This document shows positions 1 to 64,000 of a stretch of DNA of 64,000 nt, one piece after another. Within the stretch, counting starts at the first letter, position 1, and each line of letters opens with the position of its first letter. The notes under the pieces are model-generated. The model made no database searches, had not been told where the DNA came from, and saw only the letters and a list, made by a program, of their open reading frames with translations. The position numbers and the translations under genes were made by a program. Origin of the DNA: Antedon mediterranea (lineage: Eukaryota; Animalia; Echinodermata). Where the stretch lies: positions 35,151,648 to 35,215,647 of the forward strand of contig NC_092673.1 in NCBI RefSeq assembly GCF_964355755.1. Reading direction: 5' to 3'.

Positions 1-32
1 GTTCATTACATTTTCAGACTGAAAACAGTGAA

Positions 33-3000
33 ATGGAAGATCCTGAAGAAAAATTCCGACAATTGAAGTCAGACCTCAGTAGAGACTACGAAAATGAAAA
101 ATACAGATGGTTGAGATTCTGTCTGTTTGATTACTTATCTGTAGGGGATATCACCAATCCTCAGCTCATAGGAAATGTTCTATTCAATAAACTCCATTAT
201 GAAGGTAAAATCACAGAACAGAATGTCAACCTTCTGTTGGATATTGCTAAGTTAACACGTTTGCAGCATGCTGAACAACTAGTAATTCAGTATATAAAGG
301 ATAACAATATTCAAAACACTGGCAGTGGTGAAAGTTTGTCACCTTATCGAAGACGACTATTTCATGCTTTGAGAGAGAGTGAACCAAATGATTTACGAAG
401 GGTTATTTCTCACTATGAATTAAGCACTGAGATACAAAATATTTGGGATTCAGTTTTAAGATTGGAAATTGATACAAAATTAGAAGATAACCAAGAAAAA
501 ATTGAAGTGTTTGCACGTCTTCTTGGAGAACGGTCAAGGAGAGAACTAACTGGTATGCATAGTTTTCTTTTTCATTTACATCTTTTTACTTGAACATGAT
601 CAAATACACATCAATATTACACTTTGTTGTGTACTGTTCGGTAATTATAGTTGAATAATATTTTTATATTACTATTAAAAATAAAATAGAATAGAAGTAT
701 CTATTTTAATAAATTATCTTTTATTTTAAAGAAATAGCTACCTTTACATTTTTCAACTCTGCATTTAATAAAATTGCATGATAAATATTTATAATAAGAA
801 ATTGTTCTTACTTGTACTGTCCAAGATCTCCGTTGATTCATTTATTCGAAATTATGAAAAATGAATTATTACACAAATTTGGTCATCCTCATGATGAATC
901 AAATTTAACAATAAAGTTGTATGAATGTTAAATCCAATCAAATTGTATGCTTTGGTTCATTCTGCATACTATACTATTGTAAAACATTGCCATACAAATC
1001 TTATTATAAAACTATACTTAGCAACTTGTTAGACCTTATTTAAATGATGGTGTCTCTGCTCATGCCTTTAAAGAATATATATAGATGCTTTCAAATCTGT
1101 CCAAAGAAGAATCACATGTATCTGTCTCCCGAATCCGCTGGTAGCATTACTTACTAGTAAAAAGCTAAAATGTCAAATCTTATGTTCATATCTTATGTTC
1201 ATATCTTATGTCCATATCTTATGTTCATATCTTATGTTCATATCTTATGTTCATATCTTATGTTCATATCTTATGTCCATATCTTATGTCCATATCTTAT
1301 GTCCATATCTTATGTTCATATATTATGTTCATATATTATGTTCATATATTATGTTCATATCTTATGTTCATATATTATGTTCATATCTTATGTTCATATC
1401 TTATGTTCATATATTATGTTCATATATTATGTTCATATCTTATGTTCATATATTATGTTCATATCTTATGTTCATATATTATGTTCATATATTATGTTCA
1501 TATCTTATGTTCATAAATAATCTTATTATTTTTCTTTGTATTACCTTTGTAAATGTTTGTCACAAAATATGTGATGTCTTCAAATTTATTTACTCAGGCA
1601 TATAGTGACCATCTTAACTTAAGTAATAATTTTGTGTGTAGGCCTACTGATTGTTTTCATAATTCTTTTCTTGGACATTTTAGAAATCTACCTGTGGATC
1701 ACAGGATTTAAGTTTGATTTAACATAATTTAGTAAACGTTAAATTTTCAGCTTGAGGGTAAATTTGTATCCATTTTTATAATTATATTGAATTTTAATCT
1801 TTTAACCGTAAATACATTTTAATATGTGTATTTCAATGTAGAGAGCCGCTCACCAGTTATTTCTTTTAAAACAGTTAGGTATAATCCTGCCTGATTATTT
1901 TACATTTTGGTCTGTTTTTGTCAGGCAAATATGATATGATAAATGACAACATTTATTTCAATTCAATTCAATTCAATTCAATAATACATTTATTTAAGAT
2001 GGTCACAATATATAACAAACAATATTACAATAAACAATCATAAACAATTAATATAAGACCATCTTAGGGATCAAAATTAGAAGTAGAACTTGTCTCACAT
2101 TGACCCCTAAAATAATAATAATAATTCAAACAAAAATAAGAACGGTACCGTATAAATATACAAATACAACGCATACAATTAAATAAATTATACAGTGCGC
2201 AACATATTTAGTAGGTTTGGTAACAAGATAAATAAAGGATTTTTATATGCTTTCTAAATGAATTTACAGTATATAAATGATTGATGGCAGTTGAATCTAG
2301 ATTATTCCAATACGTTGGTCCTAAATAAGTAATAAAAAACTGGCTTTTTCTAAGTTTAACAAATGGAACATACAATTTATGTGGATTTCTTATGTTATAG
2401 GTATGATCTAATAAACGATTTGAAAATAACATTGAAACAGACTTTGGTAGTAAACCAGTAACATATTCAAACATAAAAGAAGTAACTTGAAGTTTATGAA
2501 GGTCATATATTTTTAAAATTTTAAGTTTTTTAAACAAAGGTTCTGATGCAGATGTAGATTGTTCAAAGTTTAATAATCGAACAACACGTTTTTGTAAAAT
2601 GAAAATTCTATGTAAATTTGATGGATAATCAGCTGCCCATATAATATTGCAATAAAGTAAATGTGGTAATATAAGCGAATTATACAAAGAAAGTAAAATG
2701 TGTTGAGGAAAAAAATATTTTATCTGGTTTATAACACCAATGCATTTAGACATTTTGATTGAAATATTTTTCTGATGACCGGTCCAATTTAAGTTTTCAT
2801 TAATTAAAATTCCAAGAAATAAAGTTTCGCTTTTTCGGTCCAGATTTTTACCATTTAGAACAACCTGAATGTTTTTGTTACTTAATTTATGCCTGTTTCG
2901 ATGGGAGTGAAATATAATGAAATTTGTTTTTGAAGTATTAATCAATAATTTATTAGAAGAGAACCAATTTTCAATCTTATTTAATTCTAAATTAAAGGTA

Positions 3001-6000
3001 TTTACTAATAAATCAATATTTTTGTTTGAATAAAATAAAGTTGTATCATCGGCAAAGGAAACAATATTCAGTGTATCACTAACAAAGGTTATGTCATTTA
3101 CGTAAATAAGAAATAATAAGGGTCCAAGGACCGACCCCTGTGGTACACCACATGGAACGTTCTTTGCCGATGATTTACAGTTACCAATCTGTACATATTG
3201 TTTACGATTACTAAGATAACTAATAAACCATTTTAACGAAACACCTCTAATGCCATAACGTAACAGTTTTGAAAGTAAAATATCATGATTAACAACATCA
3301 AAAGCTTTGGATAGATCAAGAAAAGTGCTTAACAAAAATTCTTTATTTTCAAATGCATTATTAATTGAATGTATAAGTTCAAGCATAGCGTAACAGGTAG
3401 AGTGTTTTTTACGAAAACCATATTGATGATTATTTAGGATGTTATGTTTAGTTAAATATGTATAAAGACGAGTATGCATTAATTTTTCTATTATTTTTGA
3501 GAGAATGGGGAGAACGGAAATCGGTCTATAATTGTTAAGTAAGTTTGCATTTCCCTTTTTAAAAACTGGGACCACTTTAGCTAATTTTATATGATCAGGT
3601 ACGATTCCTGTAGTAAAAGATAAATTGATAACATAAGTAAGAGGAATTAAAATAAAAGGAGTAATTTTTTTAAGAACAGAAGGTGTAAGGGAGTCGTGTC
3701 CTGATCCTTTATTAGAGTCTAGACTGTTGATCATGTTCAACACTTCATTTTCAGTGACTGGGTTAATAAAAAATGAATTAATGGGTGGGGGTGGTAAATT
3801 CGACATTGGATCAATATTATTATCTGGGATGGAGTTGAGCGTTTTTAAACCGATTTCTGAAAAATATTTGTTAAAGTGATCACATATAGAGTTAGTATCA
3901 TAAATAAATTCATCCCCAATTTTCAAGACTGAGGGATTTTTATTATTTTTTCTAGCTGGATTTAAAATAGAATTGATCACACCCCAATTAATCATTTTCA
4001 CAATCTAAGACAGAATTGTAGTAGTTTCCATTATTATGTATAAAGACTGATTGTTCAGTTTAAATTGACTTAATTGTTGAATAAAATAGTCAATCTTTTA
4101 ACTCAAGAAATATTCCCCCTTTTTCCTCGTAAACATTCATTCATTTGTATTACTTTTTAAAATATCCATGCTATTGTGTATCTTTTTGTTTATGGAAAAA
4201 GTTTTATTTTAGAAATAGTATCTTGTATAAACATAGAAACAAGATAAACAAGAAGCAAGCATAAATAGGTATATAGAACAGAATTACACAAGATATTCAA
4301 TGAAAAAATCTAAAACATTTTTTTACAGAGTGTGTCATTTAAGTGTTTTTTTTTCTTCTATAGATGTTGAAACAAATGAAACAATAATAGAGCCTTCCAC
4401 TTCTAACTTTGAAGGAAACCTATCGTCAACAGATAAAGGTAAATATAACAAAATTGAGAAAAATGTTTAATAAAACCTTTACACAGATCTAAGAATAAGT
4501 GAATTTGATGATACATGCCAATATTGCTTGCTGAACTACAGAATGTTAAACTACTCTTGTTGATAAAAAAAAATACTTTAATTGGTTCAATTATAGACTG
4601 GAGATGATAATATACTATGTACAGATAATGAACATAAAATAGATTGATTTGTAAACAATTTAATAGGGAGCAACCACTACAATTACATTTTTATTACATA
4701 TTTAGGTGAGCCACCTCATAAAAAGCCTCATCAATCACAAGAAACAATAAGTGAGTATAATGATAAAGAATAATTTTATTTTGTATGTTGTCATAGTCTA
4801 ATTTGAAGTCATGAAGTACAGTAGAACCCTTTTGGACCCAACAAATTGTCCCCATAATAGCAGGGGTTGTTCTAGGGGTTTTATTGTAGTCTATTTTGGC
4901 GCTGAAATTTTTTTTACCAGCAAAAAATGATTCTACTATTCAATACCTTCAAAAAGGCCTAAAATGATTCAATTCCCAGGTGAAAATTCCAGTTGAGACC
5001 AGTTGGAAATTCCAATTGGTCCAACTGGTATTCAACTGGTTCAACTGGTTTTCAATTGGTTCAACTGATTTCCAATTGGTTCAACTGGTTTTCCAACTGG
5101 TCAGCTGCTTTTTCCAACTGGTTTTCAACTGGTCCAACTGGTTGGTTCTTCCAACTGGTTTTCTCAACTGGTAAGCTGGTTTTCCAACTGGTTTTCAATT
5201 GGTCCAACTGGTTGGTTATTCCAAGTGGTTTTTTTTTCCATCACGTCAACTGGTTTTCCCAACTGGTCTCCAGCTGGTTTTTTTCCCCATCAGGTCAACT
5301 GGTTTTTTCAAGCACAACTCAGTATATGATGTCCAATGGCTTTTTCCAACTGGTTGTTTTATTAACTGGTCCAAAACAGGTTTTGCAACCAGGTAAATTG
5401 GTATTGGCTTTTATAACCAGGGGGACCCTCTTCCGGGAGGAAGGATGTGATGTGAGCTAGCGTGCATAGTCCCATAATGACTTATGACAAACCAAGAATT
5501 GCCTCATTTGGTTTCTGTGACATAATTAGCTGCAACTCAGATTGTGTCTACCTTCAACTGTGCTGATTGTATCATCACAATGACCAATACGTTTCGTTCC
5601 TACACCCCATGATCTAGGAAATTTATTTGTAATTTAGGCCTTGGCCCCTTAACATAACAAAATAACATTTTAAGAGAACGGAAAGTAAATCACATCTTCT
5701 TGAATATGCTAAATAAAAATACAAATTAGACATTCTTTTCTTCCTGTTCATGTGAACCAAAAGTTAATAAATTATGTGATGGTTTTTCCCGTTTAGACAA
5801 TTCCAAACAAAATTAATCTATAAACCAAAAGTTTATCAGAAAAGAATGATTTATTGACAAAATTAAAAAATTACATAAACATTGCTAGCTAAAACATGAG
5901 ACATACACATTTTTAAAAATGTTTTATTTATTTGAGGTGCTGGCATGTCAAAACTAATGGCTATATTAACAAATTGTTTTGGTATTTTTTAACAGTTAAA

Positions 6001-9000
6001 AAGTATCTGATTGAAAAACAAAAAGAATTATATAAAGATTTTAACAAATTGGAGACAGCAGTTCTTGAGGACCTCAATATTGAAGAGTTATTCACTGATC
6101 TCAAGTTAGTTCAATCAAGTAAGAAAGAGAATAAAGCAGAATCTAGAAACCAGAAAAGAGGCCAACATGACCAGAAAGAAAAAATACCTAAAACATTGGG
6201 GGAGATATTGGAGGTTATAAAAACTAGAAATGCTCGTAAAATCATATTTACAGGTAAAGGGGGGATGGGAAAGACAACCCTTCTTAGATATATTGCTTAT
6301 AACTGGGCTATATGTAAAAATAATACATTTGATGACAAAATAGTGTTTCTAGTAAATATCAGGGACTTGCAGCCTAAAAAAGGAATCTTAGATGCCATTA
6401 TTAGTAATATGTATTATGTTCCAACGTTCACTATTTATATGGATACATACAATGATGAAGAATCTAAAAAATTGATTAAAAACTTCATAATAAAGAATGG
6501 GAATGAAATAGTTGTACTATTAGATGGATTAGATGAGTTGCAGCAAGGTGTCGAGGATCCTATAGTTTTATTTACAAATACAGATTTTAAAAATGTCACG
6601 CTAATAACATCGCGACCTGAAAACACTACAAAATTTGTTGATAAATCCGATGTACATGTGGAGGTAAATGGATTCAGTGAAACAAGTATAAAGAACTACA
6701 TTAATAGATATTTTGCTAATAATAAGGATTTAGGGGAATGGCTATTCTATACATTAAGACATAATTCACACACACAAGTATTTGAAATGTGTTCGTCTCC
6801 TTTGGTATTACTTATGATTTGCAACATATGGGAAGAATCCGGAAACCTTCCGGATGACTTATCAGATCTTTTCCGAGAACTAATTTGTTGCACTTTAAAT
6901 CAACATTTATCTAAGCTAAATTGTGTGGAAAACAAATCTAAAATTGCAACTTTTGATAGAATTCCAGCTGAATATAAAACTGCAATACTAGCATTAGGTC
7001 AATGGATCTATGAAGGACTAAAGAAAAACATATTGATAATTGACAAGTACGATTTCAACAAAATTTGTAAGAATAAATCAATTGTAGAATTAGCACTAAA
7101 TATTGGATTTGTTTACAAAGAGCAATCTCTTAGTAAAAGTGATAAAATGAAAATGTTTGCTCCACCACACAAGTTAGTTTCAGAGGCATTAGCTGGGTTT
7201 TACCTTGCTGAAAAGTGTCAGTCAGGTGATTTGAAGGAGGAGGAGTGTGACATGATAATATCTAATGAATATCTACATATGACAACCATATTCACTATAG
7301 GATTCCTAGGTGTTGATGCTGGTAAATTTATGAAACATTGGTTGAGAGTGAAAGCTTCCAACTTGTATTCACTAGCAAAGTATTTCAAATATGTAAAGGC
7401 AGAACATGAACAGTCTGTAATAGAAGAATTAGATACAAAAATATCAAGTGATGAAGTACTTAAAGAAACATGTTTAGAAATGTCTGAGTCATATAGATAT
7501 TTGCTATCTATTGACATTGATGGTAAACCAAAAAATGAACATTTGGTACAACTTATGAGCAGATTTGATGATATGGATATCCATTTTGTCAAATTAAAAG
7601 AAAAAACAAAAGTCATTAAACCTACAAACAAATATGCTATGCTAGTTCATATCTATATAATCATAAATGGACTAATAAGTGATGATATAGACCTACAATA
7701 TGATATGTGTGACCATTATGAAAATCTATTACAGTCATTGGTAGAAGACAATGGGATTGATATCCTTTCAGTTTTAATGGACAATTTTGAATTAAAATAT
7801 GACTTTAAAATGGTTTATGTTGAGGAATTAATTAGCCCCAATTTGTTTATTCATTTGTTAAAATATTCACCTAACCTGAAGAGTTTGGAATTTGAAACTG
7901 CCACTGTAACTGGTGATACATTAAATCAAGTTTTGGTTGACAATATTTTACCACCTGATCTAAATATTTATCTTGAAAAGAATGATTTAAGTGATATCGA
8001 TGGTCTTTCACTCTCTAAGATGGTGAATCTAATTCGATATGATTCAGAAATGCTGGACGCTCAAGAAGAATCTTTCATATTTACTACTTTTCACCTGTCA
8101 GTTGATAACCTGAAAAGTCTTATAGATGCCTGTTGTGAAAATGATAGGAAATTAACATGGAATTGGTTGGACTTAAGTGGAGTTAACCTATCTTCAATTG
8201 AAGGATCAAAATTAGCTTGTTTATTCAAATTCTCTCCAGAATTATCTATCCTTGATATGAGTAATTGCCATCTCTCAGGAAGTATTATTATAGATTTTGT
8301 TGAGGAATGTGATGAAAACAATGTGGTATTGCAATCTAAATTTATTACTCTAACAGGTAACAATCTGTCAGATGGTTTTTTACTTGATAAATTGTTAAGT
8401 GCTAAATGGTGTGATTACAGTCTGACACTTGATAACCTGACAATTCTAATAGATAACTGTTATGAACATGGTAGAATATTGACTATGAGGTATTTAGATT
8501 TAAGTGGACTTAACCTAGCTTTAATTGGCGGATCAAAGTTAGCTTGTTTATTAAAATTCTCTCCACAACTAGGACGTCTTAATATGAGTAATTGCAATCT
8601 TTCAGGTAGTATTATTAAAGATTTATTGAATGAATGTGATGAAAACAATGTTGTATTGAAACATGGCATGTTTAATCTACGAGGAAACAATCTTTCAGAT
8701 ATTGATGGTGTTTTTAGGTTGGTGGAACTAATTAATCAAAACACTTTTGAATGGAAAGATTATAGCATGTCAGTTGATAACCTAAGAGGTCTTATAGATG
8801 CCTGTTATGAACATGGTAAAATATTGACATGGGAAAAGTTGAATTTAAAAGGGATTAATTTAGCTTCAATTGAAGGATCAAAATTAGCTTGTTTATTAAA
8901 ATTCTCTCCACAACTACAACTTCTTAGTATGAGTAATTGCAATCTCGCAGCTAGTTTTATAACAAATTTGTTTGCTGAATGTGATAAAAACAATGTGGTA

Positions 9001-12000
9001 TTGAAACCTGGCATGCTTGATCTAATGGGTAACAATCTTTCAGATATTGATGGTGTTTCACTTTTTAGGATGGTGAACCTAATTTATATAAAAGAAAATA
9101 CATTTGTATGGTGTAATTATAGCCTGTCAGTTGATCACCTGAAATTTCTTGTAAATACCTATAAAGAACATTGTAGGATATTGACATGGAGAAAGTTGAA
9201 TTTAATTGGACTTAACCTATCTTCAATTGAAGGATCAACATTAGCTTGTTTATTGAAATTCTGTCCACAACTACAACATCTTGATATGAGTAATTGTCAT
9301 CTCTCAGGTAGTATTATTAGAGATTTATTGAATGAATGTGATAAAAACAATGTGGTATTGAAACCCAACATGCTTGCTCTACAGGGAAACAATCTTTCAG
9401 GTATTGATGGCCATTCACTTTGTAGGTTGGTGGACCTAATTTATCTACAGCGATACAATGGCATTTTTAATTGGTATGATTATAGCCTGTCAGGTGATAA
9501 CTTGAAAAGTCTTGTAGATACCTGTAATGAACTATGTAGGAATTTGACATGGAAGAGTTTGGACTTAAGTGGACTTAACTTAGCTTCAATTGGCGGACCA
9601 ACATTAGCTTGTTTAATAAAATTGTCTCCACACCTACAACTTCTTAGTATGTGCAATTGCAATCTCTCAGGTAGTATTATAACACATTTGTTTGATGAAT
9701 GTGATAAAAACAATGTGGTATTGAAACCTGGCATGCTGGATCTAAAGGGAAATAATATTTCAGATATTGATGGTGTTACACTTTTTAGGTTGGTGGAACT
9801 AATTTATATGAAAGAAAATACATTTGTATGGTGTAATTATAGCCTGTCAGTTGATCACCTGAAATGCCTTGTAAATACCTATAATGAACATTGTAGGATA
9901 TTAACATGGAGAAAGTTGAATTTAAGTGGATTTAACCTATTTTCAATTGGCGGATCAACATTAGCTTGTTTATTAAAATTCTCTCCACAACTACAACTTC
10001 TTAGTATGAGTAATTGCAATCTCTCAGCTAGTTTTATAACAAATTTGTTTGATGAATGTGATAAAAACAATGTGGTATTGAAACCTGGCATGCTGGATCT
10101 AAAGGGAAATAATATTTCAGATATTGATGGTGTTACACTTTTTAGGTTGGTGGACCTAATTTATCTGCCGTATTATCACTACGAGAAGGGAAGGTTTAAT
10201 TGGCATGATTATAGCCTGTCAGGTGATAACTTGAAAAGTCTTGTAGATGCCTGTAATGAACTATGTAGGAATTTGACATGGAGGAGGTTGAATTTAAGTG
10301 GACTTAACTTAGCTTCAATTGGAGGATCAAAATTAGCTTGTTTATTAAAATTCTCTCCACAACTACAATATCTTAATATGAGTAATTGTCATCTCTCTGG
10401 TAGTATTATCAAAGATTTATTAAGAGAATGTGATAAAAACAATGTGGTATTGAAACATGGCATGCTTGATCTATATGGAAACAATCTTTCAGATATTGAT
10501 GGTGTTTCACTTTTTAGGTTGGTGGAACTAATTAATCAAAACACTTTTGAATGGGATGATTATAGCCTGTCAGTTGATCAGCTCAAAAGTCTTGTAGATG
10601 CCTGTTTTGAACATGGTAGAATATTGACTATGAGCAAATTAGATTTAAGTGGACTTAACCTAGCTTCAATTGGAGGATCAAAATTAGCTTGTTTATTAAA
10701 ATTCTCTCCACAACTACAATATCTTAATATGAGTAATTGTCATCTCTCTGGTAGTATTATCAAAGATTTATTAAGAGAATGTGATAAAAACAATGTGGTA
10801 TTGAAACATGGCATGCTTGATCTATATGGAAACAATCTTTCAGATATTGATGGTCTTTCACTCTCTAAACTAATTCAATATGATTCAGATTTAATGGACG
10901 TTGCAGAAGATTGTTTTACTACTTTTCACCTGTCAGTTGAAAACCTAATAGGTCTTGCAGATGCATGTTATGAACATGATAGGATATTGACATGGAAACG
11001 GTTTAATTTAAGTGGGATTAACTTAGCTTCAATTGCAGGATCAAAAATAGCTTGTTTATTAAAATTCTCTCCACAACTAAATTTTCTTGATATGAGTAAT
11101 TGCCATCTCTCAGATACTATTATTAAAGATTTTTTTAATGAATGTCATAAAAACAATGTAGTATTGAAATCTAAATTTATTACTCTAACAGGTAACAATC
11201 TGTCAGATGGTGTTTTACTTATTAAATTGTTAAATTCTGAATGGTGTGATTACAGTCTGACACTTGATAACCTGACAATTCTAATAGATGCCTGTTATGA
11301 ACATGGTAGAATATTGACTATGAGCGAATTAGATTTAAGTGGACTTAACCTAGCTTCAATTGAAGGATCAAAATTAGCTTGTTTAATTAAATTCTCTCCA
11401 CAACTAGTAGAGCTTTATATGAGTAATTGCCATCTCTCAGGTAGTATTATAAAAGATTTATTGTATGAATGTGATGAAAACAATGTTGTATTGAAACCTG
11501 GCATGCTTGATCTAGAGAAAAACAATCTTTCAGATATTGATGGTGTTTCACTTGCCAGGTTGGTGAACCATTTAATGGTTTACACTTTTGCATGGTGTGA
11601 TTACAGCCTGTCAGTTGACAACTTAAGAGGTCTTGCAGATGCCTGTGAACATGGTAGGATGTTGACATGGAAAGTGTTGAAATTAAGTGGAATTAACCTA
11701 TCTTCAATTAGAGGATCAAAATTAGCTTGTTTATTAAAATTCTCTCCACAAATACGACGTCTTGATATGAGTAATTGCCATCTCTCAGGTAGTATTATAA
11801 AAGATTTATTGAATGAATGTGATGAAAATGGTGTGGTATTGAAACCTGGCATGCTTGATCTAAAGGGAAACAATCTTTTAGATATTGATGGTGGTACACT
11901 TATTAAGTTGGTCTTCCTAAATTGTTTAGATGATTATATTGTTAATTGGGGTTATTGCCTGTCAGTTGATCACCTGAAAAGTCTTGTAGACATGTGTAAA

Positions 12001-12627
12001 GGTAGGATATTAACATGGAGACGGTTGAATTTAAGTGGGCTTAATCTAGCTTTAATTGGTGGATCAACATTAGGTTATTTATTAAAATTCTCTCCACAAC
12101 TACAACATCTTGATATGATTAATTGCAATCTCTCTGGTACTATTATACAAGATTTATTGAATGAATGTGATAAAAACAATGTGGTATTGAAACCTGGTAT
12201 TCTTGATCTAAGGGGAAACAAACTTTCAGATATTGATGGCCTTTCAATTTTTAAGTTGTTGATTTGTATGAATTATGACATTTTTAAAGGGCATGATTAT
12301 GGCCTGTCAGTTAATAACCTACAAGAACTTGTAGATGTCTGTAAGGTTAATAATAGCAAGTTGACGTGGAGTGATTTAGATTTAAGTGGACTTAATCTTG
12401 TAGTATCCATTTTAGCTGATTTAATACAATTCTCTCCATTTCTGGAACATCTCAGTTTAGAAAATTGCAATATTTCAGGTGGTATGATAATGTCTGTATT
12501 GAATGAATGTGAACAAAATGGAGTAGTATTGAAAAAAGAAATGCTGAATCTGATGGGCAATGACCTTTCAGACATCACAGATGAAACATCAGTTGCTAAA
12601 TTAAACTGGATCCTTAGTAAATCCTAA
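33..12627 (+). CDS. NLR-family receptor: tandem DED-like N-terminus, NACHT NTPase, very long LRR array (~2423 aa, 4 coding exons)
   Basis: Exons 33-552, 4364-4438, 4706-4750, 5996-12627; all introns GT-AG and phase 1, summing to 7272 nt in frame. Walker A GKGGMGKTT, Walker B VVLLDGLDE, sensor LITSRP, SPLVLLMIC, winged-helix FAPPHKLVSEALAGFY. LRR motifs LDLSGLNL/LNMSNCNL/LDLKGNNL. An acceptor at 16-17 with an open in-frame 18-32 means further upstream exons are possible. Confidence 0.92.
1177..1514. repeat. 13-bp minisatellite (TTATGTTCATATC)n, ~26 copies, NLR intron 1
   Basis: Directly visible period of 13; it explains the three overlapping MFISYVHILCSY ORFs. Confidence 0.95.
1957..4000 (-). 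mobile_element. 5'-truncated non-LTR retrotransposon (CR1/L2-group LINE), antisense in NLR intron 1, with an uninterrupted RT ORF
   Basis: ORF 2208-4001 has NYRPIS, QYGFR, FLDLSKAFD, GVPQGSVLGPLLF and FADD. The 3' UTR has a stem-loop (2064-2110), AATAAA and a (TTGAA)n tail at ~1957-1981. No endonuclease domain; no clear TSD. Confidence 0.93.
4975..5422. repeat. Degenerate (CAACTGGTTTTC)-type repeat array with CCCAGGT.../...ACCAGGG ends; possible non-autonomous DNA transposon
   Basis: ~30 copies of a CAACTGGT-like core, an inverted copy (ACCAGTTG) near the left end, and imperfect terminal inverted repeats. Confidence 0.55.
8100..12600 (+). repeat. Coding tandem array of ~13 super-repeats (~330-370 bp, 4 LRRs each) within the NLR terminal exon
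   Basis: The KFSP/KFCP/KLSP/QFSP anchor recurs 13 times. DNA is near-identical between units, e.g. 10310-10503 = 10661-10854. Confidence 0.93.
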
Positions 12628-13450
12628 TTGGTTTTATCTAAACTTGGATGTAGACATTTTGGGAAACGGAACAAAAATCAAATGAGTTGATTAACATAAA
12701 CCCTTTTTCTTCATCAATCACTGTCAAGTAATTTATATTCTTTGTTTTACTTACATAAACTATACAAGGTTAAATACAATGAAATATATTTCATAATCTT
12801 ACTACTTAAATATAAATAAATAAATATATATTGTGATACAGTTTGAAAGACATCACATTTTTTATTTAAATATGAACGATCTATAAGCACTGCAAAACTT
12901 TTAAGTTCTTAATCCCTGGTTGCATTCGGCTAAGATTTATCATAAATCATTCTTATGTGTTTTACTTAGTGAAGACAATATCATGAAGGATGATGTGGGA
13001 CAGATGATTGTGTATTGTCCGTGTGGAGGGGAGAAATGGAGTTATTTAATGAGTTTTATAAAATCTTTATGATAGATGCTAAATAATCCTAGAATACTAC
13101 AGTATAAATTTACAATTAGATTTAGGATGAGGAGACATTCTGTACATCTCTGTCACCACAACTACATATTCAAATTTGCATGATTTATGTGATATGGATT
13201 TAAAACGGGATATTTGTGTCTATTCCATGCCTGGTTACCTGAATAACCGAAATTAGCTCACTCCTACGAAGTGGGGGACAATATGAAAACAAGTATTTTT
13301 ATTGGAACACCCCTACATATCCATGGAACCATCTCCATGTATTAGTGTTACAATCATTTCTTTGTGTATTGTTGTTGAGTAAAGTACGAAAACAAAAGAA
13401 CAAACTAATTCAGAGAATTCTACATCTGAAATTAAGTTGTTGTTTATTAC

Positions 13451-13890
13451 GATACGTTGAGAAACGCTGCCCTGAAGCAGGGGAGAAATATTATTTTAGG
13501 GCCTATACATAATATATAGACTAGATACGTTGAAAATCGTTGCCCTTGCTCCTATTGAAGCAGGGCAGAAATATTATAGATACGTTGGAAATCGTTGCCC
13601 TAGCTCCTATTGCAGCAGGGCAGAAATGTTATAGATACGTTGACAATCGTTGCCATTGGTCCTATTTAATCAGGGCAGAAATATTATAGATATGTTGAAA
13701 ATCGTTGCCCTTGCTCCTATTGAAGCAGGGCAGAAATATCATAGATACGTTGGAAATCGTTGCTCTTGCTCCTATTGCAGCAGAAATATCACATTGCATT
13801 ACCTTGCTGGAGTCTCTCCGAGTAGGCTAGCATAGCTGGTTGATACGTTGAAAACCGTTGCCCTCATGGTTCATTCACGGGGCAGAAATA
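13451..13890. repeat. 55-bp minisatellite, ~5 full copies plus degenerate flanking copies
   Basis: GATACGTTGAAAATCGTTGCCCTTGCTCCTATTGAAGCAGGGCAGAAATATTATA recurs at 13524, 13579, etc. Confidence 0.9.
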
Positions 13891-14693
13891 CAGAATACAA
13901 AGGATAGGTCCTGCATTTATTATTATTTATGTATTTGTATATAACATGTTACTGTAGACTATATCATTGTTTTTTTTGTAGTGTAAGATAATTTCTTGTA
14001 CAGTATTCTGTCTTCAAATACAGTAAAATCTTTATTAATGGACACTTAATTGTTGACTAAATGAGAGAAAGTTGTACAACCCCAGTTAAGTCATACTTGA
14101 CACATTTCATTGTCTGAACAAGGCTAAAACATATGAAAACTGTGGCTTAACTATTCGGAAGAAACTCTATTTAAAAAGAGTTATTGGTTTGGTCTCAAAA
14201 GCGTCCCTTAAATAGTGTTCTACTGTATATATATTCTACTTGATTGTTATTTTTTAAAATCTCATGTCTGTTTTTTGTAGTTCAGTGTGGTAATGGTATA
14301 TGTATACTCTCCAGTATGTTGATATCTAAGTGGAGATTACATGATTTTAAGGTTTTTGAGTTTAAAGGTTTGCATAAATAAATACTTGTTACATGGAAGT
14401 ATGTTGTAAATTATATCGATGTACGTGCCGTGTTACAACACCACATACATTGATTACAATTTACACTTTAATCTACTTTTGTAAGATATAATGTCGAACA
14501 AAATAATAAATTTGAAATAATATTATAAATATAGAGTGTATTATTTTCTTTGTTGTAATTTTCTTTTTCAAATGTTAATGTTGTTTCATATATGTTAAAA
14601 TGTACTTATAAATAATGACTACAGTACAAAGACTTGATTAACTTTTTATGACATTGTCAAAATGATTATATTGCGGTTACTGCATTATACTGC

Positions 14694-16155
14694 ATATACG
14701 GTATCTATCATACAGTACAACATAAATAATTCTATACAATAATAATAGACCTTACATGACAATCTAAATAAGTCATAGATAAAACAATACAATATAAATA
14801 ATTCTTGGTTCAAAATAATTACAACTATAATAATAATAAGATAAGTCTCAATTGCTTACCAAAGATAGGCCTGGATAACATGTGCAGCTATAGCTATACA
14901 CTATATCAATTACTACTGTACTACAGCTTTAGGCTTCTAAGTAAGCCTTGGTACATCTACCACTTCTATAGCTAGGCCAGCTTAGGCTTCTAAGTAAGCC
15001 TTGGTACATCTACCACTTCTATAGCTAGGCCAGCTTAGGCTTCTAAATAAGCCTTTTGTGATTGCTAGGTCCTTACCCAACAAGCCTAACTATCCAACTG
15101 CCACCCACAGCCCAAGCAAGCTATGCCCTCATTAGCATAACCCATATGGTTGGTCACCTGTTCACTTGACACCCTTCAGTGAACACAAGCACAGTATACC
15201 TAGCTTGGATTTGGCACTTACATACCCACCCACAATTGCGCATTGCACAATTTTACATACAAATACAATGAAAGTGTAAAATCCAGGCCTATAACACTAA
15301 TTATCCATCAACTTATTAACTATAATGTTAAACAACAATGTATATAAGTAGCGACAAAAATAAAGTTAAATACAAAGTTCATTTAAAGTTTCTTAAGTTT
15401 TCTCAGCTTCCTTCTTTGTTTTGTTCAATTCAGAATAATATAGGATTTACTTTTCCGGATCATCATTCTCCAACAGCAAACATAGTTTACTCACAGGCCT
15501 CGTCAGGATACTTGCATGTGTCTTTACCTTTACTTGCCGAACAAACCCATCCTTGTTTGGTAATGTCTCCACAACTTTACCCATTGGCCACATTTCTTGG
15601 GGTTTTCTCACTTATCAGTAAAACAATATCTCCAATTTTAGCATTTCTTCTTGGAGATAACCACTTTTGTCTTCTTTGTAAAAGCGGAAGATATTCACTT
15701 TTCCATCTCTCCCAGAAACGATCAGCCAAATATTGAGCTTGTTTCCATCTTCTCCGGAAGTAATTGGATTTATTCTCAGAATTACAAGGTGGTAGATTTA
15801 CATCACCCTTTAGAAGTATGAGTTGGTTAGGTGTGAGCGGTTTAAGATCGTTAACATCCTCCTGATTGCTTGTTATTGGCCTATTGTTGACAATGTTTTC
15901 CACTTCACAAATGAATGTATGCAAGGTATCATCTGTTAACGTCTGACTTTGGACTAATGCATATAATATCTGCCGTATAGTTCTGATTTGACGTTCCCAT
16001 ATCCCACCATGATGGGATCCGGTGGGTGGATTAAATACCCAGTCTATATCCTTTTGCAGCAAAGTTTCATAAATTCTGGCTTGGTTCCACGCCTTAATTT
16101 CCTTACTCATCTCTCGGCATGCTCCAACGAGGTTTGTACCATTGTCAGACCTAAT
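14694..16155 (-). mobile_element. Partial duplicate of the BEL/Pao element 3' end (integrase C-terminus, PPT, truncated 3' LTR)
   Basis: Matches 18221-19682 (offset 3527) with only 2 substitutions noticed. Flanked by 98-bp direct repeats at 14590-14687 and 16154-16251. Confidence 0.93.
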
Positions 16156-16469
16156 ATGTTAAAATGTACTTATAAATAATGACTACAGTACAAAGACTTG
16201 ATTAACTTTTTATGACATTGTCAAAATGATTATATTGCGGTTACTGCATTAACCATATTTGTTACTGCAATAATGTATGATGATTTTAGTTTGTTTCAAT
16301 GTAAAAGTTTGAAACAATCAATGCTATAATATATATGATTAGTCAAAACAAGTATAAATATTGGATAACCCTGTTTAAAAGAGTAAAGAAATTGTAGTTA
16401 CTGAAGTAACTGCAGTTGAATCAATTTGACATGTTCCCTTACGAAATTGATTGTTATAATTATTATTAT

Positions 16470-16657
16470 CTATCGTTATTATCATCGTTTTAACATCTTT
16501 ATTATCATCGTTCTAATTTCTTCATTATCATCGTTTTAACATCTTTATTGTCGTTTTAACATCTTTAATTTCATCGTTTTATTATCATCGTTTTAACATC
16601 TTCATTATCATCGTTTTAACATCTTTAATTTCATCGTTTTAACATCTTCATTATCAT
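16470..16657. repeat. Left arm of a 23-bp minisatellite (AACATCTTCATTATCATCGTTTN) split by a LINE insertion
   Basis: Same unit as 29188-30300. Confidence 0.88.
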
Positions 16658-18129
16658 TTTATTTTATTTTTTATTTTTTTTTGTTTTTTATTTTATTTTA
16701 TTTTATTCAATTTCCAGGTAACATACAAAAATCATAAACAAGGTACGACATTATTCAACCAAACAGAACAAAAGTACTATCAGCACCTGCGGGTAACCAA
16801 AAGTGGATCAGTTCAAAAGAACTGCACTGTCGAGTGGCTTTCCCAACTAATAGTACGAAAAACGCAATAGACATAAAAACACAGTGATAGTCTAGATAAA
16901 TTCGATATCAGTAATACATTTTTTCAAATCCCTTCTAAACCCCCCAAAGTTAAACAGGACTTTGTTACGAACTTCATGCGGGATACATTCCCATATTCGA
17001 GGGAAATTAACAAACAGGGAGTATTTAAATGCATTAGTTCTAGCATACATGTGTTTAAAGGTGAGGGACTCTGGATACCGAGAATTAATTGTAAGGTATT
17101 CAAAAATATCACAATCAATTAAATTATGCAAACACTTAACTACAAAAATTATACTATGAAATTTCATTCTTTGAACCATATCTGGTAAATTTAGTATCTT
17201 AAGCCTGTCAGTGAAATCGCCTTCAACACACAATTTAGTAACCCGTCTTAATGACTTGTTAATAGCTATATTATGTTGTTTTTGATGTGGATCCCACACA
17301 GGAGCACCATATTCAATAACAGGTCGACATAGTGCATTAAAAAGTCGTAGTAAAATTTCGGTGTCATTGAAACCTACAAACCGTTTGATAAACCCAAGCA
17401 TTCTCATAGATTTCATCGATACATCATTAACGTGAGCAGACCATGTTAAATCACGTGAGAAGTTAATACCAAGATATTTATGTGAATTAACAGCTTCAAG
17501 GGGATTGGATTCGATTGTATAAATAAAATGAGGGATATAATTACGTTTCCTAGTTATGTGCATGACTTTACACTTCTTTGCATTTAATTTCATTTTATTA
17601 TCCTCACACCATTTGGAAATTTTACAAAGATCCTGTTGTAAGGTAAGTGCATCATGACGACTGAATACAAGTTTATAAATTACTGTATCGTCTGCATACT
17701 GCTTCATAACAGAAGAGGTATTTAGAGGTAGGTCATAAACAAAGAGATTAAATAGAAGCGGGCCTAACACTGATCCCTGAGGAACACCCGAGCCCACTCT
17801 ATCCCAATCAGAATGCTCCTTATTAAGGACAACACGTTGGAATCTGTCACTGAGAAAGGAGTGAAGACACTTTAGGAGAGATCCACATACTCCCATGTTG
17901 TGCAGTTTCTTGATTACTAAATCATGGGGAACACGGTCAAAGGCCTTCTCCCAATCAAGGAATATTGCATCAATTACAGGAGGTTGTCTAACATCCATTG
18001 TTTGTGACCAATCATGATATAACGCTGAGGCCTGTGTAATACACGATCTACCTGGATAAAACCCGTGTTGCGTGGGACTTATAAATCCAAAAAATTGAAG
18101 ATGAAAAAGAATGTTTTATCTGCTATAAC

Positions 18130-18749
18130 TGCACAAACAAGTTTCTTGCAAATGCGGAATTTAATTGTTCTCCGACTTGATCCGATTTACTATAACAAAT
18201 AAATAATGATTACAAATAATATATACGGTATCTATCATACAGTACAACATAAATAATTCTATACAATAATAATAGACCTTACATGACAATCTAAATAAGT
18301 CATAGATAAAACAATACAATATAAATAATTCTTGGTTCAAAATAATTACAACTATAATAATAATAAGATAAGTCTCAATTGCTTACCAAAGATAGGCCTG
18401 GATAACATGTGCAGCTATAGCTATACACTATATCAATTACTACTGTACTACAGCTTTAGGCTTCTAAGTAAGCCTTGGTACATCTACCACTTCTATAGCT
18501 AGGCCAGCTTAGGCTTCTAAGTAAGCCTTGGTACATCTACCACTTCTATAGCTAGGCCAGCTTAGGCTTCTAAATAAGCCTTTTGTGATTGCTAGGTCCT
18601 TACCCAACAAGCCTAACTATCCAACTGCCACCCACAGCCCAAGCAAGCTATGCCCTCATTAGCATAACCCATATGGTTGGTCACCTGTTCACTTGACACC
18701 CTTCAGTGAACACAAGCACAGTATACCTAGCTTGGATTTGGCACTTACA
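18130..18749 (-). repeat. BEL/Pao 3' LTR
   Basis: TG start at 18749, CA at 18130. About 99% identical to 25581-26203 (~6 substitutions and one 3-bp indel seen). Internal ~53-bp tandem duplication. Confidence 0.94.
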
Positions 18750-21700
18750 TACCCACCCACAATTGCGCATTGCACAATTTTACATACAAATACAATGAAA
18801 GTGTAAAATCCAGGCCTATAACACTAATTATCCATCAACTTATTAACTATAATGTTAAACAACAATGTATATAAGTAGCGACAAAAATAAAGTTAAATAC
18901 AAAGTTCATTTAAAGTTTCTTAAGTTTTCTCAGCTTCCTTCTTTGTTTTGTTCAATTCAGAATAATATAGGATTTACTTTTCCGGATCATCATTCTCCAA
19001 CAGCAAACATAGTTTACTCACAGGCCTCGTCAGGATACTTGCATGTGTCTTTACCTTTACTTGCCGAACAAACCCATCCTTGTTTGGTAATGTCTCCACA
19101 ACTTTACCCATCGGCCACATTTCTTGGGGTTTTCTCACTTATCAGTAAAACAATATCTCCAATTTTAGCATTTCTTCTTGGAGATAACCACTTTTGTCTT
19201 CTTTGTAAAAGCGGAAGATATTCACTTTTCCATCTCTCCCAGAAACGATCAGCCAAATATTGAGCTTGTTTCCATCTTCTCCGGAAGTAATTGGATTTAT
19301 TCTCAGAATTACAAGGTGGTAGATTTACATCACCCTTTAGAAGTATGAGTTGGTTAGGTGTGAGCGGTTTAAGATCGTTAACATCCTCCTGATTGCTTGT
19401 TATTGGCCTATTGTTGACAATGTTTTCCACTTCACAAATGAATGTATGCAAGGTATCATCTGTTAACGTCTGACTTTGGACTAATGCATATATTATCTGC
19501 CGTATAGTTCTGATTTGACGTTCCCATATCCCACCATGATGGGATCCGGTGGGTGGATTAAATACCCAGTCTATATCCTTTTGCAGCAAAGTTTCATAAA
19601 TTCTGGCTTGGTTCCACGCCTTAATTTCCTTACTCATCTCTCGGCATGCTCCAACGAGGTTTGTACCATTGTCAGACCTAATTTGCTTCACTGGTCCTCG
19701 TCTAGCTGTAAATCGTCTTATGGCGTTTATACAGGCGTTTGTATCCAGGGAACTAGCTATTTCAATATGAATTGCCTTAGAGGACAGACACACAAATACC
19801 ACACCATATTTTTTGACAGTGCTTCGTCTTTGCTTGACTTCAATTGGTCCAAAAAAGTCCATGCCTACTCTAGTAAATGCAGCTTGGCCTGATGTCACTC
19901 TATCAGCAGGTAGATTTGCCATCATTTGTTCCATTGTTTTCCCACGATATTTTCTGCATTGTACACACCTGTTAGTAATCTTACGAGCTAATGCGTTGGC
20001 GCCTATTACCCAATATTTTTCCCGAAGTACAGATAACATCATATTTCGGCCACTGTGCCCACTTCTTCTATGAATGTCATCAAGCATTAAACTACCAACA
20101 AGTGATTGTTTGGGAATGATGATTGGGTGCTTTGCATTTGTCGAGATGTCTGCCAGATTCAGGCGTCCACCAACATTTAGAACCCCTTCGTTTAACCATG
20201 GATCCAGTCTCTACAAAGGGCTGGATCTTGAAACTATCATTGTGTTACTTTCTGTACCTCTCTGCAGAACTTCCATCTCTTCGGAATAAAACTTTCTTTG
20301 AACGTGTTTCACAATCAACATTTCCGCTTCATGAAGGTCACGAACAGTTAACCTGTGGGATCCGCTTGTGTGTGATCGAGTAGCGCCTCTTATTTTCCTC
20401 AGCAATACACCTTTCACCTTTAAAATATATGCAACTGCCTTCTTAAGCGAGTGCCAAGATGAATAGTGTTCAACTAGTATACACACTGGATGATTAATAT
20501 CATTAACCTGAGTAGAGTGGCTTGCTTTTACCTCACAATCTCTTGAATCCTCTTTCATTGATATTATTTGCTGAGGCCATTTACCTTCATCTTCCAATAG
20601 AAACCTTGGACCTTGAAGCCATACTGGATCCGAAAGAAATTGTTTAGGATTCTGTCCTCTTGACGCAACATCTGCCGGATTTTGTTTGGTATCAACAAAC
20701 TTCCATTGGTTTATACTAGTTGCACTCCTTATGATGGTTACTCTGTTGGACACAAAGGTATGAAAGCGTGAGGACTCATTAGCTATGTATCTCAGCACTG
20801 AGGTACTATCTGTCCAGTAGAAGGTTTGGTGGAGTTTGATATCCAACTCTCGGAGAACAACGGCACAGATTTTGACTGACATAGTTGCTGCTGTTAGTTC
20901 CATTCTCGGGATAGTTACTTTCTTTATAGGAGCCACGCGAGCTTTCCCTGTTACGAAAGAACATCTAATTTTTCCCTGCTCACTTATTTGCCTAAGATAG
21001 ATCACACAACCATAACCTTCGGCACTGGCGTCAGAAAATGCATGGACTTGAGTATTGACGAAATGTGAATTGCTTCCTGGTACGTAACATCTAGGTACAG
21101 TTACGGATTCAATGAGACAAATTTGCTTACACCAATTCTGCCACTTCATCGCATGCTCGTCCGGTATACGTTCATCCCATCCTAACTTTAGTTTACATAA
21201 ATCTTGAAGTAGGTTCTTTGCCGACACGCTGACAGGCGCAACAAACCCTAAGGGGTCATAAATAGTGCTAACAGCAGATAAGATTGCTCTTCTTGTGTTT
21301 TCTGCTTTAAACTTGCCAATACTAAAACCGAACAAGTCATTGTCCACATCCCATTGAAGCCTAGTGCTCGTTCTTTTGGTAGCGGAGAATGGTCAAGATC
21401 CAAGTTCATTACTCCTTTGGTCCGGTCTTCGACTGGAATTTGCGATAGAATATATTTGTTGGTGCAGACCCATTTTGTAAGGTTGAATCCGCCTTTTTGA
21501 CATAAGTTCTTCAACTCTTGAATTAAACCGAGTGCCTTTTGTGTAGACTCGACTGATCGCAAACAGTCATCCATGTAGAAATCATTTAGTACAGTTGATA
21601 CTGCCGCTTTACTATGTAATTTCTGGTTGTCTTTGGCTGTTTGTTGCAATGCAAAATTAGCGTAAGACGGAGATGACGTGGCTCCGAACAGATGGACAGT

Positions 21701-23378
21701 CATCCTGTACTTGATAGGAGTTGCTTCTAGATCGCCACCTGGCCACCAAAAGAAGCGAAAAAGATTGCGATGCTTTTTAGGAACTTTTACTTGGTAGAAC
21801 ATGGTCTCGATATCACTCATAAAAGCTACAGGATGCTGACGAAATCTAAGTAGAATACCATTTAAATTGTTGAGCAAATTAGGACCGCATAAAAGAAGAT
21901 CATTCAACGCAACACCAAGATACCGAGCGGCACAATCGAACACAACCCGTATCTTCGTGGGTTTTTTCGGGTGATAGACACCATGATGAGGGATATACCA
22001 CGTTAAACCATCTTGCGATTCATAAGGTGAAACCTCTTCCGCATAACCCTGGTCTATAACGCTAGTCATAAATTTAACATAATCCTGTATCTTTAATTTC
22101 TTGTCTCTTAAAGGAAGCTCCATCTGATAGTGACCGTCAACAAAGTTACAGCTATCAGCCATTATTTTAATAAATCGTTTATCTTCTTGTGACCACTCTC
22201 TTTTATCGTCTATAACTCTTTCCGGAAAATCGTATTTTAAACTTTCTCTGTATGTTCTCTCTAGACTTTCTGACTCGTCATGTTTAGATATAGCCACATT
22301 GATGAAACTTGAGTTGACATTTGTAGTATTACCAATCCGAATGACATTCCAAGGAATCCAGCCCAAAGCAGTCTTGGTAGCATGAGGAGAGCTTGGTGGA
22401 CCCGTTCTAATATCTGATGGGGTGTACGCATCCGGGACATTATTTCCAATAAGAAGATCTATGGTTGCGTTTGATGAAAGCTGGTGCAGTTTAACATCAT
22501 GTAAATGACCCCATTGTTCTATATCTTTCATTGTTGGAATGTGTTCGATTTTAACAGGTATTTTGTCTTTGTTGTAGACAGCGGGCATACGAATGCTACT
22601 GTTACCTTCAATATCCGAAACAATTAGACCATCTACAGTACAGGTTTCAACAAGTTGAGAATTTAACATAGTATCTAAGGTTATAGATCTTTTCTTGCCT
22701 TGCACACCTAATTCTGTCATCAACCTTTGGCTACAGAAAGATACATTACTTCCTGGATCGAGGAAAGCATAACACAGAGTACATTTCCAACCTACACACA
22801 CTTTAACAGCTATCACAGCAAGCGTGCATTCTAATTTTCCTTCAGAGGTTACACAGCTACTACCATCAGTGACAGATATTGGTACAGCATGTTTAGGTGC
22901 CGTAGACGTTAATACTGCGGGAAGCCTTTGGTTTTACCATATATTACCTCTCTATTGTCATAATGCAACAATGTGTTGTGGGTACCTCTACATTTCGAAC
23001 ATGTGATGCCGGATGAACACCATCTCTTTGTATGACCTTTACCAAGACACAGAAAACAGACATTTTTTCTCTTTAGCATCTCAAACCGTTCTTGAATAGC
23101 CATCCTTTTCATTTCTGAGCATTGAGCGACTGAATGTGGCCTTTCACAACACAAACACTTCTCCACTTGCTTTACATTTACTGCAGACACCTTAGAAGAC
23201 TCCTTGAACTTGTTGCCTCTAGCATCAAGTTGAAGTTTGCCATACACGGGATCATTAGACTTTTTGGCTTCTTTTCGTACAAATTCAACAAGGTCACTAA
23301 ATTTTACTCGTTCGTGCTTGGCCTTCAAGTCATACACCTTTCCTCGCCATCTTTCCTGCAAGTTGTAGGGTAGCTTAG

Positions 23379-24024
23379 TGTAATATAACGATATACTTTT
23401 ATATTTAAGAAATTGACCTTTGTATCAGAATTTAAATAAGTTCACAAACTTGACCCAGAAAGTCCAGAGGAGAGTTTGTCCAGATGTTTTAATGACCATT
23501 TAGTTTATAATAGAATTCCTAAAGAAAACACTTAGCTTAATTTTGTGACTGTTCCCATCGTAAAACAATTAGATATTGACAGTTTTAAGCAGAGATTCGA
23601 CAGGGCCAATTCATCATTGTAACCTCCCCAGATAAGATCAATCATTCCCACTTAAACACCCCTGGATCAACTTAGGACCAATCATTAGCTCCATAAATGA
23701 TGTAATGACATTATGCAAATGAACCGGAGCCAATATACTCCCAAGTTTCAGAAGGGCCCAGACACACCTCACAGCCACTTCTTCAGAAGAACATCTACAC
23801 CTCACAGCCACTTCTTCAGAAGAACATCTACACCTCACAGCCACTTCTTCAGAAGCAGACCTACACACTTCACACCTCACCGACAGCATCATTGATCCTC
23901 CGTTCTTTATCTATAGTTATAGTTGTATATTGTACTGAAGTATTAAACTGAATAAACAAAATGTGTTACGACAGTCAAGCGAGTAAGAGTCTTCATTAGT
24001 ACAACAACGCAACATTATATTACA
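23379..24024 (+). mobile_element. Solo LTR (probably Gypsy-type) inserted in BEL gag
   Basis: TGTAATATAA...TTATATTACA inverted termini, 4-bp TSD TTAG (23375-23378 / 24025-24028), AATAAA at 23951, internal 33-bp x3 repeat. Removing it restores gag in frame (IVT-KLPYNLQERW). Confidence 0.9.
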
Positions 24025-25580
24025 TTAGTAACAATAGTTTTAAGATTCTCAAAAAATTCAAGCACAGCCAAACTGCCCACACACTGCGTAGCTGCCTCAC
24101 ACTCTTTCAGGAAAATAGCAAAATCATCCAAGGATTTGGAATCTGAAGAACGAAGAACAGGCCATGAATACAGCTTCTTAACAAATGCGTTGGCTATCAC
24201 TTCAGGATCACCATAACGTTCTGTCAATTCTTTGATTGCCGATGGGTACCCTGTGTCTGCGTCTAGGTAAGAAAATCCTTTAACTATGCGATGGGCCTCT
24301 CCAGTTGTAAATTGTTCCAGGTACTGCAATTTCTCATCTGCTGAACAAAACTGTTCCACTCTAGACTTAAATTGTCTTATAAAACGTTTGAATTCCAAGG
24401 ATTCACCTGCAAATTTCTTAATTTCCATTTGTGGCTTCCGCATAGTCCTTATCACCTCGTTCATATCAGTAGAACCAACATTTCTATTAGAAGAAAAAGA
24501 ATCCTGACAACCCGGTTTTGCGGAAACAGATGACTTTGCGTAACAGGAACTACCACAGGAGTCACTGTGTTCGAAGCTAAGTTAGGAATTGTAGTAGGAG
24601 CAGGATCTGCTTGAGCAAAGTTTTGGGTTGCCAGTACGTTTACGGGAACAGCAGGTACTACCACAGGAGCAACTGACGTTAGCACAGGAATTGTAACATG
24701 ATCGGCTGGAGCAAAGGCTTGTGTTACATCACCAGGAACAACAGGGACTACAACAGGATCCAATGGGTCTAAATCTAATACAGGAATAGTAGCAGGATCC
24801 GCTGGACCAAACGATAACACATTTCGTCGGTATGCACTATCTAGAAACCCTTCCATTGATGACGTACTTTTGTGGCTACCAGAACCACTTCCGCTTGCGA
24901 AATCCCTTGCAACATTCAATCTTGCTTCGGCGACGTCTATCTCTTCTTTTAAAGCGTTTTCTTCTTTTAACTGTTTGAGTTTGAACTCTTCCTGTTTCAG
25001 TTTGAACTCTTCTTGTTTCAGTTTGAACTCTTCCTGTTGAATTCTCTGCTTTTCTGTGAGACTCCTCTGCCTGGCTAGCAACTCTGCATGTTTTTGCTCT
25101 TCTTGAATCACAGAAGCACTTAGTGATCGTTTAGAATATTTTGAACTGTTGATTTCCTGCTTGCGGAGCGATGAGAATTTACCGCCGCAGACCGCTCTAC
25201 CTCAAGCACCGCAAACCAATCCTCTACTTTAGCCTTTAAGTTTGCCAACCACACATCTTTGTCTTCAAACCATTCATTATACATTATTTTCTCTTCCTCG
25301 TTCAGCAAGCCACAAATTTCATCATGAAGGAACATAAATTCACCATACACCATTAACCAATCTTGATGCACCTTAATCAGATTTTCTCTTGTAACTTCCT
25401 TATTCAAAGAAGCTTTCAACGCTTCTGACACAAATTTAACACGACGCCACAACTCTTTGATTCCTTTCAGCTTTCGTTCCTTTTCATACTCTGCACCCTT
25501 CTCGGTCTTGCGTTTTACTCTAACAGATTTCTCTGAAGCAGCTTCAGCCATCGTGGATATATCTTTGTAAATTTTATAAC

Positions 25581-26203
25581 TGCACAAACAAGTTTCTTGC
25601 AAATGCGGAATTTAATTGTTCTCCGACTTGATCCGATTTACTATAACAAATAAATAATGATTACAAATAATATATACGGTATCTATCATACAGTACAACA
25701 TAAATAATTCTATACAATAATAATAGACCTTACATAAGTATCTAAATAAGTCATAGATAAAACAATACAATATAAATAATTCTTGGTTCAAAATAATTAC
25801 AACTATAATAATAATAATAAGATAAGTCTCAATTGCTTACCAAAGATATGCCTGGATAACATGTGCAGCTATAGCTATACACTATATCAATTACTACTGT
25901 ACTACAGCTTTAGGCTTCTAAGTAAGCCTTGGTACATCTACCACTTCTATAGCTAGGCCAGCTTAGGCTTCTAAGTAAGCCTTGGTACATCTACCACTTC
26001 TATAGCTAGGCCAGCTTAGGCTTCTAAATAAGCCTTTTGTGCTTGCTAGGTCCTTACCCAACAAGCCTAACTATCCAACTGCCAGCCACAGCCCAAGCAA
26101 GCTATGCCCTCATTAGCATAACCCATATGGTTGGTCACCTGTTCACTTGACACCCTTCAGTGAACACAAGCACAGTATACCTAGCTTGGATTTGGCACTT
26201 ACA
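25581..26203 (-). repeat. BEL/Pao 5' LTR
   Basis: Direct repeat of 18130-18749; the gag ATG (MAEAASEK) follows within ~30 nt. Confidence 0.94.
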
Positions 26204-27220
26204 TCTGCTATAATACGTTCAAAAACCTTACCTATAATAGAACATAGCGATATGGGTCGATAATTATAAACATTGTTACGATTACCTGACTTAAAAATAG
26301 GAGTGACATTCGCGAGTTTCCAATCTTTTGGTACAAAGCCATCCGTTAAGAACTTGTTGAACATTTTGCACAACACTGGGGCAATAATTGGAGCTGACAT
26401 GGATAACATTTTAGGTGTAATCCCGTCTGGTCCAGGGGATTTGTTGGGTTTCAATGACAATAGAGCCTCGAAAATAGTTTTTTCAGTAATATTAATGTTA
26501 TTAAGGGGAACAATATCTGGGTGAACACAATTACAGATCTCATGGTTAACATTGAAATTACGATTAGGTTCGTTAAAGTTTGACGCAAAGAATGTGGAAA
26601 ATGCATTTACCGCATCGATATCGGAAACCAAGGGTATACCGTTAAAAACAAAGTTTTTGACTTGTCCAGTCTTACGCCTAGTCTTAACATAACTAAAAAA
26701 ACGTTTGGAGTCACCATTTACACAGGCGACCCTTAATTTCCTAATATATTGTAAATGAGCTTTTTTTGTTAGGTTTCTTAATTTATTACTAAACTTTCTA
26801 TATTTGTCCATCTTACTTGGGTTATGAGGATGACGATAAGCCTCTTTTAGCATTCGTTTCTTTTTACGAGCCATGATAACCATTTCTTGAGTTATCCAAG
26901 CTGGCATGTTTCTTTTTTTACTTTTGACTTTAGGGATACAATCGTTGATAGTGGCGAGAAAGAGGTCTTTAAAATTTTCCCACATTTCCTCACAGTCTGA
27001 TTGTTCCAGGCACAGTCCCCAAGGAACCGCCCCCAACGTTGTAAAAAGATCGTCATGGTCACATTTACTATATTGATAATAATATCTATCTACAGGTTTA
27101 ACTTTACTGTATCTAGCGTTAATATTAAAATAAACCCCAAGGTGGTCACTTGTACTGAGACCGGGATGACTTCTGAAATTACATACAATGTCAGGGTTAT
27201 TGCACAAGACCAGATCAATA

Positions 27221-28750
27221 TTGATGTGCCAGGGACCTACGCCACATTATGTACAGTTGATTTCACAACTGCGTTTGATAGGATAAACCATAATGTTGCT
27301 ATTTCAAAGATGATAGAATCTGGTGTTAGACCGTCGATAATTCCAACGATTAGCAGTTTTCTGATGAATCGCACCCAGTGTGTGAAATTTAAGGGACATT
27401 GTTCTGGACTAAGAACTATAACGTGTGGGGTCCCCCAGGGTACCAAACTGGGACCCAGCATATTTACTGTTATGGTGAATGATGCGGGTAACACCACTGA
27501 TAATCGTTGGAAATTTGTGGATGATCTAACACTGGGAGAAATAATTAATATAAAAAATAATAGTACATCATCAGAACTTCAATCCCATTTAGATTCCTTG
27601 AGTTGTTGGTGTAAACAAAATGACATGCTACCCAAGCCTTCGAAGTGCCATGTTATTAATATAAATTTTATGAAATCCCAAATAAACTACCCCCAATTTA
27701 CTATAAGTGGTAAAAAAATTGATACTGTACATAGTATGAAATTATTAGGTCTTGAGCTACAAGACAATTTAGGTTGGGATATCCAAATCAAAAGTATTAT
27801 CTCTAGAGCAAGTAGAAGAATGTTTCTTCTTTATGCATTGAGAGGATATAGTGCACCTATTGGTGACATGTTAAGTATTTATCAACTCTATATTCGGCCG
27901 CTGACTGAGTATGCATGTGTTGTTTGGCACTCTAGCATTACAAAACATCAGACCAATGAAATTGAGAGGTTGCAAAAGCGAGCATGCAAAATTATACTTG
28001 GCCAGGACTATGAGAGCTATGATACGGCCCTTACTCAACTTAAAATTACCAGCCTTGCTGAACGTAGAGAAAAATTAACATTAAAATTTAGAGAAGGTAT
28101 CCTTAAGTCAGAGAGACATCGTAATATGCTGCCTGCTGAAAGACCTAATATATCTAGATTACGTAACCCCAATAGATTTACATTACCTAAAATAAAAACT
28201 AACCGATATAAAAATTCAACGATTCCCTATTATAAACAAATTAAATTCCTCCTGTGAAAAATTAAATTAAAAAAATATATAATAAATGATTGTGCAATAT
28301 TACCGCCTAAAATAATCAAATGAAGAGCACTGCAGACAACGTTTAATATTAATATATACTGTAAACTTTTATTTTCCGAAATTTAATATATTTTTGTAGA
28401 TTTTTAATAGTGAATAATTGTGCAATGTTGCCACCTATACTAAAAGATAATAATAATAATAATCAAATAAAGAACAGTGCAGATAGGTTTTACTTTAGTA
28501 TATTATAATGTAAATGTTTCGTTTTTTTAAAATAAAAGTGCAATTGTATTTTCCAAAATTGTGTATATATTTTAAGATTCTTAATATTTTAAATTTTAGT
28601 GAATAATTGTGAAATTTTGTAATTGTATATTCCGAATTTATTATTGTAGTTTTTATAGATTTCATTTCAATATTTTTTATTGTAATACAAACGTTATTAG
28701 CTATGTGCTATTGTTTTTGTAATTTTATATATACCGTAATAAATAAAAAA
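27221..28750 (+). mobile_element. LINE B, 5'-truncated, inserted antisense into the endonuclease region of LINE A
   Basis: DFTTAFD, GVPQGTKLGP, KFVDD. AT-rich 3' UTR ending AATAAATAAAAAA; 7-bp TSD ATCAATA (27214-27220 / 28751-28757). Confidence 0.92.
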
Positions 28751-29187
28751 ATCAATAATGCTACTTTGGTGTTAGATACACGAGTAAAAAAATCAACAAA
28801 TTGTATAGTATCAAGTGGAGCAATAATTTCTTTAAATTTCTTATAAACTAAGGGACTATCAACACCGTAATCATAATTAAAATCACCAGTTAAAATTATA
28901 CCACAGTACTTATGTAAAATAGATAGGATAAAATCAACGACATCGTGGAATTGATTGAGCCAATCGTCATTTGAACTCGGTGGCCTATAAACAGCACATA
29001 TTAAAACGTTAAAATTGTTATTTACAGTTATTTCAATAATTTTGACCTCAATGTTAGTAGGAAAGTCAACAATAGAGGATTTAAATGAGTTCTTCAAAGC
29101 TAACAGAACACCACCACTCTTGAACGGTCTTTTCTGTACACAACGAATGAGTCTGGAAACAGTTCCGTACTATCAATAGAGGAACAT

Positions 29188-30320
29188 TCGTTTGAACATC
29201 TTCATTATCATCGTTTAACATCTTCATTATCATCGTTTGAACATCTTCATTATCATCGTTTAAACATCTTCATTATCATCGTTTTAACATCTTCATTATC
29301 ATCGTTTTAACATCTTCATTATCATCGTTTAAACATCTTTATTATCATCGTTTAAACATCTTCATTATCATCGTTTGAACATCTTCATTATCATCGTTTT
29401 AACATCTTCATTATCATCGTTTTAACATCTTTATTATCATCGTTCTAATTTCTTCATTATCATCGTTTTAACATCTTCATTATCATCGTTTGAACATCTT
29501 CATTATCATCGTTTGAACATCTTCATTATCATTGTTTGAACATTTTTATTATCATCGTTCTAATTTCTTCATTATCATCGTTTTAACATCTTCATTATCA
29601 TCGTTTGAACATCTTCATTATCATCGTTTGAACATCTTCATTATCATCGTTTAAACATCTTTATTATCATCGTTTTAACATCTTCATTATCTTCGTTTGA
29701 ACATCTTCATTATCATCGTTTGAACATCTTCTTATCATCGTTTGAACATCTTCATTATCATCGTTTGAACATCTTCATTATCATCGTTTAAACATCTTCA
29801 TTATCATCGTTTAAACATCTTTATTATCATCGTTTAAACATCTTTATTATCATCGTTTTAACATATTCATTATCATCGTTTTAACATCTTCATCATCATC
29901 GTTTTACCTTACCATCTTCTTCTTCATCGTTTTATAATCTTCATCATCATCGTTTTACCATCTTCTTCTTCATTGGTTTATCATCTTTTTCATCATCGTT
30001 TTTACCATCTTCTTTATCATCGTTTTACCACCTTCTTCATCGTTTTACCATCTTCATCTTTTATCATTTCACCATCTTCATCATCGTTTTACCACCTTCT
30101 TTATCATCGTTTTACCATCTTCATCTTTTATCATTTCACCATCTTCATCTTTTATCATTTCACCATCTTCATCTTTTATCATTTCACCATCTTCATCTTT
30201 TATCATTTCACCATCTTCATCATCGTTTTACCATCTTCATCTTTTAGCATTTTACCATGATCTTCTTTATCATCGTTTTATCCATGCATCGTCGTTTACC
30301 GTCATTATTCATCGTTCATC
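29188..30320. repeat. 23-bp minisatellite (~30 copies) grading into a degenerate CATCTT/CATCGTTTTAC-type array
   Basis: AACATCTTCATTATCATCGTTT(G/T/A) units are directly visible. Confidence 0.93.
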
Positions 30321-30504
30321 TTCTTTATCATTGACGGTCTTTTAACAACGTGTTATGTGTAGGTTCATGTAGTTTTCTGGAACAATATAATTCAAATACG
30401 AAATTACAAATTTTCCAGAAAAAAAAATCTTCTATCGTCCGATTTTGATGAAATAATTCGTAACTTTTTATAGAGGGCCGCGGCAAGAGCATTTGAATGA
30501 ATTA

Positions 30505-32050
30505 CCGTAAATCTTCTAATTGTAACCCTGGGTTATTATTCTTTGATTGTTTTATATGGTGGGTTACTATAAGGGTGTTCTAATAGAGTATAGTGGGTTT
30601 ACTATTACTAATCTTAAATTAGGCACATATGAATCTCTTGGTGCAAATTTTGCAACCAAACAGTGATTTTTAATATGTACCTATTGAGCTGTTTATCTAC
30701 TTATAAGTTCATACCAAGTTCATGCAACCCAAGTCTTGTCATCGTCCATTATATTGGGGGGTCAACCAATATGAATACAACTAATTTCCACAATGATTGA
30801 TTATATTTTTTAACCAAAGAAATTAAAATGACATAAACTAGTATAGTATGAACATTTCCAGACTTTGTAATAATTACCATCTATTCATTAAACAAACCAA
30901 GTCACAGAAAGATAAACATAACCATTACCCGAATGAAAATGGTAGATCCCAGCTCGCTATCATTAAAACATAGGTGTCTTAATTTGGCAATTGTGAATAT
31001 AAAACACGACATATTGAACTAAATAACACCTAACAATTGTTCCTTATATATCAAACATTAGAATGATATAACAATTAAAATGCTACTTACAATTATATAA
31101 TGAAAAAATTAACCCCAAACTTAGCTACAATCCAACGGTCTGTCAAGTGAAGACTTCATAACACAGGCAAACCCTATTTGAATTTTGCCGCCTTTTTTTA
31201 GCATTTTTTAGATTTTTTCAAAATAGATTTTGCTATTTTGACACAGTCTATTTTAAGCCAATGCTCATAAGATAAGTATGTAAGGAATCTATGAATATTC
31301 AGCTTTCTTTTAAGAAACTATCCAAAATGATTGATGGCCTACAAGTGATTTTAAATTGCAAATAAAACACTGTGGTGCTTTAGAAAATAGGTAAAAAATT
31401 GACCTCACACTGTCAGCGGGCAATGGATGGTGAGTTTTAAAACGTAAAATGACACATACTTTTTGTAACTTTACAATTTCAAACATATATCATAATGTTC
31501 AGTATTGTCTACAGTTTATTTTGAGCTACTATCCAAAAAAATCCGATTTATAATAGCCGAGATATTTAGGTGGGAACATGAAAATCAAGTGTTTTGTAGA
31601 ATATCACGATGCGAAATCAGTGGTATCCATGTCCCAGTGGAGTGTGTTGGGGCAATTTAGCTATTTCGTTGCTCAAGAGATTCATATGCTGAAAATAGTA
31701 ACCCACCCCCAACTTTTCCGGTCAGCAACTCATAGCAAAATAATAAAACAGTACGAATAAACAAATTTGGTTGAACTCTAACTTTATAATTTATCAAACA
31801 CACAATCCTCCCCCACTCCCGAGATCAACATGCAAAGTTATCTCCTTATTTTCAAAATACGGCTGCATCATAAACGACCAATCATTTTGTCAATAGTTTT
31901 GTGACTCTAATAGTAACCCCCATGGGTTACTATTAGAGTAGTGAGCTATTATTATAGATTGACTTATAAGGTGTAATAATAATAGATTAGTGGGTTACTA
32001 TTAGAAAAGGAGAGGGATTTACTATTAGAGTGTGGGTAGAAGATTTACGG
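30505..32050. mobile_element. Non-autonomous Tc1/mariner-pogo-type DNA transposon
   Basis: 14-bp perfect TIRs CCGTAAATCTTCTA / TAGAAGATTTACGG, TA flanks, subterminal GGGTTACTATTAG repeats, no transposase ORF. Confidence 0.8.
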
Positions 32051-32053
32051 TAA

Positions 32054-32111
32054 TACCATGGAGGTATAAAAAAGAAGGAGATTCAACCATCTTTTTTATA
32101 CCTCCATGGTA
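32054..32111. repeat. Near-perfect palindrome (22-bp arms), mini-MITE-like, just upstream of the FAM124-like gene
   Basis: TACCATGGAGGTATAAAAAAGA...TCTTTTTTATACCTCCATGGTA, with TAATA on both sides. Confidence 0.85.
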
Positions 32112-32272
32112 ATACTGATATGTTTGGTTAGCGCGCTGCTGCCGGTTGGTGGCGCTTTATACTGTCTTTACTTCCGGTTTTGGTGTTATAAGTTCTTTGG
32201 TTTTGGCAAAGAATATAATATCATTCTTTGGTTTTGGTCAGGAGGGAGAGGGAGAGAGCGTTTCCAATAAAA

Positions 32273-35200
32273 ATGGCTTCTTTGCTTGTTGATGATTGTG
32301 ATGGTTATTTTCTGACCGAAGATGAGCCAGATATTTCACGAGCTACTATTTTATTAAAGCGTAATGTAGACATTCCCAAAAAGTATTTTTTAAATCGTAT
32401 ATTTTCACCGGTAGCAGTTGATAATAGCGGCTACCAGAAGCTTAGTGAACGCCCTGCTAAATATAGGCTGGTAAGTTCATCGTTCGTCGTGATGATGTAA
32501 ATTTCTTTATAGGCTATCCAGGCAACAATGCCCGGTACACAATCAGGTAGTTGTGATGGCTTAGTGCTGGGCACCCATTTTCGTTTGACTGTATTTCAAT
32601 TTCCAATTTAGCAAAGCAGTAATTTATTATTTTAGGCTAGGCACTGTAATGGGCAAAGTTTTAAGAAAGTACTGTAGGCCTACTTTGTTCATGGTTGAAT
32701 GAAAGAAAATCACACAACATATTAACAAATAAATCCTTGTTTTACACCATTCTTACACCGTTTGAAATCCCTTGATGTGCAGAAGTTTTTGCTTGACATT
32801 GGCCGGTATATCAGCACATTTTTTTCCCTGCAAAATTATATTGGGATCCATTATTATATTATACTGTATATTCACAAAATTTTCTTACCTCACCCGCAAG
32901 CATGGTGGGGCTCTAATATTTGCATCAAACGTTGGTTACTGGTACAGCTGGGTGGCTGGGCCGCAGCTTGGTCCTGAGAACCATATTTTTAGTCGCGAAA
33001 TAATTATTATAATATAAAATACAATATTTTTTACAAATTTAACATTTTCTTCCAACAGCTACATAAGAACTGGGGGAAGCATGTATCTCCTATCAGTGAA
33101 GGAATCGGAGCACTTGCATTTTTAACTGTTGAGCAACTTCCTCTTGATGAGAACTTGGCAACATCAGTGTCGCGCTACATAGAAGACCAGTTAAAGAACA
33201 AAAGATGCAAACTAATGAGGTAACAGTGAGAGCTATGTACAATTGTTGACTCTTGTTCATCTGTACACAATAACATTTCCCCAGTCAAGACTTTATTAAG
33301 GGTCACACCTGTTCCGAGACGTGTCCGGCGCTGGCAAATCAAATTGAAAGTCAATGTTTTGTTTTCACGTGGCTATGCGTATTTCGATTGGCACGTGCAG
33401 TAGCCGCATGGAGCATCATGAAAATGAAACATTGACTACGATCAGGCGTGAAAGACCCTTTATTGTGGAATTTTATGATCTGGTATTTTGTTTATTCTTT
33501 TAAATCTAAATTCAACACTGTGTACAATATTATTGAAGTTTTTATCTGTACGGTTACATTACATTACATTTGCATATTTAATATTCATTGCATTTCAACA
33601 TTTGCATATTAATTATTAAGAATAAAATTTTATCATTTTGATAATAATTAATAGCATTCAACTTAATTTAAACATTAATTACAGTATTTATTGCATTTAA
33701 TATTTGCATATACCATTTCAACATTTGGATTGAATTAATTAACATGTTATTGTTTTCAATGTAGCTGTACAATAATTATTTATACTGTAGCATTTAACAT
33801 TGGCATATATAGTTTATATTACAGTATTTCAACATTTTTGCATATTACATACATTTACACACATACGCAATGGCCTTAAGCAGTTTCACATTTTTATATT
33901 ATTTATTAGAATGAAAATATTTGCATATTCATTATCCATAGCCTTTGTATATTTGCATATTCATTATCCATAGCCTTTGTATATTTGCATATTCATTATC
34001 CATAGCCTTTGTATATTTGCTATTAATTATCCATAGCCTTTGTATATTTGCATATTCATTATCCATAGCCTTTGTATATTTGCATATTCATTATCCATAG
34101 CCTTTGTATATTTGCATATTCATTATCCATAGCCTTTGTATATTTGCTATTAATTATCCTTAACATTTATCTATCTTTTAGATGGAATATTCACCACATC
34201 TTACTATATTTTCCGCAGTCTGAGGATTATGATTTGCTAGGTAACTTGTTTATGGAAGGCAAGTTGGATAACTGTCATGGATTTAGGATTGTAAAAATTG
34301 AACGTAAGATAAATTTTAGGATATTGTATCATTGATTTCACAAACATGATCATTTCAATCAATCACTCAGGGCGTGTGGCGCAGTGTGTTGGACGTTCGA
34401 CTACTGATTGTGAGATCGAGGTTCGAATCCAACTCTCGCCGCATTACTTGTATCCTTAGGCAAGATACTTTACTTACGTTTGCCTCTCTCCACCCAGGTG
34501 TATAAATGGGTACCCGGTTAGATCAAGACACAACTTTGCGCTGATTACTAGCTGAATTATGGGAGTATGTTTCCATACATGTTTGATCCAAAAAAATGAC
34601 CGGGGTTACGGTAATAATGTTCAGCGCATTGAGACCTTGCTTATGCGCTATATAATAATTAACTATTATTATTATCTTCCAAGTCTCCAATTAATACTGT
34701 ATTCCAGGAGTTTCCAAATATTTAAAATGATCTCCCACTGAAGTTGCTCTCCTGATAGATAGGTCATACTAATCTACGCCTGGAAACGCCTGATGGTGTC
34801 TAATGATATAACATGTTACATGCTAGCAATATATTTGATGTTATTATATTTATTTGTACTGATTACTGTAGGTTTATTCCAAAACTGAAGAATGCCCCTA
34901 GTCCACAACACCAAAGGAATCAATTTGTCCAGTTTATTCACAAACTGTTATTTTGTTCATATCAAAAACAGGACCTTAAGTCGAAAATATTTTGTTGATG
35001 CATGCATAGGCTAAAGTAAACTTGCAGATAACTGAAATAATACACCAAACGCCTATAATCAATCAATATTAATAAGATTAATAGAATCTGCAACTTTCTA
35101 GTTTATACTGTGAGAGAAATACAAACAAATGTACCTAACCAACATATTTTTATTGATTCGTTTTCAGCTGCTATTTTAACCAACCCACCAAAATGTTTTA

Positions 35201-35889
35201 TCGAAGTGCAAGCAGATGCTGAAGAGGGCAGCAAAGTTCAGCAAGAAATTACATCCATCGTTACCAACTTCTCCGGTGCCTTCACTCACCTTTCGATTTG
35301 TGAGACCGAATCTCCTAAAACAGTAAACCAACAAAATTCATGTCCACCGGTTGCAGTTAGTATGCTTTTTACTGGTCAGACACAGTCTTTAGCTCTTAAA
35401 ACCATAGAGGCATTATCAGCAAGACCTTGGGACCAGTTTCTTCTGACCGATGAAGTGCGTAACGCAGTAGAATATGATACCAAGTATTTTATTAACACAG
35501 CAAGAGATTTTCCTATATTTGGTGTTAAAACTGCAATGCCAATTTCTGGAGTACGAATATCACTCTTTGTGAAAGACGTCAAAAAGTTTACAAAGATGGA
35601 AGATTTCTATTCGAAAGTAACGATGGTTAAGCCATACAAACGAGAACTTAACCACGAGGAAATACGCTACTCCACGTACACGCTTTCTGAACGATCTGAG
35701 TTTACGCTAGCCGCTTACCCCGGAGTTAGCCCAGTTTCAAACCCAAACTTGGTACTTTATTTTCATGTACGTAACGTGAGCAGTTGCATTCCTGAGGCCC
35801 AGAAACTTTCCGAGGACCACTGGCAAATGATAGACCCTGAAGGCAACAAGCTTATACTCTTCACACCGTTGTTGTCTGATGTATGCTAA
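32273..35889 (+). CDS. FAM124-family protein with an additional ~160-aa N-terminal domain (400 aa, 4 exons)
   Basis: Exons 32273-32470, 33059-33219, 34182-34303, 35168-35889; phases 0/2/1, 1203 nt. The last exon has FAM124-like motifs recalled from the family: AVSMLF, RPW, PIFGVK, VRISLFV, VLYFHV, HWQMIDPEGNKLIL. Confidence 0.8.
33297..33462. mobile_element. Degenerate MITE
   Basis: TAAGGGTC-ACACCTG ... CAGGCGTGAAAGACCCTTTA imperfect TIRs and inner inverted TCAATGTTT/AAACATTGA. Confidence 0.5.
33918..34150. repeat. 32-bp minisatellite, ~7 copies, directly upstream of the exon 3 acceptor
   Basis: ATATTTGCATATTCATTATCCATAGCCTTTGT repeats. Confidence 0.92.
34370..34676 (+). mobile_element. tRNA-derived SINE with a CORE-like central domain and LINE-type 3' tail
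   Basis: A box TGGCGCAGTGTG, B box GGTTCGAATCC, central TCCTTAGGCAAGATACTT...CCACCCAGGTGTATAAATGGGTACC, tail GCGCATTGAG...ATGCGCTATATAA(TAT)n. Confidence 0.88.
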
Positions 35890-37186
35890 ACACTAGTTTG
35901 ACTACTTTTCACACCATTGTTGTCTGATGTATGCTAAACACTAGTTTGACTAATACATTGGTTCTTTCTATTTATGTTTGTTCTTACAATGTGTTCATCG
36001 GGTATTAGGGAGGTTTCACAATCTATAAATACAACAACAAAAAACTATTTTGTCGCTGAGCTGATCCCTATCTCTATACATTTAAGCTGATCACCTTACT
36101 AAAGGCCTACAGTAGGCTGGGAGGGTGCACATGGGACCCACCAGCTGAGGTACAAGTCTTCTGCCTCTACCAAGCCAAACAATAGCAACCCTTCTGCTTT
36201 TAACAGTTACAAAAAACAACCAAGAACTGGAAACATTCCTGTCAAACACTTCATTTAACTCTACGTCCAGTTCCGTAACGCTTGCTTGTGATATTTTGAT
36301 TCTCTAATACTTTGCGTCCACCTCCTAAAATGTGCTGAGCCAACCCAGCCTATGCCGTTGAAAAATGTTTATTGTCTTTTGCACAATGTACCGTCCGTAT
36401 ATTTTTTACTATTTAATCTCATTTTTACTATACTTTTATTTATACTTAACTGTAATTGGTTTAGGTAATCTTTAACTTGTTTTAATGAATTCTATATTTT
36501 ACATTAGAACAGCCTTGTTTTTAATGTTGTACTTACAATTCAGTAAATACTTCTCCTTGAAAACTATTATTTATTTTTGTAATAATGTTGACAAAATTGC
36601 TTTTTAAAATTATTATTTCATATTATATTTTACAGTTTACAAAATGTGTATATTACATTACAGTATTCTAATAAAATACACATTTTCCACAACTGCAAAA
36701 ACAGTTAAACAAGACATTTTAAAAATTGAATTCCACATTTAAATCAAACTTTAAATTAGAGGCGCCTGTAATTCTAGTCGCCTCTTGTATATTAAATTTT
36801 GAATAATGCAAAAGTGAATGAAATATTTTATATAATAATAAATACATATTTGTGTAAAGTTAATTAATAGCTTAAAAAAACAAATTCCTAAATCAAAAGA
36901 AAAAGACATCGATAGTCAATTCATTCAATACCGTGCCCTACTATACTTTCAACTTACCTCTCTCAAGGTTTGTGTCACATTAATACTCCATGAATTATAC
37001 TTGCCAAAAAATGATTTTTGATTGGAGAAAAGTATGTATGGACTACCAGACTTGTTGCCAGGGAAATTCCAAATTTCACAGCTCAATTTCCGAAGTGAAA
37101 GTCAACATATTGAGAAAAGTATTTCAATTTTGTGTGAAATATTGTAAACTTTTAGTTGTCCACTAAAAGGATATTAAAATTTTGTG

Positions 37187-39044
37187 ACCAAGTAATTGAT
37201 TGTAACAAAGGCGGATCTGGGGGTAGGAGGAAAGAGACTTGTGTTCTAGGCTATGTTGGTATTGCTAGGTGTGCACACCAAGTAATTGATTGTAACAAGG
37301 GCGGATCTGGGGTAGGAGGAAAGAGACTTGTGTTCTAGGCTATGTTGGTATTGCTAGGTGTGCACACCAAGTAATTGATTGTAACAAGGGCGGATCTGGG
37401 GTAGGAGGAAAGAGACTTGTGTTCTAGGCTATGTTGGTATTGCTAGGTGTGCACACCAAGTAATTGATTGTAACAAGGGCGGATCTGGGGTAGGAGGAAA
37501 GAGACTTGTGTTCTAGGCTATGTTGGTATTGCTAGGTGTGCACACCAAGTAATTGATTGTAACAATGGCGGATCTGGGGTAGGAGGAAAGAGACTTGTGT
37601 TCTAGGCTATGTTGGTATTGCTAGGTGTGCACACCAAGTAATTGATTGTAACAAGGGCGGATCTGGGGTAGGAGGAAAGAGACTTGTGTTCTAGGCTATG
37701 TTGGTATTGCTAGGTGTGCACACCAAGTAATTGATTGTAACAAGGGCGGATCTGGGGTAGGAGGAAAGAGACTTGTGTTCTAGGCTATGTTGGTATTGCT
37801 AGGTGTGCACACCAAGTAATTGATTGTAACAAGGGCGGATCTGGGGTAGGAGGAAAGAGACTTGTGTTCTAGGCTATGTTGGTATTGCTAGGTGTGCACA
37901 CCAAGTAATTGATTGTAACAAGGGCGGATCTGGGGTAGGAGGAAAGAGACTTGTGTTCTAGGCTATGTTGGTATTGCTAGGTGTGCACACCAAGTAATTG
38001 ATTGTAACAAGGGCGGATCTGGGGTAGGAGGAAAGAGACTTGTGTTCTAGGCTATGTTGGTATTGCTAGGTGTGCACACCAAGTAATTGATTGTAACAAG
38101 GGCGGATCTGGGGTAGGAGGAAAGAGACTTGTGTTCTAGGCTATGTTGGTATTGCTAGGTGTGCACACCAAGTAATTGATTGTAACAATGGCGGATCTGG
38201 GGTAGGAGGAAAGAGACTTGTGTTCTAGGCTATGTTGGTATTGCTAGGTGTGCACACCAAGTAATTGATTGTAACAAGGGCGGATCTGGGGTAGGAGGAA
38301 AGAGACTTGTGTTCTAGGCTATGTTGGTATTGCTAGGTGTGCACACCAAGTAATTGATTGTAACAAGGGCGGATCTGGGGTAGGAGGAAAGAGACTTGTG
38401 TTCTAGGCTATGTTGGTATTGCTAGGTGTGCACACCAAGTAATTGATTGTAACAATGGCGGATCTGGGGTAGGAGGAAAGAGACTTGTGTTCTAGGCTAT
38501 GTTGGTATTGCTAGGTGTGCACACCAAGTAATTGATTGTAACAATGGCGGACCTGGGGGTAGGAGGAAAGAGACTTGTGTTCTAGGCTATCTTGGTATTG
38601 CTAGGTGTGCACCAAGTAATTGATTGTAACAAGGGCGGATCTGGGGGTAGGAGGAACGAGACTTGTGTTCTAGGCTATGTTGGTATTGCTAGGTGTGCAC
38701 ACCAAGTAATTGATTGTAACAAGGGCGGATCTGGGGGTAGGAGGAAAGAGACTTGTGTTCTAGGCTATGTTGGTATTGCTAGGTGTGCACCAAGTAATTG
38801 ATTGTAACGAGGGCGGATCTGGGGTAGGAGGAAAGAGACTTGTGTTCTAGGCTATGTTGGTATTGCTAGGTGTGCACCAAGTAATTGATTGTAACAAGGG
38901 CGGATCTGGGGGTAGGAGGAACGAGACTTGTGTTCTAGGCTATGTTGGTATTGCTAGGTGTGCACACCAAGTAATTGATTGTAACAAGGGCGGATCTGGG
39001 GGTAGGAGGAACGAGACTTGTGTTCTAGGCTATGTTGGTATTGC
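37187..39044. repeat. 89-bp minisatellite, ~21 near-identical copies
   Basis: Period 89 (37277 to 37366); 87-90-bp variants at the ends. Confidence 0.96.
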
Positions 39045-39069
39045 ATTTCTTTCTTCCAGTTACAATGAA

Positions 39070-39200
39070 AGTACACTATCAAACTTGTGACAAACAAAAT
39101 GTGATGTGCGCTTATACACTGTCATGGACGCCATGTCACTAGCATATTTGGGAACATAACATTTTTTTCAAACAAGTTTGATAGTGTAGACTGGGCCTTA
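39070..39200. mobile_element. MITE family copy (left TIR truncated)
   Basis: TACACTATCAAACTTG...CAAGTTTGATAGTGTAGAC. Confidence 0.75.
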
Positions 39201-39459
39201 TACATTATAGAAAAAATGCAGAATGCAGGGTGTTATTCTCGTTACCTCTCCTTCGTCTATTGCTAGAGCACCTCCTGTTGTACATCCTGGGTCCGGTTCT
39301 TTGTAAACTGTATTTTTAGAAGTAACTACTGATTAAAATATTTTCTTGTATAACCAATGTTGTAGAAATTTATCTTTTTAAAGGAAATTAAAAGCATTAA
39401 TTTTATATAAATACATTTTAATTTATTCTTATTTTATAACTTTTTTGCCCCACACAAAA

Positions 39460-40530
39460 TCGATTTTTTAAATTGAATAATTGAGATAATATTACCATAT
39501 AATGCGCATATATTGTGTTATCATCTTATAGAGCCATAGTAACTAGTTATGTCAAAAACTAAAAGAGTCTAAATTTGGCAATTTTTCAAAAATTTCCCTG
39601 TACAGGAATTTTTTCTAAAAATGACCAAAATATCCACTTTTTAAAATTGAATAATTATGAGATAATATTACCATTATAATGCGCATATATTGTGTTATCA
39701 TCATCTTATAGAGCCACAGTAACTAGTTATGTCAAAAACTAAGAGTCTAAATTTGGCAATTTTTCAAAAATTTCCCTGTACAGGAATTTTTTCAAAAAAT
39801 GACAAAAATATCCACTTTTTAAAATTCAATAATTATTAAATAATATTGCCATATATGCACATATATTGTGTTATCATTATCTTATAGAGCTATTTGTAAC
39901 TAGTTATGTCAAAAAATAACTCCACTTTTTTAAATTCAATATTCATGAGGATAATATTGCCATATATGTGCATATATTGTGTTATCATCATCTTATAGAG
40001 CCATAGTAACTAGTTATGTCAAAAAAATAAAACGGTCGAAATTTGGCCATTTTCGAAAATTTCCCTGTACTATAGTACAGGAATTTTTTCAAAAATAGCC
40101 AAAATATCCACTTTTTAAAATTTAATAATTATGATAATATTGCCATATATGCGCATATATTGTGTTATCATCATCTTATAGAGCCATAGTAACTAGTTAT
40201 GTCAAAAAAATAAAACGGTCGAAATTTGGCCATTTTCGAAAATTTCCCTGTACTATAGTACAGGGATTTTTTCAAAAATGGCCAAAATATCGACTTTTTT
40301 AAAGTCAATAATTATGCAATAATATTGCCATAATGCGCATATATTGTGTTATCATAATCTTATGGAGCCATAGTAACTAGTTATGTCAAAAAATAAAAGG
40401 GTTGAAATTTGGCCATTTTTCGAAAATGGCCAAAATATACACTTTTTTAAATTCAATAATTATGAGATAATATTGCCATATATGGGCATATATTGTGTTA
40501 TCATCATCTTATAGAGCCATAGTAACTAGT
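39460..40530. repeat. ~180-bp diverged tandem repeat, ~6-7 copies, some internally deleted
   Basis: Recurring GAGCCATAGTAACTAGTTATGTCAAAA and TTCCCTGTACAGGAA. Confidence 0.88.
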
Positions 40531-40754
40531 GGATGGTGGAATGTACTATATTAAACACATAAATGAAGTACAGGAGAGAACTTTAAAATTCTTCATAATT
40601 CCATTCATTACATAAATAACATTATTGCTTACAGTTTAAATTGGTAAGTTCAAAAGATTACATTTTAACAAAAATACATATCATTAAAAGATCTTCATTA
40701 ACTGAAATTCTGTACTTTCGAAAAAGGACAAGGTTGTAAGTTGAAGATTAACTA

Positions 40755-40841
40755 AAGCTCTGTCTACACTATCAACATTTGACCAAACAAATGTGATGTG
40801 CCCATATATGTCAAACTAGCTTGATAGTGTAGACAGAGCTT
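40755..40841. mobile_element. MITE family copy (AAGCTCTGTCTACACTATCAA TIR)
   Basis: Perfect ~21-bp TIRs with TA flanks. Confidence 0.85.
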
Positions 40842-41023
40842 TAGTTAACATTGCATTTAATTTCTATAACAACATTATTTCTTTCTTTTGCACCAGGTTG
40901 TTGTCAAATCATATGTAATGTACATTTTTAACAATACAGTAGTGTTGTATGTCATTGTTGTAAGTGATCTTAAAAAGATCTGAACTTGTTTTACTTTTGC
41001 ACCAATTTGTCAAATCATGTCTA

Positions 41024-41366
41024 AAGCTCTGTCTACACTATCAAACTTGTGATGTGATGTGCATGATGATGTCATATTACTACCAAATATGGACATGATG
41101 ATGTCATATCAATATTTAGATCGAGCTTCGTGTTTCCTATTGGATTATTCTTGTAATAGTGCATTCTAATTCGCACACTATTTCTTCTACTCTTTTGCAT
41201 AGATTAACAATAAGCACATTGCACAATTATCTAGTCGAATAGTCGAATCACGAAATTAAAACTAGTTTGATTTTAAAAAAGTGTGATGTACACATATATG
41301 GTAGTGATATGAAGTCATTGTGTCCATATATGGGCACACAACATTTGATAGTGTAGACAGAGCTTT
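41024..41366. mobile_element. MITE family copy with a ~150-bp internal insertion
   Basis: Same TIRs; unrelated sequence at ~41115-41265. Confidence 0.8.
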
Positions 41367-41499
41367 ACAGAACCTTACATGTGAAGAATATATCATGGAA
41401 GTTGAGGTTAAAGCTAGGTTATTAGTATAGGGTCTATGATACACATCACATATGTCACACTGTATCACAATATTTGCGATACAGTGTGAACATTTTATG

Positions 41500-41680
41500 T
41501 TAATATAAAGTTTGCAGTACACCACGTATATTAGTTCTGAAAAGAACTGTCAACGTTTTGATCAATATGCTTTGGTCATCCTCAGGATGAGGAGAGTTCT
41601 TTTCAGAACTAATATACGTGGTTTACCGCAAACTTTATATTAAAATTTGATTTCGCCATGCAAACCTTCAAACAATATAT
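41500..41680. mobile_element. Penelope-like inverted terminal remnant with a decayed hammerhead core
   Basis: ~49-bp inverted arms at 41500-41548 / 41595-41643. The spacer on the minus strand reads CTGAGGA-TGACC..GATC-AAAA-CGTT. Confidence 0.6.
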
Positions 41681-42564
41681 GAACATTTTACTTTTACAAA
41701 ACAAACTTACACATCTAGTTTATAATAGAAGACCAGATAAAAATATATATACAGTATTATTATTTAATTAAAATCAATTGTGTTAAAAGAATGTTTGTAA
41801 GTTGGCCAGCACAGGAAAAGCCACCACAAAGAAATGTTAATTGGTAGCAATGAAAGCATTAGGGCAAAATACGGCAATTTGTTATTCAAAGACAAAGGTA
41901 ATGATTACTATACTTTAAAATACACAACTTCGATAAAACTCATTAAATGTTATGATATTATTTAGGTGACCTAATAATATTTATTTATTTAATAAGTATT
42001 TGTTACAAATTCTCCTTAACATTCGGCGATCTCAATACCGTGCATAGAATTTTTTAATTGCCATACTGAAAAACCTTCAACAGAAGCCTTTGTTAGGAAT
42101 CTTGGTTTCTTTTAAATGGACTTCTCTTCGAGATGGCCTTCCTTTCAAGATTACTTTTGCAAACCAAGGTGTGGGAGCTTCTTTTTGAGATGGGATTCCT
42201 TTGCCGTATGCTCAAACCATATCTAGTTCTGTGAATGGTTAACTTGGTGACCAAGAACGCTATAGTTCATCATACACAATATCTGTCTTGATTTTCCAAC
42301 AATTATTCACAAAATTACTTGCTGCAATCTTGGATGAGTGATCCACAGAAACATTGCAAGGTTTTCCTCAGTATAACGATGCTTTGTTCAACGTATAGGT
42401 ACAAAACACTCACTATATTTGAGAATATTCCCTGTTGTACTTGAGTAGCCTTCAAAAACATTTGTTTTATAAAAATATGTGTTTTCTACTCAAACAAGAT
42501 TGATTGGTTTAAGTTTATAAACTGCGGTTAAATTTCTTGATTTTTGTTGCAGAAAAAGTTCATT

Positions 42565-45500
42565 TCACACCATCTCAAGACGTTCAGAAACCACAAGACT
42601 ATACGACTTGAACAAACTAAAGATGTCATCGCTCAGTTCATGGACGGACGAGTAACGACATTTTTCCAGCGAAAAGATATCGCAACAAAACTTTGAGATT
42701 TGGTCCTGTTGAAAAAAATAAATCATAAAACATAAAAACTATAAATAAACTATTTTTGGCAAACTAGGTCTGGTTTATAAGAAACCTATTTTTAAGACAT
42801 CAAAATAAAAATTGCGCAAACAATCATAGCTCAGACACGCTATCAATATTAAAATCGCACCTATTAAAATAGAAAAACGGTGGTGTCATTTTTTGTCTTT
42901 GAAAACATTGGATATGCGCGAATAAATACAGCAGAATAGTTTTTAACAAGGCCATATACATGGCTGCAGTTGCGTGCACAAATTTGAGTTAGTGTTTACC
43001 AACCAATCAACCGACCGACATGGTAAACTGTAGAGTAATACACAAGTTATTTTGTCTTTATTGAATCAACACTAACAGAATCTTTTTAAAAAAGTGGATT
43101 TACCTTAAAGAATTGCATGACCTCTGTGAGATTCTCATCTGACCCCAAAAATCCCCAGGCTAAAGCCGGACTAATATGATTGGATAGAGTATAGAAACGA
43201 GATAAAAAGCCATTTTGGTTCCTCAACATCTTACGTTTGGCGCCTAATACGGACCAAATAGCTGTAGATAATGCCTGAGATAGAGAAACAATTTGTAAAA
43301 ATTTGTCAGCTATGCAGAGATTGCGTGTTTGTTGCAATACTGTTGCATTGTGCATTGTAGTCAAATTTTATATCTGTTCATAGGTAAACAATTAAAAAAA
43401 AAAAAAAAAAAAAAAAAAATGGAAAGTAACATTCAATGCTAACAAAACGAAAGCTATACTGTTTACACGTAAACATTTAGATAACTATGTTAGTTTAAAT
43501 TTCAATAATGTAAATCTACAATTTGTAAATGATCATAGGCATCTTGGTGTAATGCTTAATGCAAAACTCAAGTGGGATTCCCATATCCAATCTGTAATTA
43601 ACAAAGCGTCTTTATCTTTAAATATGCTACGTCGTGTCAAACATATTCTACCTCGACAGGCTCTCTGTCACATTTACATATCACACGTTAGACCATTAAT
43701 GGAATATGCAGCTCCTGTTTGGTGTAATATCCCAGATAAATTAAGTGATGAACTAGAAAATATCCAGATTTCTGCAGGTAGAATATGTAATGTACTGGTG
43801 CGTGGAAACATACAAGTCATAATGCATTAAGACAAGAATTAGGCTGGTTATCATTGGAAAAACGTAGACAATTTCTTAACCTAATACTGTTTTTTAAAAT
43901 TATTCATAAGTTAACACCAGTGTATCTTTACTCCTTATTTGTTTTTTCTGACAATATTGAAGTTTATAACTTGCGTAACATCCGAAATATAATAATTCCA
44001 TTTTGTAAGACCACATCATATCGTTTATCTTTTGTCCCATCTATTATAACACATTGGAATGAGTTAAATAATGAAATAAAAAATTCCTCATTTCTTGTTG
44101 AGTTTAAAAAATTGCTACTGAAATCCAATTTGTTTGAAACAAAAAAACGTTCTTATTATGATACAGGTGATAAGAAGATTAACCAAATTCACACTAGAAT
44201 CCGACTTGGTTTCAGCTGTCTCAATTCGCATTTATTCTTACATGGACTTCGGGACAATCCAAATTGTACTTGTGGCTTTAATGTTGAGAATCCGCTTCAT
44301 TTCTTATGTTACTGCCCTAATTATAATACACAAAGAGATATTCTACTTGTAAGCGCTAACTCAATTATTGAGGATATCTTAGCCAAGGATTTTTCTTTAA
44401 CATTTAATTTTACATTTTTAAGTGAAATTTTTATTTTTGGTTCCGATCTTCTTTCGAATTGTGAAAATGCTTTATTATTTTATTATGTACAACAATTTCT
44501 TGTTAATTCTGGAAGATTTAATTGATGTTTCTGTTAGTTGTTTTAAAATGTTGTATTTGTTTATCTGAGGCGCCTTGAAGCTAAGATGGTTCCATCTTGT
44601 AAGGCGCCTCTGTGTAATATACTGAATAAAAAAAAAAAAAAAAAAAAAAAAAACAATTAAAATGTACCATCAATTAACAAAATTGGTATTGTACCTAGTG
44701 TTGTGATTGAATGGATATTCCATGCATAGGTAGGAGTTGACATGATTAAAAAATGATGATTTTGTGGTTAATTTAACCTAATAACTTGCACTGATGAAGG
44801 ACTAGTGTTGTCCAAAAGCTCTGCAAATTCTTTCTGGCTGTTTTAATTTATTATTTTGATTTAGATGTCTGCTTATTTTATTTGTATCTCCATTGACATC
44901 CAGCCACTGATACTCACAGCATTGTCATTTTTTCAGTAATTTGCATTTTAATTTACTAATATTAACTACTGTAATGTTGAAATATAAACAGAGAACATAA
45001 ACTTAATCAATATAATCAACAAAACAATGCTTTTAGGTGTATATATTACAAATATTGTAGGTACATTTATTCTTACCGTTTCTTTGACGCTGTTTGACAA
45101 CCAACGATTTTGCGTGATACATGTCACTGATGACGGAGGATCCGACAGATCATCAAAAGAATCAAGTATAAAAAAATCCAACACTATATCATAGAAAGAC
45201 ATGCATTTTACCTGTTGAAAAAAGAAAGAAAATATGTACAAAACAGATGTTAGAATAACATGACATATTACAATAAACAATACCACTTTTTAAGGTCATT
45301 GACCTTTTATTTCCGGTCTTCTATTCCTGTGAATCTCAGCTGTACGTTACAGGCACTGTACTTCATTAACTTTCAACCGAACGTTACTTCCAAATCTTCA
45401 TTATTTTATGAAACTTTTAGCTCGTAAATAAAAAGTTAGTCACTTAACTTAAGGTACAGCAGATATTTAGTTAAGGTTATGTTTTCATAATTTTTAACAT

Positions 45501-48500
45501 ACATTTATAGATTTTAAAAGTGCATGATTTGACAGGCTCAGACGCCGCTTTAGCTACGCGAACAACAATTCTTACATCGGTGCTAGACTGTTTTACTTCG
45601 TGAGAAAGTCGAGTAACAAGGGATGTCACAGTAGAAAATTAAGAAAAAATACAATTCAATATCATAAAAAAAAAAATGTATTATTTTGGCAGACAAATTG
45701 TTGACCATTTTACATTATAAATTTTCAACAACAATCACTAAGAACGCACCTTGCGGCCCTCTAGCTCTTCTCTAATTTCCCTCCAGTTGTCCGCTCCCTG
45801 TACATACTCAATCATGTTATCAAAAGCTTCTGAAAATTGTTCAGTGTCCTGACAAATTAATTGTACATAAATTTGATTAACAACAATTTAATAATTATAA
45901 ACAAATCCTCGAGTAAATCCCTAATTAGGTTCATTACTTAAATGTAATGTTTATGATTCAGATAAGAGCCCACCCTGTCAAATAAGCCCATCTTCACATC
46001 TATAGTAATTGTCCAGCAATTACGGCAAACCATTACATTTTGCTCCCCATGAATAAGCCCACTTGCCAACCTGGGCTTATACTCAAATCGGATATACACT
46101 TACATAATTCCCTTGTATAAGAAGGCTGCCCACCATCTCCTTGCCTGAACTGATTACCCAATTCAAAACCGTGACATCCGACAACAACAAAGCCATTGCT
46201 TCTCTTATACAATGTACCTTTGCTAAGAAATCTTCCTCACTATCACATTTTAACATCTTTGTCCTGCGTGTTAAAAATAAATTACATCGTTAATCAAATT
46301 GACAAAAAAGACAAAGAAATGATATACATTGGTAAGACGATTCAATTGAGACAAAATAAACTTAATTTTATTTAGAAATGAAAAAAATAGCACTATACTT
46401 TTTAAATAAAATAGAAGCTTGGGTTTATTTTTTATATTAATTTGTTTTAAGGCAAATTTACACAGACGAGCGGTAACGGTAATAAAAATAAAGAATCTAT
46501 GTTATTCCCATTGACCATTTACACACAACGCGGAGCGGACGGACTGTTTCCGCTGAGGATAGATACAGATTCCATGTGGGACAAGCTACATGTTTTTCCG
46601 CTTACTGTTACCGCTTGTCTGTGTAAATTGACTTTATGCATGTGGTGTTCTTCAGTAAAATAAACAAATCCAATTTCCTTACCTGTTCGTGCGTACTTGA
46701 ACACCCCCACTCCTAACAATTTTTAAAGCATGTTCATAAAATTGCTGTCTCCCTCGTATCATATGATTTTCTAATGGCTCTAAATTTTCAAGCTACAATA
46801 AAAATAATAAACAAAAATAAAATAATATTAACCAAAAATAAATGTTGCTATGATACAATAATGCACTGTAATTTGAACCAAGTGATGGCTTGTGGCTGTT
46901 CATATAGTCTATATCAAAATAAAGAAAATTGTCTCATTAGTCACAACCAAGTGATGGCTTGTGGCTGTTCATATAGTCTATATCAAAATAAAGACAATTG
47001 TCTCATTAGTCACAACCAAGTGATGGCTTGTGGCTGTTCATATAGTCTATATCAAAATAAAGACAATTGTCTCATTAGTCACAACCAAGTGATGGCTTGT
47101 GGCTGTTTATATAGTCTATATCAAAATAAAGACAATTGTCTCATTAGTCACAACCAAGTGATGACTTGTGGCTGTTTATACAGTCTATATCAAAATAAAG
47201 ACAATTGTCTCATTAGTCACAACCAAGTGATGGCTTGTGGCTGTTTATACAGTCTATATCAAAATAAAGACAATTGTCTCATTAGTCACAACCAAGTGAT
47301 GGCTTGTGGCTGTTTATATAGTCTATATCAAAATAAAGACAATTGTCTCAGTAGTCACAACCAAGTGATGGTTTGTGGCTGTTTATACAGTCTATATCAA
47401 AATAAAGACAATTGTCTCATTAGTCACAACCAAGTGATGGCTTGTGGCTGTTCATATAGTCTATATCAAAATAAAGACAATTGTCTCATTAGTCACAACC
47501 AAGTGATGGCTTGTGGCTGTTCATATAGTCTATATCAAAATAAAGACAATTGTCTCATTAGTCACAACCAAGTGATGGTTTGTGGCTGTTCATATAGCCT
47601 ATATCAAAATAAAGACAATTGTCTCATTAGTCACAACCAAGTGATGGCTTGTGGCTGTTAATATAGTCTATATCAAAATAAAGACAATTGTCTCATTAGT
47701 CACAACCAAGTGATGACTTGTGGCTGTTGATATAGTCTATATCAAAATAAAGACAATTGTCTCATTAGTCACAACCAAGTGATGGCTTTTGGCTGTTTAT
47801 ACAGTCTATATCAAAATAAAGACAATTGTCTCATTAGTCACAACCAAGTGATGGCTTGTGGCTGTTAATATAGTCTATATCAAAATAAAGACATTTGTCT
47901 CATTAGTCACAACCAAGTGATGGCTTGTGGCTGTTAATATAGTCTATATCAAAATAAAGACAATTGTCTCATTAGTCACAACCAAGTGATGACTTGTGGC
48001 TGTTGATATAGTCTATATCAAAATAAAGACAATTGTCTCATTAGTCACAACCAAGTGATGGCTTGTGGCTGTTCATATAGTCTATATCAAAATAAAGACA
48101 ATTGTCTCATTAGTCACAACCAAGTGATGGCTTGTGGCTGTTCATATAGTCTATATCAAAATAAAGACAATTGTCTCATTAGTCACAACCAAGTGATGGC
48201 TTGTGGCTGTTTATACAGTCTATATCAAAATAAAGACAATTGTCTCATTAGTCACAACCAAGTGATGGCTTGTGGCTGTTTATACAGTCTATATCAAAAT
48301 AAAGACAATTGTCTCATTAGTCACAACCAAGTGATGGCTTGTGGCTGTTCATATAGTATATATCAAAATAAAGACAATTGTCTCATTAGTCACAACCAAG
48401 TGATGGCTTGTGGCTGTTTATATAGCCTATATCAAAATAAAGACAATTGTCTCATTAGTCACAACCAAGTGATGGCTTGTGGCTGTTTATATAGTCTATA

Positions 48501-51500
48501 TCAAAATAAAGACAATTGTCTCATTAGTCACAACCAAGTGATGGCTTGTGGCTGTTGATATAGTCTATATCAAAATAAAGACAATTGTCTCATTAGTCAC
48601 AACCAAGTGATGGCTTGTGGCTGTTCATATAGTCTATATCAAAATAAAGACAATTGTCTCAGTAGTCACATATGTACCATGGGATCCTGTATCATCAGGT
48701 ACCTATTTTGTTGTGTTGAAATAAAAAAGCAAATAGAGAAAAAATTCAGACCTCACTCGCCGATACAAATGAATCACTTGAAGAGCCTTCATCGCTGGCC
48801 CGCCTTCCAAGGTGCAGAGCTTGTAGCTGTCTGGCAAGGTCATCGGATTCTACTACTGGTGACTGGGTAATGTTGAGGGCAGCCTCCTCGCATTGATCTT
48901 GAATACTGTATGCTTTTATGAGCAGCTCATCAAGCTTCTTTAGAAGTTCTGCATCTGTATCATTCTGAAAAATATATATTATTTATAGATCTTCCAGTTT
49001 CTCTTCCAGCTGAACTCATAGGCAAGCTGGAAGGGCTTCGTTAAAATGACAAATATATATAAAACTATACTTAACTAATATAAATGTCAATAATAAAGTA
49101 TAAAGCATTAAACCAGATAAAATATGTCTTAAAATTTAAAGTTTTTAATTTAAATGAATTAGTATTGATACATTGTTTAATGGGCAATGAAATATGATAT
49201 GCGAGACTATTTAAAATAGACCAATTTCTTTAGTTTCCATAATTCTTGGCCATCTGAGTTTGCAGAAAGAAAGTCATCCAATATCACGTTGAGAATTCCA
49301 ATAAAGCCTTTACAACACAACTAGAACGTATTACTTGAGATACAAATGCACAACTCTATTACCCTTTTGAAAATGCATTATGGAAGTTTAGTACCTGAGG
49401 TGGATTTGGAGCACTGTCAATTGCATTTTGGCACCTGAGGTGGACTTACCTGAGGTGGATTTGGCGCACTGTCAATTGCATTTTGGTACCTGAGGTGGAC
49501 TTACCTGAGGTGGATTTGGAGCACTGTCAATTGCATTTTGGTACCTGAGGTGGACTTACCTGAGGTGGATTTGGAGCACTGTCAATTGCATTTTGGTACC
49601 TGAGGTGGACTTACCTGAGGTGGATTTGGAGCACTGTCAATTGCATTTTGGCACCTGAGGTGGACTTACCTGAGGTGGATTTGGAGCACTGTCAATTGCA
49701 TTTTGGCACCTGAGGTGGACTTACCTGAGGTGGATTTGGAGCACTGTCAATTGCATTTTCCCAATATTCTACTGCCACGTCAAAAGAATCCATTCCTGAA
49801 CAAAGAGACCAGAATATAAAAACATAAAATTAGAAAGCAAAATTATTATAAAATATTATGTAATATACAAACAAGTTTACTGAATCTTAGTGTTATACTA
49901 TTTTATTTTTATAAAACACCTATTGCAGGATGAAAAATATACCCATTTAGTTTAATTGGCACAAGAATTATATGCTTTGGGACTATGACAGAAACAGGAT
50001 TTGCACTTCAAACTGGTATTTGTAAGCAATCATGCTAACTGTCTGGGAATATCGGGTGTTGTATAATGTAGACCAGACTGATGGTGTAATGATAAGGGAA
50101 TCGGACTAGCATGCGATAGGCATAGGAATATCTGGTGCTGTATAGACCAGAGGGTGTAATTATAAGGGAATCGGACTAGCATGCGATAGGCATAGGAATA
50201 TCTGGTGCTGTATAGACCAGAGGGTGTAATGATAAGGGAATCGGACTAGCATGCGATAGGCATAGGAATATCTGGTGCTGTATAGACCAGAGGGTGTAAT
50301 GATAAGGGAATCGGACTAGCATGCGATAGGCATAGGAATATCTGGTGCTGTATAGACCAGAGGGTGTAATTATAAGGGAATCGGACTAGCATGCGATAGG
50401 CATAGGAATATCTGGTGCTGTATAGACCAGAGGGTGTAATGATAAGGGAATCGGACTAGCATGCGATAGGCATAGGAATATCTGGTGCTGTATAGACCAG
50501 AGGGTGTAATGATAAGGGAATCGGACTAGCATGCGATAGGCATAGGAATATCTGGTGCTGTATAGACCAGAGGGTGTAATTATAAGGGAATCGGACTAGC
50601 ATGCGATAGGCATAGGAATATCTGGTGCTGTATTGACCAGAGGGTGTAATTATAAGGGAATCGGACTAGCATGCGATAGGCATAGGAATATCTGGTGCTG
50701 TATAGACCAGAGGGTGTAATTATAAGGGAATCGGACTAGCATGCGATAGGCATAGGAATATCTGGTGCTGTATAGACCAGAGGGTGTAATTATAAGGGAA
50801 TCGGACTAGCATGCGATAGGCATAGGAATATCTGGTGCTGTATAGACCAGAGGGTGTAATTATAAGGGAATCGGACTAGCATGCGATAGGCATAGGAATA
50901 TCTGGTGCTGTATAGACCAGAGGGTGTAATTATAAGGGAATCGGACTAGCATGCGATAGGCATAGGAATATCTGGTGCTGTATTGACCAGAGGGTGTAAT
51001 TATAAGGGAATCGGACTAGCATGCGATAGGCATAAGATCGTGCCTTGATTTATTCTTAGACAAGATGCTTTACTCTCATCATTGCCTTGTCCTTTGGATA
51101 GGATGTAAAATCGTTGGTCCTGGGTACATACAGTGCACGTAGAACTTGGTATACTATTCTAAAAGAGGGATTGTCTGCTGGCTACCGTGGGTCCGTAGAG
51201 GACTTCCTCAGTTTCAAGTAATAGCTTGAAGACGATAATAAATACCTCTATCGTGTAATTATAAATTATCTTGCATACAATATGACTTACTTACCCATCT
51301 GAAATAATCTCTGAATTGCACTAGCCTCATTTGTGGGCGTTAACTCTCCATTCTGAGCAACACTTGTTTGAGGTGTGTCAGTTCGATCGGCGTCCTCAAG
51401 TGAGTGGTTTGAATTTTCCGTCAGTGAAGTTGCAGCATTTACTGCTGGGATGGATGCACTTACAACAGAGCTAGCCATGCTCGACGTTCTGGAGTGTGAA

Positions 51501-52073
51501 GATTGGCGGGAACGTGACCTTCGACCTGACCTAGCAGGTGATTTAGGTGAGCCAATTATTGGACTCAAGATTTGGCTGGAGTTATTTGGTCGTACCACAT
51601 CTAAAAATAAATACAGTTACAAGTGATGTGAGTAAAGGCATGTCTACATATCAAATAAAGAGTTTGCAGTTTTGTTTGTAAGTTCCAAAATTAAAATTCC
51701 AAGTTAAAATTATGTGCTTTTTTCCTCTTTTTATTCTGCTACAACTGTCACAGTCCACTGCATCAGTCATCAGGCTCACTCACTAATTCTACTCTTCTTC
51801 TCTTAAATGGGAAACATGTATATGTGAACTAGCTAAAAGCGGACCAAAGACAGTAGATAACAACTCACTGGACAGACAGACAGACAGAATAAGATTTATA
51901 TAAACATACTTACAGCCATTAGCTTTGAGGTCTTTTGGATGTGGCAAGCGGCCATTACCTTTCTTAACCCTTCGCTTACGTCGCCGCAAATAACTGGCTG
52001 CTATTATCAAGCCTGTGAGTGCAGACAAGGCAGACAGCAAAGCTACTTTAGTTTTCAGTCCAATCAACACCAT
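42565..52073 (-). CDS. MIGA: Mitoguardin (FAM73/MIGA), 521 aa, 10 coding exons
   Basis: Exons 52073-51914, 51600-51295, 49795-49725, 48964-48752, 46792-46683, 46263-46104, 45848-45750, 45211-45077, 43274-43104, 42705-42565; total 1566 nt in frame. N-terminal TM plus RRRKR, GMDSFDVAVEYWE, FFAT-like SSDSFVSASE, DFLAKVHCIR, FYDIVLDFFILDSFDDLSDPPSSV, ALSTAIWSVL, SPALAWGFLG. Confidence 0.95.
43398..44650 (+). mobile_element. LINE C, 5'-truncated (post-RT region plus C-terminal CCHC finger), in a MIGA intron
   Basis: HLGV..LKWDSHI, VRPLMEYAAPVW, CTCG..E..HFLCYC. 3' UTR stem-loop at 44567-44610, AATAAA plus poly(A), 12-bp TSD AAACAATTAAAA (43386-43397 / 44651-44662), one frameshift. Confidence 0.92.
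44740..44945 (+). mobile_element. Penelope-like terminal remnant with a minimal type-I hammerhead ribozyme core (G12 mutated)
   Basis: TTGCA-CTGATGA-AGGAC-TAGTGTT-GTCC-AAAA-GCT-C-TGCAA at 44786-44826, followed by a T-rich tract and CAGCCACTGATACTCA. Confidence 0.62.
46450..46634. mobile_element. MITE (Harbinger-like)
   Basis: AAGGCAAATTTACACAGACGAGCGGTAACGGTAA / TTACTGTTACCGCTTGTCTGTGTAAATTGACTT imperfect TIRs. Confidence 0.78.
46877..48670. repeat. 69-bp minisatellite, ~26 copies, filling most of a MIGA intron
   Basis: AACCAAGTGATGGCTTGTGGCTG...CATTAGTCAC; period 69. Confidence 0.96.
49392..49759 (-). repeat. 55-bp tandem repeat (~6.5 copies) duplicating the end of a MIGA exon and its 5' splice site
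   Basis: Minus-strand unit GTAAGTCCACCTCAGGT(G/A)CCAAAATGCAATTGACAGTGCTCCAAATCCACCTCAG. Confidence 0.94.
50068..51035. repeat. 70-bp minisatellite, ~13.5 copies, running into a SINE body
   Basis: Period 70 (50161 to 50231). Confidence 0.95.
50985..51245 (+). mobile_element. Degenerate tRNA-SINE with a Deu/Nin-like central domain
   Basis: A-box-like GGTGTAAT(G/T)ATAAG, eroded B box AGATCGTGCC, then CTTAGACAAGATGCTTTACTC and GTCCTTTGGATAGGATGTAAAATCGTTGGTCC...GCACGTA. Family assigned from memory. Confidence 0.6.
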
Positions 52074-52879
52074 AGTTTTAAAGCGTTACATACACTAAAA
52101 AAGCAAAATATTGAATTACAGAAAGAAGATAAAGAAAAAAAAAGAGGATGATGATGATTTCGTACAACCAGAAGCAGTTATCCTGCAACTTCGTTGCTAA
52201 TCATAATGTATGATTCGGCCTAGATTCCTGTTTACAAACAAAAGACATTATTAGAAATGGGAGAAGGGATGGGGGATAGGGTTAGTGTCCGATAGGCCTA
52301 CACATAATATGGCCTATTTGTGATGAATATGTAAGGATTAGACTAGTAGTAGTAGAGTAGGTGTATGTTGTGGAGCCAAGCTAGTAGGTATGTATAATTA
52401 AGGCCTTAATTAAAAAGCCCAACAATTACTGGTGGTGCGTGCGTCTATATATTATTAATGCAGTTTTAATTGTCACTTTTTAACTTTGATATTACTAGGC
52501 CCTAGGCCTAGGCTAGGTTAGCCTGGCCTAGCCTGCCTACTCTCCCTACCCCTCTAGCTAGCTAGGTCGAAATCCCACTAGGTCTAGACTAGGCCGCTAG
52601 TTAATTTAAGTATAGGAATAGGGTCTAGGCTAGCCTAGCTAGCTAGTAGTAGTAGTAGGCCTAAAAAAAGAGAAGTAGGCTAGGTAGGCTAGTAGTATAG
52701 TAGATAGCCTAGCCTAGTAGTAGGCTAGTAGGCTAGTAATGTATCATTAATAATAATGGTCATTTAAATAAGGAGGCTCATAATAGACCTTAAAACAAAA
52801 TCAAATTCCATTTGAAAGACATATGTAGGCCTACTTTAGCCCTAGGCCTAGTAACAAGAATACCGCCGATAGATACCGC

Positions 52880-53480
52880 ACACTATTTGCCCTATCTAGA
52901 ATTAATGACGTAATAACGGCGGTACGGTACGCACATGTGCGACGTGACGTCATGATAATGATTACTCAATTAAATAATTGTGAAAAGAATTTAATTAATA
53001 AAATACAGGTAATAAAAGGTACGTACAATAAATGATATAAGATATCATCATAAAACATCTAAGAATAAAAGATATTTGAACTAAACAGAATTAAAACTGT
53101 CCTAAAAACGCCGTGTTTTCGGAATTTTTTTAGGCAATCTAGCTAGCCTAAAAAAATAAAGGCCTACTCAGTACTGTATATTTATTATTTTTGTTTCAAT
53201 TGACATTGCTAACGTTATTGATCATGAAGTTCTCTGTTTAAATTTAATAAAATATAATAATTAAAATAATTTGTAAATTTTTATAATACAGTAAATTACA
53301 ATTTAAAAAATGATTGATATTACAGTAATTATAATTTTTATTAAAATTGTAAAAATGTGCATAGCGCCACCAATTTTCAATTAAGAACGCGCGAGTCCTA
53401 ATTTTTCTACATGGCGGCCATCTTGAAACCAAAACAGAAGAAGATAAAATACGGTCCGAAGATATTTTGTCTTCTGCTTC
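52880..53480. promoter_or_regulatory. Probable shared/divergent promoter region for MIGA (-) and NELF-B (+)
   Basis: Head-to-head genes with ATGs ~2 kb apart. CRE-like TGACGTAA (~52906) and TGACGTCA (~52945); overlapping opposite-strand YY1-like motifs ACATGGCGGCCATCTTG (~53409-53425). Putative NELF-B 5'UTR intron 53709-54078. Confidence 0.55.
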
Positions 53481-54099
53481 TTTAAACCTGCCTAATTGTA
53501 ATGTAAAGCTACAACTATATATATCAATCTACTATAGATTTTTTAGGGTTTCTAATGTTCGCTTTAGACAAATTTAAACCGGATTTTTTCTTTAATTTTC
53601 TTTGCAAGGCTCAACGAAAATCACCGACAGCTGGCTGTTACACAAATAATTCAAGCACCTTTTTGTCATGTGGACCGTGTAAGAATTTGAATATTTTTTG
53701 TATTGAAGGTAAGATTATTTTTCCTTGAAATATCTAGAAGACATCGCGTCGAAATAATACATCTCGATTAATTCTATCGGCAACAAATGTGAATAAATGT
53801 CAAAGACCGGTCTCACTGTAGCGACACGGCAGCCATATTTTGACTGTGTACTTTGCCGTTGTATAGAGGGCGCTATTTTAGAATAAATTAACCTAGATAG
53901 TCGAGACTTTCTCAACAAGTAAATAAAACAATATTTCCATTAACTTCACAATTTTAATTTTTTTTATTTTAATCAATTAATAATTAATTTAAAAAAATAT
54001 ATACCACACAATATTTTTGTGAGTGATTAACTTTTTACTATGCCATGGTTTGGAACTTTTAATAATTTTTTTTTATAGCTGTAATATTACGAAGATATT

Positions 54100-57042
54100 A
54101 TGTCAGGATTCGAAGAAGTTGGTATAGCAGGCAGTGATGAACTGCGGGAAGCTTTGACAAACTGTACAAACCCAGTGGAGGCTATCCAGAGCTTCCAGTC
54201 AGAAAATGGCATTCTTCTGCCATCACTTCACTATGCCCTTCCGCTCTTGGATCTTCATGGAATCAACCGGTTAGAATTCCACCAATCCATTATGGAGGAA
54301 CTCAGTGATAAATTGATAAGTCGGCTTCAGGAACTTGCGAGTAGTGATGAAAAAGATCGGTATAAAAAAATCGAAGACTTGTTGGCGAAAAGTTTTCCAC
54401 TTATTTCAATATCATCCGTGCAGCCGGTTGTGATGGCAATGATGAAGCACTTACCAGAAGTTCCAGAGAAATATTTGAACACTCTGGTTGAAAAACGAGA
54501 ATTGTACCAAGCCGCAGCTACAGAAGTCAAGAGACAGATTTGGCAAGAGAACTCATCTCTTTTTGGTGATGAAGTTTCACCGTTGTTGGCCGAGTACATA
54601 TCCGACAAAGAAAAAAGTCTGTTTGGTTACGAGCCAGGTAATTCACAGATGTTTTTTGTTATACCACCGAAAACGAGACGGCAAGGGCATGTTATACAGA
54701 CACTAACAAACATGGTTGGAAAGAACGTAAAACTATACGACAGAGTGCTACAATTTTTAAGGACGTTGTTTCTAAGAACTAAAAACGTGCATTATTGTAC
54801 GTTACGTGCAGAACTATTAATGTCGCTTCACGATCTAGAGGTTCATGAAATAACATCGCTTGACCCCTGTCACAAGTTCACGTGGTGCTTAGACGCGTGT
54901 ATAAGGGAGAAATTTGTGGACGAGAAAAGGGCGCGCGAGTTACAAACATTCCTTGATGGGATTAGACGAGGACAGGAGACGGTACTTGGGTAAGGACTTA
55001 ATAGTGTGCACTTTTTTTGTTCCTAAAAGCTTATAAAAATTTATGAAATATAGAAGATATTAGAAATGGCTACCGGTGACCAAAACACCATATTAAAAAC
55101 ACTTTGGTAATATGATGTAAGCTAGATTCACTACTGTATGGAATTAACACTTAATTCTGGCTACATTTATTTAACCCAATAACAAAAAATTAATTAAGAA
55201 TATACAGTATTTCTATCACTCTGTTTATTTTAAATGGTTTGAAATAAAAATACAGTAATGATACTCACTTTATTTCTTCAGGGACCTGTCGATGATTCTT
55301 TGCGATCCGTATGCAATTCACACGATAGCCAACAGTACTATCCGCACAATGCTGTCTTCCATAGCCAGTGACACCATACCAAGGGTAAAATCATTTACAA
55401 TGCATTTCAATGCTAAAAACAAGTGTTTGTAATTTTCTTTAACACACCTTTTTACAAATATTTTCATTTCAAGTTTTCAACGTTTATTTTCCTTAACAAA
55501 TACAGTACATACCAAAGAAATAAATTATGGTAAAAAAAAAATTGAATAAACAAAAAAAAGCAAAAGCATAAGATAGCAAGCCCCACCTGATTAAGTAACA
55601 CTAAATGATGTATTTACCATAAGTGACAATCCAACAAGTCAATTTTCCTAGTAGATCTCTTGCCTACCTTTGCTAGAACTAGTGTACAACTTTACAACAG
55701 TGCCAAATCAATTGTTTTTTATTTACCAGTTATGTATTGTACTCATGATTTTATATTCTTCAGGCAAGTCCTAACCTAGCACTACTTATGAGGATGTTAA
55801 CGTTAGGAGTGAAGGCTTGGAACATGATTGACAGTCAGGTGTTTAAGGAACCAAAAATGGTAATAATATGAATATAATGAGAAAATCAAAACAGTCCAGC
55901 AATAATACAGAGAGTAAATAATGTGAAATGAAGAAACATCTGAAATAATGTGAAAAAATTTGCCCTAGCCTGATTTTTTCTATCTAATTATCTACTGTAA
56001 AATTTTTTGCCAAATATTGTATTAGCTTGTATGTCATGTTTAATAATATCATCTCATTATTTTTGTTTTGTTTTTACCCCGTTATTCTAGGAACATGACG
56101 TGATATTAAAATTTCTTCCGTGCATTATGTCTCTAATTGTTGATGATCAAACACGATCATTAAATAAAAAACTAAATGAAACCGAAACGGATCCAAGTTT
56201 AAAACTATTACCAGAAATCATCAAAAAGACGACAAAAAAAGATCGTGTTGCAGCTACAGTGTGTTTGTACTATGTACAATATATCGCAAGACAGAAAAAC
56301 CGAGACGCGTTGTTACGAATTCTACCATTCCTTATACTCTTTGACGGCAGTTGTGCCTACCAGGACACGTTTCTCCATGCGTTTGTTGCAAAAATTATAC
56401 CGATGGTGGACGAGTTTGCTTCTGACGATTTCAACACGACCATATTTGATAAATTCTTAATGAAGAAAAAGAACCATGAGAACGTCAGTCGGCATGCAAT
56501 GCGATTGTTGACGTATATTCACCACAAACTGCCAACAACAAAGTTGGAAAAACTTATGAAAGACTTGGAACCACTACCAAAGGTAGGAGATCACGATTTG
56601 CGAGATCATGCCTTATGAGATCATGCCTTGCGCGATCATACTTTGTGAAATCATGCCTTACGAGATCACATTTTGCAAGATCATGCCTTATGAGATCATG
56701 CCTTATAACTTGCGAGGTTACTACTTGCAAGATTATCTTAGATCACGAAATATATTATAAAATCATGCCTTGTGAGATCAAACTTGGCAAAGATAAAGAA
56801 GCAGCTCAGACAACAAAATTCATTTAATTTATATGAAGTTCATTAGTTCTTGAGTTTCTTTTCTTTTACCAGAACCATAACAGCTTACTTATATCATTAT
56901 TATTTTGCAGAGTGGTCAGATTACAAAGGACATGTACTCAACTCTACAAGAAAAAATCAGCTCCTATAATCCAAGCCCTGTAGAGCAGGCCGAACCTCTA
57001 GATTCACCTCTGCTAAGTGTACCAACACCAGCTCCGCTTTGA
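54100..57042 (+). CDS. NELFB: Negative elongation factor B (COBRA1), 570 aa, 5 coding exons
   Basis: Exons 54100-54989, 55282-55384, 55764-55859, 56091-56582, 56911-57042 (1713 nt). Motifs LREALTNCT, FQSENGILLPSL, LPLLDLHG, HYCTLRAELLMSLHD, DPCHKFTWCLDACIRE, LGDLSMILCDP. Confidence 0.97.
56586..56782. repeat. Degenerate 15-bp repeat (GAGATCATGCCTTRY) immediately after a NELFB donor site
   Basis: ~10 imperfect copies. Confidence 0.75.
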
Positions 57043-57449
57043 ATCAACAGGCCTAACAAACTATATATATATGTATATATATTTCAACATTTCCATAAAT
57101 TAATAATAATATACTGATGTAATGCAATATTATGTACTGTGATTGCAGTTTGTTATAAACAAAAGAGATTCAGTATACTACTTATACTATTAATATTATG
57201 TCATAATGAAATTGAAACAAGTTATACAATTTTCAGATGCCTTGGCCTTTTTAGTGGGGTATGGAGAGGGATAGTTCAGTGAAGTTTCTTTTAAATCATG
57301 GTGTAGCTACACATATTATCTGAAATAAATAATTATTTGTTTTTAATGAAATAAAAACTAAAATTGTTTACTTTTTCTTTTATTAAAGTAAAATATGCGA
57401 CATTACATTTTATAAATATACCTGTCTGTCTCATTTAATTTACTCTGCG

Positions 57450-60400
57450 CTATTTCCTCTTGAATCTATCAAGTGCAGAAGTGTATGTGAATTCATGCTC
57501 TTTCTTGCGTTCCTTCTGTTTTGTGGATGCCTTCACCTTTTGCTGTAATGAAGATAACATGATAGAGATGGGTTACTTAAAAATGGAGGTACAAGCCAGC
57601 TGAGTAGATGCACCTGGACATTTGTGAGATTAACATGTTGTGGTTTAAAGAATAAAATGACATTACTTGCATCTGCTCTGATATGTGTGGTTTAAATGTG
57701 TGTTTGTGAAGGGCAAACATGTTAATAATTCATGACTTAATTTGTAGGCTTGAGAAAGTGTTCATGAGGGGCCTGGTATGATGTTTATAGATGTAATGTC
57801 AGAAAAGCTTATATTAAAAATCAAATACTAATTTTGATAGGTAAAGTACCTGTTAATCCACTTGCAAACTGACTGTAGGCTTCTGTTTTGTATGGGTTTT
57901 TTGCACTAAATGTTAATGAAAAACAGGCTTTAATCAAGAGTACTACTTACCCTAGTTAGCTCATCAGCAACTTTCTGTCTTCTGTGCTGCCGGTTTCCAG
58001 CGGAGCTTCTTCCTTTCAATTTATGTTTTGGTACAAATCCATGTGGCTTATCAAAACCCTACAAACACATTTAGAACAAAAGCAATCAGAGAGTTGCAAC
58101 CTCCGCCAGGAGTAAAAAGAGAAAAAGGATCAGGAATCCTGATAAATATCTATTTGTGGTTTCAATGTGATCTGTCTTACATGACATTATCCTACTAACA
58201 GACAAACACACACAAATATCTCAGACAAAAATATACTGTAATAATAATAGAGCATTTGTAATGTAGAAATGTTACTGTTACAACTCCTACCAAATATTCT
58301 TGTTTTTCTTTGAACTTTTGCTGCATAGTTATTTTATCCACTTGTCCTATTTTCCCTGGATCCAAACTGATCAATTCTGGTTGAATCTATGAAATATTGT
58401 AAATAAAGATTTTATTTTAAAGTTGTAGTACTTTATATTAAGAACATTGAGTGGGACTTCATTGATCTTGAGGTCGTGGGTTCGAGTCCCACCTGAGTAT
58501 AAAGTGTTCTCAATGTATAAAGTACAAATTATGTCAGAGTAGGGCAAACATCTGGCCAATTATCATTAGCATATAATCAACATTAAGTTTGGAGATGTTA
58601 TAATTGAATTACCTTTTCCAGTAATGCTTTCACTTCCCACTGTTGTCTCTGTCGTTTTGAATGGTATGGATTTGCTTCCAAGCTGTCAAAGTTAGGTTCA
58701 CCAGCACCTAGGTTTAAAACACAGGGTTACTTAACATTTATAAGATGAAAACATCTGGTAGAATAAAAAAATCTCCCAATTTATAGCAGCAAGACTCTTT
58801 TAATGGATTTGAAACATGGCTCAAGTCAGCACAAAAATTTGCACTATATTAATGCTGCTATTTTCAAAAGGGACTTAGCTTCTATTCAGGAATTAGCCGG
58901 TTTGCTTTGCTGTTTCGGAAGAAGTGAAACTTGGTTCCCACTATGACGAAATGCAAGGACGTAAACGCAACACAAGTAAGTTGAACAATAATAAGTGACA
59001 GTTGCTTGTGATTTGCATCTGAGTGAGAACCAAGCTTACCGGTAAATCTTATTTTAAGGTTTTCCACCCAGCTTCATTTCAACACACCACCCACCTTCAT
59101 TTCAACACACCACCCAGCTTCATTTCAACACACCACCCAGCTTCATTTCAACACACCACCCAGCTTCATTTCAACACACCACCCAGCTTCATTTCAACAC
59201 ACCACCCAGCTTCATTTCAACACACCACCCAGCTTCATTTCAACACACCACCCAGCTTCATTTCAACACACCACCCAGCTTCATTTCAACACACCACCCA
59301 CTCAAGAAACATCTACATCTTGTAGTATTTGCTGATTAGAAAAATCATACAATAATGTGTATAGAAGAAGGTTATTTACAAACCTACCTGGTATTAATAA
59401 ACTTGAAAAGCCTTTGGAGTGAGTTAGACCAAGAACATCTTCATAAGGACAGAACTTGAGATCACTAAGAGGCCATGTACATCGGTGTGTCATGTAAGCT
59501 TTTTCTACAGCAGTTGTGCAACAATCTTTATAAATCTGCCAAGATCACAAAATGTGGCATATGCAAGAGAAATCAGACATAAGTTGGAATTTTTAAAATT
59601 GAGATTTTTATAAATACTGAAACTACATATTCCAATATTTAAAATACTGAAGAAAAAAAATATTTTGATACCATGTCTAGTACTTCCAGAGATATCACAG
59701 TCTAAAATTTTGGAAATGACTAACAGGAAATGACATACAAAAAAAAAACACAGGGCGTTTACGCCTTCGCAAAGGGGTATTCTAATTGTTGTATTTCAAT
59801 AAAACTTCGCACCTTCGTTTATTATTTTTAGTTCTATTGAAACACTTTCAATTTATGCATAAAGCATGATAGGTTTTATGAAAATCATACACAATTTACA
59901 CCATTTTTTTAACCAACAGATGACACAAAGTTTTAACATTTATGTCTGATTTCGCTTGCATGTGCCACAAATATTAAAATGACAGATAAAAAATGTCAAA
60001 TAATCTAAGAGTCTGATGACTGTACCTCAACAACATTTCCAACAGCAGCAGCTAGAAGACCTCTTTGACTAAACGATAGCTCAGTGGCACCAAGACCAAT
60101 CTTGTAGGCTTGAAGTGGTTTATACGTTCTCACATCAAAAATCTTAAGAATTCGATCTTGCCCTGAAGTTGCCATATATCTGACAAAAGCAAAGACCAAT
60201 TATTTTGCACACAACTGTTATTCTTAATGTAATTCTACTTAACTACATTTTAATGTGGAGACAGCTCTGGCTATAGTTTTAACCAGAAACTAAAAATAGG
60301 CAAAATATATTTGTATCATTACCTATAAATGTATAATAATTACCTATTATATTCGCATACAGTAATATTATGCTTATTATTAATTCATTATGCCTATAAT

Positions 60401-63400
60401 TATACCATATCTCATGTTCTTAATAGCATGTGTGCGGGAACCTCCTGATGATATAGTGTATATATATTGCCAGCCTAGCCTATGTGCCACCAGAGACATT
60501 TAGCCTATTTTTCACTAGAGCCCCTTTCTCACAGAGCTGAGTGCCAGGAATATTGCGGGAATATACCATTACCATGCCGGTATGGTTTTCTGTGAGAACG
60601 GGTCGTCTTGGCATCATGCCGGCACCATGCCGGCATCGACATGACCTGCTTTAGACCTAGTAATATTCTAGGGATATTCCCCGCAATGCCAGACGGGCAT
60701 TCTGTGAGAACGTAACGCCGTTATATTCCGGGGTTCCCTGTCGAGGCTTCAGACACCTTGCGCGGTCAAGTGTATCACTTTGGCGCCGATTCAATTCAAT
60801 TGACAATAATAATGTCGAACTGGAGGGATAATGAGATAAGAGAGCTGCTTAAAATAAGGGGACAAGAAGAAATTTGTAGCATAATCTAGACTATAGCAGG
60901 CCTAGTAGGCCATATAGGCCTACCTGGTCCTAGCTCTTTTTGTTGGTGCCTAACTAGCCTGACCCTTCGTCGCCTTGTAAATTGTACAGCCTTCTAAGGT
61001 GTTTTACAGATTGCCGATGACGGCTAATTAATTGCTGTACCTGTATAATATATGCACAATATACTGTACATAGCATGTATTGCATAAATATGCTATAAAG
61101 GAAGATAATAATCTAGTGTAACTTAACATTCGCCGCCATATTATATCCCTAGACAAAAATAATAACAATAAAGGACGCCCTCAATAATTATTTTGTCAGA
61201 GACTTTTTATTGGCCGAATATGCCCGACTCCTTTCTCACAGAAAGCCGGTATATACCGGTTATATTTCCGGCACGATAGTCCGATGAGAATGGGTATATG
61301 CCGGTAACGATACCGGCACGACGCCAGCACTGTACCGGTATATTGCAGACACATCTGTGAGAAAGGGGCTTAGGTGAATTTGTTGGCGCAAATCAAAATC
61401 GTCAAACATGAATACGCATGCTTCTTATAAGCTGACACGAAAACAAGTTTTCCTATTGGAAAATCAGCTTAAGGGAGCCTTTAATTTGCAAAAAACCGAC
61501 GACCAAATGCCAACATATTAATTTATCGTGCGTGCATGCAGGGATATTGGGATGTTTTTCCTTACTCCCCATCGCAACACAGTTTTGATGGTTTATAGAT
61601 CTGAGTGACGACACATTGACCTGACATAATTAGGTTATTGGTCATTGCAAATTGAAAGCTTTCTATTTTCTGAGGTCAACTTACAGTCCTTTGGGATCTA
61701 TTGCAACTGATGTAACTGACGTAGGATGACAGATCATCTTCACAAGTGGCTCTTTTTCATTCGGACTCCACATTGTCACTGTTCCTGTAAATGCAAACAC
61801 TCATTTTACACTTCAAATTTTCTTTTCCTAACATTTATTTTTATTTATTTTTTATTACACCTTATTTATAGAGGGTGACCTTAAACAGCGTGTGCTGGCA
61901 TATCAAGGGCCCCCTTTGACACCAGGGTAATCTCTACTCGTCTCAAAAGATGTACTAGGTTTTTTACGTATATGCAGAAATCAAAATGTTTCCACTCTTT
62001 CCACATATGAGTGAACAGCTGCAATTTTCAATTCAAACATGTTTCTGAGTTTTCGATTCGCATGAATGCGTGATAACTCATTTTCTGAGTTTTGATTGAC
62101 TTAATTTCAGCAAAAATGGAAATTATAGTTTATTAGAGTTGTTCTACATTTTACAATGTTTTTCTGTTCATTAACAAAGGGAATGAAGTGAAAAAAGTCA
62201 CTGACCATTAGAATGTCCAAGATGAACTATTGCATTGTAGGGATTCTGTGCCATTACATTTAAACGACCACATTTTGTTTGATAAGCTGAAATCTCTTTG
62301 CCAACAGAAATATCCAAATACTTTAGGTAACCAACAGAACTCTAGAAAACAGATGCAAAATGGTTAAAGATTAACAATTTTCTTTAAAGGTATCTCTCTT
62401 ATATGTCTCAAACCTAAAGCCCTCAGTTGATACTATTTTTATTATTTTGTCAAATCTAAAGCTCTGCCTACACTATCAAACTAGTTTTGCCAAAAAAAAA
62501 GTGTAATGTGCCCAAATGATAGTAATATACCCAAATATGGTAGTGATGACATCATGTCCATATATGGGCACATTTTTTTGTCACATAAAGTTTGATAGTG
62601 TAGACAGAGCTTTATTCATACAGTATACTTCCTCGTAGTAAATTTCACTGACCTTTCTTGCCAAAATAAATAAAAAGAAAATGTTCTTTATCTTAATATT
62701 ATACAATTCCTTCCTTCTGAATGCTGCCACCACCACAACCCTTTGCCAACGGGTGTCATGAAACCTAAGATCACGAAAGCTAAGACCCCCTAAGACACCC
62801 CTTTGCCAACACTATTTGTCTATTCAGTTATTTCTCCTTTCATTTACTGTGTATTTTTATTAATTAACTTTCAAATGCCTTGTGTTTCACCTGTTGTCTC
62901 AGCTTAAGTGACATGTTTTCCTATAAATGCATCCTTCCATGTTAGACTATTTCATTTCAATTTCTAAGTTTTGATCTACTTGTTTTATTTTGTATATTAT
63001 GGAAAATAAATGAATGAACAGTACACCAGCATCATATCACAATATTTTCCTAATCTTACTTCACACACCATCATCCACTTTCTATTTATTCCAATTTTGT
63101 ATCAATACTACTTACCGTGGCGGCTAACAAGAAATGATAAGGCAGAAATTCCATTCTAAGTACATCATTGAATGTTTTAACACAGTGAAGTTCAGTGCCT
63201 TGATGATCATATATATACAACCACTTCTTTTGTGCCACAGCTAACATAGTCTCTAGATGTAACCATCTAAGTATAGAAGAATTGTAAACATATAATTTAT
63301 GAGTCTTTTTTTCCAACAAGAATTAACATATAGTGCGTTTGGCATTGGATATATACAACCATAAATACCACAAACACATATCACAATTACCATCCAGGAC

Positions 63401-64000
63401 CGCCAACCGGACAATTAAAATAAAAACTTACTGGACTTCGCGTATGGTTTCCATGACGTTAATTTCAAAAAGAAGTTTTTTTGTGACCCAATCTATTGAT
63501 GCCAAATGACCCTTCTGTCCACCAATCACAAGATGTCTACCATTACGAGTATAGTCAAGGCGATATGGTCCAAACTGATCCAATTTCAATTCAAAATACT
63601 GAAAACAAACATTAAAACAATTATACTATATATTTATTTTTAAATATTAAAGTATAACTGTTACACAAGGATTGTTATAAAATTCCTAGTTTTTTAAAAT
63701 ATACTTTGACATCCATCTAAAGCTTTGTCTACACTATCAAACTTTATGTGACAAAAAAATGTGATGTGCCCATAATAAATGGATACAATGACATTATATC
63801 ACTACCATATTTGGGCATTTAGTTTGATAGTGTAGAAAGAGCTTAACACAAACACTTTCTAATGGAGCATAATCTTTAAAAAAACTTTTTTGGATTTTCT
63901 TTATAATAATATTACCTTTTGTGCACTAGTAACATCTACGTTTCTTGCCAGTTCATGCTGACTGATTTTGGACGTCTCTTCACCTTCATCGGCTTCCAAA
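57450..64000 (-). CDS. WDR46: WD repeat protein 46 (UTP7/BING4), 5'-partial, 11 exons in window
   Basis: Exons >64000-63916, 63598-63432, 63266-63116, 62341-62206, 61784-61685, 60179-60026, 59535-59388, 58707-58613, 58386-58291, 58058-57951, 57542-57450 with consistent phases. Motifs [66 protein letters not shown]. Confidence 0.97.
58927..59038. mobile_element. Small hairpin-forming MITE
   Basis: AAACTTGGTTCCCACT / AGTGAGAACCAAGCTT imperfect TIRs. Confidence 0.65.
59064..59301. repeat. 23-bp minisatellite, ~10 copies
   Basis: CACCCAGCTTCATTTCAACACAC repeats. Confidence 0.94.
60519..61370 (+). mobile_element. Non-autonomous PIF/Harbinger element retaining the start of its Myb/SANT-like gene
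   Basis: 17-bp TIRs AGCCCCTTTCTCACAGA, 3-bp TSD TAG, internal TIR-like copies. Mini-ORF 60812-60889 reads [22 protein letters not shown]. Confidence 0.88.
62459..62612. mobile_element. MITE family copy (same family as 40755)
   Basis: AAGCTCTGCCTACACTATCAAACT...AGTTTGATAGTGTAGACAGAGCTT. Confidence 0.85.
63720..63844. mobile_element. MITE family copy (same family as 40755)
   Basis: AAGCTTTGTCTACACTATCAAACT...AGTTTGATAGTGTAGAAAGAGCTT. Confidence 0.85.

Follow-up and report, generated by a model that had tools for sequence, protein, structure and literature searches.

Organisation of the locus

The window, by which we mean the whole 64-kb stretch of crinoid DNA that was analysed, carries on its forward strand a single uninterrupted open frame (5917-12627), within which a NACHT module and a whole array of leucine-rich repeats (LRRs, about 54 in total) share one exon (exon 4, Table 1). 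An earlier note on this DNA had placed NACHT and about 50 LRRs in one 6.6-kb exon, in agreement with this result, but the gene that it called intronless has three upstream exons, which join exon 4 in frame through phase-1 GT-AG introns in a sequence-based model, and the first methionine of exon 4 falls within the Walker A motif. The predicted spliced product has 2,423 codons and no internal stop. Exon 3 is similar to the linker located directly before the NACHT exon of the crinoid protein P0001. A LINE-like element lies inside intron 1. No RNA run was listed as containing exon 4, and the splice joints of the model were absent from the 15 of 116 joints listed, in a stretch that exon 1 lies outside; neither result is informative on expression.

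Table 1. Features of the NLR gene and of its repeat array (window coordinates).
Feature	Position	Strand	Description
Coding exon 1 (model)	33..552	+	ATG and all-helical N-terminal module of ~173 aa; phase-1 donor at 552
Coding exon 2 (model)	4364..4438	+	Linker, 75 nt; AG/GT flanks, phase 1-1, in frame
Coding exon 3 (model)	4706..4750	+	Linker, 45 nt; AG/GT flanks, in frame
Exon 4	5996..12627	+	6,632 nt; NACHT module, entire LRR array and stop codon
NACHT NTPase domain	6238..6720	+	Pfam PF05729, 63.2 bits (cut-off 26.7), E 3.5e-17
Divergent lead unit U0	7861..8226	+	Unit HMM 87.7 bits
Twelve complete four-LRR units U1-U12	8227..12426	+	109-124 aa each; TRF period 357, 10.9 copies
Terminal half unit U13	12427..12624	+	Repeats A and B; HMM positions 1-60, 55 bits
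Two-unit-offset duplication (720-729 nt)	9031..10290	+	With an exact repeat of 112 nt at offset 357
Youngest duplication or conversion	10310..10854	+	194-nt exact repeat, 10310-10503 = 10661-10854
Copy of array start (8086-8445)	10921..11280	+	Eight-unit offset, 2835 nt

The exon 1 module shares 44% and 39% identity with the N-terminal regions of the crinoid NLRs P0034 and P0037, both of which have sub-threshold Pfam matches to the death-effector domain (DED; E 3.5e-5 and 7.9e-4), and the weaker relatives P0001 and P0003 reach DED scores of 51.6 and 35.6 bits, with a cut-off of 35.9. A Pfam search with the N-terminal sequence of the window itself gave no DED match, a comparison with PDB sequences gave nothing useful (best E 0.11), and a death fold was absent from the best 50 matches listed for a single-sequence model of low confidence (pLDDT 47.9). 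From its relatives, the module is probably a pair of death-effector-type domains. This module and the NACHT derive from separate NLR subfamilies, the exons that join the two being part of the predicted model.

The Pfam score for NACHT far exceeds that for NB-ARC (63 versus 30 bits), and the motifs that we take to be Walker A (starting at 6253), Walker B and sensor-1 are intact. The features of metazoan NLRs are thus present, namely a NACHT NTPase domain and a predicted C-terminal LRR solenoid. A Pfam search of the window protein returned zero BED matches, and matches to TFX_C, CarG-like and Pox_F17 were discarded as sums of weak repeat matches. The locus is an intact-looking crinoid NLR gene with an open frame, encoding a probable death-effector N-terminus, a NACHT domain and the LRRs.

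Each unit of the array consists of four repeats, A-B-C-D, of which C is of an atypical FxWxDY type and is preceded by a loop of variable length (the B-C loop). Pfam LRR_4 and LRR_1 both score above cut-off in the array. The earlier count of about 13 four-LRR cassettes of some 117 aa fits the twelve full units, the divergent U0 and the half unit U13, and the strand and loop motifs quoted with it (such as LGRLNM, LQLLSM, LDLM, LALQ, INQNT, IYIKENT and IYLQRYNGI) are all present. The FxWxDYSL repeat singled out as atypical was also found, and is predicted to form a strand and a helix, as are the other three repeats. An AF2 model of U2-U5 (pLDDT 90.4) has the LRRs of ribonuclease inhibitor and NLRP3 as its closest fold matches (Z 14-15), and predicts that the array folds as a solenoid of the ribonuclease-inhibitor type. 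In contrast, the description of the framework as nearly fixed was overstated, as units U1-U12 are 70-92% identical in pairwise DNA comparisons and codons outside the strands and the core have dN/dS values of 0.70-0.83; the framework looks constant because the copies are recent or homogenised, and not because it is strongly conserved.

NLRPs that form oocyte lattices are also among the fold matches, and LRRs need not bind microbial patterns according to the available part of PMC3879445. These observations, together with the LINE-like element in intron 1, would fit a long solenoid with a structural or scaffolding role (an NLRP-like lattice or a decoy) in place of a ligand sensor, or an unexpressed relic copy. 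Such an explanation is highly improbable in view of the absence of internal stops, the intact NTPase motifs, and the purifying selection on the core and positive selection on strand positions described below. Run X9, which is spliced at the NELF-B control, also contains contigs about 86-93% alike to exon 4, which argues against a relic.

Relatives and exchange between units

Relatives were found only in crinoids by protein sequence searches that were word-indexed, two of them scoring only the top ~7,980 candidates. Between 1 and 14 full units are carried by 27 of 58 database proteins, the expansion having often occurred within one gene, and many relatives likewise finish in a half unit. A sister crinoid subfamily has a two-LRR unit with a period of ~58 aa, and the four-LRR unit is shown to be a diverged doublet of it. 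All units of P0002 (12/12) and of P0005 (14/14) fall in a clade of their own. The NACHT trees, made with FastTree, did not include P0018, which lacks a P-loop match, or three coral isoforms that were redundant. Concerted evolution is not a general feature of the family, as 82 of 119 units have their closest unit within their own protein and the units of P0006 and P0011 are old (56% within-gene identity). An Atlas search with the homolog P0008 returned generic LRR clusters only, and no description of the family was found in published work on crinoid, echinoderm or invertebrate NLRs at the level of titles and abstract openings, subscription papers and supplements being outside this scope.

It is extremely improbable that an assembly error accounts for the number of units or for their order. 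The array (7.8-12.7 kb) is not spanned by any single listed contig and contains one exact repeat of 194 nt, but its units are just 70-92% identical, the frame stays open over 6.6 kb, database proteins of two named crinoids contain up to 14 units, and contigs of run X1 match positions 7535-8137 and 11864-12104 without difference. A half read depth (hemizygosity) hints that the locus is haplotype-specific. One X1 contig with seven differences at 9524-9775 was set aside; it may come from an allele or from a paralog, or may be a chimeric path that runs through U4/U6.

The units are mosaics of each other. The PHI test was significant at all three window sizes (p=0.0002; 0.0003 with codon permutation), and the closest unit changes along the length of single units. 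MaxChi gave a strong signal for one of 66 unit pairs (U7/U8), with none passing Bonferroni correction at 1000 permutations. Duplications were found by sliding-window self-comparison at offsets of 351/357, 720 and 2835 nt, which correspond to one, two and eight units; a strict blastn self-comparison misses those with short offsets. At the exact repeat shared by U7 and U8, the two units differ at 0 of 67 variable sites before the break and at 37 of 75 after it, and U8 is therefore composed of the front of U7 and a U0-type back. The second half of U0 has been copied into U8, as its top self-match lies at offset 2835 (83%). Similarly, U6 has its front from U3/U5 and its back from U4. The copy of the array start is 82-93% alike to its source in three of four 90-nt windows, the fourth matching best at a two-unit offset, and U1 and U9 are mutual closest units (89%). 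The switch points are scattered within the unit (codon columns ~36, 52-56 and 76-83), as ordinary homologous exchange would give. The check for mosaic units was positive, and the term "recombining" in the earlier note holds for past events, although not as a statement about an ongoing process.

Lamprey VLR genes are assembled somatically, and somatic diversification has been proposed for the sea-urchin SpTransformer genes. The modular in-frame cassettes, the mosaic units and the large pool of related donors in the genome (1,299 X1 contigs aligning to the locus at 85% or more) could be read as signs of a comparable somatic or programmed system, in which units are re-assembled in immune cells. 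We regard this as very unlikely, since the germline gene is complete, tblastn, blastn and six-frame HMM searches across the 64 kb gave no unit match outside exon 4, the switch points are scattered as in ordinary homologous exchange, and most units differ by 10-30%, which corresponds to evolutionary divergence.

Selection at predicted concave-strand codons

Residues around the LxLxx strands had been described as strongly variable, and the counts agree: strand x-positions have a pN of 0.358, whereas the full set of columns has 0.184 (permutation p=5e-5) and the pool of hydrophilic and concave columns has 0.225 (p=5.5e-4). In codon models comparing paralogous repeats within one haplotype, and not alleles, omega was 1.82 (one tree) and 2.21 (three segment trees) for a concave class that was defined from the consensus pattern of LRRs together with DSSP strands, rather than from measured coordinates, and was fixed after the column table had been inspected; it was 0.42-0.44 for the core and 0.76-0.83 for the remaining codons. 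Two other frequency models gave concave values of 1.67-2.05 (p 1e-3 to 3e-5). The suggested dN/dS check thus returned values of 1.7-2.2 at strand positions, above 1 in all six fixed-class runs, each of which rejected a value of 1. M2a was favoured over M1a under two tree settings (LRT 47.6 and 54.2), and the concave columns, which represent 18 of 107 columns, held 7 of the 9 and 5 of the 8 sites with high posterior values, respectively. The selected strand positions common to both settings are A2, A3, B7, C7 and D3. The B-C loop is also in the list of selected positions. At the level of codon sequences, the strand positions of the predicted binding face are under positive selection, whereas purifying selection acts on the core (omega about 0.4).

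An alternative that does not involve diversifying selection is neutral repeat turnover, in which errors of replication or recombination expand and homogenise the array and exposed strand residues drift. The background omega is high (0.70-0.83), M2a tests can be inflated by residual recombination, and pairwise counting is biased upward about 1.3-fold, because simulations of neutral evolution that included conversion and an AT bias gave a mean ratio of 1.33. In these simulations, the like-for-like ratio of 2.31 was reached in 0 of 400 runs, and the lower observed pairwise ratio of 1.89 in 9 of 400. The rejection of a concave omega of 1 in every fixed-class run, the lower variability of other hydrophilic columns, and the finding that the most variable positions are the same concave ones in all 11 multi-unit relatives, some of which expanded separately, make neutral turnover unlikely. 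In all 12 proteins with at least five units, the window included, variability was higher at concave than at other hydrophilic positions (each p<0.05, uncorrected). In recent sister segments, non-strand codons also exceeded the synonymous rate (1.95, a biased count from segments picked for high identity); this value and the non-strand omega of 0.7-0.8 indicate that relaxed constraint or off-strand selection contributes.

Interpretation and comparison with known systems

Taken together, these results are best explained by an NLR with recombined four-LRR units and an excess of amino-acid changes on the predicted binding face, a reading to which we give a probability of about 0.75. The array probably diversifies through ordinary recombination in the germline, namely unequal crossover and gene conversion, and selection exerted by pathogens or nonself would then act on the shuffled products. 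In-register exchange in the intron-free array would preserve the frame as well as the order in which A-B-C-D pack, and the solenoid could thus stay whole while its length and surface are reshuffled. Contacts with the ligand may be made by the B-C loop and by the strand residues that vary. Release of the NACHT domain by ligand, its oligomerisation and death-fold signalling are general features of NLRs; here, ligand binding would release the NACHT domain for oligomerisation, leading to clustering of the N-terminal death folds and signalling through a caspase or adaptor. The expression "allele-generating system" is thus fair for a germline evolutionary process in which unit number varies between paralogs (1-14), but not for a dedicated or somatic machine.

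A faster modular generator, in which dozens of NLR genes exchange cassettes, internally and with one another, at each meiosis or even in coelomocytes, giving single individuals or cells private arrays, and in which N-terminal modules are swapped too, is quite doubtful; if true, it would represent a combinatorial repertoire for intracellular nonself recognition in an invertebrate. For the germline reading, the mechanism itself is already known, and is not new: inherited repeat shuffling with selection has been described in fungi and rice, and a case in an animal NLR was not found in the literature searched. Invertebrate NLR expansions have so far been described mainly as gene counts. The crinoid subfamily brings the fungal and rice regime into an animal NLR, and its regular 117-aa unit and short list of selected sites make it testable how long-lived invertebrates without antibodies vary their intracellular receptors. 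The unit may also provide a natural modular LRR scaffold.

In lampreys, somatic assembly joins an incomplete VLR gene with LRR cassettes that flank it. VLRs resemble the crinoid gene in their LRR modules and variable concave face, but the latter is complete, is not accompanied by spare cassettes within the 64 kb and apparently encodes an intracellular receptor, and the lamprey comparison made earlier is therefore not retained. Ectocarpus-type receptors share repeat shuffling and diversifying selection in candidate immune receptors, but have one exon per repeat, whereas a single exon holds all repeats of the crinoid array. The alternating solenoid of ribonuclease inhibitor and NLRPs gave the best fold matches, and the sister crinoid subfamily keeps its two-repeat periodicity. 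The crinoid unit differs from it by a period doubled to four, an FxWxDY repeat without the usual Asn/Cys, a variable loop and the length of the array; the rmsd of 9-13 A for the top model matches suggests that the curvature differs as well.

Expanded NLR sets are reported in invertebrates, namely sponge clade C, Nematostella, Lottia, Capitella and the sea urchin (~203 NLRs), and share with the crinoid gene a death-fold/NACHT/LRR organisation, a single exon for NACHT and LRRs, expansion within lineages and N-terminal shuffling (PMC3879445, PMC8913654, available parts). A homogenised higher-order LRR unit, positive selection at the repeat level and crinoid NLRs are not described in these parts of the two papers.

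Parallels are also found in plants and fungi, and the comparison of the earlier note with plant NLRs and fungal HET genes is apt. In the available text of PMC7748011, the rice Xa1/Xa14 CTR-NLRs have long tandem LRR blocks (93 aa, versus ~117 aa in the crinoid), numbering 4-6 among alleles and 1-9 among homologs (1-14 among crinoid paralogs), and in both cases the first and last LRRs differ from the blocks that they enclose. Xa1, as described there, is a BED-NB protein of grasses only, its repeats are almost perfect and the effector that triggers it is known, whereas the crinoid gene has a NACHT domain, ribonuclease-inhibitor-type LRRs and less similar units, and is thus not a CTR-NLR.

Fungal NLRs whose repeats have high internal conservation include the Podospora HNWD genes het-d/het-e and NLRs with ANK or TPR repeats (PMC4986451, available part). 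According to the same text, they share with the crinoid gene a NACHT or NB-ARC domain, N-terminal reassortment, and conserved repeats that evolve in concert and are positively selected on their concave or binding face. The repeats reported there are WD, ANK or TPR, with no LRRs found, and their number is polymorphic among alleles, whereas the gene studied here is that of an animal, has a higher-order block of four LRRs, and varies in unit number between paralogs. The crinoid gene thus works like the fungal HNWD-type NLRs without being a member of that group, as its repeats are LRRs and its relatives are crinoid.

Gene structure and the tandem LRR array

An uninterrupted frame encodes a NACHT domain (Pfam E-value of 3.5e-17), followed by a tandem LRR array with a TRF period of 357 nt. 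The unit borders were set at a recurring KFSPQ-type motif, and about 54 LRRs were counted in the array. Each unit contains four repeats in the order A-B-C-D, C being of the FxWxDY type and preceded by a loop of variable length; with the loop left out, the DNA identity among units was 70-92% over 107 aligned codons. The array is a real feature, and all the strand and loop motifs cited in the earlier note were found in it. The gene, described there as intronless, is instead modelled with three phase-1 GT-AG introns linking four exons, which are predicted from the sequence to give 2,423 codons with no internal stop; the earliest methionine of the long exon falls within Walker A. A 598-aa reverse-transcriptase-like LINE frame was observed by eye in intron 1. 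NACHT and LRRs are also reported to share one exon in the clade C NLRs of sponges and in Lottia, Capitella and Nematostella genes (PMC3879445), and this layout is not novel.

Features of the window, with the basis of each assignment
Feature	Position	Strand	Basis
NLR gene, four exons	33-552, 4364-4438, 4706-4750, 5996-12627	+	gene model
NACHT-LRR frame	5917-12627		uninterrupted frame
Divergent unit U0	7861-8226		cut at KFSPQ-type motif
Twelve complete units U1-U12, 109-124 aa	8227-12426		cut at KFSPQ-type motif
Half unit U13	end of array, after U12		cut at KFSPQ-type motif
LINE frame, intron 1	2208-4004	-	by eye
LTR retrotransposon-like element	14694-26204		Pao/BEL-type gag-pol fragments by eye
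LINE fragment inside LTR-like element	16892-18115
Homogeneous minisatellite arrays (units of 89, 69, 70 and 23 nt, respectively)	37187-39044, 46876-48670, 50083-51034, 29188-30280		87-99% matches
FAM124-domain exon	35059-35889	+	Pfam
NELF-B/COBRA1 exons (depth control)	54085-56618	+	Pfam

The LTR-like element has terminal repeats of ~530-630 nt that are 98% identical and an internal 1,462-nt duplication (14694-16155 and 18221-19682, 99.9%); a nested insertion may explain this structure, as may a local duplication made in assembly. The 69-nt minisatellite array can be read as long open frames that repeat a 23-residue motif and are probably non-coding.

U2-U5 were modelled with AlphaFold from an alignment of 19 rows (pLDDT 90.4, pTM 0.82). 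In the model, every unit forms four strand-plus-helix repeats; in the atypical C repeat, the strand takes up consensus positions 3-5 and a short helix comes next. The closest folds were ribonuclease inhibitor and the NLRP3/NLRP14 LRRs (Foldseek E-value of 2e-9; Z of 14-15, rmsd of 9-13 Å over 330-425 residues).

Selection and exchange among units

According to the standard LRR consensus rule LxxLxLxxNxL, the columns were classed, after the per-column table had been seen, as 18 concave x-positions, predicted to face the ligand, 19 core positions and 70 others. Our own MG94-type likelihood fits gave a concave omega (dN/dS) of 1.82 with one tree and 2.21 with three segment trees, with 0.42-0.44 for the core and 0.76-0.83 for the rest. 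A concave omega of 1 was rejected (p = 2e-4 and 5e-6), M2a was better than M1a (LRT of 47.6 and 54.2), and concave columns made up 7 of 9 and 5 of 8, respectively, of the sites with a high posterior. Under two further frequency models, one of them strongly AT-biased, concave omega was 1.67-2.05 (p from 1e-3 to 3e-5). When neutral evolution was simulated with conversion and AT bias, pairwise counting by itself gave a ratio of ~1.33; of 400 runs, 9 reached the lower observed ratio of 1.89 and none reached the like-for-like ratio of 2.31. At the protein level, the concave class varied more than other hydrophilic columns in all 12 proteins with at least five units, and in 11 of these no part varied more than the B-C loop. 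Since several helix positions also scored high and the background omega was high, the framework, previously called nearly fixed, was overstated as such.

A single history of the units was rejected by PHI (p = 0.0002 for each of three window sizes, and 0.0003 when whole codons were permuted); by MaxChi, with 1000 permutations, none of the 66 unit pairs survived correction (best 0.066). U7 and U8 have a 194-nt exact repeat in common and diverge afterwards, with 0 of 67 variable sites differing before the break and 37 of 75 after it. U6 is a mosaic that resembles U3, next U5 and next U4, and the end of U7 resembles U9. Self-matches were best at offsets of one unit (351/357 nt), two units (720 nt) and eight units (2835 nt, a copy of the array start), and the switch points had no fixed boundary within the unit.

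Crinoid relatives, a probable module exchange and a possible haplotype-specific locus

Of the 51 proteins retrieved with the NACHT region, the 37 ranked highest come from two feather stars, Antedon mediterranea and Anneissia japonica (closest, P0001, 65% identity), and the remaining 14 are weak matches with a query coverage of at most 53%; in the LRR-unit searches, 24 of 24 and 1 of 1 matches were from crinoids. A feather star is thus the most probable source of the window. A profile built from the 12 window units and run on 58 collected proteins found complete four-LRR units in 27 of them (120 units altogether, 1-14 per protein), and matched 14 other crinoid NLRs (P0024-P0037) chiefly as ~58-aa half units. 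Because the A-B half is homologous to the C-D half (hhalign, probability 94.5) and the NACHT tree separates the four-LRR from the two-LRR group, at modest support values of 0.77-0.88, the four-LRR unit is likely to have arisen by doubling of a two-LRR unit with later divergence, and to have become fixed in a single crinoid subfamily. Among the relatives, P0002 and P0022 carry truncated units that have lost a portion of the cassette through an in-frame deletion; these show that exchange can also run out of register, or between an A-B and a C-D half. Four Anneissia four-LRR NLRs (P0004, P0008, P0013, P0016) have an extra PF02338 (OTU-type protease) in precomputed domains, possibly an integrated domain or decoy.

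Across the family, 82 of 119 units had their closest relative within their own protein, and gene-specific clades grouped all units of P0002 (12/12) and P0005 (14/14); the units of P0006 and P0011 are old and divergent. Homogenisation is thus episodic, not universal. The three units of P0001 were the only ones to cluster with the window units (support 0.96).

Identity of the exon-1 product was 44% to the N-terminus of P0034 and 39% to that of P0037, both from the two-LRR group, and only 23% to that of P0001. With FastTree, the N-terminus grouped with P0034/P0037 (support 1.0) and NACHT with P0001 (0.99); within the window, the nearest relatives of 33-552 and 5996-7860 differ accordingly. Given a correct gene model, these different closest relatives point to a likely swap between NLR subfamilies that brought in the effector exon via a phase-1 intron. 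Shuffling of N-terminal domains is described for invertebrate NLRs (PMC3879445). The identification of the N-terminal module as a DED is indirect.

Six contigs of sequencing run X1, possibly the source sample and hence not independent, were difference-free at the NLR locus (depth 23.3-25.8), and a 6.4-kb X1 contig over NELF-B had a depth of 40.1 with scattered differences. Depth was 7-16 at the NLR locus vs 16-38 at NELF-B in X3, from the same sample, and 80-94 vs 127-201 in X7, a related species with contigs ~91-94% alike to the locus, gaps counted. Unique NLR contigs (4473-12800) thus had about half the depth of NELF-B (52200-58492) in the likely source sample and the related species, as contig depth, which differs from copy number and to which base composition may contribute, among the 32 of 4,461 pieces covered. 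This roughly halved depth in two species gives a hint of haplotype-specific NLR sequence, possibly on a hemizygous or highly divergent haplotype; haplotype-specific NLRs are reported in zebrafish (PMC11192531). In run X9, NELF-B was spliced and contigs ~86-93% alike to the NLR exon were present, which suggests that family members are transcribed.

Probable germline diversification and known systems

We consider it probable, at roughly three chances in four, that the array diversifies in the germline. Unequal crossover and gene conversion would take place there among units and paralogs; with no introns in the array and a strict A-B-C-D order, in-register exchange would keep frame and fold, and selection would favour novel strand and loop residues. 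A very fast or somatic receptor generator appears improbable. Searches of the 64-kb window outside exon 4 by tblastn, blastn and a six-frame HMM found no spare cassettes, and the germline gene is complete in the sequence model. Nothing in the window seems to call for a VLR-like somatic mechanism.

No description of crinoid NLRs, or of such a repeat regime in an animal NLR, was found in the literature searched, mainly listings and the openings of abstracts. This is apparently an undescribed subfamily of crinoid NLRs, in which recombination and diversifying selection act on a higher-order LRR cassette. The window gene is a metazoan NLR. It works like the repeats of fungal NLRs, in which concerted evolution, polymorphism in repeat number and concave-face selection are described (PMC4986451), but these contain no LRRs and the crinoid gene is not a member of that group. 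The Xa1 CTR-NLRs of rice, which carry between four and six 93-aa blocks depending on the allele (PMC7748011), likewise work in a similar way, although the crinoid gene does not belong to them.
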